A stretch of DNA of 32,000 bases from Aciduliprofundum boonei T469. GTDB taxonomy: Archaea; Thermoplasmatota; Thermoplasmata; Thermoplasmatales; Aciduliprofundaceae. Where the stretch lies: the NCBI RefSeq assembly GCF_000025665.1, contig NC_013926.1:510001-542000 (forward strand), in the 5' to 3' direction. The notes under the pieces were generated by a model. The model was not told where the DNA came from. It searched no databases and was given only the letters and a program-made list of their open reading frames with translations. Position numbers and translations under genes: made by a program. Position 1 is the first letter of the stretch. Each line of letters opens with the position of its first letter. This document shows positions 1 through 32,000 of this stretch, piece after piece.

Positions 1-343
1 CTATGTTGTACTCGTGTACATGGGAGTACTTGTTTTTAAAGCTAATTTTACCACCTTTGTAAATTGCCGGTGCGTGGACCCAGCCACCAAAATAAAGAAA
101 ATCATCTACTGCTTCAACAGCATTATATGTATCTCCTCCTGAGGCAGGAGCTTTTCCAAGCATCCTGAAATTGTAAAGCTGCTCATCATAATCTTTTATA
201 AAATGAGCCTCTGCATCAAATGCAACCGTATAGTATAGCATCTTTTTGTAGTACTTTAATCCGAATATCCCCCCACTCCCCCACTCTGGCCCGTATCTGG
301 GCGGATATGAGTGCAGGTGTGATATTATTTTATCAACACTCAT
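1..343 (-). CDS. hypothetical protein, N-terminal 114 codons only (gene runs off the left edge)
   Basis: I translated the minus strand from the ATG at 343-341: MSVDKIISHLHSYPPRYGPEWGSGGIFGLKYYKKMLYY... I checked every in-frame triplet down to position 2 and found no stop. The ORF is missing from the supplied track because it is truncated. It starts 8 nt downstream of the stop of the 352-1599 gene, so it is probably co-transcribed. I recognised no motif. Confidence 0.45.
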   Translation of the reverse strand, partial: MSVDKIISHLHSYPPRYGPEWGSGGIFGLKYYKKMLYYTVAFDAEAHFIKDYDEQLYNFRMLGKAPASGGDTYNAVEAVDDFLYFGGWVHAPAIYKGGKISFKNKYSHVHEYNI

Positions 344-351
344 AGTATCCC

Positions 352-1599
352 TTAAATTGACATGCCAGCTTGCATATTAATCTTTTTCCAAATTCTTTTA
401 TATCTTGGTGTAGAATTTTCCTCACCAACGAGTTTTGTCCATTTTTCAATGAATTTTATTTCTAGATCAAAAGACTCTTTTGTAATTTTTCCGTCCTTAA
501 TTTTTGCCAGAGCAAGTATTTTATTTTGAATTTTGTCTCTCTCTTTCTTAAATTCTTCTATGTATTTTGAGTAGTTCATCTGAAGTTTTCTGTGTAAAAA
601 CTCACCCTTCCACCAAAAATTCTTGCCATATTTATTCGTTGGATTTTCATCTTTAAGCCAAAAAGGAGATACAAAAAAGAATGGTTTGAATATGCTAAGA
701 CATGGAATTGATTCTCCTGTGAACCAATGTGTGTTAGATTTTAAATCAGAAATTTGAGAATTAGCGGTTTGTGATGGTGTGAGGTTTCCTCCGTAATGCA
801 TACATACGCTTTTCATAGAAGAACGCAAAGGCTCAAAATTTCTGGTATGGTGACTTCTCAGTATTTTCATCATATAAGGAACATCAATTTCATTCTCACC
901 TCTTTCTAGCATTTTATAAGTGAAGGCTCTTCTTTCTCTCCCATGCGCAAAATGAGTGTAGAATTTATCAGAAAAGTATTTTGCAAAGTTAAAATTGTTC
1001 CTTTTTGAGAGAGTCACTATAGAATCAGAAGCAAAATCCCAATCATCGCTTAATGTGAGAGCATTAGATATGCTGTAAAAATTCTCAATTTTCTTTGCAG
1101 CCCAATGCTTACCTGCAGTTTCTAGCACATATGCATCTTTTGGGTCTGCTATTATAAAAGAGTTGTGATAGAGAAATGTGTGCTTGTAACTTCCACTGCC
1201 TCCTTGCCCGTAGTTCTCTATAATTTCAATTATGAAATTTAATGCATCTTTAGCATATCTCTTTCTTTCAAGAGCTAATCTAATCATATCCATTCCGAGT
1301 ATTCCTTTTTTCTCTTTTTTCTGATTTGTAAAAACAGCTGTATTTCCTATGGCTAATCCAAATTCGTTGGTACCCATTTCTGCACCCCACATCCACCAAG
1401 GTCTAGAAAGTACAACAGCATAAGTTTCTTTTACTTGTGGAAAGTTTGTATAAGTCATTTTTACGTAGTTTTCCTCATGCTTCTTCCTCGGGATATACTC
1501 AATTTTTTGAGCTTCGTTTGGTTCCCTATCGCTATTTTTTGCAAAGAGCATATTTCCATTTTTTGTGAATTTTGGAGTTGCAACTAAAATATCGCACAT
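352..1599 (-). CDS. peptidase C69 / secernin-like Ntn-hydrolase (dipeptidase family)
   Basis: The N-terminus is MCDILVA...GNMLFAKNSDREPNEAQ. A Cys directly after the initiator Met is the Ntn nucleophile. The FxKNSDRxxxExQ block is characteristic of C69 dipeptidases and secernins. Confidence 0.75.
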   Translation of the reverse strand: MCDILVATPKFTKNGNMLFAKNSDREPNEAQKIEYIPRKKHEENYVKMTYTNFPQVKETYAVVLSRPWWMWGAEMGTNEFGLAIGNTAVFTNQKKEKKGILGMDMIRLALERKRYAKDALNFIIEIIENYGQGGSGSYKHTFLYHNSFIIADPKDAYVLETAGKHWAAKKIENFYSISNALTLSDDWDFASDSIVTLSKRNNFNFAKYFSDKFYTHFAHGRERRAFTYKMLERGENEIDVPYMMKILRSHHTRNFEPLRSSMKSVCMHYGGNLTPSQTANSQISDLKSNTHWFTGESIPCLSIFKPFFFVSPFWLKDENPTNKYGKNFWWKGEFLHRKLQMNYSKYIEEFKKERDKIQNKILALAKIKDGKITKESFDLEIKFIEKWTKLVGEENSTPRYKRIWKKINMQAGMSI

Positions 1600-1673
1600 T
1601 GAAGAATATATGGCACTAGAGTTTTTATTTTTTGCCTTGCCAAATTAATTTATACTTCTTACGATTGTTATTT

Positions 1674-2474
1674 ATGACTCTTGGGATTGATGTTGGGGGC
1701 ACAAAAATTCTTGCAGCAAGAATTGAGAAAGGGAAAATTTGGGAGAAGTGGAAATTTAAAACAAAGAATGATGAAGTGATAAAAATTATTGAGGAAATAA
1801 TTGAGAGGTCGGCAGAAAGAGTCGTGGGAATTGGCGTACCTTGCTACTTGAGGAATGGGGTATGCATTAATGCACCGAATATATCGGAATTTAATGGAAA
1901 GGATTTGAGACATTATTTTAAAAGAACCATAATCATGAACGATTGCACCGCCATGGCTTACGGGGAGTATGTTCTTAGAAATGAAAAATACAATTCTCTT
2001 CTTTTGGTATCTTTAGGTACGGGAGTGGGTGCGGGACTTGTTTTTAAAGGAGTTCCCTATATTGGTAAGGGAAGTGCCATGGAGCTTGGCCATATAAAGG
2101 GATTTTCCAATCGGCAATGTGCCTGTGGTAAAACAGGATGCTTTGAAACGGTAGTTGGAGGCAGGTATGTAGAAGTAGAGGAAAGGGCAAAAAGGGCGAT
2201 GGAGGGGGATAAAGAAGCGATTGAATTTATGAAAGAATATGGGCGGGCAATAGCCAGAGGATTATCTTATGCCATTCAGTTATTGGATCCCGAAATTGTA
2301 GTTTTTGGAGGAGGTATATCAAACGCTTATGAACTATTTATTGAACCTGTGAAAGAAGAGTTATATGGGCTTTTAAGTTTTATAGATGTTGATGATATAA
2401 TTTTTGAAAAGGCAAAGAGTGAAGATTCTGGAGCTTTTGGTGCTGCGCTTATAGCAGAGAGAAGATTGCTTTAA
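1674..2474 (+). CDS. ROK-family sugar kinase (glucokinase-like)
   Basis: MTLGIDVGGTK is the ATP-binding N-terminus. The ROK zinc motif CACGKTGCFE is present, as are GTGVGAG and a C-terminal GAxGAA. I prefer the ATG at 1674 over the TTG at 1632 in the track, because ROK kinases begin right at the DxGGT motif. Confidence 0.85.
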   Translation: MTLGIDVGGTKILAARIEKGKIWEKWKFKTKNDEVIKIIEEIIERSAERVVGIGVPCYLRNGVCINAPNISEFNGKDLRHYFKRTIIMNDCTAMAYGEYVLRNEKYNSLLLVSLGTGVGAGLVFKGVPYIGKGSAMELGHIKGFSNRQCACGKTGCFETVVGGRYVEVEERAKRAMEGDKEAIEFMKEYGRAIARGLSYAIQLLDPEIVVFGGGISNAYELFIEPVKEELYGLLSFIDVDDIIFEKAKSEDSGAFGAALIAERRLL

Positions 2475-2479
2475 GTATC

Positions 2480-2487
2480 TTTTTATA
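2480..2487 (+). promoter_or_regulatory. putative archaeal TATA box (TTTTTATA) for the GH1 gene
   Basis: An AT-rich octamer ends about 22 nt upstream of the ATG at 2509. That spacing fits a leaderless or near-leaderless archaeal transcript. This is a pattern-only call. Confidence 0.35.
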
Positions 2488-2508
2488 CTTCTTTGTGCAT
2501 TCATTTTT

Positions 2509-3762
2509 ATGCTTAAATTTCCTCCAAATTTCATCTTTGGAACTGCAACAGCGGGGCATCAAATTGAAGGAGATAATGTAAATAGCGACTGGTGGCACTA
2601 CGAAAATATGGGGAAATTACCTTACAAATCTGGCAAGACATGCAATCACTGGAACCTTTACAGGCAAGATATTGAGCTAATGCAATCCTTGGGCTATAAT
2701 GCTTACAGGTTCTCTATAGAATGGGCTCGGATATTTCCTAAGGAGGGTAAGATTGATAGGAAAGCTCTGCAAAGGTACAGAGAAATCATAAATTTGCTGA
2801 ACGAAAAAGGAATAATCCCCATGGTAACTTTACATCATTTCACCCTGCCCCTTTGGTTTTTAGAAAAGGGTGGATTTGCAAAGGAAGAGAATTTGAAGCA
2901 TTGGGAGGATTATGTTAAAGCATTGAAAGATATTCTAAATTTAAAATTAATCGCTACTTTCAATGAGCCTATGGTGTATGTTGTTGCTGGATACCTAAGT
3001 GGAGAATGGCCCCCGTTCAAGAAAGCCCCGAGGATTGCGAGCAGGGTTGCAGCCAATATTTTAAAAGCCCATGCCATTGCCTATGAAATTTTGCATAAAG
3101 AGCACAAGGTTGGGATAGTGAAGAACATACCAATTTTCTTATCTGCAAGTAGGAGAAATGATGATCTAAAGGCGGCCAGGAGGGCAGATAATATGTTCAA
3201 TTTTGATTTCTTAGATGCAATATGGAATGGAGAATACAAAGGAATAATTGGAAAATACGAAGTGCCTGAGAGTGATTTGGATTTCATAGGTGTGAACTAC
3301 TATACAGCTTATAAAGTGAGACACAGTTACAATCCTTTAAAATTCTTCTTGGATGCCAAGCCAGCAGAGATGGGAGAAAGGAGAACGGATATGGGATGGA
3401 GCGTATATCCTGAGGGGATATATAAAGCAGTGGAAAAAATGTCGAGGTACAAAAAGCCGATTTACATAACTGAGAATGGAATAGCCACAGGGAATGATGA
3501 GTGGCGCATTTCGTTTATAATCAGACATCTGCAGTACTTGTATAGGGCTATTAAGGATGGGTACAATGTGAAGGGTTATTTTTACTGGTCTTTTATGGAT
3601 AATTTTGAATGGGACAAGGGATTTGCTCCAAGATTTGGATTAGTGGAAATAAATTACGAGAATTTTCAAAGAAAGCCCAGAAGAAGCGCCTATGTTTATG
3701 GGGAGATAAGTAAAGAAAAGGAGATAAAAGATGAGATTTTAGAAAAATATGGAGAGAGCTAA
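2509..3762 (+). CDS. glycoside hydrolase family 1 beta-glycosidase (beta-glucosidase/beta-galactosidase)
   Basis: GH1 hallmarks are present: FGTATAGHQIEG, YRFSIEWARI, TLHHFTLPLW, the acid/base TFNEP and the nucleophile YITENG, plus a C-terminal WSFMDNFEW. Confidence 0.95.
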   Translation: MLKFPPNFIFGTATAGHQIEGDNVNSDWWHYENMGKLPYKSGKTCNHWNLYRQDIELMQSLGYNAYRFSIEWARIFPKEGKIDRKALQRYREIINLLNEKGIIPMVTLHHFTLPLWFLEKGGFAKEENLKHWEDYVKALKDILNLKLIATFNEPMVYVVAGYLSGEWPPFKKAPRIASRVAANILKAHAIAYEILHKEHKVGIVKNIPIFLSASRRNDDLKAARRADNMFNFDFLDAIWNGEYKGIIGKYEVPESDLDFIGVNYYTAYKVRHSYNPLKFFLDAKPAEMGERRTDMGWSVYPEGIYKAVEKMSRYKKPIYITENGIATGNDEWRISFIIRHLQYLYRAIKDGYNVKGYFYWSFMDNFEWDKGFAPRFGLVEINYENFQRKPRRSAYVYGEISKEKEIKDEILEKYGES

Positions 3763-5090
3763 TTTGCATTTTTCAACATCATTTTTCTTCTCTTTTTAAG
3801 CAAGTTTTGGAGAGCTTCCATATCTTTTGGATAGGTTCTTCTTATCCAGATCCATGTAAGCCCGCATGGAATCCAGAATAGTGCTCCGATTATTAGAGTG
3901 TACTGATATGCTAATGCTTTGGACATTCCCATCCATTCAAAAGTGTTTATCATGATTCCCCCAAGTACCGGTCCTATTGCACTTCCTATGCTGTTTAAAA
4001 TGTAGAATACTCCAAAAACGGTACCACGGTCTTCTGGAGGATTAACCTGTGAAATTATTGCGGGTACATTTGGAGAGGCTATGGATACAAATTGCAGAAT
4101 TAGTATGCCGTAAAAGGTGAGCATTATCCAGTCGACAATTGAAGGATTTGAAGGTAGGGGATAGAGTATTAAAAATAGTACTGCTACGAATCCTATGAAT
4201 ATCGATGCACCAACTAGAATGGCTCTTCCTCCTCTTATCTTTCTTTCAAAGTAATCCCCCAAGAACCCACCTATGAAAGTTCCAATAACCGTAGATACTC
4301 CCAAGATTAAGAGCACGAAAGTTGAGGTCTCTTTACTCATACCTCTACTTACCATCAGAAATGATATTATCCAGTAAACTATAACTCCCCAAGGAATGGT
4401 GCCTATTATCCCCTGAAAGAATATTAGAATATTTGTTGCCGTTTCAAAAGATTTTTTTATAATTTTCCAATTAAGTTTGTATGTATATTGTATCCCTCTT
4501 GAGATCAAATCTTGAAGTACTTTTTCTCCGCTACCTCTCTTGGGTTCTTCTGCCACTATGTAAAATAGCGGAGCTAGAATGAAGTTAGGTACTGAGGCGT
4601 AGATGAATGGAGTTCTCCAGCTTGCAATTACTCCAGCCATAATCATACCAAATAGAGTACCAAATCCAAATGCAGTTTGAATGTAAGAAAATCCCCTACC
4701 ACGTTTATCCCCATAGAACATATCTGATATAAGAGAGTAGCCGATGGGTATGATAGAGCCAATACCTATCCCTGTAAAGAGCCTCAATGCCAATAGTTCC
4801 CAGTAATTTTGAGCAAAGGCAGTTAGAAAGCATGGAATTTCGCCCAAAAGCACGCCTAACACCAGCAGTTTTTTCCTTCCTTTTATATCTGAAAAGTATC
4901 CCCAAACTATTGTTATGAGTGCACTGGTGGCCACAAATATTGTGGATACAAAACCCATCTGAGTTTCGCTTATCCCAAATTCTTGCATAATCTGCTGGTA
5001 ATTCGGTGGTAGAAGGTTCTGGTCAGCCATTAAGAATGCTGCCATAAGCACTAACAAAACTATTGATGCAATTCTCCTGTATTTATTCAT
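3759..5090 (-). CDS. MFS transporter
   Basis: The protein has about 12 hydrophobic segments and the MFS loop motif GYFSDIKGRKK. I prefer the start at ATG 5090 (MNKYRRIASIVLL...). That start overlaps the upstream stop within GAATATGAATAA, an 8-nt overlap. Confidence 0.85.
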   Translation of the reverse strand: MNKYRRIASIVLLVLMAAFLMADQNLLPPNYQQIMQEFGISETQMGFVSTIFVATSALITIVWGYFSDIKGRKKLLVLGVLLGEIPCFLTAFAQNYWELLALRLFTGIGIGSIIPIGYSLISDMFYGDKRGRGFSYIQTAFGFGTLFGMIMAGVIASWRTPFIYASVPNFILAPLFYIVAEEPKRGSGEKVLQDLISRGIQYTYKLNWKIIKKSFETATNILIFFQGIIGTIPWGVIVYWIISFLMVSRGMSKETSTFVLLILGVSTVIGTFIGGFLGDYFERKIRGGRAILVGASIFIGFVAVLFLILYPLPSNPSIVDWIMLTFYGILILQFVSIASPNVPAIISQVNPPEDRGTVFGVFYILNSIGSAIGPVLGGIMINTFEWMGMSKALAYQYTLIIGALFWIPCGLTWIWIRRTYPKDMEALQNLLKKRRKMMLKNAN

Positions 5091-6168
5091 ATTCCTTCCT
5101 CCATTCCTCATATATGGCTTTAAAAGCATCTAATCTTCTTTCTGGCAAAGGCTCCCATCCACGGGCATCACTATTCTCAGCCATGAACGCGTTATCTCCT
5201 TTTATACCTGAAATAAGCATATTCAATCTTCTGTTATCTTCATCTTCTTTCCATATGAGCAGTGATTTATCAGGGGCCCAAGAAGATGTTTTTAGGTAAA
5301 ATTCTCTCCCACTCATAGGCAATTGTGATGGGAGTGTAATGTTTATATTGTTACTTTTTATAAATTTAATTAGGGTACTTATTTTAATTTTCTTACCTGC
5401 AAATGGCATATACCCAAAGAACTCAATATCTGTGCCATATAGCATGATATCTCGTATGGAACTTAACCATCTAGCGGCTTTTCTCTCGTTCATAAATGGA
5501 AAATGCCCAAGTGAGAGCATAAGTGTTATGTTTACAGGTTGCCACACGGGTATTCCCACAATGTTTTTCACACCTTTAACAAGGGCTTTTCCTCCAAAAA
5601 CATATGATAAGGATCTTCTGAGTTGACGCAATCCCAAAAAATAATTGAGATATTTTCTCTGGCCATAGGATGCTTTTATTAATTTGATATATGGGATTTC
5701 AAAATTTTTTATTGCTGTGTTCATATAGTTAGAAAACAAAAGAGCTTCCCCATCCACAAAAACGTATTCAAAATTTAAATCTTTAAGAATTGCTGGAAGT
5801 ATAGGATCGTAGGCCAACTCTGGAGGCCAGAAAGAGATAGGCTTCACCTCTAGCGTATCCTCTTTCATTCTCACATCCATCTCAATTTGCTCTTTTACTC
5901 TGTTTAGGGAAAGAAGTGGCAAGATGGCATGAGAATAAGAAGTACCGGTTATTTCTATCAAATTGCTCTCAATTCCGTCTTTTATTCCCTTAATTAACTC
6001 TTTAGGAAGGTATTGTATGGAGAACCCGGTGATATTGAGAGCAAACGGAATATCCTCTTTTAAAAGAGTCGCAATAGTTGGCTTGTAAGACTTGTTTATC
6101 ACTCTCTCTATTTCCTTTTTTGGTATTTCTGCATATTGAAGGTTTGCATGAAATATTAGCGAATGCAT
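5083..6168 (-). CDS. GH57-family-like glycoside hydrolase, catalytic domain only (361 aa)
   Basis: By eye it aligns to GH57 enzymes. FHANLQY aligns with HNHQP, and SYKPTIATLL with SYRPFMEIL. FWPPELAYD occupies the nucleophile-Glu position and YGTDIEFFG the acid/base-Asp position (DGEKFG-like). It overlaps galK by 13 nt. Confidence 0.55.
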   Translation of the reverse strand: MHSLIFHANLQYAEIPKKEIERVINKSYKPTIATLLKEDIPFALNITGFSIQYLPKELIKGIKDGIESNLIEITGTSYSHAILPLLSLNRVKEQIEMDVRMKEDTLEVKPISFWPPELAYDPILPAILKDLNFEYVFVDGEALLFSNYMNTAIKNFEIPYIKLIKASYGQRKYLNYFLGLRQLRRSLSYVFGGKALVKGVKNIVGIPVWQPVNITLMLSLGHFPFMNERKAARWLSSIRDIMLYGTDIEFFGYMPFAGKKIKISTLIKFIKSNNINITLPSQLPMSGREFYLKTSSWAPDKSLLIWKEDEDNRRLNMLISGIKGDNAFMAENSDARGWEPLPERRLDAFKAIYEEWRKEYE

Positions 6169-7211
6169 TTTCTCACCCCATCTGAAGATTCCACCAAAAA
6201 ATATTTTGCAGAATGGGAAAATAACCTTTTATAGTCTTTTAATATTTTTTCTCCTATTTTTGAAGGATCCTGAGTGAATATTGCAAAGGCAGAGCCCCCA
6301 AATCCTGCCCCGGTTAATCTAGCCCCAAGGGCACCGTATTTAAGAGCATTTTTAACGAAAAAATCCAGTTCTGGAGAGCTCACGCCATAATTTTTTGCCA
6401 GATCCCAGTGTGCTTCTGTTATGATATTACCAAATTCTTGTAAATTTCCATTTTTCAAAGCATCTTTCGCCTCAAGCACTCTCTGATTTTCCCTAATTAT
6501 ATAACCTAAAAATCTTCTTTGTAATTCCTGTAATTTGTTTAGATCCTTGGACTCAATATATTTGGAACTCATCTTTCCTAACTTGTTTAATGCTTTTTCT
6601 ACACTCTCTCTTCTCTTCACATATTCAGAATTGGCAAGTTCTCTTCTAACCCCTGTGTCAAAAATAAGAATGTAAATATCTTGAAATGGTACATATTCAT
6701 AATGCAAATTTTCTGTGTCTATAAAAATAGCGTAGTTTCTTTTTCCTAGTGCTATAGCCATCTGATCCATTACTCCGCAGGGTACACCCACAAACTCATT
6801 TTCTGCATCTTTAGCTAGAATTGCCTCATCCATTTTTGAAATGTTTAATTTATATTCTTCATTTAAAAACTCAAGAATTGCAAGCTCTAAGCTTGCTGAA
6901 GAGCTAAGTCCAGAGCCTATTGGCAAGTTTCCATATATTTTTCCCCTTATCCCTTTGGGATTGTAGTTATTATTAAACAAGATCCAGAAAATGCCTCTAA
7001 TATAATCGCTCCAATCATTACTTCTCTCCAGACTCTGGAGGTTAAATGAAGTTTTGCTTTTTAAACTCTCCGAATAAATTTCTACAAATGAGGATTTATT
7101 TCCCTCCAAGAATGTGTAGAGATTTATCGCCATAGGCATGACATATCCTAAAGAATAATCCGTATGCTCTCCAATCAAATTAACTCTTCCGGGTGATGCA
7201 ATTTTAAGCAC
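6156..7211 (-). CDS. galK: galactokinase (GHMP kinase)
   Basis: The galactokinase signature GRVNLIGEHTDY is at the N-terminus. The GHMP ATP motif PIGSGLSSSASLE is present, as is a C-terminal RLTGAGFGG. Confidence 0.9.
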   Translation of the reverse strand: MLKIASPGRVNLIGEHTDYSLGYVMPMAINLYTFLEGNKSSFVEIYSESLKSKTSFNLQSLERSNDWSDYIRGIFWILFNNNYNPKGIRGKIYGNLPIGSGLSSSASLELAILEFLNEEYKLNISKMDEAILAKDAENEFVGVPCGVMDQMAIALGKRNYAIFIDTENLHYEYVPFQDIYILIFDTGVRRELANSEYVKRRESVEKALNKLGKMSSKYIESKDLNKLQELQRRFLGYIIRENQRVLEAKDALKNGNLQEFGNIITEAHWDLAKNYGVSSPELDFFVKNALKYGALGARLTGAGFGGSAFAIFTQDPSKIGEKILKDYKRLFSHSAKYFLVESSDGVRKCIR

Positions 7212-7241
7212 TTAACTAAATCTCTCTGGCAATATTTAAAC

Positions 7242-8180
7242 TTATACATAATCCCCCCTCTTCACTACATTTCTCGGCTTGCCTTGGGCAAATAATTTTA
7301 TGTTCTCAGCAGCCCAGATGGTGAGCTCATCCCAGAAACCTTCGTATGATCCAGCGCAGTGTGGGCTTAGGATCACATTGGAAAGTTTCTCGAACGGATA
7401 ATTTTGCTTAAATCTCTCTCCATAATGCCACCAAGCATCTAGGGCCGCTGTAAAATTGGTATTATTTTTCAAGAATTCGTATAGATCCTCCTCCACTATA
7501 ATCTTTCCGCGAGATACATTTACCAATATTGCATCTTTCTTCATAAGCTGCAGTTTTTCCATATTTATTAGTCCCTTGGTGCTTTTTGTTAGGGGCAAGG
7601 CTAACACAACAATATCGGAGTTTTTAAGCAAAAAATCTATCTGTTTCACGGTGCCCACGAACATAAAATCATCACAGAAGTCGCATTTTCCACTGCGGCT
7701 TATTCCCATAAAATGTGGATGAAAGCCACGAAGCATGGCAGATAGGTCTCTTGCAATGTTTCCCAAACCCATCAATCCTACAACTTTTCCTCTAAGCAAT
7801 TTAGATTCGAGCATCTGTGGAAAACGACCTTTTAGCATTTCGTTGTGCCTGTAAATCATCTTCTTCAGCGCTGCAAATATTAGGGCAACAGCATGCTCTG
7901 CAACCCCCCATGAATTTCCACCTGAGTTTGTGCACACTATCACATTTTCGGGGATCTTTTCAAAATGGTAATGATCCACGCCAGCTGAGAATGCTTGGAT
8001 CATCTTCAAATTCTTTAACTTTGGAAGCACAGATTCCAATTTTTTCCAACTATGGGCAAGTACAACCTCTGCAGAATTCAAGAAATTATCATCAGCATCT
8101 TTTAGGCATCTCACATCAAAACTATCAAGTATGCGCTTGAGGATCTCGAATCTCTTGCATTGCAGGACTAGAACTTTCAT
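7242..8180 (-). CDS. D-isomer-specific 2-hydroxyacid dehydrogenase family protein
   Basis: The NAD fold GLMGLGNIARDL is present. NVSRG and SPHCAG supply the catalytic Arg and His context typical of the family. Confidence 0.8.
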   Translation of the reverse strand: MKVLVLQCKRFEILKRILDSFDVRCLKDADDNFLNSAEVVLAHSWKKLESVLPKLKNLKMIQAFSAGVDHYHFEKIPENVIVCTNSGGNSWGVAEHAVALIFAALKKMIYRHNEMLKGRFPQMLESKLLRGKVVGLMGLGNIARDLSAMLRGFHPHFMGISRSGKCDFCDDFMFVGTVKQIDFLLKNSDIVVLALPLTKSTKGLINMEKLQLMKKDAILVNVSRGKIIVEEDLYEFLKNNTNFTAALDAWWHYGERFKQNYPFEKLSNVILSPHCAGSYEGFWDELTIWAAENIKLFAQGKPRNVVKRGDYV

Positions 8181-8255
8181 AGTTAAACATGCTTCAGCGA
8201 TTATTAATAATTTCTCGGGAGAAAATTTTTATCTTATAAAGCACTATATTACACG

Positions 8256-9116
8256 GTGAATTGCATAATATGTGGGCGGAAATCTGAGCGTCCCGTTTGT
8301 GAGGAATGCACCCATAAAATTATGGAAGAGTATCCATTTTTGCTGAGGAAGAGTTTTATTGCGCCAAATAAAATTTTTGATCTTGAGGATGCGATTGAAA
8401 GGGGAATAATAACCGATGAGAATCTTGCTACTCTCAACGATATGGCAAGAAGAGGACTGAAGGGAGAGAATGTGGATTTTGAAATTTTAACCAGGGCGGC
8501 ATTGCTCTTTCATCGTAGATATTCCTTTTACTTAGAGAATTTTGAAATTAGTCCAGATTATTATCTCTCTCTTGCAGAATTATTCGCTGAAAGGGTTGAG
8601 GGAGAAGCTGGCATGTTTTTAAGGTACAAAATTTTGAAAGAAAAAGGCAATTTTAAAGGGGCTTTAAAATTAATTGATTCTCTCTCAAGAAATGGTAATA
8701 AAGAGTATATGCTTGAAAAGGCGGCTCTTTTGCTTGAAATGGGGGAGAAGGATGCAGCCCAGAAATTGTATATGGATATTTTGGATGATGTAAGTTCTTG
8801 GGAGCATTTTGCAGACACACTTTACGATTTGGCAGAGTATGAGAGTGCAGCTGAGGCGTATATGTATGTGACAGAATTGAATCCTACAGAGAGAGCGTAT
8901 TACAAAATAGCAAGTTCTCTAGTAAAGCTTGGAAAGCACAAGGACGCAATTGAGTATTTGCAAAAGGCAATAAGCATAAACAGATACCATCTCGACTCTT
9001 ACATTCTTCTTTACCGCATATATGGTGAGCTGGATATGCCAGAGGAGAGAAAGAAAATAGCAACGAGGATGAAAAGAGCAGGATTTGATGCAGAGCTCTT
9101 GGGGGTGGAGCAATGA
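8256..9116 (+). CDS. N-terminal zinc-ribbon plus TPR-repeat protein
   Basis: A GTG start gives MNCIICGRKSERPVCEEC (CxxC-x7-CxxC). The C-terminal half has TPR-like repeats (AEAYMYVTELNP..., AIEYLQKAISINR). The 3' end overlaps the next gene by 4 nt (ATGA). Confidence 0.65.
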   Translation: MNCIICGRKSERPVCEECTHKIMEEYPFLLRKSFIAPNKIFDLEDAIERGIITDENLATLNDMARRGLKGENVDFEILTRAALLFHRRYSFYLENFEISPDYYLSLAELFAERVEGEAGMFLRYKILKEKGNFKGALKLIDSLSRNGNKEYMLEKAALLLEMGEKDAAQKLYMDILDDVSSWEHFADTLYDLAEYESAAEAYMYVTELNPTERAYYKIASSLVKLGKHKDAIEYLQKAISINRYHLDSYILLYRIYGELDMPEERKKIATRMKRAGFDAELLGVEQ

Positions 9117-10903
9117 TTGAAGCGGTGGAGAAGATGAGTATGGAAGAATTCGTACATCTATGCAATCGCCTTGTATCCGAGATGGGATTCAAGATAAGAA
9201 AGAGCGTTTATAGGGAGAATATTGCCGTTTTTGATGCTTATATGCCAATTCCGGGTAAGAGTTTGCACTATGTAATAATATTTCTGCGCAAGCCCAAGGT
9301 TACGAAGGATGAGATACTTGAGCTCATTGATGTTGAGAGTGTTGAGATCAAATGGATGCTCATTACCACGGGAGAATTTGAAAAAGAGGATTTGGGAGAT
9401 GATATAACTCTCATGGATGGCAAGGATTTTGAGAGATTGCTCGAAGAATTCGGTCTGAAGGAAGAATTTACTCGTTTAGAAAGGGGCAAAGAAGCTAGGG
9501 AAGGCAGATATCTTCCCAGTGCAGGAGAGTTAGAATCAATGCTTCAATGGGCTAGAGAATTCTTAAACGAGGAGAATTACGAGAAGGCAATGGAGTATGT
9601 GGATAAAGCCCTAAAGGTAAAGTCCACTCCTGAGGGCATGAAGATAAAGGCAAGAATATTGCAAAAGATTGGAAAATATGAGGAGGCAATAAGCGTAATC
9701 ACGAAAATTCTCGAAGAGAATGTTAAGGATGATGAGGCCTGGTTCATATTTGGAGAGATACTTGAGGATATGGGCGATTTGGATGAGGCAGAGCAAGCGT
9801 ATGGACAATGTGTGCATTTCAATCGCCTCAATGTGTCTTGCTGGATAAACCGTGGTAATGTACTTCTATCTCAAAAGAAATATCAGGAAGCGTTGATGTG
9901 CTATGATAAAGCCCTTGCGTTAAATGAAAACCTGCCTGCCATATGGAACAACAGGGGAGTGGCTCTCAAGTATCTTGGCAAGTATGACGAGGCTCTAAAA
10001 AGCTATAACACTGCATTGCAGTTTGATTCAAAATTTGCAGATGCTCATCTCAACAAAGCGTACCTATATTTTGATTTAAAGAAGTACGAAGAGGCAAGAA
10101 ATGCCTTGGCGGGTTATCTTCGCTTAAAGGAGGATGCTCGGGGCTATTTGCTCCTTGCAAACATATTCGCAAAGAGAAATATGAAGAAAGGTGCCATAGA
10201 GGCTGTTAAGAAGGCACTTGAGCTTGAGCCGGGAAATCAGGAGGCAAGGGAACTTTTAGACAGGCTTGAGGGAAGGAGCAGAGAGCTAAGGGATTATGAG
10301 GAAATAAAGAAAATTTTAAAAGAAGAAATTGAAAAAATGAATGTAAGAGAGGAAAATGCTGTTAAAAAAATTAAAAGTGCAAGGGAGAATTTAGAGAGGG
10401 GAAATGTTGCGAGGGCACTCAGGGAAATCATTGAAGTCAGAGAGCATGCACATTCTCAAAATGTTGCTGAAATCAAAGAGGCACTCTATAGGAATACACA
10501 AAGATTATTGGAACTGGCAAATATGAATGTTGAAAATTTAGGGGAGTTGGAGCCCAAAGAGCTAAACGCTTTGGGTTTGGAAGCGATGAAGCGTGTGGTT
10601 TTATGCTCAAAAGAAGAAGAAAAGAATGTAGAAGAGTACCCGAGAGGATATGCACATCTTCTCTATGAGGAGAAGAAATGGAATGAGCTTAAGAAATTAA
10701 ACAATGAAATTGCAGAAAATTCTCTTGGATTGAGGTATTTCAAAGCTAGGAGATACAAGAATGCAGAAGAGTACTTTAAAAATGCATTTTTCAAATCTCC
10801 TGATTTCTATGAGGCAGAGTTAAATCTTGCATACACATATCTGAAGAACGGGAAAGAAAGGAAGGCCAAGGCACTTTTAAAGCATCTTGGGCTGGAAATG
10901 TAA
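9113..10903 (+). CDS. Mrr-like (restriction-endonuclease fold) N-terminal domain fused to a long TPR array
   Basis: Residues 1-115 follow the Mrr_cat pattern: MSMEEFVHLCNRLVSEMGF...VFDAY...VIIFLRK...LITTGEF...LMDGKDFERLLEEFG. At least 6 canonical TPRs follow (e.g. AWFIFGEILEDMGDLDEAEQAY, AIWNNRGVALKYLGKYDEALKSY). The usual (E/Q)xK appears as FLRK. Confidence 0.65.
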   Translation: MIEAVEKMSMEEFVHLCNRLVSEMGFKIRKSVYRENIAVFDAYMPIPGKSLHYVIIFLRKPKVTKDEILELIDVESVEIKWMLITTGEFEKEDLGDDITLMDGKDFERLLEEFGLKEEFTRLERGKEAREGRYLPSAGELESMLQWAREFLNEENYEKAMEYVDKALKVKSTPEGMKIKARILQKIGKYEEAISVITKILEENVKDDEAWFIFGEILEDMGDLDEAEQAYGQCVHFNRLNVSCWINRGNVLLSQKKYQEALMCYDKALALNENLPAIWNNRGVALKYLGKYDEALKSYNTALQFDSKFADAHLNKAYLYFDLKKYEEARNALAGYLRLKEDARGYLLLANIFAKRNMKKGAIEAVKKALELEPGNQEARELLDRLEGRSRELRDYEEIKKILKEEIEKMNVREENAVKKIKSARENLERGNVARALREIIEVREHAHSQNVAEIKEALYRNTQRLLELANMNVENLGELEPKELNALGLEAMKRVVLCSKEEEKNVEEYPRGYAHLLYEEKKWNELKKLNNEIAENSLGLRYFKARRYKNAEEYFKNAFFKSPDFYEAELNLAYTYLKNGKERKAKALLKHLGLEM

Positions 10904-10955
10904 AGCGCTGTGGAAATCGCAATTTTAATATGTGAAAAGGGGTTAAGGAGTGTAA

Positions 10956-12011
10956 ATGACATTTGAGAAATCCAAATGGACACAGTTACCTCGTGAGATT
11001 TATGCTGGGCATGGAGTTCTGGGGCAGGTTGGCCCAATGTGTAGAAGGTTTGGATTTGGCTCAAATGCGCTCTTAGTGACAGGGCAAAAAAGTTATGAGG
11101 TTGCGGGTAAGAGAGTTAAAGAAATTTTGGAAGATTCTGGATTTAATGTGGATGTGATTTTAACCTCTGCCGCCACTATGGAAAATCTGGATAGAATTAA
11201 GGATGAGGCAAAGGGTATGAGCTTTTTGGTGGGTGTTGGAGGAGGAAGCAAGATAGATTTGGCGAAGAAAGCCTCCTACGATTTGGGTATACCCTTCATA
11301 AGCGTACCCACAATAGCCACCCATGATGGAATAGCCAGTCCTAGAGCTACAATAAAGAACGGCGGGGGAAGCATCTCGATGGATGCTCAGGAGCCGATGG
11401 GAATTGTAGCCGATACTGAAATTCTTATCCAAGCACCATACAGGTACTTGGCTGCAGGGGCGGCGGATGTTATAGGAAATGTTACAGCCATAAAGGATTG
11501 GGAACTTGCGCACAAGCTGATAAATGAGCCTTTTAGCTCCACGGCCTATGGCATGGCCAAGTATTCTGCAGAGTTCATACTTGAAAATGCAGATGCCATA
11601 AAGCCAAATCTTGAGGAGAGTGCTTGGATTGTGGTAAAATCCATTATGGGTTCAGGTATGGCTATGAGCATTGCCCATTCTTCGCGCCCAGCAAGTGGGA
11701 GCGAGCATCTATTTGCACATGCCCTTGAGAAGATAGCTCCGGGAAAGGCGTTGCATGGAGAGATGGTTGGTGTGGGCACCATAATGATGATGTACTTGTA
11801 TGGTGGGGATTGGAAGAAGATAAGGGATGCTTTGAGGATGATAGGCGCTCCCACAACCGCCAGGGAGCTGGGGGTGGAGGACGAAGAGATCATAATGGCA
11901 TTGACTCAAGCTCATAAAATGAGAAAGAGGTACACAATATTGGGGATGAGGGGTTTGACGGAAGAAGCCGCCAGAAATTTGGCACGAATAACTGGAGTAA
12001 TAGGGAGGTGA
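10956..12011 (+). CDS. egsA: sn-glycerol-1-phosphate dehydrogenase [NAD(P)+]
   Basis: The 351-aa protein has a DHQS/Fe-ADH-like fold with GVGGGSKIDLAK, a THDGIASP motif and the metal-His context SGSEHLFAH...HGEMVG. Length and motifs match archaeal G1PDH. An AGGAG Shine-Dalgarno sequence lies upstream. Confidence 0.85.
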   Translation: MTFEKSKWTQLPREIYAGHGVLGQVGPMCRRFGFGSNALLVTGQKSYEVAGKRVKEILEDSGFNVDVILTSAATMENLDRIKDEAKGMSFLVGVGGGSKIDLAKKASYDLGIPFISVPTIATHDGIASPRATIKNGGGSISMDAQEPMGIVADTEILIQAPYRYLAAGAADVIGNVTAIKDWELAHKLINEPFSSTAYGMAKYSAEFILENADAIKPNLEESAWIVVKSIMGSGMAMSIAHSSRPASGSEHLFAHALEKIAPGKALHGEMVGVGTIMMMYLYGGDWKKIRDALRMIGAPTTARELGVEDEEIIMALTQAHKMRKRYTILGMRGLTEEAARNLARITGVIGR

Positions 12012-12015
12012 TAGC

Positions 12016-12441
12016 ATGATTACTCTAATAGGTAAAGAGCTTGCGAAGGAAGGGTTGGAGTTTCAGTATTTGGGACCTCTTTTAGAATGCAGGAACTGCA
12101 AGTTGAAGAATGTGTGCTTCAACCTCGACGAGGGAAAGTGGTACAGGATAATAGGAGTAAGGGATAAAGAGCATGATTGCAAGGTGCACGATGGAGGCAA
12201 AGTTGTAACTGTTGAGGTTGAAGAGCTGCCCGTACCTCTCGCTGTTGGCGCCAAGGGTGTAGTTGAAGGAGAGACGCTTACATTCAAGCCCATAAATTGC
12301 AAGGAATACGGTTGTGACTACTACGAGCTCTGCCATCCTCTGGGCTTGAGAGAGGGAACGAAGATAAAGATTGAGAAGATTGTGGAAGACATTAAGTGTC
12401 CAAAGAACAAGAGCCTAAAGAAGGTTCTGGTCACATGGTAG
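12016..12441 (+). CDS. UPF0179-like Cys-rich conserved archaeal protein
   Basis: MITLIGKELAKEGLEFQYLGPLLECRNCKLKNVCF...RIIGVRDKEHDC resembles the UPF0179 family as I remember it. There are several Cys pairs. It lies 4 nt after egsA and overlaps the next gene by 7 nt. Confidence 0.55.
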   Translation: MITLIGKELAKEGLEFQYLGPLLECRNCKLKNVCFNLDEGKWYRIIGVRDKEHDCKVHDGGKVVTVEVEELPVPLAVGAKGVVEGETLTFKPINCKEYGCDYYELCHPLGLREGTKIKIEKIVEDIKCPKNKSLKKVLVTW

Positions 12442-13637
12442 AGCTTGGTATTGTAGGCAAGCCCAATGTGGGTAAGTCCACATTCTTCGCAGCAGCTACT
12501 TTGCAAACTGTGGAAATTGGAAACTATCCTTTTACTACAATCGAAGCCAATAGGGCCATTGGCTATGTGCGCAAGCCCTGTCCTCATTTGGATTTGGGGA
12601 AGCAATGTAATCCCAAAAAATCGCTGTGTATAGAGGGCACTAGATACATACCTGTAGAGCTCATAGATGTGGCTGGATTGGTGCCAGAGGCGCATGCTGG
12701 TCGTGGCTTAGGCAATAAGTTTCTGGATGATTTGCGCCATGCGGATGCTTTGATACACATTATTGATGTCTCTGGCTCAACAGATGCTGAAGGCAATCCA
12801 GTACCCAAGGGAAGCCGAGATCCCTGCAAGGATGTGGATTTTTTAGATAAGGAAATTGCCTACTGGATTGCAGATATAATTGGCAGGGGCTGGACTCGTA
12901 TTGCGAGAAGATTGGAAGCGGAGAAGGTAAAGATTGAAGTGGCCATTGCTGAAAGGTTATCGGGATTGAATATAAATGATAAGCAGGTACACGCTGCTCT
13001 ATCTCATTTGAATTTGGACGAGAAGCCAAGCAGGTGGAAAGAGGAGGATATTTTAGCGCTCTCTTTTGAAATAAGGCGCATTGCCAAGCCTATGGTGATT
13101 GCTGCCAATAAAGCGGACATAACCGATGAGGAGTATTTAAATAAATTTTTGCAAAGGTGCAGAGAGAAGGGCTATGATGTCATACCCATATCGGCAGATT
13201 ACGAGCTTGCACTGCGCAGGGCTGCAAAGGCAGGATTTGTGGATTACAAGCCAGGAGACGAGGATTTTAAAATTTTGAAAGAGGATGAATTGAGTGCTGC
13301 GCAGCTTAAAGCTTTGGAGAAGATTAGAGAGTTTATGCACAAATTTGGAGGTACGGGAGTGCAGAGGGTCATAGAGCATACAGTGTTTAATGTGTTGCAA
13401 ATGATTGCAGTGTATCCCGTTGAGGATGAGCACAAATGGACTGATAAGGATGGAAATGTTCTTCCCGATGTGTATCTATTTCCTCTCGGCTCCACTGCTC
13501 TGGACCTCGCTTACAAGGTGCATACCGATTTGGGTGAGAATTTCATAAGGGCTGTGGATGGACGCAGCAAGAAAATTCTCGGACACGACTACGAGCTCAA
13601 GGATGGCGATGTGATAAAGATAATTGCAAGGAGATGA
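12435..13637 (+). CDS. Obg/YchF-like P-loop GTPase/ATPase with C-terminal TGS domain
   Basis: G1 is [15 protein letters not shown]3 is DVAGLV and G4 is NKAD. The C-terminus is TGS-like (LKDGDVIKI). I prefer the start at ATG 12435, which overlaps the upstream TAG (ATGGTAG), over 12396. Confidence 0.85.
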
Positions 13638-13643
13638 TTTATA

Positions 13644-13665
13644 TTTGTGCATTATAATGCACAAA
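13644..13665. promoter_or_regulatory. perfect 22-bp palindrome TTTGTGCATTATAATGCACAAA (operator or terminator hairpin)
   Basis: I verified by hand that it is its own reverse complement. It begins 7 nt after the GTPase stop codon. The arm ATATTTGTGCAT recurs as a direct copy at 13674-13685. Confidence 0.5.
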
Positions 13666-13669
13666 AAAC

Positions 13670-13677
13670 TTAAATAT
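13670..13677 (+). promoter_or_regulatory. putative TATA box (TTAAATAT) for the 13712 gene
   Basis: The AT-rich element lies about 35 nt upstream of the first possible start at 13712. It overlaps the third copy of the TTTGTGCAT motif. Confidence 0.35.
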
Positions 13678-13711
13678 TTGTGCATCAAGTATCCGTAATG
13701 GAAGTGAGAAT

Positions 13712-14149
13712 TTGAAAGTTAAGGACAGGGTGAGTTTGAGCGTTTTGATAAGCGCGAAGGAAAGGGCGGTGCTGGATTATGCCCTGCTCACAGTTGCCAG
13801 TTTAACCTTATTTTTCGTATCAATCTTTTATGTAGCCCTTGCCGTTGGAGTGATAACAATACAAAACACGCTGTCAAAGTGGTTTGGATGGGGCGGGGTT
13901 GTTGCAGGCTCTCTGTGCATACTCATACCTGCTCTCGGGCTGATTTTAGGCATTCTTGGCACATTTGCGGGAATAATTGGCATGCTCAGGGCTTATTCCT
14001 CTCTAAGAAAATTGAAAGCCATAGATATGAGAGAGATTGAGAAGGAAGAGATCAAGTATGCCCTGCGCAAAGAGTACCTCATAGGCAAGATGACCAAGGA
14101 AGAATACGAGGAAAAGCTGAAACTAGTGGAGGAGAGATACAAAGGGTAA
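13712..14149 (+). CDS. small membrane protein with SHOCT-like C-terminal helix
   Basis: There are two or three hydrophobic segments (LLTVASLTLFFVSIFYVALAVGVITI, GGVVAGSLCILIPALGLILGILGTFAGIIGML). A C-terminal YLIGKMTKEEYEEKLKLVEE is SHOCT-like. The track start is TTG, so the exact start is uncertain. Confidence 0.5.
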   Translation: MKVKDRVSLSVLISAKERAVLDYALLTVASLTLFFVSIFYVALAVGVITIQNTLSKWFGWGGVVAGSLCILIPALGLILGILGTFAGIIGMLRAYSSLRKLKAIDMREIEKEEIKYALRKEYLIGKMTKEEYEEKLKLVEERYKG

Positions 14150-14152
14150 ATT

Positions 14153-14668
14153 TTAGAAGTTTATAACTCCCCCAGAAGATACACCATTGTAACCATTTAT
14201 TGAGAATAAAACTTTATCTCCACTCTGGAACGGCGGAGGTGTGATATTATCTGAAGGATTATCATCCACAACATAAACTATCAGTGTATCTCCATTACTA
14301 AATTTGCCATCATCATCGTTATCTATTAACTTTGCCTCATAGTGCCATTTGCCATTTGAAGTTTTATTGCTCCAAATGAAGTTATTTAAATAATTTAAAT
14401 GCAATAATTTACCACTTTTATCTATAGTTATTTTCACATTTTCCATGTATGTGCTTTGTGGAGAACTAAGTGAGATAGAGAAATATAATGTGGTTTTGTT
14501 GGATTTGGTAGATTGGAATGTTAGATAACCATGAAGCTGGTCTACATTATATGGTGTAGATAAGTATCCACCCACTACAAATAGATAAAGAGAAGTAACT
14601 AAAACTACTGTAATAGCAATCATAAGAATTTCAGCGATTACCGGGCTAACACCTTCTTCTCTTCTCAT
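14153..14668 (-). CDS. archaeal type IV pilin-like protein (class III signal peptide)
   Basis: The N-terminus MRREEGVSPVIAEILMIAITVVLV has a short charged leader, then G|VSPVI and a hydrophobic helix. This is typical of archaeal Pilin_N/DUF1628 proteins. An AT-rich promoter-like stretch lies upstream. Confidence 0.8.
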   Translation of the reverse strand: MRREEGVSPVIAEILMIAITVVLVTSLYLFVVGGYLSTPYNVDQLHGYLTFQSTKSNKTTLYFSISLSSPQSTYMENVKITIDKSGKLLHLNYLNNFIWSNKTSNGKWHYEAKLIDNDDDGKFSNGDTLIVYVVDDNPSDNITPPPFQSGDKVLFSINGYNGVSSGGVINF

Positions 14669-14712
14669 AAAGCATCAAAAAATAAATAAAAATTAGAAAA
14701 TGGTGTTTGTGC

Positions 14713-15189
14713 TTAAGGTATGGTTATCTGCTGGCTACCAGAGTATCCAGAAATGGCAAGTGATATTGTAGCTCCATTTAGGTTGTGGCCATATATGTAT
14801 ATGACATCTCCTGTAGAAAGCTTGCCATTTCCATCATAGTCTATTACTTTAACATTATAGGTAACTGAATTTATTGTGATTGTGCCTGTACCATCTGCAG
14901 ACAGATACTTCCCAGTAGGATAAGTGCCATTTATCCCTATAATAACCTTTGTAAAGTCAGCACTACTGGGTGAACTCATTGCCACAGATATGTTTACATA
15001 TCCAGCAGTTGGATTTGATGTTTGTACATCGTAAGTCAATGAGGCAGTGAGATTAGGCTGTGTACTGCCTCCCATGTAGCCAGATACGAGTAGCCAAACT
15101 GTCGCTGCAAGCACTACTGTTATAGCGACCATCAAAATGGTAGCTATAACCGGGCTTACGCCCTCTTCCTTCTTATATATCCTCTTCAT
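14713..15189 (-). CDS. archaeal type IV pilin-like protein (class III signal peptide), paralog of 14153-14668
   Basis: MKRIYKKEEGVSPVIATILMVAITVVLAA. The start at ATG 15189 is preceded by AGGAGGACTTAAA, a strong Shine-Dalgarno sequence. The 9 upstream codons in the track ORF are therefore unlikely to be translated. It shares a C-terminal D-x-D/N-G-K-x-S-x-GD block with its neighbour. Confidence 0.85.
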   Translation of the reverse strand: MKRIYKKEEGVSPVIATILMVAITVVLAATVWLLVSGYMGGSTQPNLTASLTYDVQTSNPTAGYVNISVAMSSPSSADFTKVIIGINGTYPTGKYLSADGTGTITINSVTYNVKVIDYDGNGKLSTGDVIYIYGHNLNGATISLAISGYSGSQQITIP

Positions 15190-15384
15190 TTTAAGTCCTC
15201 CTGGGTTTGAACCCATGTTCTATTAAAGGTGCTCCGTATTTAAAGGTTTTGGGGCAAAAATCGAATTATTCGGATTTTGCAAGAAAAACCATGACATGAG
15301 AAAGCATGTTTTTTATATGGATATTTTTAAATTAACCTCCTTGCTGCGAAAATGTTTAAATTCTCCATTTGGATAACCTTAACT

Positions 15385-16032
15385 ATGTATATTATTGTCA
15401 TTGGCGGTGGAAGAATAGGTGAGTACTTGGTCAGTATGCTTGTTGAGGAGGGTCACAATATAGCGCTAATAGAGAAGGATGATGAGAGGGCCAGGCATAT
15501 GGCCGAGAATTATGATATTTTGGTTATAAAGGGAGATGGCAGCGAGGCCTCTTACCTTGAGGATGCTGGAATAACCAAGGCGGATGTGCTTGTTGCCTGC
15601 ACTGGCAATGATCAGGTGAATTTTGTGGCCTGCCAGCTTGCAAAGCACACTTACAATGTGGGAAAGGTCATAGCAAGAACCACGAATCCCGGAAATAAGG
15701 TTCTGTACGAGAGTTTGGGTGTGGATGTGGTTATAAGCACAACGGAAGTGGCTGCCAAGGCCATGTACGCTGGAATAAAGGGCTTTGCCTCGGTGCTAAC
15801 TTTTGCGGGAGATGTGGAGCTCTTGCATGTGCGTGTTGATAAGCTCTCTCCCATAATTGATAGAAAGATAAGCGATATACACATGCCTTGGGGAAGCATA
15901 ATAGCCACGATTTTGCGCAAGGGCCAGATAATCGTGCCCAGAGGAGACGAAGTCATAAGGGAGGGAGACGAGCTTGCGATAGTCACCAAGAAAGGTGTGG
16001 AAAAGAAGGTGAGGGAAATAGTGTTGGGGTAG
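15385..16032 (+). CDS. trkA: K+ transport regulatory subunit TrkA (TrkA-N + TrkA-C)
   Basis: MYIIVIGGGRIGEYL is a Rossmann motif at the N-terminus. A C-terminal RCK_C-like region (GDEVIREGDELAIV) is present. The gene sits immediately upstream of trkH. I prefer ATG 15385 over 15352. Confidence 0.88.
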   Translation: MYIIVIGGGRIGEYLVSMLVEEGHNIALIEKDDERARHMAENYDILVIKGDGSEASYLEDAGITKADVLVACTGNDQVNFVACQLAKHTYNVGKVIARTTNPGNKVLYESLGVDVVISTTEVAAKAMYAGIKGFASVLTFAGDVELLHVRVDKLSPIIDRKISDIHMPWGSIIATILRKGQIIVPRGDEVIREGDELAIVTKKGVEKKVREIVLG

Positions 16033-16036
16033 TGAG

Positions 16037-17440
16037 ATGAACAAGATACTCTATTTCTCACTGAAACTTCTTACATACATATCCATCTTTATGCTCATTG
16101 ATGCAGTTTATGCTCTTATTGTGGATAGAAGTGTGGTCATAACCTTAGCATTTCTATTTCCTGCAAGTTGGATTCTCTTTCTCTGGGTTCCTTTTATGAA
16201 AGAGCCAGTGCCTCAAAATCTCTCGCTCAGGGAATCTTTCAAGGTTGCTGCAATCGGATGGCTTTTGATGTCCTTCTTTGGAGCCATACCTTTCATTCTT
16301 TCTGGTTATTTGAATCCTCTTGATGCTTGGTTTGAGAGCATGTCAGGTTTCACAGCCACAGGATTAACGATGTTCACAGATGTAGAGAGCCTGCCAAAGA
16401 GCATACTTCTCTGGCGCTCACTTACAGAATGGATTGGTGGTGTGGGTGTCATAGCTCTATTCTTGTCAGTCATGTACCGCACAAGCAGAGTTGTGCAAAG
16501 TTTGTACTTTGCAGAGGGCAGAAGCGATAAAACGGAGCCAACAATAGTTGGAACTGTGAGAAAGATATGGGGAATATACCTTTTTTACACCCTCCTTTTT
16601 GCACTAATATTTTATCTTTTAAAGGTGCCGTTATTTGATGCCATAAACATATCAATGACTGCCCTAGCTACTGGTGGTTTTGCTGTAACTAATAACAGTA
16701 TAGCTGCATATTCCCCGTATGTGGCAATAGCTATGATTTTTGCGATGGCTATTGGTGGAATATCTTTTGTCTCGCACATAAATCTGTTTAAAGGCAGGGT
16801 TAGAGAATTTTTCTCCATAGAACTCAAGGCCATGGTGATAATAATCGTTTTATTTTCCACTATAATGCTCTTACATCTTGCTTGGCTTGGAGAGAGCTGG
16901 AATGAGGCTGCATTGCAAACATTCTTTCATGTCACATCTGCCCTTACAGGTACTGGATTCAGCATATCTGACCTTGCAAATTTGACCTCTTTTGATAAGA
17001 CCTTTCTGATTTTGAGTATGATCTTTGGAGGTGCATACGGTTCAACATCATCTGCCTTGAAACTCATAAGAGTTGTTGTGTTGGTTTACGGAATAGTGTG
17101 GTATGTAAAGGTTCGGCTCTATCCTAAAAGTGCAATAATACCCTTCAAAATAGGAAAGAAGGTTTTTGAATCTACCGAGGTCAGAGATGTGTCTATTTAC
17201 ACCACGACTTATTTGTTTATGCTTTTGTTGGGTGCGATGATATTTATGGCTTATGGGAACAGCCTTGTTAATTCTTTGTTTGAAGTTGCAAGTGCTGAAG
17301 GTAATGTTGGTCTAACTGTGGGCATTACCTCTCCATTTATGCCTTGGGTTGAGAAACTTACACTCATTTTAGAAATGTGGTTTGGTAGGTTAGAAATATT
17401 TCCAATTCTAATCCTTCTTGCAGATATAGTAAAGAAATGA
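16037..17440 (+). CDS. trkH: K+ transporter membrane subunit TrkH
   Basis: The polytopic protein carries four filter-like repeats (GFTATGLT, ALATGGF, LTGTGFS, AEGNVGLT). It lies 4 nt after trkA. Confidence 0.9.
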   Translation: MNKILYFSLKLLTYISIFMLIDAVYALIVDRSVVITLAFLFPASWILFLWVPFMKEPVPQNLSLRESFKVAAIGWLLMSFFGAIPFILSGYLNPLDAWFESMSGFTATGLTMFTDVESLPKSILLWRSLTEWIGGVGVIALFLSVMYRTSRVVQSLYFAEGRSDKTEPTIVGTVRKIWGIYLFYTLLFALIFYLLKVPLFDAINISMTALATGGFAVTNNSIAAYSPYVAIAMIFAMAIGGISFVSHINLFKGRVREFFSIELKAMVIIIVLFSTIMLLHLAWLGESWNEAALQTFFHVTSALTGTGFSISDLANLTSFDKTFLILSMIFGGAYGSTSSALKLIRVVVLVYGIVWYVKVRLYPKSAIIPFKIGKKVFESTEVRDVSIYTTTYLFMLLLGAMIFMAYGNSLVNSLFEVASAEGNVGLTVGITSPFMPWVEKLTLILEMWFGRLEIFPILILLADIVKK

Positions 17441-17442
17441 TA

Positions 17443-17570
17443 TCCCCCGACATTAACAGCACCTATCATCTTTCAAGGTGCCTGACCCTGCCGGGGGAGT
17501 ATTGGACATCTTCTGGCCCAAGCATCATTGTGCGATGACACACCGCTCTCCGCCGGGGGCCCAGATGCCC
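17443..17570. ncRNA. candidate structured small RNA (two adjacent GC-rich hairpins; class and strand unknown)
   Basis: By hand count, 17471-17570 is about 62% GC against AT-rich flanks. The island lies between convergent 3' ends and contains no ORF. Hairpin 1 pairs 17443-17449 (TCCCCCG) with 17492-17498 (CGGGGGA), enclosing an inner stem of 17457-17463 with 17477-17484. Hairpin 2 pairs 17504-17511 with 17563-17570 and 17515-17519 (GGCCC) with 17557-17561 (GGGCC). Confidence 0.4.
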
Positions 17571-17620
17571 AAAATAAGAGAAAACAGGTAGAATATAACC
17601 TTTTTGGAAAAATAAAAAAA

Positions 17621-19663
17621 TCATTTGCGGTGGAAAAATATAACCGCTGCAATTGTTATAGCTAGTACAGGCAAGAGTATTGCATTGAATTCTGGAACGA
17701 CCCCGTTAACTTGGTAGTCACTCACAGAATCTTCTGTGGTGATTAGAATATCGTTGTTATTTGTAGCTACACGACCCCATCCAGATTCTGCTCTCCAGGA
17801 CATTCTAGCTATATTTGTATGAGTATGCTGTCCGATTACATCCCCACGCCAGAGCAATGTGCCGTCAGAGCCACTGTAAATGCGGATGAAAGTATCCACA
17901 GAAGGCTCGCCATTGGATAATGCGGTGGAATAATACATCGTGATTTCAATATCATTTATTCCATCTCCGTTTACATCGCCCATCATTACTGCCAGGGTAC
18001 TCCATGAATTGAAATTGGTGTTTGAAACCGAACTATTCACTTTGAAAGATAAGATCTTGGAGCCATCTTTCATAGATATAACCGTTACATTTGCATAAAC
18101 TCCAGAAGAGTCAGCAGTATAACCCTGGATAATTATATCATCCCCGTACCCATCTCCATTTAAATCTGAGAAATACACCGGATATATCGGTCCCATTGCT
18201 ACATTTATCACATGTTCATAAATAGCACTCCAAATAATATTTCCGGTTGCACCATCCAATGCAGTGTAGTTGATCTGGTACCAGTACTGGCCAGGGCTCA
18301 TATTTCCCCCGTATAAAAACAGGTCATCTATGCCATCCCCGTTTATATCCTGTTTTGATAGAAGCAAACTATAATAAGTGCTGGTTCCTCCACTCAAATC
18401 TTTTGTATACAGGGTTTTATTATCCTTTATGTCAAATGCTACAAGGAGAGAGTAATTTACAAGAAATGCAAAATCTCTGTACCCATCTCCATTCAAATCT
18501 ATCGTATTATGCTCCACTGCCCCCGGTTTTGAGGGATTAAAAGTGTATGAGGGCATGGCATTTTGAATTGGAACTATTTTGCTCGAATTGTATCTTGCTA
18601 TGAGATTCCCATCAGCATCTACAAAGTACATGTAGGTCTGATTGGATTTATAATTAAAGTTTGTGATTTGCAGGTCAACCTTGCTATCGTTGTTGTAATC
18701 TATGAAATTTATGGTTCCGAAGAAATCAAAGGGTGAGGATATGGGCATCAATCCGGGCAAGGTTATATTCCATAGGATACTTCCATCGGTTGCTTCCATC
18801 GCCTCAATATTTGTATTCCCTGTGGTCTCATTTACAAAGATAATATCTGCACCTTCAAACTCAGTGTTCTCTTGATCGAATCCCAATCCGTTTAATTGAG
18901 TTATTTCCATTCCCAGGGGCATAGTTCCACTTGTTGAAGGTGATAACTCTTTTCTCTGCCATGCTATATTCAGGTCATAATCCAGCATGGTTGCGTTGAG
19001 TTCAACAACATTATAACCGTAATAAGATCCACTGTAGTATCCCATAATCAATAAACCCTCTTTGGCAGAATAGTTGTAATTTTGAATCCATATTTCTAAA
19101 TAGTGCATACTTATTGGTATAGAGCCATAGGGTGTTTTTATGCTTGTGGGTATTTCTATACCTTTGTAAGATTCATTGCTCAAATCATTGCCAAGCTTGT
19201 AGATGGAAATTCTGTTATTATCACTGTGATTTCCAAAAATCACAAATTGATATGATGCTTGCAAGTTTCCATTGTTATCTATGTATGTCACAGAATAAAC
19301 AGAGGGCCCTACAGGCGCGGATTTATATTCAACATCTGTGAATTTATTCTGATAAAGAACGCTTCCATCTGCTCCACTGAGAAGGATTAAGGTGTATGTG
19401 CCAGCTGTGTAGTTGTATATTTCAACAAGCACATCTGTAACACCATCACCGTTTACATCATAATGCAGTGAGGTCTCCATGCTGCATCTCGGTGTATGCA
19501 TGGTAGCATCGTATGTTGTATCCATCTTTGGTTTATATGTCCAAATCTCCTGCGGTGAGAAATTCGTGCTAGATGCTCTTACAGAGACTGCACCTACCGA
19601 TAGTAAAAGCATAGCTATTACAACTCCAAATATTAAATACCTCCCCTCCATACATTCACCCAT
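17621..19663 (-). CDS. FG-GAP/VCBS-repeat beta-propeller surface protein, signal peptide plus C-terminal TM anchor
   Basis: Ca-binding-like DxNGDGxxD loops recur (DVNGDGVTDV, DLNGDGYRDF, DINGDGIDDL, DLNGDGYGDD, DVNGDGINDI). There is an N-terminal hydrophobic signal and a C-terminal LLPVLAITIAAVIFFHRK. Many NxS/T sequons are present. The start could also be the Met at 19651. Confidence 0.8.
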   Translation of the reverse strand: MGECMEGRYLIFGVVIAMLLLSVGAVSVRASSTNFSPQEIWTYKPKMDTTYDATMHTPRCSMETSLHYDVNGDGVTDVLVEIYNYTAGTYTLILLSGADGSVLYQNKFTDVEYKSAPVGPSVYSVTYIDNNGNLQASYQFVIFGNHSDNNRISIYKLGNDLSNESYKGIEIPTSIKTPYGSIPISMHYLEIWIQNYNYSAKEGLLIMGYYSGSYYGYNVVELNATMLDYDLNIAWQRKELSPSTSGTMPLGMEITQLNGLGFDQENTEFEGADIIFVNETTGNTNIEAMEATDGSILWNITLPGLMPISSPFDFFGTINFIDYNNDSKVDLQITNFNYKSNQTYMYFVDADGNLIARYNSSKIVPIQNAMPSYTFNPSKPGAVEHNTIDLNGDGYRDFAFLVNYSLLVAFDIKDNKTLYTKDLSGGTSTYYSLLLSKQDINGDGIDDLFLYGGNMSPGQYWYQINYTALDGATGNIIWSAIYEHVINVAMGPIYPVYFSDLNGDGYGDDIIIQGYTADSSGVYANVTVISMKDGSKILSFKVNSSVSNTNFNSWSTLAVMMGDVNGDGINDIEITMYYSTALSNGEPSVDTFIRIYSGSDGTLLWRGDVIGQHTHTNIARMSWRAESGWGRVATNNNDILITTEDSVSDYQVNGVVPEFNAILLPVLAITIAAVIFFHRK

Positions 19664-19678
19664 TTAAATAAAGGGGTT

Positions 19679-19966
19679 TTAGTATTTTAATATTTTGAAT
19701 TTTGGTTCTTCTATCCAAGTGCTGTGGCACTTGGGGCATTTCTTTGGAAATTTAATCCCTGCTCTGAATTGATATCCACATTTTTTACATCTTGCAGGCA
19801 TAACTACCAATTTTCCATATTTTTGAGAATTTGCTATGTGCTTTAAGTCTTCTAAGACATCCCTAACAGATATTTCCATAATTTTTGCAATCTCGGATGG
19901 ACTGAGAGCATTATCCTCAATGATTTCTGCAATTCTCTCCCTTCTTGTTTTCCACTCTTCACTCAA
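19679..19966 (-). CDS. small HTH plus C-terminal zinc-ribbon transcriptional regulator (COG3357-like)
   Basis: RIAEIIEDNALSPSEIAKIMEISVRDVLEDLKHI is HTH-like, and CKKCGY...CPKCHS is a Zn ribbon. I prefer the TTG start at 19966, which is preceded by GGAGGGAGAAAA and overlaps the queH stop within TTGAGTGA. The longer track ORF (to 20065) would overlap queH by 107 nt. Confidence 0.6.
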   Translation of the reverse strand: MSEEWKTRRERIAEIIEDNALSPSEIAKIMEISVRDVLEDLKHIANSQKYGKLVVMPARCKKCGYQFRAGIKFPKKCPKCHSTWIEEPKFKILKY

Positions 19967-20531
19967 TTTTCTCCCTCCAGTACCTATCTGCTTCGCTGTA
20001 AATACAACCGCAGTATCCTTGGCGATAAATTCCCGCTTCCCTTGCCATCCTTTCCCCTTCATCAAACCATTTGCGCATATCCTCGTAGTAGAAATCTATC
20101 CCAGTGCTTTTTCCTATCTTTTCTCCAATTTCTTTTATGAGTTCATGCTTTTGATAGGGAGCAAGGAGGAGGGTGGTGGAGAAGAGATCAAAATTCATCT
20201 CTTTTGCCTTTTGGGCTGTTCTGTACAATCTATCTGCATAGCAGTACTTGCAACGAAGAACATTGCTCTTCTTGCTCAAAATACTCGTCTTGTATAGCCA
20301 ATCTTCCAGGGGATAAGAGTAGTCATAAATCACCTTTGCCCCAATTTTTTTTGTGTATTCTTTGAATGCCTTTAACCTTCTGAGGTATTCTCTATAAGGT
20401 TGTATGTTCGGATTGTACCAAAAAATTGTTATATCGTACTTCTCACTCAAGTGCTTGTAAGGAGCCATGAGGCAAGGAGCACAGCAAGCGTGAAGAAGCA
20501 TACGCATGAGCAGAGTAATTAATTTATGCAA
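19959..20531 (-). CDS. queH: epoxyqueuosine reductase QueH-like (DUF208)
   Basis: N-terminal LLHACCAPC, mid RCKYCY and C-terminal YRQGYCGCIYSE match the conserved Cys clusters of DUF208/QueH. The length fits (about 180-190 aa). The start may be Met9 or Met11 (20507 or 20501). Confidence 0.75.
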   Translation of the reverse strand: MHKLITLLMRMLLHACCAPCLMAPYKHLSEKYDITIFWYNPNIQPYREYLRRLKAFKEYTKKIGAKVIYDYSYPLEDWLYKTSILSKKSNVLRCKYCYADRLYRTAQKAKEMNFDLFSTTLLLAPYQKHELIKEIGEKIGKSTGIDFYYEDMRKWFDEGERMAREAGIYRQGYCGCIYSEADRYWREKIE

Positions 20532-20623
20532 TTAATCCTTTGCCGTAGGGAAAACTATTAATATTTTTTGTCGCATAGAAAACTTTATATAGGAACACTT
20601 TAATATATGGATTGGTGATAGAT

Positions 20624-20986
20624 ATGAAGTCTGCCGAAATGACAGAAAATGACAAAAAGCTTGCGGAACTGTTGCAAAAAGCAGGTTTATCACGCAATGT
20701 AGCAAAGACGCTGGCTTACATGCACAACAGAGAGGAGGTCATATCTGTGGAAATAGAGAAAAATACAGGGCTCAGGCAACCAGAGGTTAGCATTGCAATG
20801 AAGTACCTTCGCGAAAAGGGATGGATTGTTAAAAGGGATATAAAGAAGGAGGGTAAAGGAAGGCCTGTGCATGGATACAAGCTTGCAAAGCCATTTCCGA
20901 AGATCTTGGAGGAGATAGAGAAGGAGTTGAGGGGCAAGATAAAAGATATAGAGAACATTATAAAGAATCTCCAGAACTTGTCATAA
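20624..20986 (+). CDS. ArsR/winged-helix family transcriptional regulator
   Basis: ISVEIEKNTGLRQPEVSIAMKYLREKGWIVKRDIKKEGKGRPVHGYKL shows a helix-turn-helix plus beta-wing pattern. I prefer the ATG at 20624 over the TTG at 20612. The 3' end overlaps the convergent rpiA by 29 nt. Confidence 0.7.
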   Translation: MKSAEMTENDKKLAELLQKAGLSRNVAKTLAYMHNREEVISVEIEKNTGLRQPEVSIAMKYLREKGWIVKRDIKKEGKGRPVHGYKLAKPFPKILEEIEKELRGKIKDIENIIKNLQNLS

Positions 20987-21650
20987 TTTCTATTTTATCT
21001 TTTTTTCCAACTATTACTTTGTTTGCCAAGCCCACGAATAGCCCTACCTCTACAACTCCCGGTATCTCATCGATCCTTCTTTCCAGCTTTGCAGGCTCGT
21101 CAATTCTCTCAAATTTACAATCCACGATATAATTGCCGTTGTCGGTTATGTACGCTTCCCCATTTTTCACCCTAAGCAAGGGTTTGCAGCCCAGGGTTGA
21201 TAGAACATTCATTGTTCTCTTGTATCCGAATTTTACAATCTCTATTGGCAAGGGAAAATCTCCCAAAACGCTTTTTACTTTGCTCTCGTCCACCACGATG
21301 ATTTCATATTTTGAAGCGTGAGCAATCATCTTCTCCCTGAGAAGAGCGCCACCCCCTCCCTTTATCAAATTCAAATTTCTATCAACTTCATCAGCTCCAT
21401 CTATTGTCAAATCAATGACTTGGTAATCGTTGATGCTTCCCAATTTTATTCCCATCTCCTTTGCAAGTTTTTCTGTTGCAATTGATGTGGGTATCCCTAT
21501 TATATCCAAGCCATCTTTTACAAGCTCCCCGAGTTTGAGAATGGTGTATTTTACAGTAGAGCCAGTTCCTAAGCCCACAACCATGCCGTCTTTTATGTAT
21601 TTCACAGCTTTCTCTCCCGCCTTCCTTTTCAATTCTTCTTTTAGCTCCAT
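20958..21650 (-). CDS. rpiA: ribose-5-phosphate isomerase A
   Basis: The classic RpiA motifs are present: GLGTGSTV, DGADEVD and KGGGGALLREK. Confidence 0.95.
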   Translation of the reverse strand: MELKEELKRKAGEKAVKYIKDGMVVGLGTGSTVKYTILKLGELVKDGLDIIGIPTSIATEKLAKEMGIKLGSINDYQVIDLTIDGADEVDRNLNLIKGGGGALLREKMIAHASKYEIIVVDESKVKSVLGDFPLPIEIVKFGYKRTMNVLSTLGCKPLLRVKNGEAYITDNGNYIVDCKFERIDEPAKLERRIDEIPGVVEVGLFVGLANKVIVGKKDKIEIMTSSGDSL

Positions 21651-22318
21651 ACTCTTTCCTCCAAAATTGTTCTTAAAGGAGATATGTAAATACCCAATGT
21701 GAAGTTTTCTATGCCAACAATTCTAATTGTGAGTTCGTACTTGTAAGTACCTATGACTTCAACTCTATATCCTCTTCTCTCCACTCTGCTTATAAAATTC
21801 TTTTTGAATTCTATACCTATGGCATCGTACTTTTCAATTTTATCATAAAAATTTTCATTTAGGCATATTAACCTTTTTGAGCCCTTTATCTCTTCTATGA
21901 GTTCAAGAGTGCGCAGCTCGTCCACAACTCTGTAAGCAGTTGAGCGACTTACATGCCTGTAAAGAAAGGGCATATCCCTGCATCTTTCCTTGAGAGAATT
22001 TACAATGAGCCAACCACTCTTTTTGTTTATCAATGCGAATAGAGGTACATCTTCATCCATAACAAGCCCAGATGGATAAAACAGCCTTTTCTTATGCTCT
22101 CTCTTCTCTATAAATCCATTTTCTATCAATTTTCTCAGGTGCCATTCAACATCTTGCACATCATAGTTTAAGGTTTTTGCAATAGCGGATGATGTCTGAC
22201 AAGGTGCCCTTGTTAGTTCCCTGAATACATCTCTCCTATGCTTGCTTGCAAATATATGGAAGCCCCTTTCTTTTTCTTCCTCCCTTATCAGATTTTTAAG
22301 CTGGGAGGCGAGTTTCAA
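21641..22318 (-). CDS. tandem winged-helix DNA-binding protein
   Basis: There are two wHTH-like units. The first is RDVFRELTRAPCQTSSAIAKTLNYDVQDVEWHLRKLIENGFIEKRE. The second is RHVSRSTAYRVVDELRTLELIEEIKG. The TTG start overlaps the KaiC-like stop (TTGA), and the stop overlaps the rpiA start by 10 nt. Confidence 0.6.
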   Translation of the reverse strand: MKLASQLKNLIREEEKERGFHIFASKHRRDVFRELTRAPCQTSSAIAKTLNYDVQDVEWHLRKLIENGFIEKREHKKRLFYPSGLVMDEDVPLFALINKKSGWLIVNSLKERCRDMPFLYRHVSRSTAYRVVDELRTLELIEEIKGSKRLICLNENFYDKIEKYDAIGIEFKKNFISRVERRGYRVEVIGTYKYELTIRIVGIENFTLGIYISPLRTILEERVWS

Positions 22319-23184
22319 GAGAATTCCTCCACCAACATGTCAGCGAGTTCATCTAAATTTATGTCTTCAAGGTCTTCATCGTTTAATTTTGATATGAGCT
22401 TTCTTACTCTTTCTTGCACGATGGGGGATGCGTTCTTGAGTTTCTCCATAACTTTCTTTTCAAGCTCTTCTACATTGAGCCTTGTATGCTTCATATGATA
22501 ACTTCCGCGCATAACCACGAGTCCTAAACCTCGGACGATTTTGTAAGGAAATATTTTCTCGCTATGCCTGCTTCCCCTCATCTTTATGATTTTTAAATCT
22601 CTGCGGGTATTATCCTCCACATACCTGTAGCGCAGATGAATTATAGAATCTGCCAGATACATGGGAATTGCTGTTTCTGGGGCAGATAGATTTGCAGGGC
22701 CATGCTCCTCCAAGGTAGCCACTACAGTTCCTATTTTTCTCATCTCTTTGAGCATAAACCCCAACAGCTCTCTTTGTTCATACCTTGATGGTGTAGCCCA
22801 TACCACAGGTGTTAAAGGGTCTATGGCAATTCTGGTATTAGCCCCCAGCCAGGTTGATACGAAATCGGGGAGCTCTTTCCTTATGAATGCTTTGAATTCC
22901 TTCCCAGAGGCATCCACAAAAATTAATTTTTCCTCTTCCACAAAGTATGTGATATCATCCCACCCCATGTTTAAAGCGTCTCTAATTATCTGCTCTTTAT
23001 TCTCATCCAGGCTTATGAATATGCAATCTTGACCGTCCAGCAAACCCCTCCTTATGAACTGAGTGGCAAAGGTGGTTTTGCCCGCACCTGTTGAGCCTAT
23101 TATTACTGTTGAAGACTTGTTCATCAATCCCCCATCAAGAGGTGCGTCAAGTCCTAAGATTCCCGTCTTTATCTTTTCATCCAT
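22315..23184 (-). CDS. single-domain KaiC/RecA-like ATPase with acidic C-terminal extension
   Basis: From Met74 of the track ORF the sequence reads MDEKIKTGILGLDAPLDGGL...IIGSTGAGKTTFATQF (Walker A). RIAIDPLT is Walker B-like and TLEEHG is present. The 73 upstream codons run into the IS element and look like non-coding read-through. Confidence 0.85.
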   Translation of the reverse strand: MDEKIKTGILGLDAPLDGGLMNKSSTVIIGSTGAGKTTFATQFIRRGLLDGQDCIFISLDENKEQIIRDALNMGWDDITYFVEEEKLIFVDASGKEFKAFIRKELPDFVSTWLGANTRIAIDPLTPVVWATPSRYEQRELLGFMLKEMRKIGTVVATLEEHGPANLSAPETAIPMYLADSIIHLRYRYVEDNTRRDLKIIKMRGSRHSEKIFPYKIVRGLGLVVMRGSYHMKHTRLNVEELEKKVMEKLKNASPIVQERVRKLISKLNDEDLEDINLDELADMLVEEFS

Positions 23185-23220
23185 ACATCTTTTATGAGTG
23201 ATGCAATATTTAAAATTTTT

Positions 23221-23227
23221 TAAAAGT
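23221..23227. repeat. left target-site duplication of the IS (TAAAAGT, possibly 9 bp TAAAAGTGG)
   Basis: The same string occurs at 24166-24172 (or to 24174), immediately outside the other IS end. Confidence 0.55.
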
Positions 23228-24165
23228 GGGATAAGTTGAATTCCTCGAAAAACATGAAAAAAGAAGAATAAAAATAAGGAAGGATTAGACATAGAGATCA
23301 TAGGCAAGAACTTTGAAGAGCAGGAGTTTAGAAGCACCAGAGAAAGAATGGGAAAATATGTAATCTCCAACAACTCTTTTGAAAGAGTGGAAGACTGATT
23401 CAATTACATTTCTATGCGAGTACTTCTTTTTCCAGTCAGGTGATTTGCTCTTTTCTAACAATCTCCTTCGCAATCCTCTTCTTGCTTTATTACGGATTGC
23501 TATGTATGGAGTTCCTCCTTTATTCAGAACAAATCGTATGTTACGTAGAGAATCATAGCCCTTATCTGCATACACTTCTTTTACTCTCTCTTCCTCCAAA
23601 AGAGGAATGAGGTACGGTGAATCGTTAGTGTGCCATTTTGTAACTATTGCATTGGTAATGAGCTTCCTCTCAATATCCACAGCAGCATGCAATTTCAATC
23701 CTTCTCTTATTTTTCCTACTTCTCCGATTCGCTGTGTGTAGTAGTATGAACGGTAATAAATTTGAATACCTGTGGAATCCACTGCAAATTTATTGGGTAT
23801 TCCCATTATTTTCACTATTTCTCTAAGCACAATGCGAATCCATCGTTCTGGTATTCTTCTCAACTCTCTTGAAATTGTGCTTTTATGGGGGATTTTCTTC
23901 AATCTCATTACCCTCTTTATCTTTCTCATTTCTCGCACAATCTGGAGCATTCTTTCTATACTTCCCACATACTGTGTCAGCACTATCAGCATCATGTGCT
24001 GGTGCAGAGTGTAATCTTTCCTAGAGTACTTGCTCCAGTAAAGAGGAATATTTGCTCTCTTTAGAGCTTTCATCCCCATTTTCACAACCTTGTACAGGTC
24101 TAATTTCCTGCTCATCCTTTATTTATATCCCCTATTTTATTTTTATGTGGGGTTGCAACTCACCC
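23228..24165 (-). mobile_element. IS4/IS5-superfamily insertion sequence (about 0.94 kb, single transposase)
   Basis: A DDE transposase ORF is flanked by imperfect terminal inverted repeats. The left end is GGGATAAGTTGAATTCC. The reverse complement of the right end is GGGTGAGTTGCAACCCC. Direct repeats TAAAAGT(GG) flank the element. Boundaries are uncertain by about 2 nt. Confidence 0.75.
23285..24115 (-). CDS. DDE transposase, IS4/IS5 type (DDE_Tnp_1-like)
   Basis: D1 lies in FAVDSTG and D2 in VYADKGYDS. The YREK signature Y-x2-R-x3-E-x6-K is seen in YSHRNVIESVFHSFK. The reading frame is intact. Confidence 0.9.
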   Translation of the reverse strand: MSRKLDLYKVVKMGMKALKRANIPLYWSKYSRKDYTLHQHMMLIVLTQYVGSIERMLQIVREMRKIKRVMRLKKIPHKSTISRELRRIPERWIRIVLREIVKIMGIPNKFAVDSTGIQIYYRSYYYTQRIGEVGKIREGLKLHAAVDIERKLITNAIVTKWHTNDSPYLIPLLEEERVKEVYADKGYDSLRNIRFVLNKGGTPYIAIRNKARRGLRRRLLEKSKSPDWKKKYSHRNVIESVFHSFKRVVGDYIFSHSFSGASKLLLFKVLAYDLYV

Positions 24166-24172
24166 TAAAAGT
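24166..24172. repeat. right target-site duplication of the IS (TAAAAGT, possibly 9 bp)
   Basis: It is identical to 23221-23227 and abuts the right inverted repeat. Confidence 0.55.
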
Positions 24173-24181
24173 GGTAAGCGA

Positions 24182-24190
24182 TTTATAAAA
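24182..24190 (+). promoter_or_regulatory. putative TATA box (TTTATAAAA) for the 24209 gene
   Basis: The AT-rich element ends about 19 nt upstream of ATG 24209 and lies just outside the IS right end. Confidence 0.35.
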
Positions 24191-24208
24191 GGAGTGCATT
24201 GGGTTTTT

Positions 24209-25357
24209 ATGAAAGTTGTTGTAGGAATTGTTGCGATCCTTGCTTTAATTCTTCTCATCCCTGCTGTGCATTCTTCGCAGCCATCACAGGGCTGGGGATA
24301 CAAATGGAATTTTAAGAATGGAGAGATAGAAAATGCGAGTTTTGTGGGAAGGATGAGTGGAAATAGGGTTATGGGATTGTACATCGAGCCTGCAATTTAT
24401 GAGAATGGAATTTACAATATGTCCTATAAGGGCTCTTACTATGCCTATGGATTTATGAATGGTGTATGGAAAGGTAAAAATGCTACAGTATATGGAGAGT
24501 ATCATAACTCCACTATCCAGCTCTATTGGGTTAACTGGGATGGTTATATTCTAATGAAGAAGGTGAACATGGAGATAAATGGAAAGAATTACAGCTTTTA
24601 TGGAGTTGTAAAGCAATATATCCATCTATATACCCCAGAGCCAAGGGATGAGTATCTGAATGTAAGCTCTTTTATTCCTAAACCTTTTCAAATGTGGGAT
24701 AATAGTACGAGCGAGATCAAAGCAACATACGATATGAAAATGTTCATCTCTTATAATTCCTCTTTGCCCTATATTCTCAACGAAGATGGAAATTTAAGTT
24801 ATTATATGAAAGCAAAGTACTGGGGAGATGTAAGAGCGAGCATTAATGGTTATGCTACTGCTAGAGTTAGTGTGAAATGGATTAATAATACGGTCACTAT
24901 CCATAGAGATCTCACAGGGAATTTCAATAAAGAATTCAAAGGCATTATCAATTTTAAGGCGCATATTTTCAGGCATGGAAACTATGTGCAGAGAGTTGAT
25001 ATATTGGAAAACATACCATTTTCGTTTGCAGGGATACCATATCTGCCTTATAAAAAGGCCAATTCTTCAGAGGAGCTTGGTTGGTGGCTGCGTGGTTCTC
25101 TCTTGGATTTAATTGCGTTCAATAATGATGCAAAGCTTGAAAATGGATTTTACACGCAAATTACCTTGAACAGGCTCTTTGTGAGATATACATCGGAGCC
25201 AGCTAAAGAAGTTGAGATTGATAGTATGATGAAAGAAGCACCGCAGTTGTATGGAGAGTACAGAATGCAGAGTGTGGCAATTTATGCGAGCACAATAGTT
25301 GCAGTATCCATCATTGTGACTATTCTTGCGGTGAGTTTTTCCAAGAGAAAGAATTAG
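24209..25357 (+). CDS. hypothetical secreted, C-terminally anchored protein rich in N-glycosylation sequons
   Basis: MKVVVGIVAILALILLIPAVHS is a signal peptide. The C-terminal VAIYASTIVAVSIIVTILAVSFSKRKN is a TM anchor. I count 11 NxS/T sequons by eye. I recognised no family. Confidence 0.6.
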   Translation: MKVVVGIVAILALILLIPAVHSSQPSQGWGYKWNFKNGEIENASFVGRMSGNRVMGLYIEPAIYENGIYNMSYKGSYYAYGFMNGVWKGKNATVYGEYHNSTIQLYWVNWDGYILMKKVNMEINGKNYSFYGVVKQYIHLYTPEPRDEYLNVSSFIPKPFQMWDNSTSEIKATYDMKMFISYNSSLPYILNEDGNLSYYMKAKYWGDVRASINGYATARVSVKWINNTVTIHRDLTGNFNKEFKGIINFKAHIFRHGNYVQRVDILENIPFSFAGIPYLPYKKANSSEELGWWLRGSLLDLIAFNNDAKLENGFYTQITLNRLFVRYTSEPAKEVEIDSMMKEAPQLYGEYRMQSVAIYASTIVAVSIIVTILAVSFSKRKN

Positions 25358-26202
25358 AGTTTTTCTAAAATCTCATTATCTTTCATTTTATCTAGCTCAC
25401 ATATAGAATATCCTTTTTCAATCAGGGAGAAAATGCAGAGAGAGCCAATAGCGTATCCCTTTCTCTCAGGGCCATAGAACTCAAGTATGGTGTCTTGAGT
25501 TAATTTTTCATCCTTCCTGTTTTTGAGTAGTTCTATATATTCATTTTCTCTCTCCATATATTCTTGCCATTTATCCTTCTCAAAAGGGATATATTTCCAG
25601 AGACTCTCCTTCTTTAAATCATTGTTAAACCAAGCCGAAAATGTTATTCCCAAACCTTCCAGTATGGTTAAATTAGCAAGATTCATTTGGTAAGGAGAAT
25701 CTATACCTTCTGGCAAAAGAACAGTATGCAAGCGCACAATATGGGCATACTCATGGGGTAAGAGCACACTCAAATTCTCTGTATTCATAAAGGAATCATC
25801 TCCACCGATACCGAAAAATATGAAAACTCCTAAATTTCTAGAGTATTGAGTTATAACAAAATCAAAGGGTGCAGGAAGGAAATACACAGAAAAATTATTG
25901 TCTATGGGACACATATTTTCCACTCTTTGAAGAATATTATGTATTTCGCCACTCTTATTTTTATATACCTCCACTATTTTCAAAATTTCAGATAGCTCCT
26001 TTTTTGTATTTTTGAAAAATTGTAATGCATCGGTGTTGAGCATTTTTCCTATTGAGTTTTGAAAGAGTTCCTCATGCTTTTTATATACGCACATCCAGGG
26101 CTCTTCTGAATTCAAGCAATCCTCCGATATATCTATATCAATTATGAGTGTGTGCATAAAATGGAATGATGAGAGTTGTATAATTAATTTGCCATTATGC
26201 AA
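25354..26202 (-). CDS. putative HExxH zinc-dependent protease (DUF2268-like)
   Basis: LLPHEYAHIVRL contains an HExxH motif. A downstream ILEGLGITFSAWF resembles the EGLA..F helix of DUF2268. The start may instead be Met16 (26157). The gene is divergent from the KaiC-like operon. Confidence 0.5.
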   Translation of the reverse strand: MHNGKLIIQLSSFHFMHTLIIDIDISEDCLNSEEPWMCVYKKHEELFQNSIGKMLNTDALQFFKNTKKELSEILKIVEVYKNKSGEIHNILQRVENMCPIDNNFSVYFLPAPFDFVITQYSRNLGVFIFFGIGGDDSFMNTENLSVLLPHEYAHIVRLHTVLLPEGIDSPYQMNLANLTILEGLGITFSAWFNNDLKKESLWKYIPFEKDKWQEYMERENEYIELLKNRKDEKLTQDTILEFYGPERKGYAIGSLCIFSLIEKGYSICELDKMKDNEILEKL

Positions 26203-26235
26203 AGGTTTAAATTTTAAATTGTTATGGTTTGACAG

Positions 26236-27054
26236 ATGAGAATACCTACATCTGTGGCTGCATTTGACGAAATTGTTAAAGGCGGGGTACCTGCCGGCTC
26301 GGTTGTAATTCTTGCTGGAGAACCGGGGTCTGGCAATGTTGAATTTGCATACACTTCAGCTGCAAAATTATCCATAGCGAGAAAATACCAGGAAAGGAGA
26401 AAATTTATGGTTATAGAGGCGGAGGATATTTACATTCCTGAGGGCACTCTGTACATATCCTTTTCCAAGAGCGAGGATGAGATATTTCGTGCAATAGATT
26501 TGACATTTAACGAAGACCTCGGTGAAGCATTCAGAGATTCTCTAAAAATTAAAGATTTATCCGTAGAGTATTTTCGTAACAGCATAGTGCCTAGGAGATG
26601 GATTACGGAGAGCACGGGGGAATTTTTGAAGAGGAAAGGAGACATACTGAAAGAGTTCGTGAATGTGCTTGACTCGTACTCGAATGGCAGAATAGTTATT
26701 GTGGACTCTTTAACTGATTTAGTCACCTCCACTCGCATAAATTTTGAAAATTTAATTGATGTGATAAAAGGGTTGAGGAGGGCAGCTAAGAAATGGAACA
26801 CGGTAATTTATCTCCTTTTAACTCTAGGCGTAGTGGACAAGATGAAGGAAAACTTGCTTTTTGATTCAGTTGACGGGGTATTTGTATTCGAGTGGCATGG
26901 TTCTGAAAGTTACTCAAAGAGGTATCGCTATATGTATGTGCTAAAATTTGTGGGGCTTATGGCTCATCTTGAGGAGGAGAGGATTGCTAGGTTTAATACC
27001 ACTTTAAACAGACGCAGTGGGTTTGTGGTGGTGAATACTGAAAAGATAGGGTGA
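26236..27054 (+). CDS. KaiC/RecA-like protein with degenerate Walker A (predicted non-catalytic)
   Basis: The N-terminal FDEIVKGGVPAGSVVILAGEPGSGNVEF aligns with the KaiC-like GLDxxLxGGxPxGxxxxxxGxxGxGKT. The invariant K-T is N-V (codons aat gtt at 26335-26340). Walker B-like RIVIVDSLTDL is retained. Confidence 0.75.
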   Translation: MRIPTSVAAFDEIVKGGVPAGSVVILAGEPGSGNVEFAYTSAAKLSIARKYQERRKFMVIEAEDIYIPEGTLYISFSKSEDEIFRAIDLTFNEDLGEAFRDSLKIKDLSVEYFRNSIVPRRWITESTGEFLKRKGDILKEFVNVLDSYSNGRIVIVDSLTDLVTSTRINFENLIDVIKGLRRAAKKWNTVIYLLLTLGVVDKMKENLLFDSVDGVFVFEWHGSESYSKRYRYMYVLKFVGLMAHLEEERIARFNTTLNRRSGFVVVNTEKIG

Positions 27055-27743
27055 TGAATATGAGAATAAAAACTGGAATTGAGGGATTGGACGATATGCT
27101 CAACGGTGGCATTCCCAAAGGGCATACCGTGGCGGTTATAGGTGCATTTGGCACTGGAAAAACCACATTTGCTATGCAATTCATCTGGGAAGGCCTAATT
27201 AATGGAGAAAGGTGCATATTTTTGAGCTTGGAAGAAGACGAGGATAGTGTTGTAGAAAGTGCAAGTAAATTTGGGTGGGATTATTCCAAGTACTTGGGCT
27301 CTCAGCTCCAGCTTTTAAAACTTGATCCTGAGGATGCAAAGAGTAGCGTTGAGAGATTGGAGAGCGATATACCCGAGCTCATAAAAGAGTTTGAGGCAAC
27401 GAGGATTGCCGTGGATTCTATAAGTTTGATAACGATGATGTACGATAGCATTGATGAGAAGAGAAAGGTAGTTTTCAAGCTTGCAAAGAGCATAAAGGAG
27501 AGTGGTGCAACTGCGGTTTTTACAGCAGAAGTGGACCCAAAAAATCCCAAGGTTAGCAGGGATGGAATTGTGGAGTATGTTGTTGACGGGGTAATCCTTC
27601 TATCTTTTCTTGAAGAGAACAATGTTCTAAAGCTCACAATTAGAGTTTTGAAGATGAGAAGAACTCAGCATTCGAGAGAGGTAAAATTGTACGAGATAGG
27701 AGAGGGAGGAATAAATGTTCTTGCCCAAGCGGATGTATTTTGA
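27054..27743 (+). CDS. single-domain KaiC/RecA-like ATPase (intact motifs)
   Basis: IKTGIEGLDDMLNGGIPKGHTVAVIGAFGTGKTTFAMQF is Walker A (27141-27164). RIAVDSIS is Walker B and TAEV is present. The ATG at 27054 overlaps the upstream TGA (TGATG). GTG 27051 and ATG 27060 are alternative starts. Confidence 0.85.
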   Translation: MNMRIKTGIEGLDDMLNGGIPKGHTVAVIGAFGTGKTTFAMQFIWEGLINGERCIFLSLEEDEDSVVESASKFGWDYSKYLGSQLQLLKLDPEDAKSSVERLESDIPELIKEFEATRIAVDSISLITMMYDSIDEKRKVVFKLAKSIKESGATAVFTAEVDPKNPKVSRDGIVEYVVDGVILLSFLEENNVLKLTIRVLKMRRTQHSREVKLYEIGEGGINVLAQADVF

Positions 27744-27746
27744 GGT

Positions 27747-28094
27747 GTGCCTATGGATGAAAAAGAATTGAAGAGCATAGCTGCCATTTATTTCGGTTTC
27801 ACACCATCCACAAAGGTTCCTAAAAATGTGAAAATTGAAATTCTTGAACCAGAATATGGAGGAAGCGAAGAGGCAAAGAAGATAAAGATAAAATGGGAAA
27901 ACCACATAGGTTCTGAGAGCAGGGTAGCGAGAATAACTCCCTTAGATATAATGCATTACTTGGAGATGAAGAATACGAAGAATAATTACAGCAAGGCAGT
28001 TGCCATTCTATTGGATTTGGCTGCTTTAAACAATTTGCCAGTAGTTAAGGTGGGAGATGAGTATTTGCTGATAAATCCAAAGTACAAGGGGTGA
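27747..28094 (+). CDS. hypothetical 115-aa protein, third gene of the KaiC-like operon
   Basis: The ORF starts 3 nt after the KaiC-like stop, at GTG 27747 or ATG 27753. I recognised no motif. The C-terminal half (YSKAVAILLDLAALNNLPVVKVGDEYLLI) is compatible with a winged-helix-like unit, but that is unverified. Confidence 0.5.
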   Translation: MPMDEKELKSIAAIYFGFTPSTKVPKNVKIEILEPEYGGSEEAKKIKIKWENHIGSESRVARITPLDIMHYLEMKNTKNNYSKAVAILLDLAALNNLPVVKVGDEYLLINPKYKG

Positions 28095-28372
28095 GAGAAA
28101 TTAAAGATAAGGAAAATGTTTTAAAAAATATCGTTGAAAGCATGAAACTCGATTTGTATGTTGAGAGCAAAATTCCTGAGATGCATGTATGCTTTTTCTG
28201 TGGTAGAATTGGATACAAAAACTTACCTATGAAGAAGATTGGCAATAAATGGATATGCATAGATTGCTTGAGGGAGTTGAAAGAGGCACTGGATTCTTTG
28301 GAAGAATGGGAGCAAGAAATAAGTTTAAGAGAAGAGATAAAGAAACAGATAGAAAAAGAATTCAAAGATTAG
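28091..28372 (+). CDS. hypothetical small zinc-ribbon plus coiled-coil protein
   Basis: CFFCGR...(x19)...CIDC forms a CxxC/CxxC pair. A charged helical tail follows (EEWEQEISLREEIKKQIEKEFKD). GTG 28091 overlaps the upstream TGA (GTGA). ATG 28141 is an alternative start. Confidence 0.5.
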   Translation: MREIKDKENVLKNIVESMKLDLYVESKIPEMHVCFFCGRIGYKNLPMKKIGNKWICIDCLRELKEALDSLEEWEQEISLREEIKKQIEKEFKD

Positions 28373-28980
28373 ACAGCGAAAGATTCACCCTTTGCGAAAT
28401 TATTTTTTATGTAATCAATTATTATGCTTCTATCTCCTTTGAGATGGGACTCGTACCATTTCGGTATGATCTTGAGGAGGATGTCCCTTATTTTATCAAT
28501 GCTTGCCTTACTAACGCTCTCATCGTAGAGTATGTACTGGCTATAAATTCTCTTCAATCCAGAGTACTTGTAATACTCTTCTCCTTCAAAGAATTCAAAG
28601 ATCATCTTTATTCTCTCCCCCTCTTCTGTTGCATAATATGTGACCTTTATAGAATCCCCTGTTCTGTTTTGGTCTCTTGTTAAATCCACAAGTGCTATCT
28701 CAGTTACAGATGAGAAATCAAAATCCTCTCTAAGCTCCCATTTATCTGGGAACACTATGAATCTGCCCCATTCAGAATGTGGGGGATCCATCCTAAAATG
28801 AACATTTATCTTGTTGAATTGGAGCCATATTCTCCAGAAATCTTCAATTAAGTTCATATTTAACTCTTTTTTCTTCTCTCTTTCCGTGGAAATTGTCTTT
28901 ATGACCTCTTCCCTCTTCTTCTCCAGTTCGCTTTCAAGCTTCTCATACCAGTTTTCAACCTTCTCTTCTTTCTTTGCCAT
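28369..28980 (-). CDS. hypothetical protein with N-terminal coiled-coil
   Basis: The 203-aa ORF opens with MAKKEEKVENWYEKLESELEKKREEVIKTISTEREKKKE, followed by a mixed alpha/beta-looking region. It converges on the Zn-ribbon gene and overlaps its 3' end by 4 nt. I recognised no family. Confidence 0.55.
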   Translation of the reverse strand: MAKKEEKVENWYEKLESELEKKREEVIKTISTEREKKKELNMNLIEDFWRIWLQFNKINVHFRMDPPHSEWGRFIVFPDKWELREDFDFSSVTEIALVDLTRDQNRTGDSIKVTYYATEEGERIKMIFEFFEGEEYYKYSGLKRIYSQYILYDESVSKASIDKIRDILLKIIPKWYESHLKGDRSIIIDYIKNNFAKGESFAV

Positions 28981-29091
28981 TTTAATCCCTCAATCGTAAT
29001 GTTATTGGTGGCATATAAAATTATCGCTAGATATTTGGATTTTTAATTAAATTTTTAAATACTTGTGATACAATATCCACTGGGGATAAAA

Positions 29092-29523
29092 ATGGTGGAT
29101 GATATAATGGATGATGACCAAGTCAAAATTCCCTCAGAGCCAACATATACACCTGCACCAAAACGGAAGAGATCTATTTTTGAGCGCTTGGCATACAGCC
29201 CTACTGCGATAGGAATTGTACTTGTAGTGGCGTTAGTACTTATGACCTTGGGTGTGTTTTTCTATGACTCTTTAATACCCTCTATAGTATCTGGAGAATC
29301 GGATTATTTTTTGACAACAGTTGTGGTATTTCTTGGAATGTTACCATACTCCATAGGTGTATCACTTCTGGTATTATTGCTCTTGGGTCTTGGAATAGGA
29401 AGACACGATTATCCACAGTGGGTTAGATTCGCATTGATACTAGTGGCTGGTATGATAATTGTTTGGGGATTCCATCTAAGTGGAGCACTAATTGGCGCTA
29501 TGATACATTATTCTTCCTCCTAA
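29092..29523 (+). CDS. hypothetical membrane protein (about 4 TM)
   Basis: An acidic N-terminus (MVDDIMDDDQ) is followed by four hydrophobic segments. I prefer the ATG at 29092 over the GTG at 29065. Confidence 0.5.
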   Translation: MVDDIMDDDQVKIPSEPTYTPAPKRKRSIFERLAYSPTAIGIVLVVALVLMTLGVFFYDSLIPSIVSGESDYFLTTVVVFLGMLPYSIGVSLLVLLLLGLGIGRHDYPQWVRFALILVAGMIIVWGFHLSGALIGAMIHYSSS

Positions 29524-29526
29524 TTT

Positions 29527-30783
29527 TTATAGATAAGCAATAAGCACGGGAATTATAATTACGCTCATCAGATGCACTCTCATTATGCCAAGTTTTGGAG
29601 GCAGCAGGCCTATGAGGGTTGCAACTATTCCAAATGCTACGCCAATAATGCCCGTGAAAATGAAAATTATGGCGAAAAGAATAATAATTAATATGCGAGA
29701 TATCAAGCCATATCTCTTTCCTATTTTTCCAATTCCCTTGGCAAACCATTTCCCTAACAATATTGTTATGAAGAATGAGAGCAAGGATGCAATTGCCACT
29801 GTTAAGAGGATGAGCAGAAAGGATGAGGGTGGAAATTTCGTGTTGAACCAAACAGGTATGTTGAGCATTTGAGTTATTATATTGACAGCGGCACTCCTTG
29901 GCCTCAAAATAAGGAATAGAGCTGTAAGATTGAATATATAATTTGCAGTATTCACGCTTCCTAAAGCGTAGAGAAAATCCTCAGTATCGTCCTCCTTTAT
30001 GAAAATTCTTGATATTGCTGCTGCTACTCCAGAAGTCACGCCGGGAAGAAATCCGACTAGAGAGCCAGAGAGCGTACCCACAAGAGATGAAATGTAGTGT
30101 TTTCTCTCAATTTTTGGCTTAACAATTCTCTGCTTGGGTACTATTGTATTTTGAGAGAGTAGTAAAACGGGTATGCCAAAGAGCCCCGTAAAAATGGGGA
30201 ATAGGATGCTCATTCCTTTACCAAATATCACATAATTATGGTTCAAAGGGAAATGCAGGGCTATGTATCCAAAAGTTCCTGAAATGGTAATTACAAGTAT
30301 GGAGAGAAGCATGCTTTTCAAATTTTTCTTACTTTCCATATATAGTAGGCCTAGAATTATGAGAAGAAGGAGCAAAGGGGTGTAAAAATAAAGATATTTT
30401 GCGAGATTCATGTTTACAAGTGCAATTTGAAATAAGGGAATTAAAGGCAATGCGAAAATGGTGGCTAGGAGGGAGCCATAAGTTGAGATGTATATTGCTT
30501 TGAAACCATCTCCCTGCAAGAGTAATCTGTGCATAGGGAGCACTGATAAGGAGGTATCTTCATTTGGGGCACCCAAGAATGTGGAGGGTATAAAGTCCAC
30601 GAATGTATGTGTTATCATATTTGCAACGATTAGATTTGCTAAAAGTAATGGGTTAGTATGGAAGGAGGCGTATATGCAGAGAATTATTGCGGCAACATTA
30701 TTAACATGAAGTCCGGGCATCAAGCCCGTTATTATGCCAAGCCCTACACCAATAAGCACAAATAAGATGTAGAGTAAAAGCAT
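29527..30783 (-). CDS. polytopic membrane protein, TctA/DUF112-like
   Basis: The protein has 10 or more TM segments. G(L/F)xPG(L/V) motifs occur in both halves (ITGLMPGLHVNNVAAI, LVGFLPGVTSGVAAAI), reminiscent of COG1784/TctA-family permeases. Confidence 0.5.
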   Translation of the reverse strand: MLLLYILFVLIGVGLGIITGLMPGLHVNNVAAIILCIYASFHTNPLLLANLIVANMITHTFVDFIPSTFLGAPNEDTSLSVLPMHRLLLQGDGFKAIYISTYGSLLATIFALPLIPLFQIALVNMNLAKYLYFYTPLLLLLIILGLLYMESKKNLKSMLLSILVITISGTFGYIALHFPLNHNYVIFGKGMSILFPIFTGLFGIPVLLLSQNTIVPKQRIVKPKIERKHYISSLVGTLSGSLVGFLPGVTSGVAAAISRIFIKEDDTEDFLYALGSVNTANYIFNLTALFLILRPRSAAVNIITQMLNIPVWFNTKFPPSSFLLILLTVAIASLLSFFITILLGKWFAKGIGKIGKRYGLISRILIIILFAIIFIFTGIIGVAFGIVATLIGLLPPKLGIMRVHLMSVIIIPVLIAYL

Positions 30784-30845
30784 ATATCCTCATTTTTTAG
30801 GACATATTTAATTTTTCTCCAAGCATTTTTGATTTTTCAGAAAAG

Positions 30846-30855
30846 TATATAAATA
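30846..30855 (+). promoter_or_regulatory. putative strong TATA box (TATATAAATA) with purine-rich BRE-like upstream, plus GGAGG Shine-Dalgarno at 30890-30894
   Basis: A consensus-like archaeal TATA sits about 50 nt upstream of ATG 30904. GGAGG lies 9 nt before the ATG. Confidence 0.45.
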
Positions 30856-30903
30856 GAAAGTGATTTTACCCCACACCGAAAAGAAAGATGGAGGGAAAAC
30901 CCT

Positions 30904-32000
30904 ATGAACACCAAAAATTTGAAAAAAGGAGAAGTGATCGCAGCGATTGCGTTGCTGCTGCTTAGCGCCCTGGTATTTGCAGGGGCAGTGAACGCTCTTG
31001 AGCCACAAACTGGAGAGATGAGATTCGTTTTAATCTATCATGATGTTATTACTGGAGATAGTGATTTTCTTTCTGGAGTGAGTGTATCTCTGTTTGAGAT
31101 TAATGGTAAATATATATCATCCGCTGTATCATCATCCAGCGGAGTTGTGAAATTTGAGAATATACCCTATGGAAATTATGCTCTGAAAACCGATGGACAG
31201 GTCAAAGGCAACTATTTCTATGATGAATCATTCGCCACTGTAAAGTTTGACTCTTCTGGCTTGCATACTCTTGATGGCAACAGTTTCTGGAGCCTAAATG
31301 TGAATAGGTATCCTCTTCCAAATGTTCTTAACCTAACTGTAGAGAAGAATGGAGAAATCATACCTGCTCATGTATCTGTTTATTTCAAGAATGTAGAGAT
31401 TGCGAGCAAGAGCATTGATACTTATGGTTTATTTAACCTTCCTGATGGAAAGGTCACATTGAAGATAACATACTTGGATGGCGGAGTTAGCAAGGCTTAC
31501 TACAAAGAATTGGCAGTTAGTGGAAATATGAATCTAACAATTAATGTGGGAAATGCAAAGAAGATATGGGGTATAGTGGAGGATTCTTCCACAGGTTTGC
31601 CAGTGGCTACAAATGTGCACATAACACTCATAAATGAGAGCTCCAACGAGTTTAATGTTTTGCAATTCCCTGGCGGGCCGTTTAGCTTCTACCTTGTGGC
31701 TCCTCAGAATTACAAGGTAGTAATAACTGCAGATGGTTATGGAATTAAGAGCTATGCCGCCACGGAGCTTATGGGCTCTTCACCCGCAAAGATAGAGTTG
31801 AATCCTGTGGAGAATGATATTAATTACACCATCACCTTATCTAATGATCTGAAGACCATAAATATGGTTTACACGATGGATATAACAAACGAGACAATTC
31901 TTGCAAATCTTCCTTACAACGATACCGGAGTGCTCTATTACCAGCTCAAGTTCTTGGGTGTGGATAATGCATATCTTGAGAATTATTTCACAAACAATGT
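30904..32000 (+). CDS. large secreted surface (S-layer-like) protein with carboxypeptidase-regulatory-like beta-sandwich repeats, 5' part only
   Basis: My own translation stays open from ATG 30904 to the window end. It begins MNTKNLKKGEVIAAIALLLLSALVFAGAVNA, a signal peptide. Repeats of the type GVSVSLFEINGKY...GVVKFENIPYGNYALKT and GLPVATNVHITLIN...YKVVITADGY follow. Several NxS/T sequons are present. The ORF is missing from the track because it runs off the edge. Confidence 0.7.
   Translation, partial: MNTKNLKKGEVIAAIALLLLSALVFAGAVNALEPQTGEMRFVLIYHDVITGDSDFLSGVSVSLFEINGKYISSAVSSSSGVVKFENIPYGNYALKTDGQVKGNYFYDESFATVKFDSSGLHTLDGNSFWSLNVNRYPLPNVLNLTVEKNGEIIPAHVSVYFKNVEIASKSIDTYGLFNLPDGKVTLKITYLDGGVSKAYYKELAVSGNMNLTINVGNAKKIWGIVEDSSTGLPVATNVHITLINESSNEFNVLQFPGGPFSFYLVAPQNYKVVITADGYGIKSYAATELMGSSPAKIELNPVENDINYTITLSNDLKTINMVYTMDITNETILANLPYNDTGVLYYQLKFLGVDNAYLENYFTNN

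Follow-up and report, generated by a model that had tools for sequence, protein, structure and literature searches.

A Conserved Operon of Thermoplasmata Archaea Pairs a Predicted Inactive KaiC Paralog with an Intact KaiC-Type Paralog and Small Candidate Partner Proteins

Introduction

A predicted inactive KaiC paralog (iKaiC, gene B) and an intact KaiC-family paralog (gene C) open a tightly coupled operon that continues with two small genes (D and E) and runs tail to tail into a convergent fifth gene (F). We found this core module in about 45 loci of relatives with G+C contents from 0.30 to 0.57. The operon lies in a window of 32,000 nucleotides (the whole stretch of DNA that was analyzed) from an Aciduliprofundum/DHVE2 genome, and it is a vertically inherited, chromosomal feature of Thermoplasmata archaea. 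These observations support the original prediction, made from the sequence alone, of a conserved, tightly coupled, KaiC-centered module with an inactive/active ATPase pair, and all six ORFs that it delimited (A–F) were recovered where it had placed them. Our reading, to which we assign a probability of about 0.45, is that B and C would form a KaiC/iKaiC ring switch, that D and E (and maybe F) would serve as nucleotide-gated adaptors, and that the output would fall on nucleic-acid-handling proteins.

Pairs of KaiC and iKaiC proteins have been proposed as archaeal signaling hubs (Makarova, Galperin & Koonin 2017, mBio; via PMC5847659, PMC4858521), and the second component of KaiC-type switches is usually unknown (PMC4858521). 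Because the hub idea is already published (PMC5847659), the system is not categorically undescribed, as had been proposed, and we regard the operon as a variant of this known archaeal theme. What stands of that proposal concerns the B-C-D-E-F gene set, of which we found no account in the literature searched, where the 2017 hub survey is represented by the papers that cite it. As in these hubs, a KaiC ATPase is encoded beside an inactivated paralog and small uncharacterized proteins, and a nucleotide or phosphorylation switch with adaptor partners is predicted. In contrast to the hubs as the citing papers present them, D, E, and F have no counterpart in Pfam, NCBIfam, or the PDB, and F has a neighborhood tie to RPA-RPAP, a link that appears in no paper searched.

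Results

Gene Organization and Translational Coupling

The coordinates of all features, counted from the first nucleotide of the window, are collected in Table 1.

Table 1. Features of the KaiC/iKaiC operon and its surroundings in the window
Feature	Coordinates	Strand	Basis or remark
Gene A, HExxH protein	25354-26202	-	ORF read from sequence
Gene B, predicted iKaiC, 272 aa, opens the operon	26236-27054	+	Pfam KaiC, HHalign
Gene C, predicted single-domain KaiC-type ATPase, 227 aa from ATG 27060	27060-27743	+	TIGR03880, Pfam KaiC
Gene C, alternative in-frame starts	GTG 27051, ATG 27054	+	
Gene D, 113 aa	27753-28094; alternative start 27747	+	
Gene E, C4 zinc ribbon, 93 aa	28091-28372	+	
Gene F, 203 aa, convergent with the operon	28369-28980	-	
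TATA-like A/T-rich box TTTAAATTTTAAAT	26207..26220	+	Direct sequence reading
Shine-Dalgarno AGGGTGA, last codon of B plus TGA stop	27047..27054	+	Conserved in about 35 loci
IS5 transposase	23285-24115		Present in window
Third KaiC paralog	~22315-23181		Present in window

Gene B has a candidate archaeal promoter in the TATA-like box TTTAAATTTTAAAT, 16–29 nt 5' of its start codon, and the operon transcript may be leaderless or carry a short leader. The bases at the gene junctions read as first described, including TGATG and GTGA; comparing some 35 orthologous junctions led us to correct the start codons that had been assigned at B/C and C/D. At B/C, the last codon and TGA stop of B (GGTGA) are kept as [AG]GGTGA, with an ATG 5–7 nt further on, in about 35 loci. 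The C start is therefore most likely at 27060, after a 5-nt gap, and the TGATG overlap is absent at the B/C junctions of relatives such as L001, L012, and L016. The AGGGTGA at the B stop is a predicted signal that couples translation of C to that of B.

At C/D, the TGA stop is followed by GGTG and then by ATG 27753, which corresponds to the MDEKEL start of homologues and gives a gap of 9 nt, not 3 nt. The GTGA overlap at D/E is common to the closest relatives, and other loci have an ATG 4–6 nt past the stop. A Shine-Dalgarno sequence set into the stop is also conserved across loci at C/D and D/E. The convergent 4-nt overlap of E and F was confirmed (TAG at 28370-72; TAA, on the reverse complement, at 28369-71). 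Across loci, the spacing is −4 to +5 nt for B-C (n = 40), 8 to 18 nt for C-D (n = 31), a median of −10 nt for D-E (n = 33), and −11 to +36 nt for E/F (n = 36).

A Predicted Inactive/Active KaiC Pair

By its motifs and profile scores, C is a bona fide KaiC-family predicted ATPase of the archaeal single-domain subgroup. It scores 261.1 bits against TIGR03880 (KaiC_arch_3; cutoff 249.45) and 210.6 bits against PF06745 (cutoff 26.6; E value 2.7e-62), and 23 C orthologues carry GTGKTT, SLEEDE, the Walker B DS, and KMRR without variation. In the PDB, it is most closely related to cyanobacterial KaiC (E value 4e-64), PH0186, PH0284, and SSO2452, the last at an E value of 1.7e-27; against RadB and RadA, C gives 4e-5 and 3e-6. 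Assignment of B-C to the RadA paralogs by closest affinity was tried and rejected, as C matches KaiC far better than it matches SSO2452.

B is recognizably homologous to C, with 34.7 bits against Pfam KaiC (PF06745; cutoff 26.6) and an HHalign match between the two families at 96.8% probability (E value 3e-10, 178 columns). Where C has GTGKTT, the Walker A of B reads GEPGSGNV, with Lys replaced by N and Thr by V; the catalytic EE has become SK, KMRR has become KFVG with loss of the arginine, and the Walker B Asp is retained. Of the 86 B-family representatives with a recognizable P-loop, 83 have another residue in place of its Lys, and dead paralogs resembling B occur in other Euryarchaeota too. 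This combination of KaiC/RecA-fold homology with family-wide loss of catalytic residues identifies B as a predicted iKaiC.

Conservation of the Module

Wherever the contig allows, the order B-C-D-E with convergent F is kept in 23 DHVE2 loci, in 9 further metagenome loci, and in L055, which belongs to a high-G+C lineage (54%); such an arrangement is far beyond chance. B lies directly upstream of C in 40 of 40 loci that hold both genes. Its identity is 69–96% within DHVE2 and 44–54% in sister lineages, and its conservation equals or exceeds that of C (median identity 72% versus 69%). In sister lineages, B-C occurs without D/E and is still convergent with F; loci of such lineages (L028, L029, and L040-49) are among those with B directly upstream of C. 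B-C is the older unit, and the predicted dead/live pair appears to be ancient and under selection.

A separate observation concerns TctA, which is as syntenic as the module in DHVE2 and has no obvious functional tie to it.

The Small Proteins D and E

D, E, and F are soluble, and enzyme motifs were not found in them. None of the three reaches the threshold of a Pfam, NCBIfam, PADLOC, or PHROGs family or has a PDB sequence match; the statement that three proteins of the locus belong to no nameable family is borne out, and for D and F it extends to the fold.

D is mildly basic (pI 8.7) and is the fastest-evolving member of the module (42–87% identity), with only 24 homologues among 5.8 billion clusters. 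It sits between C and E in every DHVE2 locus and was found at no other place; its homologue in L055 occupies the same position (HHalign probability 98.3%, 33% identity). The AF2 model of D (pLDDT 84.5) matches no fold in the PDB or BFVD significantly. In this model, the secondary structure of residues 39-112 follows the order H-S-H-H-S-S, which fits a winged helix, and the weak fold matches are mostly to wH/HTH proteins, the top Foldseek matches (CodY, MarR, TubR, DsrD, and ArsR) being non-significant with E values of at least 1.0 and probabilities of at most 0.2. The model weakly suggests that the C-terminal half of D is winged-helix-like.

E is the most conserved member of the module, with 72–97% identity across DHVE2. 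Its only four cysteines, in CFFC and CIDC, are invariant among homologues, and its C-terminal amphipathic helix (LDSLEEWEQEI) is conserved. The layout CxxC-(17-18)-CxxC followed by a helix, with a C-F-x-C-G and I-C-x-x-C flavor, recalls the C4 domain of ClpX and Gin (CsfB). ClpX-type C4/zinc-ribbon domains mediate dimerization and adaptor binding. Unlike these proteins, E is a stand-alone protein with a conserved C-terminal helix of its own, and the matches are non-significant: no family lies above threshold, the ClpX zinc finger PF06689 reaches 13 bits (cutoff 27; E value 0.1), Gin is matched in the PDB with an E value of 0.09, and ClpX is not among the PDB sequences matched by the profile search with E. 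Homologues of E (43–61% identity) are found at unrelated, KaiC-free places on other Thermoplasmata-like contigs.

F and the RPA-RPAP Neighborhood

The AF2 model of F (pLDDT 88.9) combines a helix of 48 residues at the N terminus with an antiparallel sheet and, at the C terminus, two helices; neither the fold nor the sequence has a PDB match. F had been described as a coiled-coil protein; the model instead has one long helix on an alpha/beta body. The F family extends across Thermoplasmatota, with at least 167 clusters and 472 metagenome loci. F lies tail to tail with E in DHVE2, L055, and L045/46 and with C itself in L028, L040-44, L047-49, and L051, so that its stop codon keeps overlapping that of the final operon gene, be that E or C. 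The E-F adjacency in L045/46 is kept without B-C-D. Other KaiC paralogs lie near F in L030 and L045, and for the majority of distant F homologues B-C was not found within 10 kb.

These distributions bear on the possibility that B-C is the sole functional unit and that D, E, and F are independent small housekeeping genes whose order is inherited and whose overlaps reflect genome compaction. That sister lineages keep B-C and F without D/E, that E has homologues elsewhere with no link to KaiC and F has none to B-C in the majority of distant lineages, and that the linked loci all come from related Thermoplasmata would agree with such independence, as would the synteny of TctA. However, D is seen solely between C and E even at 33% identity, and the conserved Shine-Dalgarno-in-stop arrangement at C/D and D/E, the persistent overlap of F with whichever gene ends the operon, and the retention of E-F in L045/46 all speak against it; we consider it somewhat unlikely. 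The evidence that makes D, E, and F candidate partners of B-C is gene neighborhood in a single phylum, and in such a setting shared inheritance of gene order can look like linkage.

F also directly precedes RPA-RPAP, a pair of ssDNA-binding genes, in many other Thermoplasmatota. RPA-RPAP is found directly 3' of F, on the same strand, in 20 of the 37 loci that extend 4 kb or more downstream, and this order recurs in 5 or more groups of F sequences. The link of RPA to B-C is mostly indirect, running from F to RPA and from F to B-C; the sole direct case is L029, where RPA-RPAP-B-C are contiguous. Neither the window nor any DHVE2 locus has an RPA or repair gene nearby.

Such a neighborhood could mean that B-C, as dead and live RadA paralogs (cf. 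Rad55-Rad57 and crenarchaeal aRadC), is a recombination mediator for ssDNA coated with RPA and that D, E, and F are accessory factors that bind DNA or RPA. Like RadA paralogs (aRadC, e.g., SSO2452, PDB 2w0m; RadB; Rad55-Rad57), B and C possess a RecA-fold core that lacks the N-terminal domain of RadA, and they form a pair in which one ATPase is predicted to be impaired, and they share an RPA neighborhood tie through F and in L029. C does match the RadA paralog SSO2452, and B weakly matches SSO2452 and RadA, but C is much closer to KaiC proper than to SSO2452, RadB, or RadA and exceeds the TIGR03880 cutoff. Public annotation names B-family members "RAD55 family ATPase", which is a generic COG-level label. 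The mildly basic, half winged-helix-like D and the zinc ribbon of E would suit accessory factors, whereas the link to DNA consists solely of gene neighborhood and the DHVE2 loci, including the window, have neither RPA nor repair genes at hand. A mediator of this kind therefore appears unlikely to us.

Flanking Genes

The original prediction counted A as part of the module and proposed a sensor-effector machine in which the KaiC pair and its adaptors might control this HExxH metalloprotease in regulated proteolysis or defense, perhaps within a mobile or defense island. A carries HEYAH at residue 150, exceeds the DUF2268 cutoff marginally (PF10026; 25.3 versus 23.6 bits), and adjoins B divergently in the window and in L007. 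By tblastn, however, L007 is the only one of about 45 loci with A beside the module, and in L001 B directly follows a 384-aa membrane protein with no A between. The intact IS and the third KaiC-like paralog are both present near the block as claimed, the IS5 some 2 kb off, but neither marks a mobile island: the IS5 is a single recent insertion whose site is empty in L007, and the third KaiC is part of a KaiC-HTH-RpiA operon of its own.

In PADLOC the only matches were mad8, which C matched partially through its P-loop (residues 20-110), and Cas13c, which F matched marginally (E value 0.0028); PHROGs gave marginal matches only (E values of about 1e-3 to 1e-2), and scans of viral contigs gave no match, so that no defense protein was found. 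Because the window otherwise consists of housekeeping chromosome and these scans yielded nothing relevant, neither defense or a role against viruses nor regulated proteolysis has support. The missing synteny of A largely refutes control of a protease or a defense role, which we regard as highly improbable; A, like the IS5 and the third KaiC paralog, is a bystander.

Discussion

The operon shares several features with the cyanobacterial KaiABC oscillator. C is most similar to KaiC, with the best stretch on the CI domain, and, as in the CI-CII tandem, there are two RecA-like modules in a predicted fixed ratio, with small partners encoded alongside. Unlike in KaiABC, B and C are separate genes, the first predicted to be catalytically dead, and C is a single domain of 227–230 aa that scores 122.7 bits against TIGR02655 circ_KaiC (cutoff 546). 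No Pfam or NCBIfam match to KaiA or KaiB was obtained in 10 neighboring proteins, the D model matches no KaiB/thioredoxin-like fold in the PDB, and nothing in the operon suggests rhythmicity.

C also belongs to the same fold family as ArlH (FlaH; NF052589, E value 1e-13) and GvpD (P-loop, E value 1.9e-7), which are ATP-binding regulators that work via protein–protein contacts and not as motors. Unlike ArlH and GvpD, C falls far under both family cutoffs, and no archaellum or gas-vesicle genes surround the operon.

In the ring-switch reading that we prefer, B and C would form one RecA-fold ring complex of fixed stoichiometry, built either as a mixed ring or as a dead ring stacked on a live one, as if KaiC had been split into two genes. 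Since B has no arginine finger, a strictly alternating ring would leave the C sites without it, which counts against the mixed architecture. ATP would be bound and hydrolyzed by C only, which possibly autophosphorylates, and B would act as scaffold and allosteric partner of C. The nucleotide or phosphorylation state of C would gate the binding of D and E, and the binding of F may be gated too; D and E would supply the lineage-specific "second components" required by KaiC-type switches. The output would be on nucleic-acid-handling proteins and not on a protease, and the F-RPA/RPAP neighborhood may direct it toward ssDNA transactions.

A more far-reaching version, which we hold to be decidedly improbable, is that B-C-D-E with F constitutes an unrecognized ssDNA-transaction machine built around a split KaiC, with B forming a dead ring and C a live one. 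Its ATP or phosphorylation state would be read by D as a winged-helix protein, E as a zinc-ribbon protein, and F as a protein of new fold, and F would couple the complex to RPA-RPAP. If true, it would represent a KaiC-based DNA-damage or replication-stress signaling or mediator system distinct from RadA/RadB.

Gene layout and boundaries of the module

An ORF scan of the window reproduced the six-gene layout of the original prediction: a gene for an HExxH protein (A), divergent from genes for an inactivated KaiC paralog (B, an iKaiC), an intact single-domain KaiC ATPase (C), a protein of no known family (D) and a zinc-ribbon protein (E), with a convergent gene for a 203-aa protein (F) at the far end. 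Rfam and tRNA scans gave no rRNA, tRNA or Rfam match in the window.

Features of the KaiC module and its surroundings in the window
Feature	Position	Strand	Length	Basis or remark
A	25354-26202	-	282 aa	ORF scan
B	26236-27054	+	272 aa	ORF scan
C	end 27743	+	~227-230 aa	ORF scan
D	end 28094	+	113-115 aa	ORF scan
E	28091-28372	+	93 aa	ORF scan
F	28369-28980	-	203 aa	ORF scan
Two adjacent archaeal type IV pilin genes (Pilin_N)	14153-15216	-		~11 kb from module
RpiA	20958-21650	-		10-nt overlap with HTH_20/TrmB-like gene
HTH_20/TrmB-like regulator	21641-22318	-		4-nt overlap with third KaiC paralog
Third KaiC paralog	start ~23181	-		listed 362-aa ORF is an over-extension into the IS
IS5-family element	~23236-24178	-		strand of transposase (23285-24115); between third KaiC paralog and 387-aa gene
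Membrane protein	24194-25357	+	387 aa	N-terminal signal/TM segment and C-terminal TM segment; no known family
Three-TM protein	29065-29523	+	152 aa	between F and TctA
TctA-family membrane protein	29527-30783	-		family match

We compared this arrangement with 23 related loci by tblastn. Every sufficiently long locus carries B-C-D-E on one strand and F and TctA on the other, and A lies beside the module only in L007, the closest relative; in another related locus, L001, B directly follows a gene for a 384-aa membrane protein. The HExxH protein, the insertion sequence and the third KaiC paralog were thus excluded from the module. TctA was also rejected as a member, as its synteny is confined to DHVE2 and it is missing from the L028-type, L029 and L055 loci. 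The 152-aa three-TM protein separates F from TctA in only some relatives. The 387-aa protein is present only in the window, L001 and L007, and its gene and that of A overlap convergently by 4 nt (25354-25357).

The IS5 element carries the repeat TAAAAGTGG at both ends in the window; in the alignment the L007 site is empty, and the element is present in neither L001 nor L007. Because it inserted ~55 nt upstream of the start codon of the third KaiC paralog, the promoter of that gene may be disrupted. The KaiC-HTH-RpiA trio (20958-23181, minus strand) is kept in both relatives and is a separate KaiC-plus-wHTH unit of a type described for archaeal KaiC hubs.

The original prediction suggested a sensor-effector machine that might act in regulated proteolysis, stress signalling or defence. 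A passes the DUF2268 cutoff of 23.6 bits only narrowly, at 25.3 bits, and carries HEYAH at residue 150. This model is not supported, given the absence of A from most relatives, the empty IS5 site in L007 and an otherwise ordinary chromosome. The remaining window genes encode sugar metabolism, TPR proteins, an Fe-ADH_2 dehydrogenase, UPF0179, an Obg-like GTPase, two archaeal pilins, TrkA/TrkH and TctA. A defence or viral origin was likewise rejected, as PADLOC, PHROGs and two viral-contig scans returned no meaningful match. Type IV pilus loci have been reported to associate with KaiC-family ATPases (PMC4858521); no link between the window's pilin genes and the KaiC module was seen.

Translational coupling at the operon junctions

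The junction bases first reported were confirmed in the sequence, and we aligned the junctions across ~35 related loci. B always ends in [AG]GGTGA, a Shine-Dalgarno sequence formed by the last Gly codon and the TGA stop, and an ATG follows 5-7 nt later. This spacing makes 27060 the most likely start of C; the TGATG overlap between B and C noted earlier is incidental, not being found in the related loci L001, L012 and L016. C ends in TGA-GGTG, followed after 4-6 nt by an ATG at 27753, which agrees with the MDEKEL N-terminus common to all D homologues. D ends in AGG(A/G)GGTGA, and the start of E is an overlapping GTG in close relatives and, in the others, an ATG 4-6 nt further on. The operon, with Shine-Dalgarno sequences embedded at its stop codons, is thus laid out for termination-reinitiation coupling. 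This supports the co-translation originally proposed, although the intergenic distances had to be corrected. The E and F genes meet tail to tail, their stop codons overlapping. The B ATG is preceded, at a distance of 16-29 nt, by an A/T-rich TATA-like box (26207-26220), and a transcript driven by this box would be leaderless or near-leaderless.

An inactivated and an intact KaiC

C is a full member of TIGR03880, the archaeal single-domain KaiC family (261 bits, cutoff 249). Among solved structures, cyanobacterial KaiC is closest to C (E 4e-64, with the best stretch on CI), ahead of PH0186, PH0284 and the RadA paralog SSO2452. In C, there is no variation in Walker A, the EE pair, Walker B or KMRR. 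Its C-terminus (27726-27743) and those of its orthologues form a conserved acidic-hydrophobic tail, ...A(Q/E)ADVF, SESEIF, LDLF or DLL, which is kept with or without D/E; a partner may dock on this peptide, or it may mediate ring-ring contact.

B matches KaiC only weakly (34.7 bits), with a phmmer alignment restricted to the first 40 residues. Profile-profile alignment of the B and C families gave 96.8% probability over 178 columns, and places GSGNV in B opposite GTGKT and SFSK opposite SLEE, with the Walker-B Asp kept; the B family has KFxG where C has KMRR. A search of 1.84 billion representatives yielded 272 relatives of B. Of these, 86 have a recognisable P-loop; only three of them keep K at the Lys position, where the rest have H, N, Q, A, S, M or Y. 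Named relatives come from Thermoplasmata, Thermoplasmatales, Methanoculleus, Methanocorpusculum, Hadesarchaea and one Halobacteria MAG, and are usually annotated as 'KaiC/GvpD/RAD55 family' or 'RAD55 family ATPase'. B therefore represents an old and widespread iKaiC lineage rather than recent pseudogene-like decay.

Across DHVE2, identity to the window proteins is 72-97% for E, 69-96% for B, 65-96% for C, 65-96% for F and 42-87% for D. The pseudo-ATPase B is constrained at least as strongly as the active C, and the small zinc-ribbon protein E is the most constrained member. Overall, B-C is firmly established as an ancient, translationally coupled pair of dead and live KaiC modules.

Candidate partner proteins D, E and F

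Family searches matched nothing for D, E or F, and none of the three has a transmembrane segment. D is soluble, with a pI of 8.7 and an AF2 model at pLDDT 84.5 in which residues 39-112 follow the helix-strand-helix-helix-strand-strand order of a winged helix. Foldseek found no significant match for D in PDB or BFVD, the weak top matches being mostly wH/HTH proteins. A KaiB-like or Roadblock/LC7-like identity, the latter considered because of a Roadblock gene upstream of E in related locus L026, was rejected (HHalign probability 0.1%, no PDB match), and an 86-aa gene upstream of E in L027 was ruled out as a D homologue. A search of 5.8 billion clusters found 24 homologous D clusters in total, all of which a genome scan mapped to Aciduliprofundum, DHVE2 or unclassified Thermoplasmata MAGs. 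D is found only inside the B-C-D-E operon.

The four cysteines of E (CxxC-17-CxxC) are invariant, as is a W-E in its C-terminal helix; matches to ClpX-type zinc fingers and Gin-like proteins were not significant. Homologues with 43-61% identity also occur at unrelated loci, one after SHMT and another beside a double-zinc-ribbon protein gene. In L026 (1222-4030), DUF7121, HAD hydrolase, V4R and Roadblock/LC7 genes precede a distant 103-aa E homologue on the same strand; the neighbourhood is of a signalling type and lacks KaiC.

AF2 modelled F (pLDDT 88.9) as a 48-residue N-terminal helix, an antiparallel sheet of long strands and two helices; 25 residues are invariant, including EGExYYKYSGWKR and WYESHL. 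F has no match in PDB by fold or sequence. Conserved acidic and basic residues and weak Foldseek matches raised the idea of a PD-(D/E)xK nuclease or SRPBCC-like protein, which was rejected (best Foldseek E 0.19, TM <0.25).

Genomic contexts of F

An F-centred contig scan showed that F is phylum-wide, with at least 167 clusters and 472 metagenome loci. We analysed 80 F-centred loci by tblastn and clustering of all ORFs and observed three contexts. The first, full B-C-D-E followed by convergent F, comprises DHVE2-type loci and L055, a 54% G+C contig whose D is only 33% identical yet a true homologue (HHalign 98.3%). The second is B-C followed by convergent F without D/E (L028, L040-44, L047-49 and L051); the C stop overlaps that of F by 9 nt, and F is 48-58% identical to the window protein. 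Loci L045/46 have a short E converging on F without B-C-D, and a different KaiC paralog and an archease gene directly upstream of F. In L045, E is truncated to 64 aa, lacks the C-terminal helix and overlaps the F 3' end by 11 nt; the 251-aa KaiC adjoining the archease gene (900-2962) is not a B or C orthologue. Nor is a 270-aa KaiC-like gene in L030 (5494-7606), two genes upstream of F and adjoining a VTT membrane protein gene. E and F are older proteins that have been attached to the operon repeatedly but not always, and whichever gene comes last in the operon, its stop meets that of F in a convergent junction. The main structural rival to a functional partnership is that D, E and F are merely syntenic with B-C.

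In the third context, F precedes genes for an RPA-like ssDNA-binding protein (NCBIfam PRK07218, 376 bits, below the 447-bit cutoff) and an OB/winged-helix, RPAP-like partner on the same strand. Of the 37 loci with at least 4 kb downstream, 20 show this arrangement; it spans at least five F groups (70% identity) and G+C contents of 0.45-0.64, and has an F-RPA spacing of 126-153 nt or a methyltransferase gene in between. In many Thermoplasmatota F is the first gene of this array, divergent from a gene for a small VTT/DedA-like membrane protein, and F-first arrays are seen in L050, L057, L059, L060, L063, L066, L067, L069, L073, L081-L084, L086, L102, L103 and others. F could be a so far overlooked partner of the archaeal ssDNA-binding complex.

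L029, a 57% G+C contig, has F, RPA, RPAP, B and C all within 6 kb. Genes for RPA (438 aa), an RPAP-like protein (283 aa), a B-like iKaiC (298 aa) and a C-like KaiC (231 aa) form an uninterrupted run on one strand (9295-13255), 1.7 kb downstream of F. Together with the recurring RPA-RPAP genes beside F, this neighbourhood evidence suggests that the controlled process may involve ssDNA. The main functional rival for the pair is that B-C would be a Rad55-57-like mediator.

Proposed mechanism and significance

The most economical mechanism is that B and C would form a heteromeric RecA-fold ring switch, either mixed or stacked as a 'split KaiC', in which only C would turn over ATP, B would act as a scaffold, and D, E and F would bind the ring in a state-dependent manner. 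Such a switch agrees with the published proposal that KaiC and iKaiC serve archaea as signalling hubs (Makarova 2017, cited in PMC5847659), and with the remark that the interacting 'second component' of KaiC switches is usually unknown (PMC4858521). KaiC and iKaiC with small partners are a class already known from comparative genomics, and the B family carries a generic database annotation. The five-gene architecture, the three partner families without a database model, the Shine-Dalgarno-in-stop coupling and the F-RPA connection appear to be new.

Archaea have many KaiC-like ATPases, whose functions are unknown except for ArlH and GvpD and whose partner proteins are mostly unidentified (PMC4858521). 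The locus described here is a compact, strongly conserved set of dead and live KaiC with three soluble candidate partners. Aciduliprofundum is a cultured thermoacidophile, and its thermostable proteins should suit co-purification and cryo-EM. Through the position of F beside RPA-RPAP across Thermoplasmatota and the contiguity in L029, a KaiC-type switch could be tied to ssDNA metabolism. Should only B-C prove functional, the locus would still offer a clean natural pseudo-ATPase under purifying selection beside its active paralog. It is an experimentally tractable way into the question of what archaeal KaiC paralogs do.

Follow-up and report, generated by a model that had tools for sequence, protein, structure and literature searches.

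The window, by which we mean the whole 32-kb stretch of DNA analysed, contains two adjacent genes for KaiC-like proteins, here called pKaiC and KaiC2, which are followed by the genes p113, p93 and p203 (Table 1). The product of the first gene matches the Pfam KaiC family (PF06745) with 34.7 bits over residues 3–237, against a cut-off of 26.6. A RecA-like alpha/beta core is confidently predicted for this protein, as its AF2 model has a pLDDT of 88.9 and a pTM of 0.90. In Foldseek searches with the model, the best matches were Sso2452, KaiC CI and PH0284, at E values of 1e-13 to 1e-12 and TM values, normalised to the target, of 0.72–0.75; Sso2452 tops the matches, with KaiC CI, PH0284 and other KaiC chains scoring almost equally. 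Approximately 24 nt upstream of the pKaiC ATG lies the A/T-rich element TTTAAATTTTAAAT, a possible archaeal TATA box as judged from its letters alone. If this element is used, the transcript would have no leader or only a very short one.

KaiC2 shares about 21% identity with pKaiC (hhalign) and scores 210.6 bits against Pfam KaiC and 261.1 bits against the NCBIfam family TIGR03880 (KaiC_arch_3; cut-off 249.45). It matches KaiC CI and CII at an E value of 4e-63, compared with about 1e-5 for RadA, RadB or RecA. The initial annotation of the locus had the start of this gene overlapping the stop of pKaiC, which proved to be an artefact of taking the longest open reading frame, since only this choice places the KaiC2 start at GTG 27051. 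Translation is likely to start at ATG 27060, 5 nt after the pKaiC TGA (27052–27054), so that the genes are tightly spaced and do not overlap. The same ATG is the gene start called on an identical public contig, and it is preceded by a Shine-Dalgarno-like motif.

Table 1. Genes and sequence features of the pKaiC–KaiC2 locus, numbered from the first nucleotide of the window.
Feature	Position	Strand	Description
A/T-rich element TTTAAATTTTAAAT	26206..26219	+	possible archaeal TATA box, read from sequence
pKaiC	26236..27054	+	272 aa KaiC/RecA-fold ORF, catalytically dead by motifs; protein start MRIPTSVAAFDEIVKGGVPAGSVVILAGEPGSGNVEF
pKaiC degenerate P-loop G28-F37	26317..26346	+	GEPGSGNVEF; glycines kept, Lys replaced by N34 and Thr by V35
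pKaiC insertion 1, T40-R56	26353..26403	+	absent from KaiC2; conserved TSAAK (hhalign, family alignment, model helix 34-50)
pKaiC S77-K78	26464..26469	+	where catalytic Glu-Glu is expected (hhalign and Sso2452 alignment, TTEES)
pKaiC insertion 2 and family signature	26554..26634	+	D107..S109..Y112-F113..P119..W122, then variable loop (invariant columns; hhalign gap region)
pKaiC Walker B V153-S158	26692..26709	+	VIVDS, then invariant LTDL; kept
pKaiC K237-F-V-G	26944..26955	+	remnant of KaiC K-x-R-G trans-acting finger; Lys kept, Arg replaced (hhalign)
Shine-Dalgarno-like AGGGTGAT	27048..27055	+	within last codons and stop of pKaiC, 5 nt before KaiC2 start
KaiC2	27060..27743	+	227 aa intact single-domain KaiC ATPase by motifs
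KaiC2 Walker A G28-T35	27141-27164	+	GAFGTGKT (sequence)
KaiC2 catalytic E58-E59	27231-27236	+	SLEE (sequence)
KaiC2 Walker B D119	27414-27416	+	RIAVDS (sequence)
KaiC2 K198-x-R200	27651-27659	+	K-x-R (sequence)
p113	27753..28094	+	small conserved protein, motif W..HIG..AR..P.D; co-directional, 9 nt after KaiC2
p93	28091..28372	+	small zinc-ribbon protein, CxxC...CxxC then EWEQE; overlaps p113 stop
p203	28369..28980	-	convergent neighbour, Thermoplasmatota-specific family

Catalytic motifs of pKaiC and their conservation

According to the initial annotation, pKaiC is a KaiC-like protein in which Asn-Val takes the place of the P-loop Lys-Thr. The codons bear this out, with aat at 26335–26337 encoding N34 and gtt at 26338–26340 encoding V35, at the position where the partner has K34-T35. 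To follow these residues through the family, we used 158 pKaiC orthologues drawn from two independent locus sets, 80 from Thermoplasmatota and 78 distant ones. None of the 158 carries the P-loop Lys. The retained Walker B-like hhhhDS that had been proposed for pKaiC is found as D157-S158, and these two residues occur in 157 of the 158 orthologues. Likewise, the canonical GAFGTGKT and RIAVDS motifs ascribed to KaiC2 are present, together with SLEE, and of the 153 partner sequences recovered, almost all retain the Lys, the Thr/Ser, the Glu-Glu pair, the Asp and K-x-R.

Three further points were absent from the initial annotation: the catalytic Glu pair and the finger Arg of pKaiC are gone, and K237 is kept. 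The pKaiC residues S77-K78 align to E58-E59 of KaiC2, and the former Glu-Glu site reads [S/T][R/K] in nearly all 158 orthologues. At the trans-acting finger, the Lys at the K237 position is kept in 154 of the 158, and the Arg is found in 49 of the 78 distant sequences and in none of the 80 from Thermoplasmatota. E36, within the degenerate P-loop, is Glu or Asp in 150 of the 158 orthologues, the other 8 having alignment gaps at this column. We considered whether K44 of the TSAAK motif, ten residues downstream, could replace the missing P-loop Lys; this is unlikely, because K44 sits turns further along the helix and lacks conservation in the distant branch.

The single insertion of 40–50 residues that had been noted in pKaiC holds as regards size, since 45 extra residues are present. 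Profile-profile alignment distributes them over at least two insertions. The first, of about 16–19 residues (TSAAKLSIARKYQERR), prolongs the P-loop helix, and the second places about 20 more residues around D107-W122, within the best-conserved pKaiC-specific stretch of the protein.

Several observations bear on whether the Asn might be a sequencing error or pKaiC a decaying pseudogene. The missing Lys is itself the one point in favour of this explanation. Against it, the identical pKaiC protein is found on five independent public contigs, the reading frame is unbroken in all loci, and the predicted fold is confident. The proposed check, an alignment of orthologues, found a normal GKT in 0 of the 158, which excludes decay or error for practical purposes; 262 pKaiC homologues were found in all, and among the 120 listed none has the Lys. 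The pKaiC alignment of 112 sequences contains 36 invariant columns. Purifying selection, as strong on pKaiC as on its partner, is evident from dN/dS ratios of 0.031 for pKaiC and 0.021 for KaiC2; at larger distances synonymous sites are saturated, and pN is about 0.17–0.21 for pKaiC and 0.16–0.22 for the partner. With a ratio of 0.03 and the Lys absent throughout, we regard a decaying gene or a misread base as improbable in the extreme. Loss of the Lys is ancient and family-wide and was accompanied by loss of the catalytic Glu pair, and the original designation of pKaiC as a pseudo-enzyme is thus strongly supported.

Gene pairing and genomic neighbourhood

In all 80 of the Thermoplasmatota genome loci, KaiC2 lies directly downstream of pKaiC. 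The gap between the two genes is −4 to +8 nt in 80 of 82 loci, with a Shine-Dalgarno-like motif inside the end of the upstream gene. The distant metagenome loci, which were found with the narrower of two family alignments, show the same arrangement in 57 of the 58 that have room for it, and TIGR03880 is again the best family for their partner proteins (164–248 bits). The same pairing occurs in Methanoperedens and Methanocorpusculum. Conservation of the pair across several archaeal orders indicates that the dead copy is a working partner and not a broken gene.

Among the genes beside the pair in the window, p113 is confined to the DHVE2/Aciduliprofundum lineage and has no match in Pfam or NCBIfam, and p93 is confined to the DHVE2 lineage. 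The convergent p203 adjoins the pair in 31 of 80 loci, and it is uncertain whether it belongs to the pKaiC–KaiC2 system. None of the 96 homologues in its family has a Pfam domain, and its AF2 model has a pLDDT of 88.7 yet finds no fold match in the PDB. We therefore set p203 aside as an informative effector, as a confident model that matches no PDB fold says nothing on mechanism. In Methanomassiliicoccales the pair is flanked by housekeeping genes.

A recurrent association is seen in the distant branch, which includes Methanoperedens and Methanocorpusculum and in which the pair usually adjoins a type IV pilus ATPase/TadC operon. A divergent T2SSE–T2SSF operon lies no more than 1.5 kb from the pair in 30 of the 46 distant loci with room. 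This is in line with the remark that the KaiC families arCOG01172 and arCOG01173 adjoin VirB11/TadC operons in Methanomicrobia (Makarova, Koonin and Albers 2016, PMC4858521). Within 6 kb of the pair, none of the 80 Thermoplasmatota loci has a T2SSE or T2SSF gene, and the 32-kb window has none at all; we therefore rejected a pilus linkage for the window's own clade. Furthermore, Methanomassiliicoccus is reported to have no secretion ATPases at all (PMC4858521) and its relatives keep the pair, so that a pilus role cannot be assumed in this clade. A role in defence was also discarded: PADLOC gave only a weak match, in the P-loop region, between KaiC2 and mad8, and nothing for pKaiC.

The neighbourhood also bears on the idea that the pair is a recombination mediator of the RadA-paralogue type, an archaeal counterpart of the Rad55–Rad57 and Rad51-paralogue complexes, in which the degenerate subunit would help to load or remodel RadA filaments. 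Sso2452, described as a RadA paralogue, is the best solved relative of pKaiC in both profile and fold comparisons, and public annotations of the family read ‘RAD55 family ATPase’ or ‘recombinase RecA’. A CinA-domain gene lies upstream of the pair in 34 Methanomassiliicoccales-type loci, and bacterial recA is often found behind cinA. However, this gene stands beside an NMN-adenylyltransferase-like gene, a context that fits NAD salvage. Moreover, no repair or replication genes recur beside the pair, in the distant branch the link is with pilus ATPases and not with DNA metabolism, and KaiC2 resembles KaiC much more than it does RadA, RadB or RecA. A mediator of this kind thus appears very unlikely. 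In genome annotation, members named ‘recombinase RecA’ or ‘RAD55 family ATPase’ should not be taken for active recombinases.

A proposed mixed pKaiC–KaiC2 oligomer and its alternatives

On balance, we consider it probable that pKaiC is a pseudo-ATPase subunit of ancient origin, maintained by selection, that forms a mixed oligomer with an obligate TIGR03880-type KaiC partner. Near-constant pairing and spacing across order- or class-level divergence would be hard to maintain without direct functional dependence. A mixed dead/active KaiC-like oligomer, the pseudo-enzyme/enzyme heteromer of the initial annotation, is consistent with the genomic data and offers the best reading of them, physical contact between the two proteins being a putative part of it. 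The full set of catalytic motifs in the active partner and the interface Lys kept in the dead subunit also fit this reading. One transcript and coupled translation would supply pKaiC and KaiC2 in roughly equal amounts, and the two proteins would assemble into the oligomer, most likely a ring in which they alternate. With neither Lys nor Thr in its P-loop and with both catalytic Glu residues missing, pKaiC is by its motifs unable to catalyse. Hydrolysis of ATP, or autophosphorylation, would then occur only at sites built on the KaiC2 P-loop, and normal nucleotide binding by pKaiC is probably absent. The pocket may be plugged by a charge-swapped pair, namely a Glu at P-loop +2, which is near-invariant, and an invariant Arg or Lys where the catalytic Glu formerly stood. 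The interface residue K237 and the two conserved family-specific insertions would provide a docking or regulatory surface.

Retention of the finger Arg in 49 of the 78 distant pKaiC sequences is the pattern expected if the subunit completes the active site of its neighbour. Its complete absence in the window's clade speaks against the mixed oligomer, as pKaiC would there be a poor trans-activator of the KaiC2 sites. As a whole, the module may act as a nucleotide-driven switch, as is thought for other archaeal KaiC-like proteins. Its ancestral target was probably a type IV pilus-like assembly ATPase with its TadC platform, in a role similar to that of ArlH towards ArlI/ArlJ, and the genomic link to pili would have been lost in the Thermoplasmatota branch that includes the window.

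The same evidence can be arranged as a split double ring in the style of KaiC, with a homo-hexameric ring of dead pKaiC stacked on a homo-hexameric KaiC2 ring, like CI on CII; the gene order, dead then active, would match CI then CII. Each protein has one KaiC domain, KaiC2 matches both CI and CII, and the order and close coupling of the genes recall a tandem without the fusion. In this clade the missing Arg finger would also matter less if pKaiC did not sit beside the KaiC2 sites. However, no pKaiC–KaiC fusion was found among 150 representative relatives, which weighs against the mixed oligomer as well, and the longer relatives (P0153, P0160, P0214, P0216 and others) are without a second KaiC domain. 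In addition, the distant dead subunit keeps a K-x-R that in an all-dead ring would face dead sites and be purposeless. We therefore regard stacked homo-hexamers as unlikely.

Alternatively, the two proteins might be co-expressed without forming a complex. pKaiC would then use its dead KaiC fold as a scaffold or adaptor in its own right, for instance as a decoy, or as the phospho-acceptor substrate of KaiC2 or of a different partner. The low identity between the two sequences, the large conserved insertions specific to pKaiC and the lost Arg finger in the window's clade would all fit such independence. It is difficult to reconcile with near-absolute co-occurrence and spacing across lineages of order or class level, and a phospho-acceptor would itself need to bind transiently. 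We judge this explanation to be a poor candidate, with a low probability.

A bolder version of the mixed oligomer is also conceivable, in which pKaiC is ‘frozen’ by the charge-swapped plug so that it mimics one nucleotide state and imposes a fixed three-fold asymmetry on the ring with KaiC2, or else serves as a dedicated phospho-acceptor in trans. The pair would then be a minimal two-gene KaiC timer or switch that operates without KaiA and KaiB, ancestrally gating type IV pilus ATPases and re-targeted in Thermoplasmatota. We offer this as speculation that is rather improbable as it stands.

Archaea have many KaiC-like genes with mostly obscure roles. The two-gene module, kept together nearly always across Thermoplasmatota and its Methanoperedens and Methanocorpusculum relatives, provides a clean, small system in which to study them, with one subunit dead and the other fully equipped by their motifs. 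It could address whether a dead subunit tunes ATPase or autokinase activity, sets the asymmetry of a ring or docks effectors, and the pilus-operon linkage of the distant branch offers a concrete, testable phenotype.

Comparison with known systems

The iKaiC domain is an archaeal domain homologous to KaiC in which the catalytic motifs are disrupted; it occurs alongside intact paralogues, and a signalling role has been proposed for it, as summarised in PMC5847659 (citing Makarova, Galperin and Koonin, mBio 2017). pKaiC resembles it in its homology to KaiC and in its disrupted catalytic motifs, conserved across orthologues. It differs in being a separate gene, whereas iKaiC is mentioned as a domain fused to receiver domains (PMC5847659). 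The arCOG01172/arCOG01173 families are comparable to the distant branch of pKaiC in that two KaiC-family genes lie by a secretion-ATPase/TadC operon; they differ from the pair of the window's clade, which has no such operon nearby. The term ‘inactivated’ does not occur in the main text of PMC4858521, where we saw no dead member stated, and the supplements of that paper hold no arCOG01172 or arCOG01173 entries.

Cyanobacterial KaiC likewise provides two KaiC domains made 1:1 and joined in one oligomer, an arrangement that for pKaiC and KaiC2 is only proposed. KaiC2 aligns to both CI and CII and has the Walker A, Glu-Glu, Asp-Ser and K-x-R motifs. The present pair differs in consisting of separate polypeptides of which the first is dead by its motifs, whereas both domains of the cyanobacterial protein bind ATP. 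Against the circadian KaiC models TIGR02655 and NF006799, KaiC2 scores 122.7 and 150.8 bits, where the cut-offs are 546 and 408. Pfam scans of the window's other open reading frames of at least 90 aa revealed no KaiA or KaiB.

ArlH (FlaH), the KaiC-like component of the archaellum motor, is comparable in having a single-domain KaiC fold with an impaired catalytic set and in being the partner of a type IV pilus-class ATPase, ArlI, and the platform ArlJ, a kind of role proposed here for the ancestral pair. ArlH retains the Lys of Walker A, and it binds ATP. In contrast to pKaiC and KaiC2, ArlH acts alone and not as a dead/active pair, and it is encoded with ArlI (T2SSE) and ArlJ (T2SSF), neither of which occurs in the window or in any of the 80 loci from Thermoplasmatota. 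The ArlH/FlaH model NF052589, with a cut-off of 215 bits, gives 26 bits with pKaiC and 51.5 with KaiC2. A preprint describes ArlH as KaiC-like and as a partner of the motor ATPase ArlI (bioRxiv 10.1101/2021.03.19.436134), with oligomerisation that depends on nucleotide and phosphorylation (same preprint; PMC4858521).

Sso2452 and other archaeal RadA paralogues, Rad55–Rad57 and the Shu complex have in common with the pair a RecA/KaiC-like fold and the logic of a degenerate and an active paralogue. As judged by alignment, Sso2452 retains GKT and Glu-Glu, both of which pKaiC is without, and the pKaiC–KaiC2 pair has no genomic tie to DNA repair. In the F1-ATPase, alpha and beta subunits alternate and the non-catalytic alpha lends an interface finger, while keeping its P-loop Lys and binding nucleotide. 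The K-x-R kept in distant-branch pKaiC is reminiscent of this arrangement; pKaiC differs from alpha in that its Lys, its Thr and its two catalytic Glu residues are gone, as is, in this clade, the Arg finger. Overall, inactivated archaeal KaiC homologues and KaiC genes by pilus operons are already published at the level of comparative genomics, and the pKaiC–KaiC2 pair is thus a solid, uncharacterised case of a known phenomenon.

Motifs and gene layout of the pKaiC–KaiC2 pair

The 272-aa protein pKaiC has the KaiC fold without its catalytic set. Selection on it is strong, and an intact KaiC gene nearly always lies immediately 3′ of its own. As the initial annotation had read it, the P-loop of pKaiC (GEPGSGNVEF) carries aat-gtt at 26335-26340; residues 28-37, which form this loop, are a canonical P-loop (GAFGTGKTTF) in the downstream partner KaiC2. 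With a single domain, KaiC2 is in all respects a typical KaiC: it scores 210.6 bits against Pfam KaiC and 261.1 bits, above the cut-off, against NCBIfam TIGR03880, matches a solved KaiC structure with E 4e-63 and can be aligned to CI and to CII. pKaiC only just passes the Pfam KaiC threshold (34.7 bits), and its sequence matches to solved structures are limited to the first 40 residues. An AlphaFold2 model built on a 112-sequence alignment was confident (pLDDT 88.9, pTM 0.90), and its top PDB matches were Sso2452, the KaiC CI domain and PH0284 (E 1e-13 to 1e-12).

Motifs were mapped by profile–profile alignment of both families (probability 91%) and by profile alignment to Sso2452. Lys-Thr of the KaiC2 Walker A motif corresponds to Asn-Val in pKaiC, the catalytic Glu-Glu (SLEE) to Ser-Lys (FSKS), and the K-x-R-G finger, K-M-R-R in KaiC2, to K-F-V-G, while the Walker B Asp-Ser of KaiC2 is retained in pKaiC (VIVDS). 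The 40-50 aa insertion previously ascribed to pKaiC amounts to 45 extra residues, which do not form one block but lie in at least two places: after the P-loop helix and around a strongly conserved segment (D107..S109..YF..P119..W122).

Four close-packed ORFs run in one direction from pKaiC to p93. Stop-to-start spacing and a Shine-Dalgarno-like motif across loci place the real KaiC2 start in the window at ATG 27060, which is also the start called on an identical public contig; an apparent start/stop overlap of the two genes is therefore an artefact of choosing the longest ORF. The identical pKaiC protein occurs on five public contigs, among them one of NCBI assembly GCA_000151085.1 of Aciduliprofundum boonei T469, and the nearest related loci carry Aciduliprofundum or DHVE2 as their label.

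Features of the window around and upstream of the KaiC-like pair
Feature	Position	Strand	Description
TPR protein	8256-9116		second TPR protein, just before the Mrr_cat/TPR protein
Mrr_cat/TPR protein	9113-10903	+	596 aa; weak N-terminal Mrr_cat match (Mrr-type restriction endonuclease, E 5.5e-5), then long TPR array
Pilin_N gene	14153-14668	-	archaeal type IV pilin, some 11 kb before pKaiC and KaiC2
Pilin_N gene	14713-15216	-	archaeal type IV pilin, as preceding
Regulator	21641-22318	-	HTH_20/TrmB-type; overlaps third KaiC-like gene
Third KaiC-like gene	22315-23184	-	called on public contig; Pfam KaiC 137 bits
IS transposase	23285-24115	-	DDE_Tnp_1; between third-KaiC operon and pKaiC pair; missing from same place in related contig L002
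387-aa protein	24194-25357		no family match; conserved only in close Aciduliprofundum relatives
DUF2268-like protein	25354-26202	-	predicted zinc protease (25.3 bits); next gene upstream of pKaiC, divergent from it; conservation limited to close relatives within Aciduliprofundum
pKaiC	26236-27054	+	272-aa ORF
KaiC2	27060-27743	+	227 aa from most likely start (ATG); longest ORF begins GTG 27051
p113	27753-28094	+	ORF
p93	28091-28372	+	ORF
p203	28369-28980	-	convergent gene after the four ORFs

Conservation of the inactivation and of the pairing

Sequences of pKaiC and its partner were collected from 80 genome loci, spanning DHVE2, other Thermoplasmata, Methanomassiliicoccales and Sysuiplasma, and from a distant branch of 75 metagenome loci plus three found individually, which has proteins of Methanoperedens and Methanocorpusculum among its cluster members; each pKaiC and each partner was then aligned to profiles. 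None of the 158 pKaiC orthologues has the P-loop Lys. Its loss, singled out by the initial annotation as a Lys-to-Asn change to be checked in orthologues, is thus general, and a pseudogene or sequencing error is excluded. An acidic residue, Glu or Asp, occupies position +2 from the Lys site in 150 sequences (alignment gaps account for the other 8 of the 158), [S/T][R/K] replaces the former Glu-Glu, and the Walker B Asp-Ser and K237 are retained in 157 and 154 sequences, respectively. By the same profile alignment the KaiC2 partners retain Lys, Thr/Ser, the acidic pair, Asp and K-x-R. Among 262 pKaiC homologues, about 270-306 aa long throughout, the Lys is absent from all 120 listed. Against the closest relative, dN/dS was 0.031 for pKaiC and 0.021 for KaiC2; in more distant comparisons, where synonymous sites are saturated, non-synonymous divergence was similar for the two.

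Among 1.8 billion representative proteins, 1256 relatives of pKaiC were found by profile search (211 at E<=1e-10), and a Lys-less P-loop is the rule among the 150 of these that were listed. A few very distant relatives (P0207, P0219, P0205, P0213, P0215, P0224, P0226 and P0257; locus L086) keep the Lys, as in GESGAGKSEF. In these the Walker B Asp is replaced by His, Tyr or Phe and the catalytic Glu pair is likewise missing, which, judged from sequence, looks like a second, different inactivation route. No KaiC gene follows P0207, whose cluster members are labelled Hadesarchaea.

Every one of the 80 genome loci has a KaiC2 orthologue after pKaiC, in the same orientation. Between the pKaiC stop and the best-supported KaiC2 start there are −4 to +8 nt in all but two of 82 cases, and the last pKaiC codons (…E-K/R-I/V-G-stop) contain a Shine-Dalgarno-like AGGGTGA. 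In the distant branch the partner, whose best family match is still TIGR03880, lies directly downstream in 57 of the 58 loci with room for it. Pairing in both Thermoplasmatota and the distant branch therefore makes the dead/active dyad old, extending across several euryarchaeal orders.

Genomic neighbourhoods

A divergent T2SSE (PilB/VirB11-type) and T2SSF (TadC) operon lies within 1.5 kb in 30 of the 46 distant loci with at least 1.5 kb of upstream sequence; in a few further distant loci it is downstream instead. The pair adjoins a PilB/VirB11-type ATPase and a TadC-type membrane gene in, for example, L087 (5780-8870) and L088 (1-3203), within the set L087-L164. This linkage agrees with a published remark on the KaiC families arCOG01172 and arCOG01173 of Methanomicrobia (Makarova, Koonin and Albers 2016, PMC4858521). 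No locus of the window's branch has T2SSE/T2SSF within 6 kb of the pair and the whole 32-kb window has none; it holds two Pilin_N genes, and no assembly ATPase or TadC gene lies anywhere in it. A passage of PMC4858521 describes Methanomassiliicoccus as without secretion ATPases. Methanomassiliicoccales nevertheless retain the pair, flanked there by LonB, an NMNAT-like gene, CinA/PncC and RibD_C. Synteny is conserved in L036 (1528-8109) and 30-odd Methanomassiliicoccales-type loci, in the order LonB protease, NMNAT-like cytidylyltransferase, CinA/PncC domain protein, two unknown small ORFs, pKaiC, KaiC2 and RibD_C protein. With a CinA gene 5′ of a member of the RecA superfamily, the order is reminiscent of bacterial cinA-recA, but NAD salvage looks the likelier context here. 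A Rad55-Rad57-like recombination mediator, towards which the Sso2452 match of pKaiC and public names such as 'RAD55 family ATPase' would point, is weakened by the much greater closeness of KaiC2 to KaiC than to RadA, RadB or RecA, and by the lack of recurrent repair genes near the pair.

Only in the DHVE2/Aciduliprofundum lineage do p113, with the motif W..HIG..AR..P.D, and p93, a near-invariant zinc ribbon (MHVCxxCxRIGYKxLPMK..WICIDCLRELKE..EWEQE), follow KaiC2; both may be partners of the pair specific to this lineage. Of 80 loci, 31 have p203 as the convergent gene next to the pair. Its family is found in Thermoplasmatota only; the 96 homologues are about 200-215 aa long, and no Pfam domain was found in any of them. 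The AlphaFold2 model of p203 was confident (pLDDT 88.7). It opens with a 45-residue helix at the N-terminus, continues as a beta meander and ends in helices, and a PDB fold search with it gave nothing significant (best E 0.13).

Possible function of the dead/active pair

Inactivated KaiC-like domains of archaea are a published category, iKaiC, which PMC5847659 credits to Makarova et al. 2017, and an association of KaiC genes with pilus genes is likewise described in PMC4858521. The literature searched, to which Makarova et al. 2017 did not belong, nowhere states that the pKaiC family is the obligate dead partner of a TIGR03880 KaiC, and no experimental work on the family was found in it. The strict and old pairing and the charge-swap signature are worth an experiment, though no surprise to a specialist.

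We propose that pKaiC and KaiC2 would be produced in similar amounts and would assemble into a mixed KaiC-like oligomer, with ATP turnover only at KaiC2 sites; co-expression without a complex was also considered. The near-invariant Glu at P-loop +2 and the invariant basic residue at the former catalytic Glu suggest, as residue patterns, that a salt bridge may plug the old nucleotide pocket. For the cellular role the best guess is regulatory, a switch that depends on nucleotide in the manner of ArlH or KaiC and would ancestrally have been tied to type IV pilus-like machinery, the Thermoplasmatota branch being without that genomic link.

In the window's clade only the finger Lys is left in pKaiC, which therefore may lower the activity of its neighbour instead of raising it; alternatively, the rings may stack as a split-KaiC double ring, as in KaiC CI/CII. 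In the distant branch the dead subunit retains the K-x-R finger in 49 of 78 sequences, as expected if it stands beside, and completes, an active site of the same ring. Distant-branch pKaiC may in this respect be likened to the non-catalytic subunits of other RecA-like rings, which complete the active site of their neighbour.
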